Assembly (NCBI GenBank): GCA_030704615.1
Contig: CM060731.1
Span: forward strand, 20,088,001 to 20,152,000
Length of the DNA stretch: 64,000 bases
Direction of reading: 5' to 3'
DNA from: Takakia lepidozioides
Taxonomy: Eukaryota > Plantae > Bryophyta
The notes beneath the pieces were generated by a model that worked only from the letters and a program-made list of their open reading frames with translations, was not told the DNA's origin and made no database searches. The translations under genes were made by a program, and so were the position numbers. Of this stretch, positions 1 to 64,000 are shown one piece after another. The first letter of the stretch is position 1. The number at the start of each line of letters is the position of its first letter.

Positions 1-421
1 ATGTACATTGTGATATGTTATGTTGGAGCTGGAGGATCTTTATCAATTGATTACTGCATGCTTTGCTCTGAGGATGGCCTTTTCCTTATTCATGGAAGTC
101 CATTAAGTGGATACTATGACGGCAGACTGGATGCTGGAATAGGTATCTATACCTAGGTCTCTAGAGCACTTCACTTAAAGCAAGCTCCAGCAGTGAGCAT
201 TGTTTGCAACTATGAAACGACTGCTAATGTGCAACATCTTGGCAGTCTTAAGAGTCCATAATATGTACCTGTGTGGAAATATTTGATTAAGACGGACAGG
301 CTCAATGACACTATCCAGGCAAAGAACGATTGTCTTTGTTTCTTCACAGGGGATATGAGGAGATGTTCTTAGTTGTATGTAGGTCTGATTTTGGTTGTTT
401 CTTTGCTTTTGTCTTTACCAG

Positions 422-1518
422 CTGTATGGGGTGTCTGCAGATATACCTAGATCAGCTGTGCGCAAAGCTGGGAGGGATATTTCCAACTGGCAGCTGTTGA
501 CCAGTGTTTGCAAGACAACTTTTCGTGGTTGGTGGTGTTTAAACTTCTTACAGCACTCATTCTTTTGTGCAGTAGTCTCACTAATATCTTGGAGTTTGCT
601 GTCTGTCACACATTTCTCGGGGGCACCCAAGTACATTTCAATCTGAATGACTCCATTATTTGCGATATCCGAGTAACAGTAGTTATGGAGTCTGCTGAAA
701 CAAGGTTTGTGGGGGTTGCAGGTCATGCATTGGGAGTGCTAGCCAATTGGTTGGTGCAGTTGGTGTTGGACATCTACAGATGCATTCACAATTCTTTCAG
801 TTTGAGGAAGAAGGAGGACAGGCCTCTTGGGATGGACATGAGAGAGCTGAAGCGGCTAGCCAGAAGAACAGCTGGAAACACACTCAAGGGTAGTGCGTCA
901 CTCATTCTGGCCTCATTTGGTGCTGGACTTGGCACAGTTCTCATCAGACCGTCCACAGGAACTTGGATTGGTACTTTCTAGCTACCTTCTACATTCACTG
1001 GAGTTGGAGGTTCAGTTGCTAACTCATTGTGCTATCATATGTGAAGGCATTCAGGAGTCAATGTGCTCCTGATGCAAGTGATGTGTTGTCTGAGTCACAA
1101 AGTACTCCTGGGAAATTCCAGCTCTGCCTTTAATACTCCTGGTATTTTGAATGCTGCTACAAAACCTAGGTGGTTGTGAGATGGCTACTTGCGTTTGCAC
1201 AATCCTTTGTTCTTACACTACACTTGCAAACAAAGCCAAACTATTATGGACTTGATGCCTTGCCATGGATGAAGAAGTTTATCTTGCACTTTTTGCATTC
1301 CATGTGTATGTCTCACTAAGTTCTGGAGACCGCTGCTTTTGTTGTCTCTGGTTATAGGGACAAAGAATTGCAGACCAGGTGGTGATTATCTTGTTTGTGT
1401 GACGTGCATTGCAGGTTGTGCCGCTGGTGATTTTGCTGGACCTTTCTTGGTTGGTATTTGTTTGGATACCTGGATTGTGTATGGCACATTCACTCCTGGA
1501 GGAGAAAGGGGTCGCTAG
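422..1518 (+). CDS. 3' exons of a conserved plant protein of unknown function (exons ~422-527, 722-970, 1415-1518; 5' part upstream or unresolved)
   Basis: GT-AG splicing gives ...VCKTTFR-GHALGVLANWLVQLVLDIYRC...SLILASFGAGLGTVLIRPSTGTWIG-CAAGDFAGPFLVGICLDTW...GR*. This matches a conserved plant family as I recall it; function not established. Confidence 0.75.
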
Positions 1519-3024
1519 ACCACATGCTGATGTCTCTCATGTTAACAGGGGAAGATGCTGCGGCAATGCTGCACCACCTAAATGGTCTGCTGTTAATGCT
1601 ATTTGAGGCCACAAGAAAGTCCATGTTTGATGCTATTTTTTCTTTTGATGACATTTGGCCTGTAGAAGTTTTTGTCGCTGTTAGACTGTCAGTGTCTTTG
1701 CTGAGTGCATTGCCAGTACGATTTTTTGGAGTGACACAATGTCAAGAGCAAGGCTGAGAGTAACTCTCAATAGTCAGGATAGAATAATTGTTGGAAAAGG
1801 TGCAAAGGAATGTACGAAAGCTCAGTTTTAACAACAATTTATGTGCACAATGAGAGGCGTCTTTGAGTTGCCTGCAATTAGAAATCCATCTTACATTATG
1901 CCACCCCACTGTGGCTTTATGTACCTTGGAACAGGCCTGGTAAGGGGCTAACCCAGAGAGCATGCTGCCTCCAACAGCACTGTAATGGCTGGTGAAGCCC
2001 TGTCCCAAAGCATGATGGATTATGCCTGCCAGCTTCTAATTGGTTGTCTACTGGCCCATCTAGCGATGTAAACATGCGCTGGAAAGAGTGGGAAGTTTCT
2101 TACATGAAAGTCCGGAACTCCCATGAATTGGATAGGTGGGGAAAATAAATTTTTCTATTAGGGCCTTGCTTTTGAGCATCCCCACTCGCAAAAGGTGTTT
2201 TGCGGTCGTTGTGGTTTATACAATATGAAGTCCTCTTGTGTAGGATCCAATTCTCTTGGGAAGCACATCTACTGACTACTTAACCTACGTGCTAGAAATT
2301 GATGGCTCGCACAAAGAAACATGAGCATAGTGGCAAGAAAGTTGACACTAAGTACCGTCACAGCGGGTATTTAGAGAGGATTCAGGTTTCAACTACATAA
2401 TCTATGTTTTGAACTTTTGCATGCAAGGATGTGCTATCTCAACTCTTACACACTACTACTGGCAAGCTCTTTATGTTTGACGTACTACTAGAGCACTGGT
2501 TGGGTGTTTGTCCATTGCCCGGGCATAACCTAGGTGATGTAGGGCTCAAAGTTCACTATATTTCAGCTTAATCTAGGATGACTCCTTTCAGTTTGAAATC
2601 TTTTACGGAGTCTCACTACTTGGAGTCCATTTGTCATAGAATAGCCACTGGAGAGAGGCTGAGAGGTGGAGAAGATTTGTCTTAAGGTGAGGTTTGTTAA
2701 CCAAGACCGAAAGGAAAGATAGCTACAGCTCTATCCCCAAGTGATATTTAAGGAGAGATTCTTTTCTAGTTGTTAGCTTGTTGGGCAAAATCGGGGCTAC
2801 AAAAACAGTTTTCGTTTGGCGGAAAGGAAAACACGTATTACAATTGTGCCAGCCCCACGGTCGTTGGTGTGGCATTCTGTGCATGGTGGAGGGGCATTGT
2901 TGCTTCACTCAATCGGACTTGGCAAAACTGATGATATCTACTATAGGTACGATGGTATCAAGTATCAACGCGCCAGATGACCAAACAGATTAGACAGTTT
3001 ACGCTGCCAAGAAATTCTGTGAGC

Positions 3025-3145
3025 TTTTCTTTTTAAAAGAGGAACACCTGGGACTGGGACTCGCGACAGCTCACAAATCAGGCCCCTTAATAATAGCGAG
3101 AGGAGAAAATAACCTCTGTCACAGTAACCTCGCTGTGAAGGCTTT
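3025..3145 (-). repeat. 3' end of a poly(A)-type retroelement (family B); related copies at 30597-30700 and 37291-37390
   Basis: Shared core cctggga..gc(t/c)cacaa(a/t)tcaggccc(c)tt..(a/g)gaaa.taacc at three loci. A T-rich run on + (A-rich tail on -) abuts two of them. Confidence 0.6.
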
Positions 3146-4865
3146 CGCATGGGTCACTAGTCACTACCCAAGTGAAGGGGGAGAAGAACATACAGAGTGT
3201 TGGACTGGCATGTCCTAAACCTGATACCAGAAGAAAATACCACACCTGTCAAGTTTGACCTTAGAATTATCTGGGTGGCTGCAAGGCAATCTGGTGATTA
3301 ACGGTGTAATCCGGTGATCAGTTTTTTTGGATACTTTGTTTGTAGTGAATGGGTGCATCTCATCTGCTGCTGAGTATACATTGTGTATTGATTTAAATTG
3401 TTAGTATTTTCTCTTCTCCTCCTCACATCTGTCTCTGTGTTTTCACAGTAGCAGGTTTTAAACTTGGGAAGTAATACATTGGTGGTCCCACATGCGGGAG
3501 GAATCTGAAACCCTGTCTGCGGCCCTTCCGTGGCACCCACCCACGCCTCCCATTTGCTCCCTTTGCTACTACAAAGAGACAGGAAGAATCCACACTGGGA
3601 ATACTACCGTTTAGCCTTCAAGAAAGATCGGCAGAGGAAACAAGATCTTGAGATTTGAGAAGGTTATTCTTCTACCTGTGTATCCGAAATGTGCTACACA
3701 AGTTGTTTCTGTCGATACCCCTCCCAAATCCGGGCGGCAGAACTACGAGCTCCGTACCTTCTCACTCTTTTCTGAGTGAGAAGCTTGGCTGAATTGCCAC
3801 AGACCCCTTGTCAGGATTGGCACCAAAATTTAGACATCCAGAGGCCAGATTCCAACATCCAGCTATATCGTTTATAATCTTCTGGCGATACCCTGTTTAC
3901 CATTCCAATTCCACCACTGGTAACATCCAATCGAGGGGGCAGATCAGGTTGTGTCTAATTGCATTGCTGCGATAAGCTGGACAGTTTTAGTGGGGCACAG
4001 GATTGTTAACCCATGTACAAATTTGTTTTGCCTTGTTTTGAGCGCATGGCACTGTTACCATCTTCTATGTCATTCCTCTCTACCTCTCCGCTTCTCTCAA
4101 AATCGCCTCCTTTCACCCACACCATTCATATCAGTTGCAATTCTCGAAATCCTTCAAGAAGCTGTGAAATTTTTGGAAATCCGCGTGTCGTCCAACGGTC
4201 ATTCAAAGGTGCTGCGGGGCGGTCTTTTCGACTAATTGACCCCACAAAGCATATCCAGGTACGAGCATTCTTGGGTCCGAACTCGTGGGGCATTCTTACT
4301 ATGAAGTCTCAATGATTTCCAGGTTTAACAACACCTCGTTTACATTGAAATGATTGCTTTTCGAGCAAAATGACAATGCGCTCTATGTTTGTGGTCAACA
4401 TTCTCATTCTTTTTCCCTCCTAATCCACGGAGAATAAATGAACTGATGGAGAGATAAGATAGAGTCACGCACATTGAGCACAGTTGGATCGATGAATTCT
4501 TCTGAGCGGACATATAGTATTTAACATGCACAGGGAGAACGTAGGCCTTGCAGGATCTCCTGCCTTGAAATGATGGGTCGCCTCAGTTTGTGGTTTGCAT
4601 CATGGCCAGTCGGTTATTGATGACACATGTGAGATCCCTGATCGATCAAGCTAACCGGTCAGGGATTCCATGGATGAGGACACTAGCTGGTTGTAGGAGG
4701 ATGCAAGGATCAATCACCATCGTATGCGCAGGGCTGCACTGTCGACCAGAGCATCTAGTCAACGACATGTTATCATCACAGGCGGCAATACTGGTGAGGA
4801 CTTGTGTCAACTATTGTTGGTGGTTCCAGATCTCTCTTTTATTTAAAAATGGGGCGATTCTCTAC

Positions 4866-5143
4866 ACCTCTGTTCACCAACTTTCAAAGTCTCGAGGCTG
4901 AGCCTAAGACCCTGGCCCTGTTGGGGTCATATTACTGGGCAGCTCACACACAGCAGATTGATGCTTGTGTGAAGGGCCTTCTAGAGGAAATCTGGAAAGC
5001 CCGAACCAATTCATTATACCAAGGTTAGTCCCACTACTGGAGTGAGTCCCTGACAAATATAGTGTCCGTTTCCTCTTGTTCTGCCCTAACTAGGCACAGG
5101 GTCCATAGCCTCAAGGCTCCAGAAAACAACGTCTCATGAGTAC
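4866..5143 (+). mobile_element. 5'-truncated copy of LINE family A
   Basis: Encodes PLFTNFQSLEAEPKTLALL..YWAAHTQQIDACVKGLLEEIWKART, homologous to 58567-59291. Ends AACAACGTCTCATGAGTAC. Direct repeat ATTCTCTAC at 4857-4865 and 5144-5152. Confidence 0.85.
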
Positions 5144-5369
5144 ATTCTCTACCTTGTTGGCGTGGCTCTGTCTGCTTCATATACCCAACTCCCTCCCTTG
5201 GATCTAGAAGTATGGTATTTATGACCAAGTCTTACACTAGGTTGTTTCTTAGCAGAGCCTTCTATGCTGAACCGAGCAATTGCAAGTCCAGCTGGGAATT
5301 CCATTACTTCTGATCATAACACCCACTTCATGTTTCCTCAGTCATTCATAATTTGTGTATCTTGTGCAG

Positions 5370-7522
5370 GTGAATAATGCTGGGCTCATGGCATGCCCAC
5401 AGGCATACACAGATGATGGTTTCGAATACCAACTAGGGGTTAGACATTTCTGTCTCACTCAAAAGATTTTCTTTCAGGAACTCAATGCAGGCCAGTTTTG
5501 AAGAAATTGCAAAGACAGTAAACCATTTGACAGAAACTGTGTAGGTTAGTTATACTGTGTTGAAGATGAATCAAGCTTTGCTTAACATAGTTGGAATATA
5601 TGTGGGTATTGTCTCTGGGTCAATGCAGGTGAATCATCTAGGCCTTTTTCTGCTTACAGCATTGCTACTAAACAAGCTCAAAGCATGTGCTGCCACTGGG
5701 TACTTGGATACCTTTCTTACAGTCATCACTAGAAAGTTCCTAGTTCAGAACAAGGCAAAAAGAAAAGAAAGTTTAGAGTCATGTTGGCCCACCTTCATGT
5801 GTTTTCTACTGGTGTAGACTGTAAGTGAGATGAAACATTGTTAGACTGTCCCTGAGTCTCTGTCTACTTTGAAGGCTGGGTTAGTTTGCTAGCCCCAATG
5901 GTACTACCACTAGCACTTGGGAAGATATTTAGCTCCACCTGCTGTTACCTCTTATGTCTCTAGTTTTGTGATTTATTTTTGGCACAGCTTTCAGGTAGAG
6001 CCTTACAAATTTGCTGGGAGATTTTGAATTGAGAGCAGGCCAAAGTCGAGAGTGGTGGTGCTGGCGTCAGCTGCTGAGCAGATCGGAGACATTGCCTTCA
6101 GTGACCTCAACTACCAAGGATCTAGAGGTAGCTGGTCTTCTCCTTGACTTTGTACAGGAACCTTTTGGGGACATTGGTAAGGAACTGTGGAAGGACATCT
6201 ATGTGTGGGACAAATGGTTAGATTGGACGACCTTGCTCATGCTGGAGTCAACCAATGGAAGAGAGGGATGTAGGGGTCAAAGAGAATGTTGAACTATTTA
6301 GACTGATGTTCTTGCTGTAACGTTGTGGCCAAAGCACAAGGGGAGAGGTGAAAAAAGAGAGATTAAGAAGCTATACTTAGATGTTGGGTTCAGGGTAGAG
6401 ATAGGGCAGCTATTGTTCATTTTTTCTTTTCATGCCACACTGCAAAGTAATAGCACATGTGGTTTGTCCACCTGCATGAAGTTTTTTGGTTCTATATTGT
6501 AGATTACTTGGAATGCAAACCAACCTAAAAAGTTCTGGGTGGCACAGCCTATAACCCATGGTTTGCATATGGGCAATGGAAGCTGGCCAACTGCCTCTTC
6601 TCTCATGATCTGTCTCGGCGTTGCAAATCATTGGGCATTCCGATCACATCAAACTGTATGCACCCAGGAATTGTAAATACAGAGGTACATCCAACCACTC
6701 TCTCTCACTTGTCTTCGGTCTCCTCAATGTCGAGTTTGGTCCAGTGATTGTTGCCGTTTTGGTCGTGAAGTAAATGCGAAATTACTAATTGATGTTGCGA
6801 TGTGACACTATGCAGTTGCTAAGATATGTGTTCTCACAAGCTGTGTCGGCCACTCCCCCGTCAGGCCTACGAGCTTTCGTTCAAAAGCTAGTGGGACTTC
6901 GTGTTAAGTCATTCTTTTGTATCTGTTCTGTCTGTCTTTGTGAACTCCATATATTTTCTTTATTTCTTTCTCTCTCTCCTCTTTCTGGCTCAGATTTTGT
7001 CTCCTCTCTCATGTTTTCTTCCACTTTGTCCCATAAGCTCTAAGAGCTTTCCGCGGACGTTATTAAGCACCATTTCATTTCATTTCTCTCCTATAGTACC
7101 ATGCCATGCCAATGGCCACAAGGCTACTGCAAACAACGTCACGTAAGTACATTTTCTCTCCCATGCAAGTCTTTAATCAGGATTTTGTACAATAGTAATG
7201 CCAAGCACCTGATTGGATACAAAGTGTATAAGATTTTTGGTCCGACCACTTTGGTTGACAGATCTAGTGATGTTGTGGGGAGGGGGTGATGCAGACACCA
7301 GAGGAAGGAGCATCCACCGCCGTGTTCTTGGCATCAGCAGTGCAAATGGAGGGTGTCACAGGGGGTTACTATAAAGATAGCCGAGAAACGAAGCCCAGTG
7401 CCAAGGCAGTCAATAGCAAGTTAGCTCACTCGTTGTGGGCTGTCAGTAAAGACTTGACAGGAGCGACCCCCGCTCTAGAACCTCTAGGCCTCAGTGTGCA
7501 ACCTGCAAAAATCCTCATGTAA
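5370..7522 (+). CDS. Short-chain dehydrogenase/reductase (retinol-dehydrogenase/Tic32-like); 5' exons not found
   Basis: Exons ~5370-5438 (VNNAGLMACP..DGFEYQLG), 5629-5699 (VNHLGLFLLT), ~6039-6127 (SRVVVLASAA), ~6548-6684 (YGQWK catalytic YxxxK, HPGIVNTE), ~6816-6900, ~7295-7522 (TPEEGASTAVFLA..GGYY..LWAVSKDLT). Confidence 0.85.
7092..7152 (+). mobile_element. ~60-bp 3' terminal fragment of LINE family A in an SDR intron
   Basis: aatggccacaaggctactgcaaacaacgtc..agtaca matches the family 3' end. Direct repeat TTTCTCTCC at 7083-7091 and 7153-7161. Confidence 0.8.
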
Positions 7523-9264
7523 TACCTCGTCTCTCCTTCGATTGCTTTCTGTCCGTGGGGTTGACATCTGGAGATGGGAAAATTGCAAGCTCTGTCTTGC
7601 TCTCCGTTCTTCTACTTTCTTTGGGTCCCCAGAGATTCCTGCGGACGTACTAAACAAATTCATCCTTCTGCTCCCCATTCTTCATATTGTTTACCGGGTT
7701 CTTTGTACACCGGGATACTCTTCCTGTGTAGCACTCTGGGTGGATAGACAATACCCACAACTGCAATCTGCAGGCTTCCTTCCCTGATGGTCTAAAACCA
7801 GCGCTGACTATTCTAGAGATCAGTAAGTGCATTGTTTGTTCAGCTGCAGTTATAAAATAGGGTTAATTGAATAAAGGGTGATTGATGGGCATCTCTCCCT
7901 GATAGCAGCCGCAACAATTCTAAGTCTCAAGTGCTCACATCTGCCTCCTTTTTTTCTTTTTTTCTTTTTTTTCTGCCTCCTTACAACAAAATATACAAAT
8001 CCTCTTCACAGCAGCCGGGGGAGCAAGCCGTGAAGATAAGTCGAGGAAAAAGGGGGATGAGACTCGTATAGTTCATTCATCCCATAACTCTTCTTTACTG
8101 TGTACGGTCGGTAGAACTTAATCCTGAATATAAGGGCCGCCCAAAAATGTAATCGACCGTTAAAACTTGGATGATGTAATAGATCTCTATTAGTCCTCTA
8201 TTTGAAGGGTCGACGGCTGAGATGTGTTCTCTCACAGCAAGAGGTTTTGCAATTGGTGGATGGCCTAGCAGACAATTGCTTTGCTCCTTTCTTCCCCGGC
8301 CCTTTCTTGCTGAGATCTTCGTTTAGTTTGCAGTGAGAGCATTTACGTGTTGAGAGTTTGGAGGACGACAGCAGCATATGTCCGGACGATTCTGCAATGA
8401 CTGAATACTGATGTTCTTTTTTCTTCGTAGGTACGCGTGTGTGGAGCTCTTTCATCGTTGTATCGAATTTTGGTATCCCTCTGTAAACTGAGCTACTTGT
8501 GGCGATAACTATCAGCTAAGGTTAAGCAGACCCGTGTAAACCTGCGGTGGCGATGTGCATGTTGGCAATAGGGAATCATTGCATTTAACATGGAACCAGT
8601 ATGTAAGTGTGGTTCCCTGGAGCTGTAATTTTGAGTTCCTTTGGAATTATTGCTGTATTCGAGTTGAATGCAGCACATATATTTCTTGTTACTATTCCTA
8701 AAATTTCAAGAATTCTCTCCCTCCACTTCCACATTTGTTTCCTGTTCCTCTTCATCAGCAGTGATCAGTTTTGTGTTAGCAAAACCTTCAGTGCCAAGTA
8801 TGGGGCTTCGAAAGTGAGGTCGCTTTGCGCGCCCTTCTTGTGTCTTGAAACGTGTCTGAATTCTTTTTGTGGCTTCCTCAAACTTGTGACACAACCAAAA
8901 AAAAGAGTCAAGTTGATACGTTGTATAGGTGATTATAGTATAGTGAACTTCGATTGTCATCCACTAACTATAGTTAATTGTCATGTCTGCTAAACAAAAA
9001 GCCAAGTCCCAGTACCTTTGAAGATCTGCATAGAAATTATGTCTCATTGCCGTATGAGTACCCTGCATCCAGTGGGAATTTTATTGCTGGTTTTATCTAG
9101 AAATACTAGAAATTGTCTTGACCTAGTTTGAAGGAGCATTTCAATTATGGAGATTATGGTTGTCGCAATGTTGTTAGCACTATAATCCACTCCATTGAAG
9201 AAACTGAAAACTCAGTCTATTTTTGTTGTGTAGCTTGTAAGAGTGTTGCTTGCTAGGCATTGCC

Positions 9265-10023
9265 ATGGAGGAACCGGTCCATCTTATTTGAGCATACTCA
9301 CAACAAGACTCTCATTTAGGGGCACGGGTGCAGCATAAAATGACAACTCCAGCATGGCAGCCACGAGCGATGCAGCCCACAGCTGGACCTCAAGGACAGT
9401 GGCCAGCTCCAGGCACAGTGGCTTACCAGGGACAGGGACCTCCAAGACGCCCTACCTATGGTCCCTCCTCTTCAAAATTTTCCCAATCACCAGAGGGATC
9501 ATTGCCCCCTTTCGGAAACCCCAATCAGCTTGGTGCAGCCTCTGGGAGTGGTCCGCAGCCATCGGGACATCCTGTAAGTTGTTGATTGCTGAGAACTTTG
9601 GTGCGATGTAACAGTTCTATTTGCAATTGTATCTCCTATTTTGACCATGCTAGAGGTCGACCTCCTGGGGTTAATATATCCTAAGCAGGGGTGAATTCTT
9701 CTAGGACTATATCCTTAATTTTTACTAGCTGTGGAATGCAGATGCAAAAAGTTGTTCAGGATTTATCTCGGTGCATAGCAGGCTTAGTCACATCTTCCAC
9801 CACTCCTTTCTTCCAAGAAGAGTGTGCCAGAATCATTGGCTTGCCCCTTGCCGACATTGAGAAGATGGAGTCTTTCATTTGTGATACAATGTCTGAGATT
9901 GTTGAGGACTTAGATAAACTAAAAGCTGGTACAACTGCGGAAGATGAGAGCTCGGGCACATCCGTCTCGGATCATGAAATGGAAGAGGGCAATTACACAG
10001 ATGTTGATGATATTTGTTCATAA
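9265..10023 (+). pseudogene. Possible two-exon orphan gene or pseudogene (Pro/Gln/Gly-rich exon, then helical/acidic exon)
   Basis: Reading frame 9265-9573 has one early TGA and ends at a GTAAGT donor. A CAG acceptor near 9741 leads into MQKVVQDLSRC...DVDDICS*. No family recognised. Confidence 0.35.
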
Positions 10024-10678
10024 TGAGCTTTGAATCAGCTGGAATTATTGTTTACAATCGTTAATCTTCTAGGGTTTACATTTCTTGGTATCAGTGGGTG
10101 CAAACATACGTCCATTTTGGGACATTTGATGTAGAATTTTTGCTGTCTTATTGCATATGGTCCAAGTATGTATGCAATATACAAATTTCTTTTAGGAAGG
10201 TAGAATTCAGGGACATGTTTAAGAATTAAGTTGATACTTGCTATAAGGCATGTGTAAGTAAAGTGTAGGAAAAGTATAGTGCAGGTGGGAGTGATATTGA
10301 TTTAGTTTCCAAGGAATTTTATATCACAGGGAGATTGGGAATTTTGGACGACGTATGCACTGTTCAGAGTTTAAAGGCTTCAACCTTCTAGTATAGGGTG
10401 CAGCGATGTGCCACAAGCTACTTCACCGAATGCTCCTCCAACTGAACTCTATGGTGGACATGAAGTTTTAAGAAACAGTAGAAAAGCACAGATGGAACGT
10501 CACATTTCTCAAATCCATGAACATTGTCATTTTATGTGCAGTTGCAAAATATTCACAACTGTAAGAGACAATCCAAGCTCTTCGGTTTGTCAAGGAAACC
10601 TTTCAGGCAAATACTCACATGAACCAATGGTTGCATAACTGATGAGCTAAAGCTGAAGCTACACACCGAACTAACTGT

Positions 10679-11493
10679 CTAGTTAGATCCCGTCAACGTC
10701 TCCTTCACACTCTGGTACGTATTGTTCAATGCATCACCAGTCTGCAAACAAATCCAGCAAATATCATGTAAAGCACATGAAAAAAGATCGATGCAACTCT
10801 AGCGAGGACTTCTCCTGCTGTCTCTCAATCTTCCGTAGCGTAAGATCCCCCAATGCAAAACCAAATCAGAAGGCGGAAGCGAGGCGGAGATGGTATGTTT
10901 AGATCAGAGAGGAGAGAGCACAGGGTGCTGATTTACGTCAACATCGAAAATGTGCTTGAATGAGAATTATACCTTCTGGAGGAGGTTGCTAGAAGCATCG
11001 GTAGCCTCGGAAGCCTTGTTCTGTGTAGCTTGCGTAGCATCTGAAAGAGCATCCTTAGTTCCGGCGTATGCACTTGAAGCCTTTTCTTGAGTAGCGCCAG
11101 CTACACCTTGAGCTTGCTTCTGGGTCTCGCCAGCACCATTCTGCACGTCAACGGCAACAAACACATCAGCTCATGCTTCTAGAAGTAGAGCCCCCAATCA
11201 TGATCTGGGCAGTAGTATTACGAAAGGCCAGTGAACAGAGATAAGTAAAGATAGGACCAGTGCTCTTTCACGGGGCTGCAAGCACGAACTCATCTTCCCT
11301 CGAAATGGAAATACCTTATGGAACACAACTTACTACACTATTGCAGTCCATCTACATGAGTTCCAGAAACAGAGCAGCTGCAGGTGCACACCTTGGTGGC
11401 GTCCTGGACATCTCCAGCCTTGGACTGGGCATAATCCGCAGTCTCCCCCGTCTTCTGGGCGGCAGTGTTCTTGGTGTCTTCCCAGGTCGACAT
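10679..11493 (-). CDS. Late embryogenesis abundant protein (group 3/LEA_4-like), 110 aa, exons 11493-11392, 11140-10973, 10741-10679
   Basis: MSTWEDTKNTAAQKTGETADYAQSKAGDVQDATK-NGAGETQKQAQG...NLLQK-TGDALNNTYQSVKETLTGSN*. A/T/Q/K-rich repeats, two phase-0 GT-AG introns. Confidence 0.88.
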
Positions 11494-11640
11494 TTTCAAG
11501 AGTCGGAAACAAAGATGGAAGCTGAAAGCGGCAAAAGACTTGAGAGATGAAAAATCGTTGTAAGCTCACAAAATCCGATTCAATGCAATGTGAGAGAGAG
11601 AGAGTACAGACGTCGATATGCATGAACGCTGAGGAGATGA

Positions 11641-11752
11641 GCTTATAAGCTCGGGTTTGCGGGTGGATCAGACTGCGGTGGACAGCCCAACGGCAAAGCA
11701 GGTGTCTAGCGTCCAAACATCCAGATGTCACGCTCGGCAGTGCATGCATGCC
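11641..11752 (-). promoter_or_regulatory. LEA promoter: TATA-like box (~11643-11648) and RY element CATGCATG (11743-11750)
   Basis: ttataa lies ~150 bp and tgcatgcatgc ~250 bp upstream of the ATG. RY elements are ABI3/B3-domain binding sites typical of LEA promoters. Confidence 0.5.
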
Positions 11753-12194
11753 ACGCAGGGTGTTTCTTCGTCGAGAACATTACGGGGGGATGGCGCTGGC
11801 ACTGGCGCTGACATCCATCATTCCAGTGCTTTCCTCTAACGCGGTAGTCATTGTCGGTTACTAGCACGGGGAGGATTGTGGTCTCGTCATGGATGGCTGA
11901 AGGAGGCTTGGATGAAGTGTGGGCTGAGAAGGGCAGATTTTCCAGCACAAGAGTACTATTGAGCCACTATGTATTGATAGTTAGTTTGGGTAGATGGTCA
12001 ACTGGTAGCAGCGGCAGCACAGTTGATTAAATCAGGCACCTCCACCATGACCATCGCTTCTCAAAGAGGACCAAGAGAGGGAGTCCACAAGATCTCCTCG
12101 GGCACTTCTAGGACACAATGTGAGGCTGGACAACTGGAAGAGCATCTTAGCTAGGTAAACTACCTCAACACCTGTATTTCCAACTCAATTTCAT

Positions 12195-12280
12195 TGGAAA
12201 GACATTTTTCCCCATGGCTAGGATCTTCCCCATTGAATGGAAAGACATTTTTCCCCATGGCTGGGATCTTCCCCATTGAA
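12195..12280. repeat. 43-bp tandem duplication
   Basis: tggaaagacatttttccccatggct(a/g)ggatcttccccattgaa twice, one mismatch. Confidence 0.95.
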
Positions 12281-12745
12281 AAGGAAGAGGGAGAAGTCAA
12301 TTGGAGACACTGGCGCGCACTAGGGGCTCTAAGCTCAAAACTCAGCTGAAATTATGAGTAGCTATAGTTTAGGCCCCTTCTCCATAGCCACAAGTTTATT
12401 GGTCCTACCTGAGTCCTACCTCTTCCTCCAAAGTCTCCCTGTTCCTTCCTGTTTTCTTTGTCTTGTGTCCTGCAAAGGATAGAGCCATTGTGGAGACATC
12501 TTGCCTAGGCAGAAAACGGAGAACTAGGCTTATCCATTAAGCCTAGTCTATGGAGGGTTGATGGGCATGATTCATCAAGCTGTGGAAAAAGTATAAAACA
12601 ACAACCCCAAAATCACAGAAGGACATAGCCTTTCAGACCCTTGTGTTTACGGGGTGGTTATCCCCTATGTTAGCCTCACGGCCTCAAGAGGTTCTTCCAC
12701 TCCCCTTATTAATGCAATTGGTTCCACCCCATTTGATTTCTTTTA

Positions 12746-12965
12746 AGGAAAAATCACATCGATAGGGCAATCGAGTCTTGTGGCCCTATATGATGACACG
12801 TGTATAGTCGTGTGTACGGCTACGTTTACGACTATCATGCACTTACGACTACATGGGATATGCATCTTGGTTTTGGCAACTATGTAGTAACGTAGTCATT
12901 TATCGGAGATATGACTGCCATACAGTCGTAAGTGCTAGTAGTAAAATCGTGATTTTCTTGTAGTG
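12746..12965. mobile_element. CACTA (En/Spm) remnant with one intact terminus
   Basis: gtgattttcttgtagtg ending at 12965 is the reverse complement of CACTACAAGAAAATCAC. Short subterminal acgacta/tagtcgt repeats in both orientations; only a partial aaaatcac at the left. Confidence 0.6.
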
Positions 12966-13574
12966 AGCTACCATAATAGTTTGCTTTTCCTCTTGCAGCC
13001 CCGCAACCGTTGCTTTAGCGAGGGGCGAATAGAAATGAGGGTCCATTAATGTTCATTTCAGAGAGGCCTTCAACAACCATTTTTCAACTTGGAGTGGAAC
13101 TTAGTAGTAGGTAGGTCTAATTGTTCTGCAAGGAATCCAAGACGCGATGAAGAAAACCTGTTTTGTATTGTTTCTCAGATATTCATCAAGGATGTTTCTT
13201 AATGTAGATCCCAGCTAGAACAAATTTCAGACTAACTTTGGTAGTAGGAGTTAGGGTTGAACGAACATGGAAAGGTAGAGCGTATACTTCGGATGTCGTT
13301 GTTACTAGAATAACATTTTGTAATCTGAAGTTGTGCGCCTCAATACACACAGTTCTCACAATTTTTAAATGTCTGCTTGGAAGTTGGTATTGATAATTGA
13401 ATCTAAAAATCTGTCGCCTTCAAGTTGAAAACTCTTCAGCTTCACTCTTAGCACTCTCATACATTATATATTATTGATATAATTATACTGTTACCTATAA
13501 TCTAAATTTGGTATTCCAAAAAGAAAAAGTTTCCCTTCATAGTACAATTGCAAGAGAATCAAATCAAGACTCAC

Positions 13575-13722
13575 GACAACCAGCATGTAGCCCAGTGGTA
13601 ATGGGCACATACACGTTGGATGTGGTTGTGGGTTCAAACCACCGTCTGGTGTGTCATGAAGGTGTCCACCTTCCTGTTATAAGAGGTAAAAAAAAAGAAA
13701 AAAAAAGAAAAAAAAAAGAAAA
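13575..13722 (+). mobile_element. tRNA-derived SINE
   Basis: Pol III A box TAGCCCAGTGG (13588-13598), B box GGTTCAAACC (13631-13640), (A9G)n tail, TSD AAGACTCAC at 13566-13574 and 13723-13731. Confidence 0.88.
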
Positions 13723-15120
13723 AAGACTCACTTGGGTAGATAGAATATCCATCCATATATAGATGAAATATGTAAATAAAAAAATAAACCAAAGGCGCTG
13801 GACTTTGTGTGAACGAGGGTACCTAGTTGTATGCGGCCCCACATGCCTATTGCATGCAAGGCCCACATGCAGTCCATGTGCTAGCTAAGTTTGGCGAAGG
13901 TTGTAGAATAGAGAATATAGGAGCAAAAAATCTAGAATGGAGGGAGCGCGTGAGCAGGCATGTGGGTAGTGCTTCGATAGTTGGGGGCAGGGAGTTCGGA
14001 AAGTTCATCGTTGGTAGTGGAAAAGTGGGCCATTGCAAGGAGGAGGAAAGGAGGCTTGGAAGTGGGCTAGAGGCTTGGCAATAGTTCAGATAGAGGCATA
14101 GGCATGCATAATGCGGCACACACATACACAACATGTGCAGCAAGGGTGGGCCTTGGGTGTACTTTGAAGCTGGATAGTTTTTCATATTTTTTCAAGTGTT
14201 GTATGCAAACATAAGGGTTGGATATACTTCGATACAGGAAGTCTCATGACTTATTTGACAACTTATACTTTTATTATGTCAAATTATTTTTGAATATTAT
14301 GCTTGAAATTAGTTTTGCGACACACTTCTCTATGTTTCAATCTGAAGTTGTATGCCTATGGAACGTTTTTCCGAAGATTGTGAAGTAAATATGTACACAT
14401 TAATCTGGCAAGTGGCACCTTTGTATGGAAAGTATTTTGTTGGATGAAGCCCTAAAATTGCACCGGTACCAAACAATGACGTATCTGTTGACCATATGCA
14501 CCAACTTGACTGGATGAACTACATTTTATTTACACATCTCATAGCCTATACTACATATTCACTCAATAGGCTTAGGGGGCAGTAGCCGTAAGACGAAGTG
14601 GCTCTTAGTTACGCCCGAGTCTTCTCTCTCTCTCTTTTCAGTAGACATCATGTATAGAAGTATATCCAAAGGCTTATGTTTGCATACAACACCTGAAAAA
14701 TATGAAAGCTATCCACCTTTAAAGTACACCCAAGGCCCACCCCTAGGGAATTCCAAAAAGGCCTTGATGTGAAATGCAGCGCAATTCACTTGATCAGATG
14801 CCAATTCAATTGAATTGCGATGCCAATTCAACTGAACTAACCCTAATTTGCAATTCAATTGAATCGCCAGTTGGCAATTCAATTGAATTGTAATCTATAA
14901 TTTTTAACGCAGTTTTGTATATAATATATATAATATATTATCATGTATATGTATATGTATATGTATCGTATACACATATACATACGAGAGTATAAGCTGA
15001 ATATACATGCTGGCCCGTCTATTCCTGCTGCCCGTCCATCCTTTGCTTGTGGTAAGGCCTAAGTCACGACATGAGTCGCGTAGCCTAAAGGAGAGATATA
15101 TACTACACATATATACTAGT

Positions 15121-15368
15121 AGAGGTATCGTCATTAGGTTGTAGCCCTGTTTGATATATCTACAGAGGTATAGTATTTCATTTTACAAGAAAAGTTGGCC
15201 AAATTAATTTATATTTATGCGGAGGTATCGTCATGAGACACTAGCCCTGTTTAGTATACCACCAGAGGTATAGCGCCTGACTTACAAAGAAACCTGGTCA
15301 AATCAGCCTATATGCAGGTTGAGGTATCGTTATGAGGTAGTTGCCCTGTTTAGTATACCTATAGAGGG
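15121..15368. repeat. 100-bp-period subterminal tandem repeat (~2.5 copies)
   Basis: gaggtatcgt(c/t)at..gccctgttt..tata..agagg recurs at ~15122, 15222 and 15321. Confidence 0.85.
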
Positions 15369-15773
15369 ATTGGCAACGTACGCATTCTTATCTCTGTTTT
15401 TATCCCAGTCTCGCTTGTTAGATTCTACAGCTGTTCATCGCGTAGCACTTGGCTACATGATTGTCTATTGTTTCTGGTTTACTCAATAAGAAGAGTGAGA
15501 TAGAAATGTCAAGTGAGTTTTTCATGGTACGTGTCATGGTTGGGTGGACAGGAAGAGGCCAAGGAAGAGGCAGCAGCAGAGCTGACACATTTGGTAAGGC
15601 AACCGTGTCCATCCTGAGTATGAAGGATGCTGCACCCTCGGAAATACAAGATGCTTCAAGTAAGTTCAAAGAGCTTTCTTCTCTTTCTGGTGTGCTGGAT
15701 ATGTATGCGGAGCACAACTAATATCACCTTAGGTGCCAAGGGAGAAACAAACAACCAGACCCTATTTCATTTC

Positions 15774-15804
<31 letters not shown>

Positions 15805-15807
<3 letters not shown>

Positions 15808-17411
15808 TTTCTCCCTGTCCTCTAGGAAGCCTCTTGACATTGGGTGGACTTGAAACGGGAGTACATTAATGTCTGTGTCACTAAATGTCGGCCTTCTGAC
15901 CTCGTGTCCTTGTTTGTTTCGACCTTAAGCGTTTTGCTTCAGGTAAGGTAGTGCATTGGATTTAGTTGGAAAGCTTGGGGCCTTTCCCTCTTTAGAATAT
16001 GCCTACACGGGCCATTCCCTGCAACTCCCTGGAGTGTGATCTCTGAATGGTAACAAGCGGACTCCTACCGCTTGGGGGCAGCCCCTCCGCCCAAATTGGG
16101 CAGTCGTATGCTCTGTCTAGCATACTCGGCATTTGGGCTCGGGTTGGTTCCTGTGCTTAAACTTATGGCCTACGAAAACAATCAAAAATTTAGCTCCTAT
16201 CAACATCAACACTCCTCAGGGTGATCCCTGGGAATTTGTTACTTATGCCAAATCTAGGGCTTCATGTGTAGTTTTTGGGGTGAATCCCAGGATGGACGAT
16301 GTGTCCTTTAAAACTACATGCTCTACCTTAGGCTTGGATTTCATGGTTAATGGTACCATCTCGAGACTTGATAACAGGGGTACGTTGAAGGTTGCAATGA
16401 CCAAAAGTGCTTCTAATAGAGTCCCGCATCAATTCAATCTCAAATAAGTTCGTCCGTGATTTCTTGTTTGACAATTGTGAAATTATCAACAAGGGTTTGA
16501 GGTACGAGCATAGTATCTGGCTAAAACTGAATTTGAAGGGCGGCATGAGCACTCTGCTGGACCTCTTTGCCCGTTGTGTTTACATGCCCACAGAGGGGAC
16601 CCTGTGTGCTGACGCAGACAAGGCCTCACAAGTTTTGAAGCTGGACTGTGCTTCGTTCCTTGCCAAAGGTCAGGTGGTACTATTGGGGGACTTCAATGCC
16701 TGGGTGGGCAAAGGGATCCATCAGGACGATATCATTGGACCTTTTGGTGAGGACGAGCTGAATTCTAATGGCAGACGGTTAATTAACTGTCTAGAAGAGC
16801 TTCAGCTTTTGACCTTGAATAACAGGACAAGAGGTGACCAAGTGCAGTGGACTCGTGGGAAACCCCAAACTGGGGAACGTTCCATTGTGGACTATATCAT
16901 AATGGACAAAATTTTGTTCCCCCAGTGTGCCGATGTGTTGATTGACAGAACTGATATTGGTACCTCTGACCACTTGCTGGTTTGGACTGACATCAAAAGG
17001 TGTTTTCCCACCACCAAGAGATTTGTGAAACGTTCGATTCGGAAGTGGCGCATAGAAAAATTCCACAATGAGGAGGTCAAGGCTGAGTACGTCCAGGCCT
17101 TGCAAGAGGCTCTCCCTCATTTTGTCCAATCGCTCCAAGAACTTCAGTCACGCTCTGTTAACGCAATAAATGAAGTCGAAAGAGCAGTGGACTCTTGGGA
17201 GAGTTTCGTTTCCTCCGTGGCTGACAAGATCATTGGGAGGAAACTAATTGTCTGCGGTAGAGCAGTTAGTTGGTGGACTAATGAGATTAAACTCAAGATA
17301 GCTGAGAGAGGAGCCCTCTATAAACAGTGCTGCAATTTGGAAACCAACAGAGAATTGTGGGCGAGGTACTACCAGCTCCGTAAAGATATCAATCAGCTTG
17401 TTAGGTCTTAG
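15805..17411 (+). mobile_element. 5' part of an RTE/RTEX-like LINE (5'UTR plus AP-endonuclease), 3'-truncated, following a (CT)n tract
   Basis: APE motifs VYMP, VVLLGDFNA, GEDELNSNGRRL, SIVDYII, SDH, then WW..EIK linker. (CT)n at 15777-15804 lies directly upstream. Confidence 0.85.
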
Positions 17412-17621
17412 TAAAAATTATACTGGGACAAGTTATACAGTGAAATAAACTCAAACCACTATGGTGGTAATGACAAGAAATTATGCTTGGCCCTTCAACG
17501 TTTGTAGTCACGCTCTGTAGAGGTATTGAGCACAAGGGGAAGCAATATAACTTGGCATAGGGGCTGATATGGACTTGACATTGATCTTCCATGTGCACAC
17601 CTCTCTCCATGTGCTGCTCAT

Positions 17622-17839
17622 CCACCACTCTACCCACTGCCTGCGTATCGCTGGTTTGACTAAGTGACTGGTCACTAGATCACTAGTCACACCTTCATAG
17701 GAGTGGGCATGTGGCTTGCAAGTGTTGGGCTGCCAATAACAAACCCACTACAACGTTGCACTACAACCATAATCTCATCACTATTGCAGAACTCAGCATT
17801 CATGCTCTCGATTCCCACTCCAGCCTTTCAAATTCCTCA
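17622..17839 (-). pseudogene. Captured fragments of a flavodiiron protein gene (Flv1/FLVA-like)
   Basis: Minus strand 17827-17693 reads KAGVGIESMNAEFCNSDEIMVVVQRCSGFVIGSPTLASHMPTPMK followed by a GT donor (flavodoxin domain). 17663-17622 reads SQTSDTQAVGRVV (start of the flavin-reductase domain). Confidence 0.82.
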
Positions 17840-18569
17840 ACTTCCATTCAGCATCCCATGAACCCCACATGCAGCCCGAGTGTTATTACAAGCACGTTAT
17901 GTGCTTTGGTAAATACTGTTGTTGGAATGAGGCAAAGCCCTCAAACCTTGGCCAAATGTTTATGCAAACCTCCTTAAACTGCTTGTGAGCTAAATGGGTT
18001 TGATGTGCATGCCAGGGTTAGCTCCATCTCATTTTTTGGATGACCCTTTGGGAGACAGATGGCTTACTCAGAAGTGCTTCAGCTTCCTCTGATTCACTGG
18101 CAAAAGAAATATGGCTAGCTCTGAAAGAAACAGACAATTTCAAACCTCACAATTGATGAATGGCTTCCCCTGCATCATCATGTACTCCCCTGGCACTAGT
18201 ATCTGGCCCCCATGACACAACCCCAGAGAAAACAAAAGACATGTTCATTTCGAGAATTATCTCCAATAATCTTGTTTCGATACCCTTACAAAGGTATCAT
18301 GTTGCAATTGGGCTGTGTGTTTGATAGAGAGTTTAATATATCAACTCTTAGACGTTGATACTCTTATAGTGGTATCATGTTTGGTATATGTACATAGCCA
18401 TATATTGGCACTATAAGGGCTTGGCAGTATGAAATTGGTTAGTGTCTCAAGGTGCAGATGAAACATGCTAACATATTTAGATTGTAGCAACACCCACCAG
18501 TCAAACTCATCCTCAGAAGAGATTGATACACAAAAATTTCTCAGGGTCGTTGGTGCGCAGGCTTTTGTC

Positions 18570-18652
18570 AAGGGCTTGATATCATCATCGGTCAACTCAA
18601 AGTCAAAGACATCAAGGTTCTACTTCAATCTCTCCATCTTGTCTGACTTAGG
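18570..18652 (-). pseudogene. Captured aldo-keto reductase C-terminal fragment
   Basis: PKSDKMERLK*NLDVFDFELTDDDIKPL matches the AKR motif IPKS...RLxENxxVFDFELTxED. Confidence 0.75.
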
Positions 18653-18994
18653 ATTTTTATTACTGTATGCAAAATTCTTAGATTATGAATAGAGGGTTCT
18701 TGAAAATGAGGCAAGTTGGTCATCATTGTCTCATATGTGGGGCAGACAAAGATTGTTGGAGATAAAAGCGGCCTCATGAGCCTCACGCTGTGCACTTCCC
18801 AATGAAACCCAACAATTTCACAACCCTCCAGAGATCGTACAACCCAGGCCCTGCCCCCAAGTAGTATGGTTTGATGTTTAGGGTGTATGGTTCAATATGG
18901 ACAATGGATATGATGATGACATTTATTTAACAGAAATCCTCAAAGTACGTGACATAAAATAATTATCTTTGAATGTGATTGTCCACTTATTCAG

Positions 18995-20730
18995 TTAATC
19001 ACAATTACATACAAGAGCTTGTGTAATTAAAAGTTGGAGAGCTTCCCTACTTAACACGGTATTACCAATGAGGTCCAATTGATCAAAATATCTATGTTCA
19101 TGCGTTGCCAAACCACAATACCGAGACATGTAGTAGTGGAGATGAAAACAAGAGATCGAATCCTTCCCAACCTTTCCAATTTCATAAGCTTGTGCACGGA
19201 CACGAACCATGTCAGGAATGAGTTCAGCTCCTTTGGTAGGAAGGTCATGCAAACCACCTGCACATCGCCACCTTTGATTCCCACGAGGCCCCAAGTCTTG
19301 GTTACCAATGTGTCGGGGGTCTTCCCTGAATCGTGGGTCATCAATAAGGTGGCTGGTCCATCTACATGATCAAACACATCACCACATTAGAATAACATTC
19401 CAATGTAAATTGTAGCTTAACAATGAAAGTACAAACAAGAGAAAACCATGAGCTTACCCATGCAAACGTTCATACTCACGAAAGAAACGAGTAGGAACAT
19501 GTGATCGACGATATCGACCGTTTTCATTAATCGTGCGAACTCGATGTCCATTCCAAATCTTCACGTATTCATCAACAGCTTCTTGTAGTATGGGCATATA
19601 TATGTCAATAAAAGATTCTCGTTGCCACGGATCGTCCATATCCAATAATCCATCATTGACCATTGCTTGGAAGCAATTTTTGTAGTAGAACATTACCTTC
19701 TCCCATAGATGCCGCCAAAAGTGTTCAATCCTTAACGTGGTGATTACACCACACAAAGTATTAGGAATATGCACAACATTACACACTCAATGATTAATAA
19801 AGATGAACCAAGAAATATGACAGAAACGTAAAGTTGATATGCAAGATAGAATTGTATAGAACACTAACCTGATTGTGTGTAGAAGACCCAGTCAAGTACG
19901 GATTGGGTGTTTCAGAACGTGTGGCTTCAATGTGTTGTTTAATAAGAGAGTGTTCTACTGCAAAATCAGATCGAATTCGTAAAGGTGCTCCAAACTTGGA
20001 AACTGCATCATGATATCATTTGAAAATGGTTTTTTTTTTCTTGTTTCTTGCAATGTTCGCCCATAAAACAAAATGAGAGGCCCCATCAATGCCAGCATGT
20101 ACTCGAAGACCAAACATAACCAATTTGTCATAAGCTGCACCACGAATTGCACACATGTTTTAGTTTGCCTACAATTTTGTGCGATATGTAATGCAAGAAA
20201 ACGTCTTGCATGTGCATCTTCAAAGAACATTAAGATGCATGAGATAAAATACTTACAGTCAATGTGCCATAGAGCCATAGGCATTGTCACATTATACTGA
20301 GTCCTCCAAATTGCCTGTGCCCTTCTCCTACGCTCATAATGGTAGGGTGAGATGATTTTCAAAGCTTCCCCCACCTTCCTTCGAGGAATCCGCCAATTTG
20401 ACCTCCTTAAGGCAGATTGCACTGTTCTCATTCCCAATTTGTCCCATTCTCTTCAATAGGAAGTAACTCTTGAATCTTTTCACACAAGCGTTGGACACTC
20501 AATTGATGATGAACTTTGAAATGAGACCCTTGGACTTCTGATAGCAATCTTCTCAATGGTCGTACATCATCAAAAGAAAGGGCAGTGGCGATTGATTTCA
20601 TTGTGGCACCCTCATTCAACATTGCTTCCACATAAAGTACTAAATCATCCACTACTTTGTCACCATCCAAATGGTTGTTTTCCATGCTCACATGATCTGT
20701 CTTATCTCTGCTTAATAGCCCCAGTGCCAA
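18995..20730 (-). pseudogene. Decayed intron-containing DDE transposase (IS3EU-like integrase core)
   Basis: GMRTVQSALR..YNVTMPMALWHID / SYDKL..VHAGIDGAS..FGAPLRIRSD..LTGSSTHNQ / RIEHFWR..GLLD..WNGHRVRT. Introns 20256-20135 and 19868-~19734. Frameshift near 20437; in-frame TGA at 20016-20018. Confidence 0.88.
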
Positions 20731-22204
20731 TGCCTTCGACCTTGCCCTTGTTGTAATTGTTTGCTGTTAATTCTGTAGTCACTGCATCCACTCACACACT
20801 CCCCATAGGACTTACGTCACTAAAGTTCACATAGGCTATCAAGTAGATGAACCAAATGTACTTTGAAACAACAACTACTCTATCCTAAAATGTATTAGTA
20901 AACCACAATACACAGTGTGGGCAGGTTGAAGACAAACCATGTGATCAAGCTCTTTCTTTCAGTGTGTGTATTGAGGAGCGTTTGGTAACCCACTCTACTA
21001 CCCCTAAAGTTCTCTCCTCAAAACTCATGAGTCACCTACACGTACACAAGAACTACAGCTTTAGCTAAAATGATATCTTTATCAATGATTGGGGGAACTC
21101 ATGCCAATATGGGAATGTGCTTACTCATGGGCAGATCTTGTCATTTGGTGATCCAAGAAGGCTTCCATCATACATAGCGCCACCACCGCTCAACCCTAAA
21201 CTTGTTGTTGCATTCTTCTCTCGTTACTTCTCGTCCTCCAACTGATTTGATCCTTTCACTTTTAGGGCACTTCTGCCCTAAAAACCCTTCATCACTTCAT
21301 TTCTCTCTCCCTTTCCCTCGCTCTCGCTCTCTCTCTAGTATATATCTCTCCTTTAGGCTACGCGACTCATGTCGTGACTTAGGCCTTACCACAAGCAAAG
21401 GATGGACGGGCAGCAGGAATAGACGGGCCAACATGTATATTCAGCTTATACTCTCGTATGTATATGTGTATATGATATATATATATATACATATACATGA
21501 TAATATATTATATATATTATATACAAAACTGCGTTAAAAATTATAGATTACAATTCAATTGAATTGCAGTCAGCAATTCAATTGAATCGCTCGCCAGTTG
21601 GCAATTCAATTGAATTGCAAATTAGGGTTAGTTCAATTGAATTGGCATCGCAATTCAATCAAATTGGCATCTGATTCAAGTGAATTGCGCTGCATTTCAC
21701 ATCAAGGCCTTTTTGGAATTCCCTACCTGCTGTGCATGTTGTATACGTGTGTGCCTATCCTGTATGCCTCTAGCCCGCTTCCAAGCCTCCGACCTCCTCC
21801 TTGCAATGGCCCCACTGTCCCAATACCAATGATGAATACCAATGATGAACTGTTCAAACTCCCTACCCCAACTATCAAAGCACTACCACTGCCTGCTCCT
21901 ACAGTTCCTCCATTCTAAATTTTTTGCTCCCTCCATTCTAGAACCTTCGCCAAACTTGGTGGCGCATGGATTGCATGTGGGCCTCGCATGCAATAGCTAT
22001 TTGGGGCCACATGCAACATCATCCATACAAGTCCTAGGACGTCGTAGCGCATGTGGTGCATTTTAGTTTTTCAATGATTGGATTACATATTGGTGCTAAT
22101 TTAGGGTTTCATCCAGCACGAGACTTTATATACAAAGGTGCCACCAGGGTTAGTGTATAGAATTGGGGATCCCTTTGCAGCCAATTACTAGTGCTACAGG
22201 GTGT

Positions 22205-22620
22205 TAGATCATGACTTCATCCCCTCCACTTGGGAGTCCACAACCTGAAGTTGAGGATGGGGAGGTCCATTGGAGACATCAGTGGGTTTGCCCCTGCTTA
22301 GCAAGCCACACTTAGACTTGGCAGCGGTCTGATGTTAGTTGTGGCTTGGTTCCCTTTTGTTACTTTCTCTGGCGGCTTTCGGCCTCTGCCCTTTCTGGGT
22401 TTCTTAGTTCTGATCCTCTGGGTCTTCCCTTCGGTCTTGTCATGGGTGGTATCCCCTTAGTTCGCCTGTATGGCCCTTGCAGGGTTATTTTTTCCCAGCT
22501 TTCTTCTCCTAATTAGCATTAATCGGATTGTTGTATACCGGCCCCGGCCGTTATTTGGGTTTTCCCCCTTTCAATATGATGTACAAGGCCGGCCTCTTGT
22601 CTTCAAAAAAAAATAAAAAT
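22205..22620 (+). mobile_element. Possible 3' end of an L1-like retroelement
   Basis: Pyrimidine-rich UTR-like stretch ending in an A-rich tail at ~22605-22619. No convincing TSD. Confidence 0.3.
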
Positions 22621-23621
22621 TACCAATTTATACAACAAGGTGGGCGGCAGGGCTTGCATGAATTCCATGCATTTGTTTTCTCCGGAAATGGTCACAGCTT
22701 ACTATACTGCTACAGTGGATGGAAAAATAACTTCAGATATTGCGTTTTGGGGAGCCCACAGCTGCCCATCCACAAGCAGCTAGCACGTGGAAGGTCAGCG
22801 AGTGACATGTTCATCCAGCAAGCAATACCTAAGCAACCCTACACCTAACTTAGTTATGTAGTGTGGACTCAGAATGGCTGCACACCAAACACGGAGAGAC
22901 ACTAACTTACTTTTTGGCTGACTGCTCTCCAGAGCGGTGCGGTGATGTCGAGGTTGACCGTCAGGCAGCGCTCCTAAAAAGGGCCTCCGACAGAGCGTCG
23001 GCATTTTCGAGGCTCATTTCACCTCCCAATTTATCCCATATCGATTGCCCGCGTGAAGCCCATCTGCACAGTATAAAGCAGCTGACGCGGCGTCAGCCGA
23101 CGCCTCCCAGCGCCTCGCCACGTGCAGAAATCGCTGAGCGATCCCCAGCGACCTGCCAGCAGCGCATTGCAGATGAAGGGCATGGGTAGGTCCGGTGAAC
23201 CCGCGCCCGTGTGCATCTCCCGAACCTCTGGATCCCGTCGCTTTTCACCGTGCCTAGTTACGTGGCGTGTCTGGAAGGTCTAATGTGCGGGGGTTGGTGC
23301 GATTCCGCGCCATGTGCGCCGTTGGATCCGAGGATTATCCTAAAATAGAGTGATGTATGGATGAAGCGTTGTCTGTAGCCCTGGTATGACTGAAAGTGTA
23401 CGAATCACATCCGCCCGCTGAAAACACAGGTCTTTCTGTACGGACGGTCCAGCGACCCGTCACCCGGGGAAGAATAAGAATACTTATTTTTACTATTTAC
23501 TTAACTGTGAAGCAGAACAACACGTGCCTGTTCTGCCCCGAGGCCTTCTCGCTCTTCGTTCTGTCTCTCTCGCTCGGGCTTGGCTCTGGCTCTTCTCCTC
23601 AGGATCATAGCCATTCCCGCT

Positions 23622-24168
23622 GAGGGAGCACCTGAGGCAGCTGTACAGCATAATTTCAATTTACAGGGGGATTGTGCATGGAGGAGACAGAATTTTTTTG
23701 TACGAGAGTGAAGTTGTGTAATTCTGTGGCCGCGGGCCTACTTCTGTTGTCTCCAGAGGATTGATGGATTGATCGAGCTCAAAAGAAAGCTGTCCAGGAT
23801 TATTTGGCATAGAGCGCATCATTTATTGATTGGACGGAATTTTTTCTAGTGCTAGTGAACTTGTTGATTCACTTGTCCGCTGGTTATTGCTAGGATTGGT
23901 AGGAACGTGTTATTGAGGGAACTCGTAATGCAGCCCTCCAGCAGCATAATCTCCTCAACCGCGGATTGCTTGTGGAGGAGATAGAAATTTCACTAATCGA
24001 GGGTGGGAAAGTGCAATTTTGGTGAATGCTGGTGCATTGCTTGTGTTGAGATCTGATTCGATTCTTCGAAAAGTTAGAAAGAATTAGGTTGAGGGTGCTC
24101 GTAAGGCAGCTTTCCAGTAATTGTTTCCTCCTGCACCGGATTTTGTATGGAGGTGATAGCAGTTTTCT
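23622..24168 (+). repeat. Three diverged ~80-bp direct repeats upstream of the GPDH ATG
   Basis: gaggg..gcagc..cag..ggatt..tggagg(a/t)ga(c/t)ag..ttt at ~23622, ~23916 and ~24091. Confidence 0.65.
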
Positions 24169-24304
24169 TTAGTGATTGTTAAGATTTGTAATCGGTCTTC
24201 GTTCCTCAGTTTGTGTTGTAGTGTGGTTGAGCGTGAAGTGGCCACGCTTCTGGGGTGAAGGAGGTGTTTTGAACAAGTTAGGCAAAAGCTAGGGTATCAA
24301 GGCT

Positions 24305-27300
24305 ATGGCAGAGGGCGGCGTCAATAGCAATGGCTACCTGAATCATGAGGCAGCCCATAAAGCAGCAAATGATTCCGGATTCGGGGAGGACAGGGTGGCA
24401 GAACTTCGTTCCTTGCTAGGGAAAGCGGAGGGGGATGCTTTGCGTATTGTTGGCGTAGGTGCCGGTGCCTGGGGCAGCGTTTTCGTTGCTATGTTGCAAG
24501 ATGCTTTTGGATCCCTGCGCGATTCTGTCCAGGTAGGGGCTTAGTAGTTTCATTGTTTTGCTTGATTCATACTCAAATTTCCAGCCTCTGATGACAGTCA
24601 TGTTTGTATCCTGTCAATCTCTTCGTTATGATCACAGGTAGGGCGTTTTTGCGCTGATACAGGGCGCTGTGTGGATGCAGTGATCTCAGAATTGTCAACT
24701 CTCTGTCTGTCTCACTTCCCTTCTTCCTTCCCTCCCTTTTGTGAAGTACATACACACGTCAGAAAGAGTGGAATGGTCACTTCAGTTTGTGATGGTTTGG
24801 ATTGTCATGTGGTGCAGGTACGGATATGGCGGCGAGCAGGGAAAGCTGTGGACAGAGAAACAGCCGAGCATTTGTTTGAAGTGATAAATGCACGCGAGGA
24901 TGTTCTTCGGCGGCTTATACGTAAGTGCGCATATCTGAAGTACGTAGAAGCGCGATTGGGAGATCGAACACTGTATGCAGACGAGATTCTGCGTGACGGT
25001 TTCTGTATTAACATGGTTGATACCCCTCTCTGCCCTCTCAAGGTGGTAACCAATCTCCAGGAAGCAGTGTGGGATGCCGATGTTGTCATCAATGGTCTCC
25101 CTTCTACCGAGACACGCTCCGTTTTCCGACAAATTGGTCGCATCTGGCGGGACCGTCTCACTATGCCCATAATTATATCATTGGCTAAGGGTGTGGAGGC
25201 TGCACTTCAACCGGTGCCTCATATCATCACTCCCACACAAATGATTGTGGACACGAGTCAGTACTCTGTACCTGTTTCTTCCCACTTTGAACAAGACACA
25301 TAATCTTCAGTGATGAGTATGCTACTCATAGTTTTAGTTGGACCCAGATGTCTTGAAATTGTCAGGTCTTGCCATGTGGTTACCTGGATACCTTCCTTGG
25401 CAATGATAGCCTGGTCGTTGTCTACCTCAACTTTGGGGGGTGGTGCTGACGTGCTGACCTAGTTCAGTAATGCAGTACCTGCTTGAAGGTCAGCAGCTGA
25501 ACACATCCTATTTGGCAAATAGATGAGAGAGATGTGAGATTCTATGCTTGTTTATCGCTCATCCTTAGTTTACTTGTTTGTGGACAGCTGGGGTTCCGGA
25601 AGACAATGTGCTGTATCTAGGAGGCCCAAATATTGCATCAGAAGTATACAACAAGGAGTATGCCAATGCGCGCATCTGTGGGTCAGAAAAATGGAGAAAG
25701 CCCCTCGCCAAATTTTTGCGGCAGCCACATTTTATAGTTTGGGATAACAGTGACCTCACCACCCACGAGGTCATGGGTGGTCTCAAGAATGTGTACGCGA
25801 TGGGCGCAGGCATGTCTCCTTCTGATTGTGTTTATGATGCAACTCTGTAATGAAGCTGATGAATGATCCTAGATGATTTGGATTTACAGTGTTATATAAT
25901 GTTTGAACAGCTTGACTCCCAATTTTCCTTTTTGCAATCATGGAATGATGGTGTCCAATCAGAATAAGAAGCAATCCTTTGTCTTTAATGTAAGCTGAAT
26001 TCAGAGAATGTTGGTTGGAAAATTGTTCTATCCTTGCTGACAAAGATCATAGCCCATAGGACTGCCTTATTGGTTGTGCGGATGTGTTTGTTTACATATG
26101 TGCAAGCTGATTATGGACGCTCACCACTGTAAGAAACTTGTGTATGTGCAGGGATGGTAGGTGCTTTGACAAAAGAGAGTGCCACCAGCAAGGCAGTATA
26201 TTTTGCACTCTGCACATCAGAGATGATTTTCATAACACATTTGCTGGCTGAGCAGCCAGAACGATTAGCTGGCCCACTCCTAGCTGACACTTATGTCACA
26301 CTGCTCAAGGGTCGCAATGCATGGTACGGGGAGAAGCTCGCCAAAGGGGAGCTTACTATTGATATGGGTGATAGCATTACCGGCAAGGGTATGATTCAGG
26401 TCTGTTTTCTCGCCTGAAAGGCTGATTTATGTTCAATATTGTCACATGGGAGGATGGTCATCTCAGCTTATTAACTGTGATCTTCCTACAGCACGTTAGT
26501 TCTAGAGCCTCCTCCTCTTCTCTTGCAGGCTTTTCTTGCAGGTCACCGAATGGATGTTGAGGTGTAGATAAGGTGAAGACATGAAGATCCAGTGAAGACA
26601 TGAACTTTGTAGGATTATTTTCATAGATGGAACAACCATGATGGTTGTCCAATACCCAGGGTTTAGGGTCAAACCTGCTTTCCTCACTTTTTGGCTGTCT
26701 TCAGGACAGTTGAATAATCTGGCAGATCATGGTACGAAAATATAGACTGGAATAGGCTGCTCAGCTAAGAGGGTGAGCATGACGAGCTGAAAGGTGGGCG
26801 ATTTGCTCAAAGCTAGCAGGTGTGCTTTGGTCTGTGGCTGTGTCTCATTACGTTGCCAATGCACGAACGTCCTTACAAAGTAATTCCAGGGTTCACTGTC
26901 TTTGAAGATTCTGGGCCGCAGTCTCTTCTGGAACTTAGAAAGCACAGTATTGAACTCCAGGCATTGGGAAGTTGTTGGGCAACAATCCAATGGTAATCCA
27001 CTGTGTAATTAGCAGAGGTACAGCAGTTTCCTTGTGGGGCCTTAACAACTTGATTGCCTTCGTCTGGTTCTTCTTTGCACTAGGTTCTGAGGACACCTCA
27101 CAATCCGCATGTCAGATGTCTAAACCTGGCCCTGAGTACTTCAGTCTCCAATATGTGAAACAAGAGACGTTACTTCACCCACCCAATATAGGCAGTAAAA
27201 AGCATCAAACGGTAAGTGCTTTACTGTGCAGCTGACTGTGACCACCTAATTGATGCATGCATGATGGTGATTTCAGGGAGTGTCAGCAGTGAAAGCCTTC

Positions 27301-27853
27301 CATGAGTTGCTTCGGCAACCCAGCCTAAGTGTGATGCATCCTGAGTTGCATACATCAGTCACCCCTGTGGAGCTGTGTCCCATCTTGCAAACGCTGTACA
27401 AGATCTTAATTTTACGGTGCGTTTTGGAAGCAGGACCTTACCTTTATTTCATTCCCATGATTGATCAGCCTGTATTAGAATTGCACTTCTCTTTCTTTGA
27501 GCTTCTTGTCGTTCGATTGTTGTGTCCCTCTGCAGCTAAGAGTTAAAACACATGCAGGTTCTGGATTGACTTTTCTACCTCTGCCGAAGTTGTCTTTGTG
27601 ATACGTCTGTAAACCATTGACAAATTGTTGAGCCATACTGACAGGAAAACACTGGCTGGCCAAATTTTTGTTCAGGAATGCACCTCCGTCAGCCATTTTG
27701 CAAGCGTTGAGAGATGAGAATATGTTCGACCCACGGCATCGTATTGAGATACAGGATGTCTTCATGCCCCAACTGTTACATGTTCCCTTCTTGGGAAAGG
27801 GCTTGGGAAAGGGCTTCTTTGATGATGGTCCACCATCGCCTGTTGTCATGTGA
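24305..27853 (+). CDS. GPDHc: Cytosolic NAD-dependent glycerol-3-phosphate dehydrogenase; exons 24305-24532, 24818-25256, 25588-25809, 26152-26399, 27277-27416, 27676-27853
   Basis: [13 protein letters not shown] Rossmann motif, [40 protein letters not shown]; continuous frame after splicing. Confidence 0.95.
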
Positions 27854-28415
27854 TGTGGGGTTGTGTATTGGAAGATGAAGCCTTGTGATGCAAAGTACAT
27901 CTTAGCTCCTCTCTCCAGTAATGGCTGTTTATATGTGGTTATATAGAATTGAAGGATGGATATCCTCATATAAGTGGTGGGTCTGGTGCGCGGAACAGTG
28001 TTACCTTCAAAATTTCAAAGATCTTGACAGTTAGGTGATCTTTTGATGGGAAGGCATCGCACAAGCAGTAATGGCTCTACCTCTTTGGAAGTAAAGATTC
28101 ATTACAAATAGTGATACACACAAGAGTCAAGTATGACTTACTGGAGCTTTTCCCGAATGTGTAATGACAGAAGGGTCTAGGAACTTGTTTACCAGTGAAC
28201 TTTGTCAAGGTCTGTGGTAGCGCATTTCAATACCAAATTAGCAGTACCTGAAGAAAATCTTCCTGTGATTGTTTTGCTACAGTTGTTTTGTATTGCTCTG
28301 TTATAAAGATAACGCCAGACTCCACAAGTGAGCGGAGCAATGCACAAACTTAATGATAAGCCTAGTTCTCCGCCTAGGCAAGATGTCTCCACAATGCCTC
28401 TATCCTTTGGGGGAC

Positions 28416-28640
28416 AGAGCCAACAATCCTACTAAATAAGAAAGGTGACCCCACTGACCTAAACAATTATCGCCCTACTGCTCTTGCTAACAGTACCATA
28501 TGCAAACTATTTACCAGCACTCGCACCACCCTCCTCTCCAACTATGACGTACATCACCACATTCTACATGACTCCCAAGAGGGCTTGAGCTGTCAGGAGT
28601 ACCACCCGTCAATTCATTACATCTGCTCTCAAAGACGCCT
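28416..28640 (+). mobile_element. Degenerate non-LTR reverse-transcriptase fragment (different family)
   Basis: TILLNKKGDPTDLNNYRPTALAN..KLFTS..LLSNY..ILHDSQEG corresponds to RT subdomains 1-2. Confidence 0.75.
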
Positions 28641-28829
28641 ACTTAAAAAGAACACTTGAGTCTAAGTAGTCATAACGAGCTGAGGGCAATCTGGAATATC
28701 CATACCAGGTGGTGAGGATCCATACCAGGTTGGATTGTAGAAACTTGTACTATCCATATTTAGTAGAGTCATTGGTGCCAGTAAGAAAGTAGTAAAGGGA
28801 ATAACGAAAGAACTCATGAATACCTGCCT

Positions 28830-30030
28830 CTTTCCCCAGCATCTGGTAAATTTCTGGCTTTAGTATCCCATCTGCTGGGACAATGTGCTCATGTCTGATT
28901 CAAATTACCAAACCACAACTGAATTCTCTTGGAGCTGGAACCTCATAGTTACTGTATAAGACGAGATCAGGAAACTGGCAGTGACAACCTGCACGAATTG
29001 CTTGTGCGGCTTAAAGGGACGTTCCTTAACTCGTCAACCCTGAACTGGTTGGGGTGAGAAGGGAGAAAGCCGTGCAGTGCGTCCTAGAGTTCCCAGCACC
29101 CACGTTGCCATCATCCAGTGTACATCATTAGTGATAAAGACCTTTTCACATTTGCAGAGGGTTTACTCAACATGTCAATGACATCCCACACTGACTAACG
29201 ACCCCTCCACATCATCTGTGGATTGTCTGATCGCAAGGTCGCCATTCGGAAGGCAGGCTCTTCAGACCCATGACTCAAACCCCCCAGTTCTCCGATTGTA
29301 CACGGGCATTAGTTGGGTTCAGTGTCACATCCTCAGTATCTTCCATCAGCTCTGAATGTGTAATCATCTTCTCCTCGTTAACTACAACTTCTGGCTTTGG
29401 CTCTGGGGACCAGTGCCCATCTTTAAGCCCTGACTGAGAGTCATGGTGCCTAAGAATCTACAAAAACAAACCGGAAGCTGATACTTTTCGCATTCTTCAT
29501 TACCTCGTCCTGGATGGCAAAAATCTCAGAAAGTCCTCTGGAGATATCCACTGTAGAAGCACCTGTATCCCCTCAGGCATTGAGACCACTTCTCCGTGAG
29601 CGAATCCCTCCATCCTCTGGTGACAACACCCCAATAGTCGAAGGTTTGGATTTACTTTGGGCGGCCTGTACAACATCCAAATTGTTTGCATGTGTTTTCC
29701 ACCATCCTCTTTTCGCTCCTTGATACAGAGAATGTTGTCCACTCCTGTGAGAATCTTGGACGACTTCTGAACCCCGTCAAGATGATTGGCCTTCTTCCAC
29801 ATGGCTACACACACTGTGCAGCGCTCAGACTAACTCAGGAATCGGAGGCACATCCGCAACCCCCCCATGGCTCCTTATCGTGCTCTTTCCAGTTCCCAAA
29901 CAAGGCCTTCAGCGTCTTACTTACCACACAGTTGTAGACTCATCTGAACTCCTGCGGAACCACTTCCTCCCGCGCAGTTGGACTCACGGTTCCCGAGCGC
30001 CTCCGCCATCGAAGCTCAGCAGCCAGCACG
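28830..30030 (-). pseudogene. Decayed coding-like sequence, family not recognised
   Basis: Long minus-strand frame ~29940-29504 broken only by TGA codons and ending at a GTAATG donor, followed by a further exon-like acidic stretch. Confidence 0.3.
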
Positions 30031-30596
30031 TAGCTCTCAGTTGTAGTATAAATAATTAATTCTCGTAAACAGCTCCGTGGTGACAATGGGTTCAAAACCA
30101 GCCCAAAGTCTCCCATGTGTGTTAAGGAAGAAATTTATGGGATGGTTTCAAATTGCCTTCGTGTGTTGTTGCAGCTTCCGCTGGAGGCACAGCCACGCAT
30201 CTTTCTCCCTGTCCGCATCGAAGCTGGCTATGGGTGCAGGGGAATCCATGAACAACAAGAGACTTTGAGGATAGGGATGGAGACTCTCCAGTACCTTGGC
30301 TGCTTACGTTCCCCATGTGGGATGGCCCTCTCACGCAAGCAGCAGATGCAGCACACAACACCCAATTCAGATGCCTACACACTGGATGCACACCGCCACA
30401 GCAAAGCCCCCGAACCCACCTTGATCAACACCGCCCTCCACCCAACCCTCCTTGCACCTTCACGTTCGCTTCCATCTTTCCTTCCTGCAACCAACATCCG
30501 TCCACACTTCTATTACTGTCTCTTCACAGAGACTCACAGGCACTTGGATGTCGCATACAACCCATTACTTACCTTGATGCTGCTTAGCAGTGCTCT

Positions 30597-31359
30597 TTTT
30601 CTTTGTTTCTTTGTTTTTTTGTTTTTTAAAAGGAAACCTGGGAGCCACAGCCCACAATTCAGGCCCTTGAGGAGGGGGAAAGATTAACCCCCTTTCATTT
30701 ATGGGCCATGGAGACCTACAGGACGAACAACGCTACCTTAGGAAATGAGCTGAAAGAAAACTCAACAAAACTAGTATCGACATACAGGTGAGAGCAGCGC
30801 AGGTCCTGCCAATTTACTCCACAAGCTAGAGTAGATAGAGTTTGAACCTGTTCAAAAGGTTAAAGCTCACTCAACAGGAAACTCTCACCACCAAGATATG
30901 ATCTAACCTGTATCATTTGTCAACAAAGTTTGTCTTCACACCTCCTTCCACCACTTCGAAGTGCACTTCACGGAGGTGCTCTGAATCCATATAGTACTCA
31001 AACCTGTTGAAGAAGTTGACTTGGAGGAGGCCCTCCTCAGATCCAGCAAGATCTTTTATGGCCTCCACCAGCACAGCCACAATCTGTGTCTTGCGAGTAC
31101 TGGCCATCAGGCAGTCGGCACACTCAATGCGAAAAAATTATCATTCAGTACACTCTATGGCCTGCAATGCGAACCGGTGCCTGAGGCAGTAAAATTCAGA
31201 ATCCAGTATGTAGAGTGCAACATCAGTAATAAGAAGCACACGACGCACCATCTTGGCTCTCCGGTTCACTTTCATAACATTGTCTGCAAATAGCACAAGC
31301 CTGTCTCCTTGCTTAGAGGAGCTTCACGATGTGATAGTTAGATCCTCTGCCGTCGCCAT
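30597..31359 (-). pseudogene. Processed pseudogene of a plant Myosin_TH1-domain protein fused to a retroelement 3' end
   Basis: KQGDRLVLFADNVMKVNR..RRVLLITDVALYILD..DNFFAL..LMASTRKTQIVAVLVEA..FEVVEGGVKT* (stop 30913), intronless and frameshifted. A-rich tail; direct repeat CAGTGCTCT at 30588-30596 and 31360-31368. Confidence 0.8.
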
Positions 31360-31784
31360 CAGTGCTCTAAAGATCACTACGGTGAATACTTTTCACTTGT
31401 TATCAATATTTTTTTCTTTTTCCTTTTTGTTTCTTTTATGAAAAATTTGCCGCATTCTATTGATGGGATCTTTTTACATATTGAGATGATAACTTTTTCA
31501 ACTAAGTTGTGTCATACTTTTCAGAAAAGCTAAATTGATGTGCAAAAGAGAAGCCAAAAGCACACGAGACAAAATGTATATAAGGATCCAATTTTCTATT
31601 GTATTTCACACTTCATCCTTTACTTGTTCTCTTCCTTCTTAGCTCTTGGTCTTTGTTGCTAACATAGTTTGGTAGCTCTTTCCCTCCCTGATTTGGCTTA
31701 CTTGGGGGTAGTGTTGCTCCTCAATAGTTTTAGAATCTAGCTGTTCTCATCAAGTTTGGGGTGTGTAGTCTTATATTGGTGGCA

Positions 31785-32972
31785 ATGGTGATTACTATGC
31801 ATAGTATGATACAAGGTTTGCCGTTGCTTTTGGTGATCTTAGCTTCGGCTTTCAATCCGGTCAAATCAGTTTGTCCATCGGGTGCCGTGTTCATGTTCGG
31901 AGACTCGCTTTCCGACACTGGAAATGATCAACTAGCATTTCCATCGAACCAACAAGTACACCTGAACAAACCTTACGGAGAAACATTTTTTGGACATCCA
32001 GCAGGTCGCTTTTCAAATGGGCGTATTGTCGTTGATTTTGTCGCTCACGCCTTTGGACTACCCTTCCTCACCCCAATTCAAGCATATGTAACAAACCGTA
32101 CCAACTCCAATTTTCGACATGGGATTAATTTCGCTTACGCTGGAGCTACTGCACGAAACGATGACTACTTGGTTCCATATCATCTCGAGCTTCAAGTTGA
32201 ACAATTTTTGGACTTCAAAACCAATGCAAAATCAAAATTGCCAAGAGAAGCGATACCCACTTCAGAAAATTATGAAAATGGATTATATATTATACACGCT
32301 GGGGGCAACGATTTCTCATATCAATATCTTCGACACATGGGACCTACAAAGGTCATGAAACATATTGTGCCTCAATCGGTGGCTGCAGTTTCAGCAGCTA
32401 CAGAGAATTTATACAACGCAGGGGCTAGACATTTTTTCATTTACAACAATCCTGCCGAAGGTTGCTCCACTATTTTCCTCTCAAATTGGGGCACTCCTGA
32501 GGTTTCGAGAGATGAGCATGGGTGTTTGATTCCTTTTAATGAGGTTGTTCTAACCTACAACAAGGGCTTAAAATATATGATTCAAGATCTCCAGCAACGG
32601 CTTCCGGGAATTTCTATTCATTTCGGTCGATATTATGACATCAATGTGGACATTGTGAAGAATCCACAAAAATATGGATTTCCGAAAGAGAATATATTCC
32701 AAGCGGCTTGTGGGTACGGACATCCGTACGATTTCAATTTGGATGCTATGTGCGGAAACATTAACGCAACAGTGGGAGGGAAAGTTGTACGTTTAGATGT
32801 ATATAAATCTAGAGATCCCAACAACTATATTATGTGGGATGGAGTACACTTTACAGAGGCCTTTTACAAGATTATAGCAAAGTCATTTTTGACAGGAGAA
32901 TATTTAGAGCCGCCCACCAATTTCATGGCAGAATGCAAGTTGAACGGCGAATATTTTGCAAAAGGAATGTGA
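31785..32972 (+). CDS. Secreted GDSL esterase/lipase, single exon
   Basis: Signal peptide, FGDSLSDTGN, GRFSNG, NFAYAGA, GGND, WDGVHFTE; uninterrupted ORF. Confidence 0.95.
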   Translation: MVITMHSMIQGLPLLLVILASAFNPVKSVCPSGAVFMFGDSLSDTGNDQLAFPSNQQVHLNKPYGETFFGHPAGRFSNGRIVVDFVAHAFGLPFLTPIQAYVTNRTNSNFRHGINFAYAGATARNDDYLVPYHLELQVEQFLDFKTNAKSKLPREAIPTSENYENGLYIIHAGGNDFSYQYLRHMGPTKVMKHIVPQSVAAVSAATENLYNAGARHFFIYNNPAEGCSTIFLSNWGTPEVSRDEHGCLIPFNEVVLTYNKGLKYMIQDLQQRLPGISIHFGRYYDINVDIVKNPQKYGFPKENIFQAACGYGHPYDFNLDAMCGNINATVGGKVVRLDVYKSRDPNNYIMWDGVHFTEAFYKIIAKSFLTGEYLEPPTNFMAECKLNGEYFAKGM

Positions 32973-34328
32973 TCTATTTAGCGCTCATGAATTGAGGATG
33001 GATCAGTTTTTGTCCATGGTTGTAGATTCCCAATTGTGTTTGAAATTGTGCAATAAAATATAACAGTGCTTTGTGCTTTGTGATCTACCTGTTCTCTCTG
33101 AGAGGCAAGGAACTTGGTAAGTTAGTGAGGATGGGTCTCTAGAGGGCTTAGCAAACATTTAATATCACACACTTACAAACAAGATGAAATGCTCTCTGTC
33201 AAGTCTTCACTTCTATTTGGACATCATTTGCATGTCAAAGTAACATGGCAGGCTGTTGCAGCCGAGCATCCATATGTGTTGCTTTGGTCCAAAGAATGTT
33301 TATGCTCTAAGTATTTATCCTCTGATCTGTGTTCTAATTTGCTTGACCCTTTTCTCTACATAGGGATTCACCATTCCGTCTTCAACTTCCACCTCCTTCT
33401 TTAGAACAATTGTCTCAGTTGGCACAGATCCATTACCAGGCTGATTACTTATGGCTGATTACTTATGGGTTTTGTGAGTCACACACAAATGAAGAAAGGG
33501 ATGTGAGTGACACAACCATGCCCACCGAATAGAAAAATGTGACGCCTCCCAAAGGAAGTGTAAATTATGGTGTCTCCTGACCCTGAAAGGCTATTGCATT
33601 CTGGCAGATGGTGGACTGGACACCTTTGTGATACCAATTGGTTTGTTCAACCCACAACCACTTTGGAGGTGGTATGTTCCCATTACCACTTGGCAACAAC
33701 TTGGTTGTCCAGTGTCGCAAAAGAGTGGAAAGGAGAGAGGTACAGGCACATACATAATGCTTAGGAAGGATTACCGCCATTGTGGTAATGCTCGAAACGA
33801 TATCCATGGAGGTTCCCATGCCATGTGGCGTGGGCTATGGCATGGCTGTGGGCAGTGGAGCGCTGGCAGTTTCTTGCTGGCCCAGTCTCGCGATTTTTGT
33901 GTCATAATAAGATGACAAGGTGCCATTGTGCGCCGGTTGGGGGAGATCAGAGTTTTTCCTCTTGGATTGAGCTTGCGAAGTCTTCATCTCAATTGTGCCC
34001 AAGTCGTGGGGAGAAGCTGAATTCAGCATCGAAGTATTCCTCCAAATTGTGAGCCAGTTGTTTGCGAAGAGTGTTGAGGTTGAAATTGTTATTGTAAATC
34101 CTGGGGAATTTTTCACTGGGTTTGGGGCTCAAAGTCTTCCTCTTTCAGACGCAGAGGATGCCTTGTATTGGCCATCGAAATGCCCTACGACACTCTTTGT
34201 GTGTGCCGAGCTTTGCACGGATTGTAGATAGGAGCCTTGTTTCTGCATCAATATCCTCTCTGTGAATTCAGGCTGTTGTTTCTGTTCTGCTGGCTCTTCT
34301 AGTTACCTCGGATTCTTGGCGCTGTCCA

Positions 34329-37300
34329 ATGACGACATTGGGGTATGCCACGGCAGCGATATGTGTTGCCCCATGTGCCAGATTGCAACGAGCTGCGAGG
34401 GCGCGTGGGAGCCGAACGAAAGTCTCCATGAGGACCGCAGCGCGCCGACAGGCCCAAAGTACACGACTCTCTCTGTTGTTGGCCCTCTCATCCCAGGCTG
34501 CTGCCCAATCTCAACGCTGTAATTCCTTTTTCCCGTGGTTTCACTGTACTCCTCCCTTTTTCCTGCCGTAGCGAGCGCACATGTTTTGGGCCACACTAAA
34601 ACGGACAATTTTGCGGGGCTCTGATAATGGCGAACTGCACCGGGCCAACGAGACCTCCACAGCTTTCCTGGGTCAGATGTCCACATGTTTTATTTCTGTG
34701 TTGCTGGTCAGCTCAGTGTTGTCTTCTCACGATGAATTGGTGGTAGTCCTCCAAGTGCAGTTATTTGTATGGTTTCAATCTTATTGGTAAAGAATCAGCT
34801 CTCTTCTTTTGTACCTAGTAAAGGGCAGGCAGGAGATTCGCCCAAACTTTGCTCAGAATGGAAGAGGAGTGAAAGAGAGAGCACAATTTGACTTTTGTTA
34901 GTGACTAAAGAACTGTCTGTGGACAAAGAGATACTGGAATTTAACATCGATTGCTCACCTTGACATCCGTAGGCAAAATTGATGGTCTACCCATGTGATT
35001 ATTGCCTTGAATTGGAATGGGTACACCTCCAACTGCAAAACTACCTAACTCCTTACTCAAGAATACATATTTTCATTCTTTTACCAATCTTCCTGTAGTA
35101 CTACTACTACTGTACAGAGTTTTTGGTTTGCAGTGCAGATAGATACACCACACGGTTGTCGCAGTTGTGTGTTCAGCTTGTGTTGAGTCATGTGGGGTGA
35201 TAACAACTGGGCTATGGAGTTGCACCAAGGTTACTATCATATACAAGGGTCTCCTTTTGGGATTAACATTTGTTGTTGATTGTTGGAGGTTGGGTCAGTT
35301 AGACATTCCTGGAGTCATAGGCTCTGTTAGAAACTTTGCTGAATCAGAGTAGTCACGTGTTTAATATTTTGCATATTGATTGTCTTGAGCAGCAATTGCG
35401 GATTTGGCAACAGAAGTAGCAAAGTATGTCAATCCAGCCAAAAGGGATGCCAGAAGTTTGGAGGAAGCTCTTATGAGTGGTGAGATGCATGTTTTTTCCC
35501 TGTAGGTGAGATTCTAGTGAGGCTCTATCTGGCATTGTTCCAGAGGAAGCGTTACAAATTTAAGGGTTCAATGGGTGTGTACCTTTATTTGCAAATTGCA
35601 GCGCTGGAAGTGGGAAGAAGAATGGGGGGAAGACTAGTTGACCCTCTATATGGTACAACTGTAAGATCTTAAATGGTTGGTCCATAGTTGCTTCTGCATA
35701 TTTGGCTTGTTGTTTGTACGGTGGGTTTCTTGTCGGATGCATGTTAACTATTCTGAGTTGGGTACATTGTGGGGCTTTGGGGCAAGCAGTGCCGGACTTA
35801 GAGACTGTACCATACACCCTAGTTCGGAGGGAGCAAGATTATGAAATCAGGGAAGTTGAGGTGAGGGTGCATCTTTCTCCTCTGGATTCAACATTTGGCC
35901 CATAGTTTGGAACAAGGACATACTAGGGGTGCTGTAGTTGTGGAGACAATGGCCTTTGAAGGAGCCATACTCTAACTCTAGAGAAGTTCCTATGTTTGCA
36001 GCTAAGTAATATGGTTGTAAGCTCTTTTTGTGGGTACCACTTATCATCGATGTCATCCTAAAATTCACAGAAATTTTCATCCGATGGCTGACTGAGGTTG
36101 ATCAGCACAAAAGCATGAGCATTGTAAGAGCCATTTGAGAACCATTTGCTTTGAGGTTGATTTGTAGATGTTGCATACAATCTTTTAGGGCTCACTTGTG
36201 GAGAACAGTCGTATGTGGTAGCAGAAACCATTATGCCAGGGCGGAGTGGCTTTGACTTCGCTGGTTCAGGCCAGGCCTTCAACACCCTTGCAGCTTACCT
36301 CTTTGGCAAGGTAGGATACGACCTTACTTTGACTACACAGCCATCTATCTGCTTCCTACTTGGTGTGCACAACTGCTTGTTGGACTAACCAGTTTGCTAG
36401 TATTTACAGAGACACCTGTAACACAGAAATGCAAGAAAGAACCTGAAGAACAAAAATGACTTATGATTATGTTGCAACAACCAAGTGAGACAAGGAGAGT
36501 CTTTCGCACCGAGGGAGGGTGCCCATAACACCTTGGCAACATCAGCCCTAGATTCATTCCCACGTGCGGGTCATAGACATTTGACTGCATACCCTGCCAA
36601 ATGTCAAAACTTATTCCCCCTAAGCTCAGGGGAGCTTGAGCATTGCTTGATCATTGACTGATTTCCTTACTTTGTGTCTAAGCATAACTACAGATTTATT
36701 GAGCTCACAAACAAAATGTTATCCAGTTATTGACATTTGGTGTCTGATCCAAAGCCTTGGTTTTTGTTAAGCTCGTCGAAGCTTTATGAATTGCTCATCT
36801 GCTCATTAACCTTAGCTTTCACTATTTACTGAGAGGTTCACAGACTCAGTCCGTCCCAATAATGGAGTTGTTGATTTTACCAAACTAGTACGTCGTAAAG
36901 CATGAACCTTTGCAGTAGGGAGATCCTTGCATGTGGAGAGAAGTTAACTCATGTCAGATGTGTTTCTTTCTTATACATTTATTTGAGAGATGTGGAAAGG
37001 GGTACCGTGAACTGCAAGACAAAGAGTAGGGAGCAAGTACAACTGTTTCTCACTCTTATGCTAGGATGTAGGCTAAGAGACAGTAGTGTTGGTGGATCAT
37101 GTTGCGAGCAGAACACAAAGCAGACAGAAATGGCAATGACAACACCAGTGGTCACAAAAAGGGAAGATCCTGAAGGTGAAAAGATGGAGATGACCACCCC
37201 TGTGCTTCAGCAGGTATGACCACTTTTTAATATGGTGAACCAATGGATGTACATCTCTGTATCAGAGGAATTTATATGTATATATATCCAGGGAAATACC

Positions 37301-38686
37301 TGGGAGCGACCGCTCACAAATCAGGCCCCTTAATGATAGTTAGAGGAGAAACTAACCTCTTTCATAGTACCCTTGCCACGAGGCGGCAAACACAAGGCTC
37401 AGGGGACACTGCCCAAGGGATTATTTGTGTTCTTGCAAAAGTGCATCATGGTGACAACGGTGTCCTGCTGTCTAATCAGATGGTTGGTCAAATTGCTTTC
37501 TGCTTAAACTTCATAATTCAGTAGACAAGAAATTTAACTGTAAACATGTGCACCTTATTCCGTGCACAGTTATTAAAATAGTACAATGAGCATTAGTAAT
37601 TCTCAGGGTTGCGTTCACATTTGAGTGACTGGATCATTATCTGTGGTACTAGGCCTCAGAGCAAGGGCAGTGGCGGATGTCTTTCGTCTTACCGTCCAAG
37701 TACAGTGACAACACACCATTACCCAAGGATGCCTCTGTTGAAATAAAGAGAGTGCCCGCCAAGACGGTTGCGGTTGTGGCCTTCTCCGGTTTCCTTCTTT
37801 TGCCTTCATCTCAAAATTGCTGCAAGGGATTGTCTGTATTGTGGTAAAATGCTTATAGTTGGCCCTTGCTCAAGACTCCTTCAGCACAGAACATTTAGTG
37901 GTCGACACAGAACTTCTGAATCTTTGAAGATAGGGTGGTGTATCTATTGTCCGCCCTAAAGCTGCATATCCACTTCTTCCTTGTCTGCAGCTGTTGATTA
38001 GATGATACCAATATGTGTCTCACTCGTCCATATCCAGCATCTCATAGTCATCTTGAAGGGCTCTGTCGCAACTACTTCTAAACTCTAATCTCCATATGTA
38101 TGTTAGGTGTGGTCAATCTGATGTAATTGTCTCTGGGCTTAGGGTTTCTGACGGATAAAGAAGTGAAAAAGAGAGAGCAAGCACTACGGCGGTCTCTCTT
38201 GAAGGACCGAGAAGTTCGTGTGAAGATGTCTGCACAGGCAGAGGTTGCTCAGGTGGGTGGATGGTCTGATTGGTGATTGTTGGATTATACATGGTGTTGT
38301 ACCCAGGGCTAAAATTGCAGGGAGGTGAAAGGGGTGGGGGGGGCAAGTCTGCCTCTGCATTGTGCTCTAGAAAGAAACCACATTTATCCTTCCTTTCACT
38401 GCTGATTGTCAGGTTGTGAGGCCATGCCTGCCCACTATTCCATGATAATGGTATTCCTTGTTTTTGTATGATTTCATGTTTACATCATGCCAGGCCTCCA
38501 GGGGTATGAAGGAGTTTGATTTAGGCCAAACTATCTGGCCCTTGTCTCACAAGTATGGACTCGAGGAGCTAATGCTTCTTTCTCTTACGTGTGCATGTGC
38601 AGTTCAACCCTCCCTTCACACCCCCGTTCATGCGACGCAATGAAGTTGCTTTGGAAGTTGAATCAATCAAAGCCTCAATTTCCTAA
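34329..38686 (+). CDS. Chloroplast SOUL heme-binding protein (At3g10130-like); exons 34329-34518, 35393-35479, 35790-35860, 36209-36310, 37112-37213, 37653-37788, 38143-38252, 38603-38686
   Basis: Transit-peptide-like N terminus; [64 protein letters not shown]. Splice phases are consistent. Confidence 0.92.
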
Positions 38687-39588
38687 GCACTCAGATCTCT
38701 ACTGCTGTATATACTTGACAACAAGTAACCTCACTGAGGGTTCACAACCTATACAATATCACACCATTATCTACACATGTGCAGCAGTTTAGAAGGTCAA
38801 AGCTACTTGGTATTGTACAAAATGTAGGGGACTGCAAGAAACAGAGATGGTTAAGAATGTACTCATAAGACGCCTCTAAAGGAGAGAGAAGCTACATCAG
38901 ACAGCCTATGAAATTTGTTGTCGTGGACACACCATTATGCATGTTTGCTTACAAGTAGCAAATACAGTCCATGTTTGTCAAGAAAGCAAGCTATGATGAT
39001 GCAAGGCTGTGTACTGGGAAGTAAGTTCAGCACAGTGTCTTGCCTGTTCACAGTGCAGTCCACGGAAGGTGGCAACTAAAAGAACTGTGCGTTTGATTGT
39101 TTGCTAAAATGCATGAGGGGAACAACCAGATCGTAGGTAATACTCCAGGCCGAAAACAGTCAAAACCCTGCAATCATGAGGAGAGATGCGTTTGCAGTTT
39201 GGACAGTGCTGTCTGTGTGTCTGCCACCTCTGATTCTTAAGACTCCACAATTCGTGCGGAGAAGTTGAGGGGGAGGGAGATCGTTGCGAACTCCGAGGAT
39301 CGTGAGGGTCATGGATGCTCCACACGCGGCAGGCATGGCAAGCGCCTGAGGGTACTGCTGTTGCCGTAGACGACGGGCATATGTAAGAGAGCCGAGAGAA
39401 AGCTGCGCAGGTCGCCTTTTGGTGGATCATGCAAAGAAGTTCAGTGCGGAGGAGGTTGTGAGGGAGTATCTCTTTGTCATTGCTGTCATATGCCGTCGTC
39501 CGTCTGCTACTAGTTGGGTTTTTGCTTGTGGGTTGATCTTCTTCGATCTGCGAACAAGGGTATTTCAAGTAGTCTTTGCTTGGGGTAG

Positions 39589-40599
39589 ATGGAGGCTATG
39601 GCAGCAATGGGTTCGTTGTATCTTCCAAGTCGATCAGTTCTTTCTGCTTCTCTTCTTGGAGGAAAGTCCTCTGAAGTTTCCAGAAATAGAGTTAGTGCCT
39701 CTGTCTCGCTCCGTGCCTCGCAGATTAGTTCAGGTAGATCACGAGCTAGTTTGTCGAGGCGGAAATATTTAGCATTACCGCTTGGTGGATCTTGCGATGG
39801 TTCTTCGAGGAACAGATGCTCTACTAAGAAATTGCAGAGTGCTGCTCGAGCTTCTCAAGACGAGCCGGCATCGGTGGATGCAAAAGTGGACGAGGCTGCG
39901 GACGATCTAGAGAAGGAAGCTGATCAATCCAAGGAAGCTTGGAACAAGGCAGTAGATAACCTCAAGGGAGAAGTAAAAAACCTGCAAGGTTTCTCTGAAG
40001 AATCTGCCACTAGAGCTGCTGAGGTCCTGCGGGATACTACAGAGCAGTTGCTAGAGCAAGCTGAAAAGGCAAGAGCAGTGTTGGCAGCAACGGCACAAGA
40101 AACAGCTGTTCAAGGGAAGTTGAATCTGTCATACGTTGCAGAGAATGCTCCTGATCCCATCAAGGACATTGCTGAAACCGCTCTCTCGGCCCACTACTCG
40201 GAAAACCAAAAGCGTGGCGCCACGATCCATGATTTCTGCCTTGGCATTCCATACGGCGGTCTCCTGGTAGCTGGAGGTCTACTCTGGTTCATAGTTGCAG
40301 GAAGCACATCCGCCATTCGGTTTGGAGTACTTCTGGGAGGACTACTGCTTGCGTTGAGTGTGACCAGCTTGAAGGTGTGGAAGCAAGGCGAATCGTCCTT
40401 GCCGTACATTCAGGGTCAGGCAGCGATTGCATTTATCATCTTTTTCAGGTTCATCCGGAGATATTCAGTAACGAAGGTGTTCTTCCCGACCGGTGTCACA
40501 GCGATTGCCAGTGCTGCAATGTTGGCCTTCTACGCTTATGTGTTCCTGTCTGGTGGGAATCCTCCCCCGAAAGCTAAAAAAACAGAGACGGTAGCTTGA
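39589..40599 (+). CDS. FAX3: Plastid FATTY ACID EXPORT (Tmemb_14) protein, long FAX3-like type, single exon
   Basis: Ser/Arg-rich transit peptide, helical linker, then IHDFCLGIPYGG, four TM segments and GGNPPPK. Confidence 0.85.
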   Translation: MEAMAAMGSLYLPSRSVLSASLLGGKSSEVSRNRVSASVSLRASQISSGRSRASLSRRKYLALPLGGSCDGSSRNRCSTKKLQSAARASQDEPASVDAKVDEAADDLEKEADQSKEAWNKAVDNLKGEVKNLQGFSEESATRAAEVLRDTTEQLLEQAEKARAVLAATAQETAVQGKLNLSYVAENAPDPIKDIAETALSAHYSENQKRGATIHDFCLGIPYGGLLVAGGLLWFIVAGSTSAIRFGVLLGGLLLALSVTSLKVWKQGESSLPYIQGQAAIAFIIFFRFIRRYSVTKVFFPTGVTAIASAAMLAFYAYVFLSGGNPPPKAKKTETVA

Positions 40600-42295
40600 G
40601 AGACTGTGGTTGTTTGTGTAGCTGTGGCTGTAGTTGCGTTTGGTTCCGTGTTTTTGGCGAGGATCCCAGGGGGTTTGGAGCCTAATTTGCTCACGGTAAA
40701 GGATGGTTCATATAGGCACGATCATGCATTAGATTTCGTTCTGATAACCACTCAAGCAAGTTTGCGACCTTCACTTCGCTAGGGTTTGCAGAGGCGTCAT
40801 TTGATCCTTGGATTATGGTCACACAAACGAGATGTTCTCTGAGTTAAGAAATCATGGACACCAGACTCCCTCTTTGTGGGGCTGGATGGCCAACACTCTA
40901 TGTGGTGTTGTGATTCGGAGTGAGTAAAAGTTGTGATCAGCTTCTGCCGGCACTTGAGCAGACAAGTCAGTTGTGGGCTCAGTGTGTCTGGCCATAACAA
41001 AGCCCTTGTGCATAGACAGTCTGATTGTTATATGATGTACGGGACTTGCTGCTGAGGTCTATAGTTGTAGTGGAGACAGAGACTTGGATGGGGCATTACC
41101 TTGGCAAGATGATTGTGGAAGTACAACTGATAGCCCCACAAGATGGCTTGGCCTGGCACCTGAAATAAATAGAGGATGCACCTCTTCTGCAATCGAATGC
41201 AGAGGGCCCGAGGTTAAATTTCTGCATAGGATGTCTTTTTGAGCAATCAGCATGTGTTCACTTGGTTCTGCCAAGTGTGACCAAGCAAAGTCAGGATGCT
41301 TTGCAGCCCAGAAGCCTGTGAAGAGCGGCCGCAGCTTGCTGTACTGCAATCATGCAGTATAGAAGACTGACTGCTCATGGAGGTTCCTCTGGAAGTTAGG
41401 TTTCAGGCTCTAACACTTGACCATTTGTCAGGGGACCATTTGTAATATCATGGCTATATCCATGGCTTTTGGTTGGGAAGTTACTTCAGACCAAGGGGCT
41501 GACTTGGCCTGAACTTGGTAGGTGATGCACCTTCATCTGGGGGAGCTGGTTCTTTCTGGTTTTGTCCTTACCTTCACAGCATTGAAAGACTTTGCAGCTC
41601 TTTTGGGTGAAATATATAAGCCCGTACAGCACAAATATGTTTGACCTTGGGATTAATGTAAGGTCATAACTGGAACATGTTTGCTTATTTTACATTCAGA
41701 ATCATTGTCTCCTTCTAATGTGATTTCCAGGGCTTTTTCTTTCCCTATACACTGTGCTGTAAACTCATTTCAGGAACTTGTCATCTTTCTGCTCTACAAG
41801 TTTTTCAGTGGCAAAATAGCGTGACTGCACATGGGTATGGCATGTACACGTGTGGATAGGAACTAAATTTGGATAAGCAAAGCCCACTTGCGCATCATCT
41901 AAGATGACGCCCCAATCAATTCAGAACCACCCAAATAGCCCACTTTTACTTAGTTTATGAGCCTCCATTGAACATACCTAACTGAGACATCTGTTTCAAG
42001 GAGACAGCACCAGTCCAGAATGCTAAGTCAAGTTAGCTACATGGGTGGCAGAACTGGTAGCAACAGTGCTCAATCTCAAGCAGCAAGACTAGCTTGCCAA
42101 ATGTCTATAAAGAGAGAGTATAAACTGGATTTGAAGACTCTTCATGAGTCAATCCGACAATGCCATGTACTGATGGTGCAACTGGCATGTTACAATCCCA
42201 TGCCCTCACACAGATTACTACAACGAATCCAAGATACCAAAATTGGCACAGGCAATGAGAAAGGGAGGGCTTAATTTAGCTCAAAGACGGGGCCA

Positions 42296-45200
42296 TCAAA
42301 ACCCATCGGTCGTGAGCAACCGAATGAGTGCAATGACCACAGGGCTAGACGATATGTCTACAGCCGGCCGTTGAATCTTTTCTAGAAGTAATGCATCTAC
42401 CTTCATGCGCAGCTCCCTTATGAGAACTGCAATGCGCGCCGGAGCTTCGAATTGTAACCAATCATCAACTGTAACTACCTGTCTTTCATGCTTCACCTTA
42501 ATTTCACCACCAAACAAAAGCAAAGCATAAGCCGGCACCATGGTACTCTCTCTCAGAAACACCTTTGAAGTTCTCACTTTCTCTGTAAAAACAAGCCAGG
42601 GACTTTCAAAATATCCTAGAGAGAAATTAACGCTGCCTGGATGTAAAAATACCCGCCCATCTTCCTTCATGAACAATCGAAGCTCATGGGCAGCGGCCGT
42701 TTTTACCACTGTTCCCCCCTCTGTTTGCACATAAGTTTTGTCTGGGTGATGCACACGCACAATGTTGGGATAAAAGCCAGCACAAATCAAGGCTTTCACC
42801 ACACGGATGCTGTTTGCATTTGCATGAAATGGGCTTGCTGCAAGATTGTAGTCTCTTCCACCTTTCACCAATGAATTCCCACTGGCAGTGACTCCTGGAA
42901 GAAATCCAAGATCTACCAGAATTCTCAGGTACTCAGACCGGCTAGCTTCAATAGCAGACAACGTCTCTCTTGACAAGAAGTTTTGGGCACAATACTCACT
43001 CTCGACATTCCAGCCATCTTGCCTTCCACTCACCCATCCATTATATGCAGCTACTACAGCCATATGGTCACTCTTGCTATTTCCTGCAAGCTTCATCCGG
43101 GCAGCAGCAGCTTCCTCACGTTGTTCCATTGGAGAGAGAAAAGGTGAACGCCCACTGAGAGAGGCTGCAATAGTGAGGATAGGGTCAAGGCACTTCAGCA
43201 TGCAAGCGAAGATCAACAGCTTGCCTACCCGTGCATCAACTGGCATCCGTGCCAAGTGTTGACCTAAGGGGGTAAGTCTCTCCCCCTGATCAAGTGCGTT
43301 TAGGTCTTGCAAGCTCTTGAGGGATGACCTGATAGCCTCAGAGGAAGGTGGTGTTAACATCTGGGAGACAATAGCCTCAACTTTTCCTGAAAGTAGAGAT
43401 TTCACCTGCCATAGCCACAGCCAGTCCCATAAAACTCCACAAGTTGTTGCAATACTTGGAATGGAAAATGCACTTGTAAAGGAAGAGCACACCTGGTGAT
43501 AGAATGATATCTAGTGCATCACACAATATAAGTAGTAAGCCACTGGGAATCACTGGGAAGCACTTACCTAGTTCCTCCTTTTGTTCCTGTTTTGGATATC
43601 TCCTTCCACTATTTGAGGGAGTGCCACAACTCTCATACATACAATATATACGCACTCACCAAATCTTATTGCAGACTTGAATCATGTTGGACATTCACAG
43701 AGAAGGAAAGCTGTTATGACAGCAAGAATCAATCTACCAGTTTGGATAAACTCAAATTGGGATTTCTGGGTTCAACAAGGTTGGGCTTGCTGACAAAGAT
43801 CAGACACAAAACCATTACCAAGAGGTTCACCTGTAAGCACAAGCCCTCTAAGGAAACCCGGAGCATTTCTGGTAGTTGTTGCTCTTCAAATTGCTGATAC
43901 TGTTGTCTGCTAAAGAGCCGTACGCAGCAGCCAGGGAGAACCCTTCCAGCACGCCCACATCTTTGCTGTGCATTTGCCTTGGACACCCATGTGTCTTCTA
44001 AGCAAGAGAGACCCCTGTTATGGTCGTACCTCATCTCCTTGTGGCGCCCGCAATCTATCACATACCTGTGTGCAAGCACAAGCAGAAATGTTACCGAACA
44101 TGTGTCTAATAAAGTAACTTCTTTCACATCCAGGCATTTTGCATTGCAAATTGCTTTAACACTGGACTGCTCATCCATGGCCCGAGACTGGTCGACAACA
44201 TAACTGGAATCACCTGGGTCTAGCCAGATGACACTCTGATCGAAAGGAAAAACAGTAACTATGAGCTTAAAGATGCAAAGGAGACGGAGAGAGATATTAC
44301 ACAACATCGTCGATGGTTATACTAGTCTCAGCAATGTTAGTGGCCAAAACAACCTTGCGCACACCAGCAGGGGGCCTCTTGAACACACGCTTCTGCTCCA
44401 CCCCAGACAACGATCCATGCAGGGCCAACACCCACAGACCACCAAGGCTACATGCTGCCATTTGAGTGGATGATTGCAACCGTCTCTGAAGTCTTCGAAT
44501 CTCCAGCATACCAGGGAGAAAGACAAGAATCGCACCAGCTTTGTGCATGTCCCCAGAGTTTGAAGCTAGAGCCCTTCCCTCTGTATTTTCATCACCTTCC
44601 TTGCAGGTAGCAAGAAGGCCATACTTTTCAGATGGCTCTACCTCTTGTTGCAGGATGAAACATATTAGCAGTTCAATCAGCTCAAAATTGATAATACTCT
44701 GATCCACCACACTCAAGGACTGCTTAGTGGCCTCACTGTACATGTCAACGCCTGTGGTCTCTGGATTCTCACGCTCATCAAGCCGACACTCCCAGCTATC
44801 AATCTCTTTGACGAATGAAGAACCACCCTGGCTTGAAGGTAGAGCTGACTCTGAGAGCTCTGTATGGCTGGGTTTCTTTCGCAAAGCGTACCGGGAATTT
44901 CGCCCGACCTTGTAACCTGTCAGCTCTAGTGCATCGTCCAAGTAAAGTTCCCGCACAGGGAATGTGAAACCAGGTATGTTCATCACAGGCGTCTTATACC
45001 CCAGAATCTGTGTGAAGTAGTCAGCGAAGAGGCCAGCATCCACTGTAGCTGACATCAAGATTACACGGAGTGTGTTGTCCCCTCTTGATATCACACCCCA
45101 CACAACCACCCCAAGTCAAATGATTTTTGCTGAAATTCCAGAGGGGTTCCAACAAGTAGCCCTTAATGAGGTTTCCATATGCAGAGTATGCATTTTTGAT

Positions 45201-48200
45201 GCATAAGGCATGTCTCACGTTTCTTTGCTATTGATTGCCAACAATCAGACCCAACATGTAGCCTGGTAAACACCATTCATTCAAATACAGGAGGGGAGGG
45301 AAATAGTCTACCCTACCTTTGTAGAAGCTGCCGCAGGAGCAAGAGGAGAAGGTCACTTTCCAGAGTGCGCTCGTGCACCTCATCAACCAGTACATGGGTC
45401 ACACCATTAAAACCTGGGTCTGATAACAAGCGCCGCAGTAGGATGCCAGTCGTGCAAAACAGCAACCTGGTGCGATGGGACCGGCAACTGTCGAGTCGGA
45501 CTGAGTAGCCCACCTGAAACAGAAAAAGGTCTGCTTACTCTTTGCACTGAGTTCTTCTGGCCCTTACCATGTTGCAGGCAAGATAGCAGACCATGATCAT
45601 GGTCCACCGTAATCATAAATTAGACTTGGAGCCGCGCTTACAATCACCTGTACTTGCAGAAGCATTGAGGGAGTGGGTTGGGCAAAAGTATTTTTGGAAA
45701 ACGATAGAATAGTGTTTTCACCAAGAGTATACTATCATTTACAGTTTTAATCAAGTGAATCAAAGAAATTTGTTCAAACTGGAGGAAAGAATTAAAGAAA
45801 AAATGTTAATATTATGCATGGTCTGTCCAAACCTACGAGAGGTTTAAGACCACAATACCCTGATCCCAAACCCTGTTTGGACAAAGCAGAAGGATAGCAG
45901 CAAGACAGCAGCACCCAGAAACATACGGGATCCGCAGATCAAACAAGAAACTCACAGTAACACCAACAACTTGGCCTCTTTCCTTTGCCACACGATCAGC
46001 CAACCCAATGGCAGACAGCCTCCTTGGCTGTGTGCATACGATATTGCATTCTCCCCCTTTGCCTAGTTCAATAAAATCCTCCAGAACATACTGTGGTACC
46101 TGTAGATCATTGTTACTGTTCCCATTAATGTGCCGAGAATGCTTTGCCAGGCAAATACAGCTGCTATTAAATATGATGCTTGGAGAGATCCATATATACC
46201 TAAGATTCTAGTAATTGCAAAATTCCCACATGGGTCCCCACCTCTTGGCTAAGTACACAGTCACTCATTAGAATGCTCTGGCCTTGGTCATTGGCCGAAG
46301 TACTAGAAATCAAAACATTTCTATCCACATAAATACAACAACAATAATCCAAGGCCATCCATCATCTTGTTATTCTTCACAGAACATTGACTGACTGCAA
46401 GAAATCTTATCCAAAATAGAATCTCACAAGAATTGTAAGCATGCGAGAAGCTAGACGTGGTCAGAAAGAGGTGACACATACCTGTGTACTTTTCCCACAG
46501 CCTGTCTGACCACACACAATGGTAACAGAAGAACCATTAAATGCTTGTAGCAGATCACCCCTCTTCTTGTATGCAGGCAACTTTTCCCTGACCCCACGCA
46601 TCTCAGCATGCCTTGCTGACTTTTGCCATCCCTCCCACTCATCCTTCAACCTCACACTCTCCAGGAAACTATCAGCAGCACCCTTTCTAGACAGCTCCAT
46701 GGTTGTAGCTCCTGATGCACTTTCCTCTACTTTTGTTTGTGCCTGCGTAAGTCTCCCGGTGTCTGCGTATGTGTCTGTGTCCATGCTTTTCTGCCATGGT
46801 GTCTGTCGTAACCCACCTCCTTGCTGCAGGTCTGACACTTTGTTGACCTGGAGTTTCCTCAGTGCTGGGGGTACATAAATTACAGCAGGATTACAAGGTG
46901 AACTTATGGCTTTGCTGTGAGGTGTAGAAGCCGTTGTTAACTCCACACTGTCTGGATGTGTAGAAAATTGTTCAGGACCCAAAACATTGTCTAGCACACC
47001 CAATTCCATCTCCAGACTGCTTTCAGGCCTTAAGTCCTCATCAAGGGAAAAATTGGCTGCTGGCAAATCATCAGGAGTACTCCCATACTCAAGCAGCAGC
47101 AACTGTCCCACATCAGTGGCTGAGCAAACAAGGTCATAGAGCATAGGTGCACCCACCAGTTGCAATGCACATTCTCCCACCTTTCTGGTCAGCTCTAGCA
47201 GAAATTCTGAGGGAAATTCCTTACTTTGAAAGGCTATGATTGGGATCTCATAGGGATAATGGCACCCAGGAGGTAGTCTCACCTGCATGTACAGTGACAG
47301 CAGTCTAATAAGATTCTCTGTTTCGAACATCTTGCGAGAGAGCTAATCATTTCGTGGATGATTAATCCCCCTCTACGGAACAGATTTTGAATGGCTCCTA
47401 GACCAACAATGTCAATTGTGAGTAGCCACCTCTGCAACATTGAGGTAATCACTGCAAGCTTCCATCTGCACCGGCATTCTTGCCTCCTTGTGTTAAGCCT
47501 CTTACATATCCAAGTGCGTTGCAGCATTAGCCAGCAATAAAGGCCCGGAATTGATGCATCCAATGCATCAATGAGTGACCTCGAGTAACATCCCAGGCAC
47601 ATTGGGTTTTCATCTTTTTTACACCTCAACTGCTGCATTTGGATTTTAAACAGGTCGTTCCTGAATACAATTTTACCGTTGTGCTTTGGCTAACAATGTC
47701 ACCTAAAGCTCTGAATTTCTAATGGGCTTGTAGTCTCAACAGGCCAACCATATAACAGCAGCATTATCATAGGCAATCATTGGTAGGGCTCTCTATGGGG
47801 TCCTAAGAGTCACATAAGCCTTATCAACCAACATATATAAGGTTGTGCCCAACCCAATGGAAAATTCCCAGGAGCATCCACAGTTCAATTCTTGTGCGCA
47901 CAACATTGTCCAGCAGGCAGTCAGCATGCCAGCACCAGCCTCCCACCATGATCAATAAGGACATGTAACAGCTTACGACAGGTTAAAAGTACGAAGAAGG
48001 GGGAGGAAGAAAAGAAGGCTTACCTCCATGTCTAGTGGCACTTCATTGTTGTCTTCAAAAGATATCTCAAATTTCAGAAAATTTTCTGATAAAGAGATGT
48101 TTTCTTCTCCAAAGATGGACTGGAGGGCCACCACTTCTTCGGTTCTCATATCCGCAAGCTCTTCATTGGTCTCACTCACATCACTTTGGCACGACTCAAG

Positions 48201-51200
48201 ACACAAACCTCCCATGACAGCCTTAAAGAGGCTGCACAAGGCCAATGACTCGTCACCATCCGCCTCTAACAGAGCTGCGATGCAGTCATCAACAGCATAC
48301 CCGTACTCTTGTAATCGCACCACACTCTGACTTTCAACATCTGCATAACCATTAGGTACAAGTTTTCCTCTCACCAAAACCTGGACGGAGGCATTAGATG
48401 ATTCTGGTGCAAATTTTGCTGGGAGTTCATGCTCAGACACATTGAGAACCAGCCAGTCAAGAGCTCTCGAAAGCTCATGCCGCTCAGCCAGAGCTGCATT
48501 TACATGCTGTTGCTTGAATCCCATTTGCAGCAGCTGGGTCCTGAGACGGCCCTTAGCTGAGGAACCCAAAGAGAGGCTGCCGTCTACAGGCACACTGTTT
48601 GTTGTCAAGGACATTGTGTCTTTATGTTGGTAACTTCTCTCCCTGTATTCCCACTTTGCAAAACCCTGCACACAGCCATTGGGTATTTAACTACACTTGC
48701 ATGAACATTTTCAGTTACAGTTGTCAGATACACTGCAAATGGCTCCAACATGTACAGGGAGCATGCCAGGCAGGCACCAGAAGTCAATGAGATCGAGAAT
48801 GTGTGTAAGTGGGAGTTTCTTAACTACAGAGTTGATGTCATACGTGTGCCCTTTTTAGCCCAATATAAGAGGCTACCTTTCTCAGGGGCTCACTCCAGCA
48901 GTGGAACAATTGGTTCGGGCTTTCCAGACTTCCTCTAGAAAGCCCTTCACACAAGTATGTGTGAGACGCCCAGCAATTAAACCCCAACAGGCCAGGCATT
49001 AGTCAAAATTTTGAAAGTTGGTGAACAAAGGTGAAGGGACTATGTTCTTGATGGTCCTGAAGAGGGTCACTCTCTGATGAGAATACCAGAGAATAGTATC
49101 AGAAAATGGACATTGTCTTCAGGCAGCCTGCCCGTCGGGCATCAATAATCTCCTTTTCCTCTCTGCATCTGGTTATTGATCAAATGTAGACTCGGTGCCC
49201 TGGGTTTAGTCTAGTACCGAGGGTAGGTAGGCCCTTCAGATCATCCTTAACGTCCTCACCCATGTCACAAACTGGAGACAAGTTTAGGGAAGTTATATGC
49301 CTAACTTCATTTGTTCAGACATTCCTCATGCTTTTGGGATGACCTTAGACACTTCAGCCTCCACATAAGGCCATTTAGCAGAGTTCTTCCTGCCCTTCAG
49401 GTACTTGAAAATCTCCTTACCCTTTTCCAGCAGGACTTAGCCTGTTTAACCGGCCGGTCTTTCCAAGAAATAGAGTTGATCATCTTAGGGTATCTGGTAT
49501 TAGGCATGCAATTCAACTGACCACACCATCTGACCTTGAACTCATCACGTTGAGAGCTCAAGGGCGGTACGCAAAAATCGCCCATTAGCTGTTCTAGCAC
49601 ATACTGACATGCTCTCTTTGAGCACCAAAAGCTGAATGGTTTCTAAGGTTTTAGCATGGTTGGAGTTGCCAATCCACACAGCAGATGATACTCCAAGGTA
49701 GGCACAATAACGTTGCAAAGCATGATCCCATTTACTAACCCAAATCCCTCGCTTTCCACATCTTCAAGGAGCTGATTAATGCAAACAGTGAAGAGCAGAG
49801 GGGAGAGGGTGCAACCTTGAGCTACACCTTGGTCAGTGTCAGAGAAATTAGACTTCTGCCCATTAACCATAACACAACTTTAGGTGTTGGCATACAGGTT
49901 GTGAACTATCCACCAAATCCTTCCCCTGATCCCAGAAGACCACAGTCAAAGCCACAGCCCCTTGCACCATACCATGTCATAAGCCATTTTTACATCCAGG
50001 AAGAAGACAAAGGTGGGTTTTCCCTCTTTTTCCTTCCCTGGTCAGTGGGGCTTAGGGTAAAGATATGGTCAACACAGCCCCTATTTCTGCGGAAGCCCGC
50101 TTGACCTTCATGGAAAATACTTCTAAACTCCAAATCAACCTCAGAACGGGTGCTTATTATCCTACAAAACAGGCTGCCAACTGTGATAAGCAGCATAATG
50201 CCACCGTCGTTCCCAGGCTCTTCTCTGTTGCCTTTCTTGTACAGATCGACAATGACAGCCTCTCTCCACCGACTGGGTATTATTAAGTCTTCCAAATAAG
50301 GTTAAAGAGGAGGGCAGGGGCCTCTACCATAGGATCGCCACCATGCTTAGTTAGCTTGTTGACAATGCCATCACACCCACTGGCTTTATAGGCCTTTAGA
50401 TGTTCTATTGTTTCAGCAATCCCTTTGTCAGATACTCTAGTTCATCAGGGCTGTCTTGGATTGTGGGAACAGTTATTTCTACTGTATCCTGCTGGTTTTT
50501 AGAAAACCCTTACTATTCGAGTTAATTTCACGGCCAAGAAGGTTGTATCTCAATATGGCAAATGTTTGCAGGAACTCCTGCAGCTCACAATCGCGGAGGC
50601 CAGGTCTCAATAGAAGTGAGAGACCAACGGGAGGTACTACCAACAATTCTTCCACACCACTTTGACCTGGACTGCAAAGACTACAGATCCCATGATGAAA
50701 TACCTGTGATGCCAAATCAGATCGAGGATCGGCCCCCTCGTCCGGGGATCTCATTCTGTGTCGTATGGAAGTTTCAACATGCTTTGACAGGTTTTCAACC
50801 CTTCCACACCTGCTACTTCCAGTTTCAGAGAGCCCCTCCCACATCCCAGCAACACCTTGATCACTTTCTCCATTCATATCTGAAGTCTGGGCATCCATTC
50901 CACTGGTCAAGGCATTCCCAGTCTCTGAGCCCCTCAGGATGTCTTCTACTAACCGCCGGTTATCCTCACTCATGAAGACAGAATGTAGCTCTCGCTGCAT
51001 CGGCGGTGGCTTTGGTTTTGGTTGTGGTGGATTTGCCTTCAGATAAGCCTTTTGCTCTTCTGCAATTGCATCAAGGTTTCGCCACTGTTGTTTGTAATCC
51101 TCACCAAGAACACGATCCAGCCTGCAAGTATCATGTCTGAATGAATGAAAGCACCGCAGTGTTTTACTGTGGTTTCTGCATGTTACATGCAACTGATGGT

Positions 51201-51747
51201 TCCATGTGGTTGCTCACAAATGTGCTGCCATTATGTGCATATCAAACCGCTTTACCGAATGCTTTACCCTACTGCAGGTCAATGCTGCTTAGATCGATGC
51301 AAGCATTGCTGTATGACCCCGACGAACCACCACTTACTCCAGGGAATCTACCTGGCAAAACCTCCCAATCGTAATTTGCAGAATGTCGCAGACCTATTTC
51401 ACTCACAAAATAGCTTTGTAGTGATCCCAGACTTCTGGATATTCCCCAGGCTACTGGTGAATGAGAAGTAAAGTGAAAATGTTCATTCTCCCTGTTGGAC
51501 TTATTCAAAGGTTTGGTGTCATCAGTTGACTAAAAACGCCTCTGACAAATAACAGCCACGCAATTTGATGACGTTGTCTAAAATGTGTTTAGACAACCAC
51601 CAGCAAAAGGAACCACAAAGGGAATGCTCAGGTGTAATATACCACCAGATCTCAAAGCTTTTGGATAATCCGTGTGTGTACATCCAATATTCCCACCAGA
51701 GTGGTGCCAGCTGCACCCACATGACTATGGATGCACACATGAGCACC

Positions 51748-51778
<31 letters not shown>

Positions 51779-54333
51779 CCCTAATCAGTATCTAACTTAA
51801 CAAGCAAGTAGAGCACAGATGATCTGCTTCCAAACCTGCAGCCTGTTTTCATCCAATAGAGTTGAGTATGAGTTGTCTAATACACTCAGATGCAGGATTC
51901 TGATTTGCCATCAAAATCCTGGCCCAATAATGAGCTATTTACACCACACATAATCACCAGCGAAACCTATACGAAATCATTGGTGTATGGTCCAGGAAGT
52001 AATATCAGGGACTTGCCGAAGGTGATCTCAGTAGAATCGCCACAAGGTCCATGCGTAGCAGCCAAATTTCAGACTAGCTGCATCAGCCTACAGTCCTAGT
52101 ACCTAGTTATAGGAGGTTGACCTTCATCTGCATGCAAGAATTGGATCTTCCCCAATTCTACTTCTTTTTAGCATTATACGAAACACACTGTCATTCTCCT
52201 GATGGTTGAGTTGTCGTTATCTCTCCAATGTGGGGATTGGAAGTGGAGCATACATCTTGTGTCCCTTTATGTGTGCAGGAAAGAAGACAAGGCCTCCATA
52301 CTCAATCACCTGACTACATCGGCAGCAGCAACTCTTAGAAGTTTGTGAGATAGATTACCGCCGATTGCCCATCAAATAATGGAGAGCAACAACTGCCGCC
52401 CGGTGCTGAGCTTCTATTGACGTCCGAGTGGCTGTTTCCTTATACCACAAAATCACATCAGCCTCACTTCTCTTGGCATCAGGTAAAACCACGCGACTGT
52501 GAAATCCTCCCTCCATCTCCACCTGAAAAACATAGCATTCTCTGTAAGCATCAACAAGAGCACAAATTCGTATGATAAAGTCTGTTTACTAAGTAAAACT
52601 GCAACCTTGACAATATCAGGAGTACAAAGAGCTATAACTTGACATCCATGGGTTTGTGTGAAAAAATTTGAGTTGTTCACTGATTAGTAAACTTTATTCA
52701 ATGATAGTCTGTTTACTAAGAATAACTTCAATCCTGACAGAATCTTGCAAACTACTTACATCATCCCAGTTTCGCACTATGTTCTCAGCACAAATAAACT
52801 TTGAAGATGGCATAACACATCCTGACAATCCAACTAGAATGACAAGATCCGAGCCCCATCAACCCTAAACCCTAGTTGAGATTTATAACAGGTCCGAAAA
52901 TCATTGCCAACTAACATATACTTCTTATCACAGTACGAGCATGCACAAACAGTAAGACACATAAGTGATATTCTGTTATCCTACCATAGGGTGCAAACTC
53001 TTGCTGGACCAAATCAGGCTAAATGAATAAGTGACAGAAGTCCTCAACATGATATAGACCTTTCAGTGATGATAAGCACTAGCAATGTATAGAGTAAATT
53101 GGCATCTTCCTGTAAGCCCTTGAATCCACTGTGTATCCATGGGACTCTTCAGTCCGCCAAGCAACTTTCAGTCAGATCTACCGACACTCGACCAACTGGG
53201 TGCCTCACAGCAGATGGCCCACCCTTGCCTTTTAACCTTTCTGAAGATGGGAACATACCTCCACAGGTAGATTGGAAGCAACATAGAATGGGGGCACCCA
53301 GCCAACAAAGACCCCACAATCACTACAGATTCTCCAGCTAATGTTGAAATCCTACAGCAATTGATTCAAAGGAATAGTTTCATATGGCAGACGAGCTAGG
53401 ATCACCCACATGCTTGAATCTGGGGGTGGGCTTTTTGTTCTTTTGACACCATTCATGAAGAAGTGTCTTCGGCATCTTGATTGGATAGCCTGATTGATCA
53501 CACTGCGGTTGTGACCCCTGTGCATTTCCAGTTGCCAGCCCACCTGCAGTTGGGTCTGCGGCAGGAACATTGGAGTCTGCCAATGGGACCGGAGCTTCTT
53601 CAAGCTCCTCATCAGAATGCTTGTTCTTCAAGTGTTCTTTCAGTCGACCGTCCTGCTTAAATATTCTGTCACAGAATGGACATGGCAGAGGCTGCCACAC
53701 AAGATCACCCAGACCATGTTACAGACTAAGACATCGGAACACCTTCCCTACCTCCCAACTCAGACGGGAAGTACACTCTATCAGCTGCTTTGCAAACAAT
53801 CAAAGAAAGACTCCAGCATAGCACCCCTTTACTTGCAAGAATTAGCTGTTACACATAGCATAAGGGAAACCAGATGTGATGGTCAGAGAGGGTTTTCATC
53901 ACTGATCTTGGAATTGGAATTTCTGGGACACTTCCCAAACTGCTATGGGAGTTTAGTATTTCTCCAGAAAGTGAGAGCTTGGGTCATGCTCTAAACCTAA
54001 CCGTCACTTCGGAGAAAAACCGATCGAAGCACGACACGTCTGGGCTTCCAATCACTGAAATAGGCCCAACTTTCAGGATTGCATTGAGGGCTGAAACAGT
54101 TTTGAAGCCACAATCTATGTAATTCGTCCTCTTTACCTTGAAAATGAAGGGACATCAAGTGCAATTGAAAGATCACTCCTGAAGACGAACGAAATGTCAA
54201 AGAGTATGAAGGGGGAAATGAAATTTACCTGGCCAGAATTTTTGGCAGCAGTCGGGGCAGCCTTTCCGCCACATCCAGCAGCACCTGACTTGTACACATG
54301 CCTAACCGGCTTTGCCTTGCCGGAGGTGCTCAT
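42296..54333 (-). CDS. DExH-box RNA helicase, DHX57/YLR419W-like (C2H2 finger, dsRBD-like, UBA-like, RWD, helicase, HA2, OB)
   Basis: ATG at 54333. Exons include [114 protein letters not shown]. Stop at 42296. Confidence 0.93.
48830..50450 (-). mobile_element. Degenerate family-A-related LINE (RT plus C terminus) in a helicase intron
   Basis: [42 protein letters not shown], and [10 protein letters not shown] shared with the 58567-59291 copy. Many frameshifts. Confidence 0.88.
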
Positions 54334-55798
54334 GGCAAGTATGTGTTCGAAAATATGGACTCCCACAATTACACACACATCTCTCTCTCTCTCTCTAAGT
54401 AAGATGACCACGATAAGCCTAACTGGACGCTAAAATATTACTGAAGTCAAAGACTGGTGGCTCAACCACCTCCTATCACACGTTCTTCTTTCTGCCCCCA
54501 ATTCAATACTAATCCTTCCAGTGAAGCTCACAGAATCCAGATCACAACACCTTATGACTAAAATTTGTCTCCTACTCTCAATGAGCAGTATTTGAACACT
54601 GACTGCAGGAGCCCCTTAGACACATATAGGCCGTTAGATCCACATTGTAACGCATCCCAACCGCCCATAGGTGAAAGAAAGCCCTAAACAACGGTGTTGC
54701 TTCAACACCCAATGCTCCATGAATCAGTAGTATGCCACAACGATCTTTAGACACTGGACTGTTGCTACGACCGCACAAGATAGTGCCTAAGCCCCACAAA
54801 GCTGTAGACCTGATCTGCTCTTGTGTCGGATCCAAAGTGCACCCATGAGCGATTCCAGGTGTATATCCACAGGGACAACGTCTATCAGCATGCTGCAGCT
54901 GGAGAGCATGTGTCTACAGAGCGATGTCCAGCGAGAAGCAGGTAAATTTTACAGAAGGCAGCTGGAGGAAAGTGAGGCCCGATCAGCAAATAGTGGCGGG
55001 TCGAATTTCTTAACCGAGGCCGGTCTCGCAAGATCCGAATCCGAACCGTAGCTGAGCTGAAACCAAATCTGCGAAAGTGGGAAGTCATACGATATAAGGA
55101 GAGAGATGCTTGCGGTCGAGGTACTGCGTGGGGTGGGGGGGATGAGGTGTTCCGCAGGATCCCAACCGAAAACATGGTAGCTCAGCTGAATTTCCACTGA
55201 CCGGTGAAGGAAAGCATGGTGGCTGCTCGAACTTTAAAGGCTCAGCCTCTCCACCTCTGACAGTGCCTGTGCAAAGTCGGCACGAGATGATGCCAGATTT
55301 TAATGTTGCAAGGCCATTTTCGTCAAGTTTTGGGGAATGTCAGTACATGTTGCAGTTGTTGAACTGCAACTCGGTATAGACGCTTATATTTTTGGTTGAT
55401 TCCAGTGAGTAATGAGATCTACAGGTCATCGATCGTGACCTCCTAGTGCAAAGAATCCAAGCTCATTAGAGTTGTGGTCAAGCGTGGTATCTCACTGTAA
55501 CACATCTCAAACTGGATGGAGAGACAGTTGCCACCCACGTAATTCTAGTGGCAGTATTTCGAACTGCGCCTACGTAGACAATCTTTCATTTACGAACAGC
55601 TTGGAGATGGGGTGGCGCGATTTTGCAGACAATAATTCAACTCATGAGAACTTGGAGGCGGGTGGCTCAATTTCATGAGAACTCAGCGGCAGGATGGCGT
55701 GATTTTCGCTCAAATGAGAGAGGCGGAGAACGCTAGCATGGGGCTCGCAGTGAACCAGTGAGGGTGAGAAAACAACGAAAGATTAATCCTTCTCCTTC

Positions 55799-56954
55799 AT
55801 GACCGACTGGGAGGACGAGAAGACGTCCGACAGTAAAGGTTCCACTTTGTAGATCACAACTTACATAACGTATATAATTGCTCTCGCTCTGGATAGTCTT
55901 CAACTGCAGCACCTCTGGACTGTGATAAGAGACATTTTGGCAAACCATCCTTAATCTCTTCTTACTAGGAGTGGATGTTGAGGAACTCGAGGACGTTCCT
56001 TCCTCAAATGAAGGAGAGTATAACTGCTGCTTAATCTCAGCAAGTCATTGATTCACGTCTTTGCTTCATCAGAAGCAGACAACGGTAGTTTCTCGGATTA
56101 TACTCACATGGGCGAGTAGGCATCGTGTCTAGTTCGTAAGGTTGGACATCACCTTCACATAAGAAAGCATGACAAAGGACGCTTAGAAGGATTCAAAAAA
56201 TCAAGGCCAAGTTGCTATCAAAGGACAGTACTGTGCATGGGCAGAGTAGACATCCTCGGCAGGAGGAATGTTCTAACTGTTGCTTTGTACCCTTCAGTTT
56301 TGGCACAGATTTTTGGTTAAGTTCCCTTCTCACAAAAAATAGACTATGATACTTTAGAATGCTCTCTGAAAGATGCCAGAGTAAGTCTAACCTAAATTTA
56401 GAGTGCCATGTCCTTTTGTCAGAACTGCATACTAGGAATTAGGACCTCCCTCCAGGGGGCAGCTAGTACAAAAATTTGCATGTCTTAGTGCATTAAAAAG
56501 CTCAGATTGTAAGCTTCTCATTGCATTGTACATTGTTCCAATTTGATAAAAAAAATTGCAGTTTGTAGACCTTTAAACTTTAAAGTGTATGTATGGTCAT
56601 AGGCCACAGTAGCATAGGTCTTCCTTGATGCTTTGAGGTGCATGGTTCAATTGTAGTTACAAGCATGTGGGTGCAGCTTGGAAAATCTGTGAATGTCAAG
56701 CTTGGCCTTTGTACTGTACCGTCTCTAGCGACTGTCACATGGTCAAAAGGTTTTTCTTCGTCTCTGCTCTCTACAACAGTTCTGACCATATCTTGCAGAC
56801 AGAGAGCCTCAATGTGTACAAGAAGCATGTAAACTTAAGCAATGCTCGAGATATTGTAGTGGAAGGGAAAGACAAACTTGTGAGTGCCCGAAGAAAGCAG
56901 CTTCGCAGCTGTCTCTCAGGCCAAAGGACGTTTAGTTGGCTTCTCGGCACATAG
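55799..56954 (+). other. Candidate small spliced orphan gene
   Basis: ATG 55799 MTDWEDEKTSDSK, GT..AG intron 55839-55968, then GVDVEELEDVPSSNEGE. A further CAG-preceded open segment at ~56799-56954. Confidence 0.3.
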
Positions 56955-57445
56955 ATCTGCAGTGTTGCGAGAGAAGACTATACAAATTGGGTGACCCTTT
57001 TCGGTCATGGTGTTTGCTGCTAGACCCATGTGTTTGAAGCTGTGGAAGCGGGCTTGCGGGCAACAGTTTCGCCCAGTTTAGAGGGGGAGGAGAGAAGGAG
57101 AGGGATAGATTAGTGTGATTTTTAGTCTATGTACGTCTGACTCTGCTGTTACTGTCTTAGTACATTGAAATTTGGAGTCTCAGCTTTCAGTGTCACATAC
57201 ACAAGCTTTAATGCCTCTCCGTTGACAATGATGTTCTTCTGAGGTACTATGGATTCGGAACAAGTCGCCTGAAGCGGGTAAGAATTGCTGTCATATTTGT
57301 TGGATTGAGGTCAACCCCTCGCCGTTCGGTGGTTGTTTTGTTGTGTGTGGGAGACAAGAGAGAAAGACTATGGACATACGGTGCTTCAGAGTCCTGACTG
57401 TGGGTTTCACGTCTAACACGATCTCCCCTGTCCAGTTCAGTTGTG

Positions 57446-57448
<3 letters not shown>

Positions 57449-57478
<30 letters not shown>
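57449..57478. repeat. (GA)n microsatellite; other (CT)/(GA) tracts at 15777-15804, 51748-51773, 54380-54396, 59296-59315
   Basis: Read directly from the sequence. Confidence 0.95.
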
Positions 57479-57482
<4 letters not shown>

Positions 57483-57647
57483 CTTTTACCAAATCGGATC
57501 TATGCATGATCACGAACTAACCCTAGTAAGATCAAAGTCTACAGAGCGGAATTGGATTCTGGCAGTATAATCACATTTGTACCACTTGTTCCTTGATTAT
57601 GCTAGCTGGTTAGCAAAACAGCCCGGTGAGGCATTCAATTAGCCAGC

Positions 57648-60600
57648 ATGGCCGACGAGGTCGAGGAGGAATTAGAGGCAGTTCAGACAGTATATGAAGG
57701 AGACTGTAGGATACTCCAGCGCTTCCCCCTGCATCTGACTGTGTCTTTGAAGCCCCGCACTGCTGAAGAACTTTCTCTCCAGGTTTGAGAGCTGCTTACT
57801 TCAAGTTACCCGAAGTTGATGCTTTTCCTATTCTACTCTTTTTTTTCTAAAATAGATATCACCACAGAAGTTCTAGCTGATGGGCTCTATACAATATGCT
57901 TGATGCTTCATAGTTGAACAGGGACTGTTTAGAGGGATTACTTGGGGATTTCTTTCTTACTTGCACATTGGGAATTTACACAGCAAATGGGGTAGTTACA
58001 CATACTCTATCATTATCCTCATTTTCGACAAGGCTGTGGAAGTCTCTAAGAGTTTGTACTGCTGGAGACTTGCTTCTCCCTAGGCTGTATCTGTCACTGT
58101 GAACAAGCCCTCGAAGCTAATGTGTGTTTGTTCGAAATGCAGTTTGTCGAGGCTGTGCTGGTTATCAAAGCCGGGGAGAAGGTAGCCTTCTCTTTAATTG
58201 TTCCTAATACCTGGTTTGCAAATCTTTCAATCTTATCTTCATTCTTTTAATGTGACAATGTATTGCCCAGTGGCAGGTGTGTTGCTAGCTATGCAGGTAT
58301 GAGAGTGCACAAGTAGTAGCTCCTTGAACAATGGGGCCTTTGGGTCTTGCCTAGGCCTCTTGGCCCTTTGATTTTGTGGAATCGAGATGTGGGATATGTT
58401 CTTAATGCAGGCATTGATGAATGGGGTTGTTCATGAAGGTGCAACATGTCCAAAGCTGAATGTTTTCTAGGAATTGTCAAGTGTATATCCTGGACTTCCT
58501 TCTCTGAGAGAGAATGTACTCATAAGACGTTGTTTGCCGTAGCCTTGTGGACATTGACCTGTGAGATTGTACTCATAAGACGTTGTTTGCCGTAGCCTTG
58601 TGGCCATTGACCCCGCGCCCAGTTTGAGCGGGAACAAAAGGGACAGAACCTACCTCTGTCAGGGGCTGACGTTGGTAGTGTGACTTACCATCATATATAG
58701 AATTAATCCGGGTTTTCCAGATATCCTCTAGAAATCCCTTCACACAAGCATCAATCTGCTGTGTGTGATTTGCCCAAAAACTAGGCCTCAGGAGGGCCTG
58801 GGCTTTTGGCTCAGCCACGAGACTTTCAAAGTTGTTAAACAGGGGTACAGGCACAATTCCCTTGATAGAATTGAAGAGAGCGTCTCTTTGGTGAGAGAAC
58901 CCCGGACAGTGTATCAGAAAGTGAATACTGTCTTCTGATTGCCCACACAGCGGGCAATTGCACTCTCCCTTTCCTCTCTGCTTCTGTTTGCTGTTCAAAG
59001 GTAGGCTTCCTGCCCTGAGTTTAAATTTCAGTCTAGTGCCGAGAGTGGGTAGACCCTTGAGGTCATCCAAGATGTCCTCCCCCATGTCACTGACTGGAAA
59101 CAAGTTCAGGGAAGTTTTCTGCCTAACTTCATTTTCATCAGACAATCTCATGGCAACAGACATGGCTGAGGACACTACAGCCTCTAAGTCAGATTTATCC
59201 AGCAGGGTCAAGACTTGCGGATCCAGGTCCAGGTCCTTGAGAATCTCTTCTACTCTCTTCTGCCAGGACTTAGCCTGTTTGACAGGGCGGTCCTGTGAGA
59301 GAGAGAGAGAGAGAGCACATGACTTAAGATAATGTATCGAATACACTTGAGCTCGAGCTGCTGTATCCTTGCTGGGACAGGCCTCAGGCCCAGTTCAGGT
59401 GGAGCTGAAAAAGGCGGGTAGTCTGCCCAGCTGGTTAACTGCCTGTGCAGCCTACTGAGTTGAGTTTAAGCATACTAGCTGTGCCTGGGTAAACCGCTTA
59501 GGTGATCCTTCATCCCTCCAGGGCTCTGAAGAAAGTCTGATAAGACTTGGAGCTTGTTCATTTCTAGTAACATGTGTTCTGTGGTTGTTCAAATCACTAA
59601 TGTGGACCTGAATCTGCTCACTCACTGTTGTAGGAGGATCAAGCTTTGGAGATACTCAAGGACTTGCAAAATATTATCTACTTTCTTCTGCCTGGACTTG
59701 GCTCATTTGACAAGTTGCTTTAATAAATAAAATGGAAGGTTGGAGAATTATTTTGGTTTCTAGGCCCCGACCTACTGTTGTCACAGAGAGAGGCATGAAC
59801 AGTTACAAGACTTGCGAAAGTTATGATGCCTTGACAGTGATGTCTCAAACCATGCAGTATCCAGCAGTGGCGCCGGAATTGGAGTTGCGGGATACGAAAG
59901 GTCTGGATGAGAAGAGGCAGGCTAAGCTCTTGTCAGATCTGGATGCACATGTCAAGGAGCTTTCTGGGGGTCCCATGCTTTTGGTCATATGCGAGGTATA
60001 TCTTTGGTTCCTTAATACTCTGTGCGTTGATAAAATCAGTTTACATGGATGAGTTGCATGTCGACTGTATGCTTCAAACTGGAAGAGGCAAGAGTGTGAC
60101 ACTCTGATTGCTGACGTAGTGTGTGAGACACTAACAGACATAGAGGTAGAGAAAAGCAGGAAATGATGGCGATAGTATAGTGATGGTGGCAATGATGGTG
60201 GCATTAGAGTTTTGCAGCAAAGACATGGCTGATCTAGGATATTTTTTAAGGTGGAAATAAACTACTTCCAGTCATGTAAAGTAAGTCTCTGTCAGTAAGT
60301 ACTCTTACCTGTAGCTATAATGTGGGTGACTGACAGGCAGTGAAGGACCTCCTGACAAGCATGAATGTGCCTGATGGAGACTGCTGCTTTTGCATGTCAC
60401 CGCTGGTCATGCCGGACCTACAAATGGGGTCCCGACCCTTCATGAAACTCATGTCATGCTTCCACTGTTTCCACAGGTTAGTGGTCTTTTACATCTGGAG
60501 ACCTCCTCCCTTCTTGGGGGCCTCTGTGTCACTCTCTCTTGAGACAACATGATAGCAATCCTCTATTACACACGTCTCACTGTGTTCATTGAATGCTACT

Positions 60601-62049
60601 TCCTACTGATAGTGGCAAAAGTGTTGCGAGAGTGCAGACTTCGACTTGGTGATGTGTGGAGTGTTACTGTCCAGTGATTGCTTTGGAAGGTGGTGGAGAT
60701 GGCTGCACCTTTCGCAATCAGCAGGTCCACCTGCCTCCAGGTTCACCTCAGACACCCAGAGTTGTTTTTCTCTGCTGTGTGATGTAGCTCAGAGTGGGTG
60801 AAAGATTGAGTGCACGTTTTTCCAATTTGCGTTATTTTCAGTTGTGAAATTGAAGACGTTAGCCTCTGCACTTGTATGAGACCTGTGTAATGGGCTGCAC
60901 AGTGTGGGAAGGGAGGCGGAGAAGATAGGGGAGTTGCCTGTGGTGCAATGCCCGGTGTGTCGCATGGTGGTTCAGACCCAAGATGTCGCTCATGTTCTTG
61001 AGTTTTTGACAGCGGACATATCTTCTGCACTGGTATTACATACATCCTACCTGGGTGCCCGTACTTTGTCCCCACTCCTTTTTAGCCAAAAGAATACATG
61101 CTCAATTTGGTGTAGTCATAGCACAATTGTTTGACGTATTACCAGATTTCCCATTTCTCACTGGATGCCTTGCAAAGTGAAGATTGTACTCATAAGACGT
61201 TGTTTGCCGTAGCCTTGTGGCCATTGACCCCGCGCCCAGTTTGAGCGGGAACAAAAGGGACAGAACCTACCTCTGTCAGGGGCTGACGTTGGTAGTAAGA
61301 CTTACCTCCATATAAAGAATTAATCCGGGTTTTCCAGATATCCTCTAGAAATCCCTTCACACAAGCATTCCAAGATGTCCTCCCCCATGTCACAGACTGG
61401 AAACAAGTTCAGGGAAGTTGCAAAGTGAAGAGAGCGTGTGTGACAACCAAGTACTTGTGGGTGGGTTCGGATCTTACCTGGAAGTAGCTACAAATGGGGA
61501 CTATGTTCTTCTCACCCCTGAATGCTGGGGTTGCTATCGATATGGAGATATTACCCGCTCAGCTCATAGTTGGCCACACAAGCTCCTGGAGTCAAATCAG
61601 TTGGACTTTCTCTAAGATGTAAGAGCAGTGACAGAAGACTGTTTGTGAGTCTTATGACCCGTCTCTTTTGTTGTTCTCAGGGTGAGTCAGAGAATTCCAC
61701 GGAGGTCCCTTCGCATCTGATAAATGATGAAGAAATGGCACGCAGGTCAAGATTTGCTACTGAGTTTGAAGTGCAGAAAGCTCGTGGAGGTATAATTGAG
61801 CCCAAGAAATTGGAGGTGATAATGCCAGGCATGGTTTTACCCACAACCCCACACTCTCATCCTGAATCCTCCTCCATTCCCGACACAGTCACTGGAGAAC
61901 AGCCACCCCCAACCTCAGCCAGTGAGGCTTCAACTGCTGTATTTTGTACCTTAGGGGGGAGACGGAGGGGTCACTATGGTCGAAATTCTCGGGAAATCTA
62001 CAGAAGGAATGAGATTGTGGATAAGAGTGGGGAGAGTGGGCCAGTTTAA
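57648..62049 (+). CDS. RNF25: RWD-RING E3 ubiquitin ligase, RNF25-like; exons ~57648-57782, 58143-58181, 59858-59995, 60337-60476, 60675-60724, 60903-61032, 61681-62049
   Basis: MADEVEEELEAVQTVYEGDC, YPAVAP, GDCCFCMSPL, MKLMSCFHCFH, DCFGRWW, CPVCR, FEVQKARGGIIEPK. Confidence 0.9.
58513..59291 (-). mobile_element. Two nested 5'-truncated family-A LINE copies (58567-59291 and 58513-58557) in a (CT)n tract
   Basis: Open C-terminal ORF with LKFKLRAG..CPLC..EDSIHFLIHC ending HKATANNVL*. Direct repeat CCTGTGAGA at 58558-58566 and 59292-59300. Confidence 0.92.
61184..61417 (-). mobile_element. Internally deleted family-A LINE copy
   Basis: Near-identical to 58567-58750 joined to 59066-59114. 14-bp TSD TTGCAAAGTGAAGA at 61170-61183 and 61418-61431. 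Confidence 0.93.
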
Positions 62050-62689
62050 TTTGACAGAAGTGGAGATCCACTATCAGGTGCAAGTATTCAGCTCGGCTTC
62101 AAAATTTGTTGGAGACATGCAGCAGGGTGCTGGCCATGGTGGGAGCAGAGGTGGCAGTCGCTGTGGAGAGTGTGCTCTGGAAGCATGCTCCTATGTCATT
62201 TTAGACTATTTAAGAATATGTAGTCGCACTCCAGCAAGAAAAGGACCGGAATCTTAAAGCTCTAAAACCTCTCCGGAAATTGTGAGATTATCCAGGATGG
62301 TATGTTTCATACAAGCAAATCACTTGAAACTTGCTAAGAAACATCACAAGTGCAAACTGGTCAATTTCAGGTTGGGTTTTGGTCAATACATCTTGGTTGG
62401 GATATTAAAGATTGGTAGTATCAGTGTGAAGGTACCTACCATGAAGTATCCACACCTTGTAGGAAATATGTAAATACAAAGATAGAAATTTCACTACATT
62501 AGGGATGGGACACTGTCAAATATATGTGTGCATGGTTAGATGGATGTGTAGGTCCAAGTACACCTTACTAAACCATGCTACTTCCATCCTCCAAGCTTTG
62601 TATCAACACAGCAAATTCCGTGCAAATGGGCAAAATTGCAATCCACCAAAGAACCTCTTCAATAGAAATGAACACTTGTAACAGCAGAA

Positions 62690-63852
62690 CTACTCCTCAT
62701 CTACAAATACAGTATCTTGTTTGAAGAAACTTCCAAAGAATTTTCTGGCTGGTGTTTCGACGGGTTCTACCTCTCTGGCTGTTTCTTGTTCTGACCTCCA
62801 TCTGCTTTTTCGTGGTAAGGCTGGCTTCTCTCCCTTAGTGGGCCGAGCATTAATTTTCTCTTCAAACTTGGGGACAAAGGATGAAAGACTACGCCCTCCC
62901 AAAGCAAGTGAGTTGAAGCCTAGCTCCTTTGCTTTAGTTGCCAGGCCATCTACTGAGGCGGCGGCAGCTTCAGCCCTAGCCTGTGCCTTTGCTGCAAGAG
63001 CAGCAGCCCTGGATTCCTCAGCTGCCAGTCTCCTTGCTTCTGCTTCTAATTGAGCTGCCAACTCTGATGCTCTCCGAGCCTCCTGAGCTGCAGCACGAGC
63101 CTCAGCTTCAGCTTGTGACCGGGCTTCTCTTTCTCTCTCTTCTGCTTCAGCCTCAGCCCGCTCCTGTTCCAGAATTGCTCTCCTTCCGTCCACAGGTATG
63201 GCACTGTGAAACAGATGGAAGATATTTAGGAACCAAAAACATCCACGTTTGAGCATACTTGATACTTATACAATGATGCAACTTCAACACAAACCACTAT
63301 TGATGAGGCTTCCATGCACAACTCATTCCCAATCCGAGAACGACGACCAACAAACCTTAACAACTCTTCAATTGGCCTTGGACTTGCATAAGGATCTGCT
63401 GTCACTTCAACAACCTGCATATTATAGAAGCAAGCACAGCAATATGAGCTCTTATATCAAGCATACGTCTGCTTCATGCAAGATGTGAGCCCTTCTGACA
63501 CAAAATCTAGACATCAAACTGCAGTCTACATCATACAGCCAGAATGTTGATTCCCTTGCCAGTGGTCTAGTTTAACGAAGCAAACAAAGCAATTGATTTA
63601 AGAATCCCGCTTCATGCCGCGTGAGATTTGTCTGTTCTAAGCCATGACTGTTGCTGAACTCAAGACATGACATACTGTTGCGACTTCAGAAATTTAGCCT
63701 TGTGACATTGCTCCAGACTACCTGAGAAACACTTTGTAGTTTACTGATAGACTAAAGTGTGAGAATCCAGAAACAAATCACACCTTATTTTCAGAATTGG
63801 AGGTATTTGAGAGCACACTTGCCACAACCGAAGCTACTTGAATTTTTGAGAC
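62690..63852 (-). CDS. PTAC16: 3' exons of PLASTID TRANSCRIPTIONALLY ACTIVE 16-like protein (63852-63784, 63414-63356, 63203-62690); gene continues beyond the window
   Basis: VSKIQVASVVASVLSNTSNSENK-VVEVTADP..IEELLS-AIPVDGRR, a coiled coil, and the C terminus FFGSFFKQDTVFVDEE*. Confidence 0.85.
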
Positions 63853-64000
63853 CTGTGCCATAGACCATTAAGTCGAGAAGTTAGAGATAAGCTAAACAAC
63901 TAGTCTTCTCAGACCTTGCCACATGAAAAGGCTTCATAACAATACCAACATGCACATGTAGACCATAAGTCCTTGAAGCAGCGGCACATTGCAATCAAAC

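Follow-up and report, generated by a model that had tools for sequence, protein, structure and literature searches.

GingerRoot and IS3EU elements

Transposons of the IS3EU/GingerRoot superfamily end in 5′-TA..TA-3′, occasionally in TG..CA, and duplicate 6 bp of their target, rarely 7–8 bp. Their integrase core is not flanked by HHCC zinc-binding or GPY/F motifs, which separates them from Ginger1/2 and from Gypsy integrases. To our knowledge, the superfamily is restricted among plants to bryophytes and lycophytes. GingerRoot was described in 2019 in Selaginella and bryophytes (Cerbin, Wai, VanBuren & Jiang, Genome Biol Evol, PMC6839031), and GingerRoot and IS3EU form one lineage with 99% bootstrap (Kojima 2023, PMC10045372). 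Published GingerRoot elements measure 3.9–12.9 kb, and those of Selaginella carry terminal inverted repeats (TIRs) of 100–150 bp; an element is counted as ‘intact’ only if it shows a target duplication of 6–8 bp. Gene fragments were found in 22 of the 77 intact Selaginella elements (29%), 6 of these 22 having retained the DDE (PMC6839031).

A single insertion bounded by long inverted repeats

We examined a 64-kb stretch of bryophyte DNA, referred to as the window, which contains a 6,982-bp element at 14744–21725. This element is very probably a dead GingerRoot/IS3EU cut-and-paste copy, inserted as one unit in an older dispersed bryophyte repeat. Its ends and surroundings are organised as follows:

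14643–14743, no strand: left flank, a piece of the older repeat, whose inverted paralogue at 13826–14244 is uninterrupted
14744–15105, plus strand: left TIR, 362 bp, with tip TAGGGAATTCC, three copies of the 14-mer AATTCAATTGAATT and a (TGTATA)n tract
15122–15367, plus strand: subterminal tandem repeat, 2.5 copies of a 99-bp unit with 73% matches
21336–21725, minus strand: right TIR, 390 bp, with tip ..GGAATTCCCTA and four copies of the palindromic 14-mer
21726–22144, no strand: right flank, where the same older repeat resumes

Complementarity between the two TIRs reached 100%, 93% and 98% in the three aligned blocks, or ~90% when gaps were counted, and their outermost 50 bp were exact complements. 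Both the lengths (362 and 390 bp) and the tips, TAGGG..CCCTA, agree with the original prediction, and the tips fit the TA..TA termini of the IS3EU/GingerRoot superfamily. The terminal 38-mer was present at two sites in the 64 kb, which are the two element ends (expected 0), and the seven copies of the palindromic 14-mer were confined to the TIRs (expected 0.02). The transposase would bind these repeated palindromes in the long TIRs and would cut at the TA..TA tips. The tandem repeat, for its part, was found on the left side of the element only. In JGI metagenome contigs, a single match to the TIR tip (L001, n = 1) was set aside as chance or unrelated, since similarity ended beyond the 20-mer.

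The flanking segments 14643–14743 and 21726–22017 abut in the inverted paralogue 13826–14244, with a 2-bp overlap, ‘CC’. The element boundaries are fixed by this paralogous empty site; as the paralogue is devoid of the element, the 6,982 bp therefore entered as one unit. Judged from its flanks, 14744–21725 is thus one mobile unit inserted in an older repeat. The 6-bp target-site duplication was absent: CACCCC borders one end of the element and CCTGCT the other, and alignment with the paralogue gives 2 bp only. This may result from erosion or from an atypical insertion. The superfamily assignment rests on transposase and termini, and the copy would not count as an intact element in the sense of PMC6839031.

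The lack of a matching 6-bp duplication at the two ends would also suit a resident locus that happens to lie between two independent solo TIRs, or two MITEs, belonging to a single family, with an interior that was never mobile. This arrangement is extremely improbable, as the flank sequences adjoin in the paralogue with their 2-bp overlap, making all 6,982 bp insertion, and the cognate GingerRoot transposase gene sits in the interior. The original prediction had itself raised two MITEs around a resident locus as an objection, which is contradicted by the contiguity of the flanks in the empty site.

A four-exon transposase gene carrying three lesions

The minus-strand transposase gene extends from 20685 to 18995, and its four exons would encode ~445 aa:

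20686–21335, minus strand: upstream region, between the ATG and the right TIR
20257–20685, minus strand: exon 1, from the ATG at 20685 to ..ALWHID, with the first D (tblastn)
20256–20135, minus strand: intron 1, GTAAGT..CAG
19869–20134, minus strand: exon 2, SYDKLVMFGLRVHAGIDG..RIRSDFAVEH..TGSSTHNQ, with the second D (Pfam rva_4, tblastn)
19458–19732, minus strand: exon 3, RIEHFWRHLWEKV..WNGH.., with the catalytic E (Pfam rva_4, E 9.4e-14; homologues)
19457–19362, minus strand: intron 3, GTAAGC..TAG
18995–19361, minus strand: exon 4, 121 codons followed by the stop codon; splicing keeps it in frame with exon 3

The DDE motifs WHID, GIDG, RSD, HNQ/RIE (split between exons) and WNGH are all present, with introns between the coding pieces. 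Three of the pieces matched Pfam rva_4 at collinear profile positions, in support of the intron-containing DDE transposase that had been predicted here. The exons were searched singly, and in tblastn 150 homologues landed on these same blocks. No other Pfam domain was detected in the N- or C-terminal exons. Pfam also revealed no HECT domain in the 7-kb copy, a search that divergent remnants could escape.

The gene is not intact: it carries a 1-nt frameshift in exon 1, at the G-run 20435–20433, and an in-frame TGA in exon 2, at 20018–20016. In addition, the sole AG acceptor of intron 2 upstream of exon 3 produces a +1 shift, with no acceptor available in frame. Because of the frameshift, the stop and the defective acceptor, the gene is dead, and by this reading of its exons the copy can no longer produce transposase.

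A candidate cis-prenyltransferase fragment at 18998–19369 (minus strand), suggested by weak PDB matches (E 0.04–1.1), was rejected because three related elements keep this stretch immediately behind exon 3 and its splicing preserves the frame. It is actually transposase exon 4, conserved immediately after exon 3 in L002, L004 and L005, the last from Ceratodon. The stretch found no match in a set of 5.8 billion proteins and showed low recognition in the Atlas. No clear TIRs were seen around relatives L004 and L005, and the window holds no further GingerRoot coding sequence.

Assignment to the GingerRoot clade

The core was compared by eye with the published Selaginella GingerRoot rows SL_GR-005, -009 and -020 and with IS3EU-1. 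In this by-eye comparison, LWHID-S-YDKL corresponds to LWHMDSYDKL in Selaginella GingerRoot, RIRSDFAVEH to RVRSDFAMEH and TGSSTHNQRIEHFWRHLWEKV to TGSSTHNVKIEAFWRHLYEKV. The nearest named relatives are a Ceratodon purpureus ‘Integrase core domain-containing protein’, from a moss, and a protein of the liverwort Calypogeia. These motifs and relatives, with the rva_4 matches, place the transposase among the integrase-type DDE enzymes of the plant GingerRoot clade, in the IS3EU lineage. Transposase and TA..TA termini thus agree on the IS3EU-type, TIR-bounded DNA transposon that had been proposed. The motif set had also been held not to represent a characterised land-plant family; the transposase belongs to a known plant superfamily, GingerRoot, in print since 2019 (PMC6839031), an outcome that the original prediction had itself named as counting against it. 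The bryophyte host agrees with the plant range of the superfamily. Elsewhere in the window, a host FAX3-like protein gave top matches in liverworts and Sphagnum, with 53–62% identity.

Internal DNA

Between the left TIR and the transposase gene, the interior at 15106–18994 (3.9 kb) is not conserved with relatives. Beyond the subterminal tandem repeat it comprises:

15368–16300, no strand: internal DNA with a (TC)14 microsatellite at 15777–15804 and no protein-family or RNA-family match
16300–17410, plus strand: LINE fragment, ORF2 endonuclease domain and linker (start approximate)
17411–18544, no strand: internal DNA, negative in Pfam, PDB and Rfam
18545–18660, minus strand: aldo-keto-reductase (AKR)-like scrap (coordinates approximate), ..PKSDKMERLK, a stop at 18620–18622, then NLDVFDFELTDDDIKPL..

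A stop-free frame of 336 codons on the plus strand, 16401–17408, matched the Pfam families Exo_endo_phos_2 (E 7.3e-7) and Exo_endo_phos (E 0.0015), and the N-terminal part of the endonuclease probably lies upstream in another frame. Downstream of this ORF, neither Pfam nor a reading of the sequence revealed a reverse transcriptase domain, a 3′ end or a poly-A, as expected for the half LINE that had been announced; nor was a LINE target duplication visible. A normal LINE insertion keeps its 3′ end and poly-A, that is, it leaves the opposite pattern after target-primed insertion. Because the endonuclease comes without reverse transcriptase and poly-A, the piece is, on its domain content, an internal or 5′ fragment and not a standard nested insertion. 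The same opposition of patterns indicates that it was either acquired or derived by deletion: the 5′ half of the LINE ORF2 would have been taken up as a fragment, or would be the remnant of a later deletion.

Apart from the LINE ORF, all stop-free ORFs of at least 45 aa in 15106–18994 were Pfam-negative, and Rfam and tRNA scans of the interior gave nothing over noise. For the AKR-like motif (16–27 aa), nine of nine PDB matches were AKRs, each of them sub-significant (E 0.4–2.1), and they fell at the homologous C-terminal site, residues ~241–257 of ~277. The upstream PKS..ER motif presumably resembles an AKR signature. Extension of the scrap into neighbouring pieces or exons gave no matches. 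It appears to be the only candidate host-gene fragment in the element. The predicted fragments of unrelated host genes are therefore for the most part unconfirmed: one candidate is exon 4 and the other is this sub-significant scrap.

Capture or decay

The original prediction saw in this locus a Pack-type, actively gene-capturing IS3EU-like family, whose 3.9 kb of host-gene pieces and LINE would make it an exon-shuffling vehicle. Indeed, a LINE 5′ half deprived of its 3′ end suits acquisition better than nested retrotransposition, an AKR-like scrap is present and Selaginella GingerRoot elements carrying pieces of genes have been documented (PMC6839031). However, no cargo ORF other than that of the LINE belongs to a Pfam family, the cis-prenyltransferase-like stretch is a transposase exon, and the AKR matches are singly non-significant with adjoining pieces blank. 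We consider such active capture rather unlikely. Should it hold nonetheless, it would repeat what is already in print, fragment carriage having been published for 22 of 77 Selaginella elements (PMC6839031), so that a gene-capturing family is not a new proposal. Moreover, the copy retains a broken transposase gene and is therefore not Pack in the usual sense.

Alternatively, a decayed autonomous GingerRoot may have gained its extra DNA entirely by later nested insertions and deletions and by no capture at all, the LINE having lost its 3′ half and the AKR motif being due to chance. We regard this as a serious possibility, if somewhat short of even. The element is mutated already, the AKR evidence is sub-significant and the remaining interior has no recognisable content, in keeping with decay, but the LINE frame, still open over 336 codons, leaves little time for a large secondary deletion, and neither a LINE target duplication nor a poly-A remnant accompanies it. 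The interior 15106–18994 may be ‘cargo’ or may be typical of the family.

The LINE and AKR-like content appears to match the documented fragment carriage of GingerRoot and would not constitute a new exon-shuffling system. That this GingerRoot lineage, in a bryophyte, takes up foreign DNA, here the 5′ half of a LINE and an AKR exon, and moves it, and in addition inserts with a non-canonical duplication of 2 bp in place of 6 bp, seems improbable to us. If true, Pack-like GingerRoot behaviour would reach from Selaginella to bryophytes, with a hint of variant integration geometry.

Significance

The main value of this analysis is a correction: IS3EU-type elements of land plants are GingerRoot, known since 2019, including their carriage of gene fragments. 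The element itself raises no new question. For annotation, the gain is threefold: a four-exon transposase model that assigns 18995–19361 to a conserved C-terminal exon rather than to captured host DNA, the palindromes of the long TIRs as candidate binding sites for the transposase, and the record of a copy lacking the canonical 6-bp duplication.

Comparison with known systems

Like Pack-MULEs and other fragment-carrying plant TIR elements, the element holds foreign, non-transposase DNA between its TIRs. It differs from Pack-MULEs in superfamily and in its four-exon, mutated transposase gene, a gene that Pack-MULEs do not possess. Moreover, Pack-MULEs contain clear host exons with known parental loci, whereas the host-like content here amounts to one sub-significant AKR-like scrap.

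With IS3EU of animals and fungi (Repbase), it shares the motifs WHxD, GxIDGxSR, RxRxD and HNQRIE..W, the TA..TA termini and the Pfam rva_4 integrase core. The plant clade differs by A-x-EH after the second D, in place of G-x-EN in animal IS3EU, and by S-YDKL after the first D. The usual 6-bp duplication of IS3EU was not seen in this copy.

The last comparison is with GingerRoot of Selaginella lepidophylla and bryophytes. The TIRs of 362 and 390 bp exceed the 100–150 bp of Selaginella, the 6–8-bp target duplication is missing, and the sole solid foreign piece is a LINE and not a host gene. Otherwise, the element is equally a TIR-bounded DNA transposon with TA..TA tips in a bryophyte host, its length of 6,982 bp falls inside the published range of 3.9–12.9 kb, its core blocks agree, by eye, almost residue for residue with SL_GR-005, -009 and -020, and, as in GingerRoot, foreign sequence is carried internally.

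Terminal inverted repeats and insertion site

The element at 14744-21725 is a broken, well-bounded GingerRoot/IS3EU copy of an already known kind. The inverted repeats described in the original prediction are real: 14744-15105 and 21336-21725 (362 and 390 bp) are complementary in three blocks (100%, 93% and 98%), reach about 90% complementarity across 390 gapped columns and are identical over their outermost 50 bp. The tips of these terminal inverted repeats (TIRs) read TAGGGAATTCC..GGAATTCCCTA, and the terminal 38-mer occurs at only two sites in the 64-kb window, both of them TIR ends (chance expectation 0). A perfect palindrome, AATTCAATTGAATT, is present in three copies in the left TIR (14803-14889) and four in the right (21552-21643), with no copy elsewhere in the 64-kb window (0.02 expected); these repeats may represent transposase-binding sites. 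Local BLAST with the whole window as database gave just low-complexity (TA)n matches for 21491-21529 and its mirror in the left TIR. Next to the left TIR lies a 99-bp subterminal tandem repeat of 2.5 copies (15122-15367) that has no equivalent beside the right one. A metagenome scan with the 20-nt tip found an exact match in one contig (JGI Ga0116226_10082487, 1660-1679), preceded by 'T'. Similarity stops after the 20-mer, with none beyond, and the match is probably due to chance, a distant family sharing the same tip being a possible alternative.

On both sides, the element is bordered by pieces of one older repeat, and a copy of this repeat could be used as a paralogous empty site. This uninterrupted copy, at 13826-14244, is matched in inverted orientation by the left flank (14643-14742) and by the right flank (21766-22017), and pairwise and MAFFT alignments place the flanks next to each other on it. 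The junction reads GGCCCACCCTTGCTGCAC in the paralogue, and at the filled site GGCCCACCCC and CCTGCTGTG stand to the left and right of the element. Compared with the older repeat, the entire 6,982 bp are hence inserted DNA; the contiguity of the flanks also removes the scenario, considered in the original prediction, of two MITEs around a resident locus. In the same alignments the flanks overlap by 2 columns only ('CC') and the 6-mers beside the element, CACCCC (left) and CCTGCT (right), differ from each other. The site thus lacks the 6-bp duplication that the superfamily would be expected to make, because of either erosion or atypical insertion.

The older repeat forms inverted partial copies around the element (13826-14464, 14643-14742 and 21766-22144; identity 79-88%), and its piece order, B'-A'-C' versus A-B-C, is not that of a simple inversion; it may itself be a MITE or a tandem unit. 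The element is located in a gene-rich stretch of the window. The best matches of the host FAX3-like protein encoded there are in liverworts and Sphagnum (53-62%), which marks the genome as that of a bryophyte with no closely related named species in the database searched.

Genes in the surroundings of the element
24671-25303: glycerol-3-phosphate dehydrogenase exon
31761-32972: GDSL lipase, single exon
39589-40599: FAX3-like TMEM14 protein
42296-48671, minus strand: DEAH helicase with UBA and RWD domains

Transposase gene

The gene model was built from minus-strand three-frame reading, tblastn with 150 homologues and inspection of splice sites, the exons being searched individually.

Transposase gene model, minus strand
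20685: start codon ATG
20685-20257: exon 1, ending in ..ALWHID
20256-20135: intron 1, GTAAGT..CAG, phase 1
20134-19869: exon 2, S-YDKLVMFGLRVHAGIDG .. RIRSDFAVEH .. TGSSTHNQ
From 19868: intron 2, GTTAGT
19732-19458: exon 3, RIEHFWRHLWEKV .. WNGH ..
19457-19362: intron 3, GTAAGC..TAG
19361-18995: exon 4

The predicted product would be about 445 aa long. Three pieces of it match Pfam PF24764 (rva_4, integrase core) collinearly, at profile positions 17-52, 56-104 and 100-173. Exon 4 looked at first like a cis-prenyltransferase fragment, which was rejected because the same sequence lies 3′ to exon 3 in three related elements: in a Logan contig of SRR15511185, in ENA contig ERZ25073694 ctg131066, and on the Ceratodon purpureus V chromosome (CM026426.1; 38.9% over 108 aa).

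The transposase gene is dead. Comparison with the SRR15511185 contig revealed a 1-nt frameshift in the G-run 20435-20433, and an in-frame TGA (20018-20016) falls within the conserved core. The sole AG ahead of exon 3 leads to a +1 shift, which suggests an acceptor defect in intron 2.

The Logan contigs of SRR15511185 (1-2421) and SRR15511193 carry a related GingerRoot transposase (exon 3 identity 67%), with introns 1 and 2 removed via shifted junctions, the third intron kept and an in-frame stop. This looks like the transcript of a decayed relative from another organism. The relatives in the ENA contig (9362-11010) and in Ceratodon (9451-10910) have the same exon order, exon 4 included; intron 2 is missing in the former and present in the Ceratodon annotation. 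Neither has clear TIRs within 10 kb on each side.

Other DNA inside the element

Beyond the TIRs and the transposase gene, the element comprises 15106-18994 and 20686-21335. A 336-codon open frame (16401-17408, plus strand) bears a LINE endonuclease domain, and neither reverse transcriptase nor poly-A was found 3′ to it, in agreement with the half LINE originally proposed. This fragment is the one solid foreign piece within the element. Since target-primed insertion retains the 3′ end and shortens the copy from the 5′ side, a 5′-half LINE is no simple nested insertion: it would have been taken up as a fragment or trimmed by later deletion.

Every other interior stop-free ORF of at least 45 aa was negative in Pfam, and Rfam and tRNA scans of the interior were empty. 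The sole host-like trace there, at about 18545-18660 (minus strand), reads ..PKSDKMERLK, a stop, then NLDVFDFELTDDDIKPL.. and resembles aldo-keto reductase (AKR). The 25-aa piece past the stop hit nine PDB chains, all AKR and at the homologous C-terminal site, each with E of 0.4-2.1; the adjoining pieces had no matches. An AKR origin of the trace is somewhat favoured. With this as its only host-like component, the proposed mosaic of unrelated host genes is mostly unsupported.

Family assignment

The transposase core was compared by eye, not by tree, with the supplementary alignment of Kojima 2023 (PMC10045372), which includes published Selaginella GingerRoot transposases (SL_GR).

By-eye comparison of transposase motifs
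Element LWHID-S-YDKL; SL_GR-020 LWHMDSYDKL
Element GLRVHAGIDGASH; SL_GR-005 GIRIHGAIDASSH
Element RIRSDFAVEH; SL_GR-009 RVRSDFAMEH
Element TGSSTHNQRIEHFWRHLWEKV; SL_GR-005 TGSSTHNVKIEAFWRHLYEKV

With an E cut-off of 1e-3, a full-library search gave only 185 relatives. The nearest were short fragments with 56-69% identity; those named were a Ceratodon purpureus 'Integrase core domain-containing protein' and Calypogeia fissa.

The structural part of the original prediction, a bounded IS3EU-type element, largely stands, and its host-gene mosaic is mostly unsupported. Its claim of novelty was wrong: GingerRoot is known from Selaginella lepidophylla and bryophytes, with gene fragments in 22 of 77 (29%) intact Selaginella elements (Cerbin et al. 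2019, PMC6839031), and forms one lineage with IS3EU (bootstrap 99%; Kojima 2023, PMC10045372). What is noteworthy here is the absent duplication together with the 5′-only LINE fragment. Published GingerRoot elements have TIRs of 100-150 bp with TA..TA tips (rarely TG..CA), are flanked by a 6-bp duplication and encode an integrase-related DDE transposase (PMC6839031). In contrast, the present element is without that duplication, and its TIRs measure 362 and 390 bp against the published 100-150 bp.
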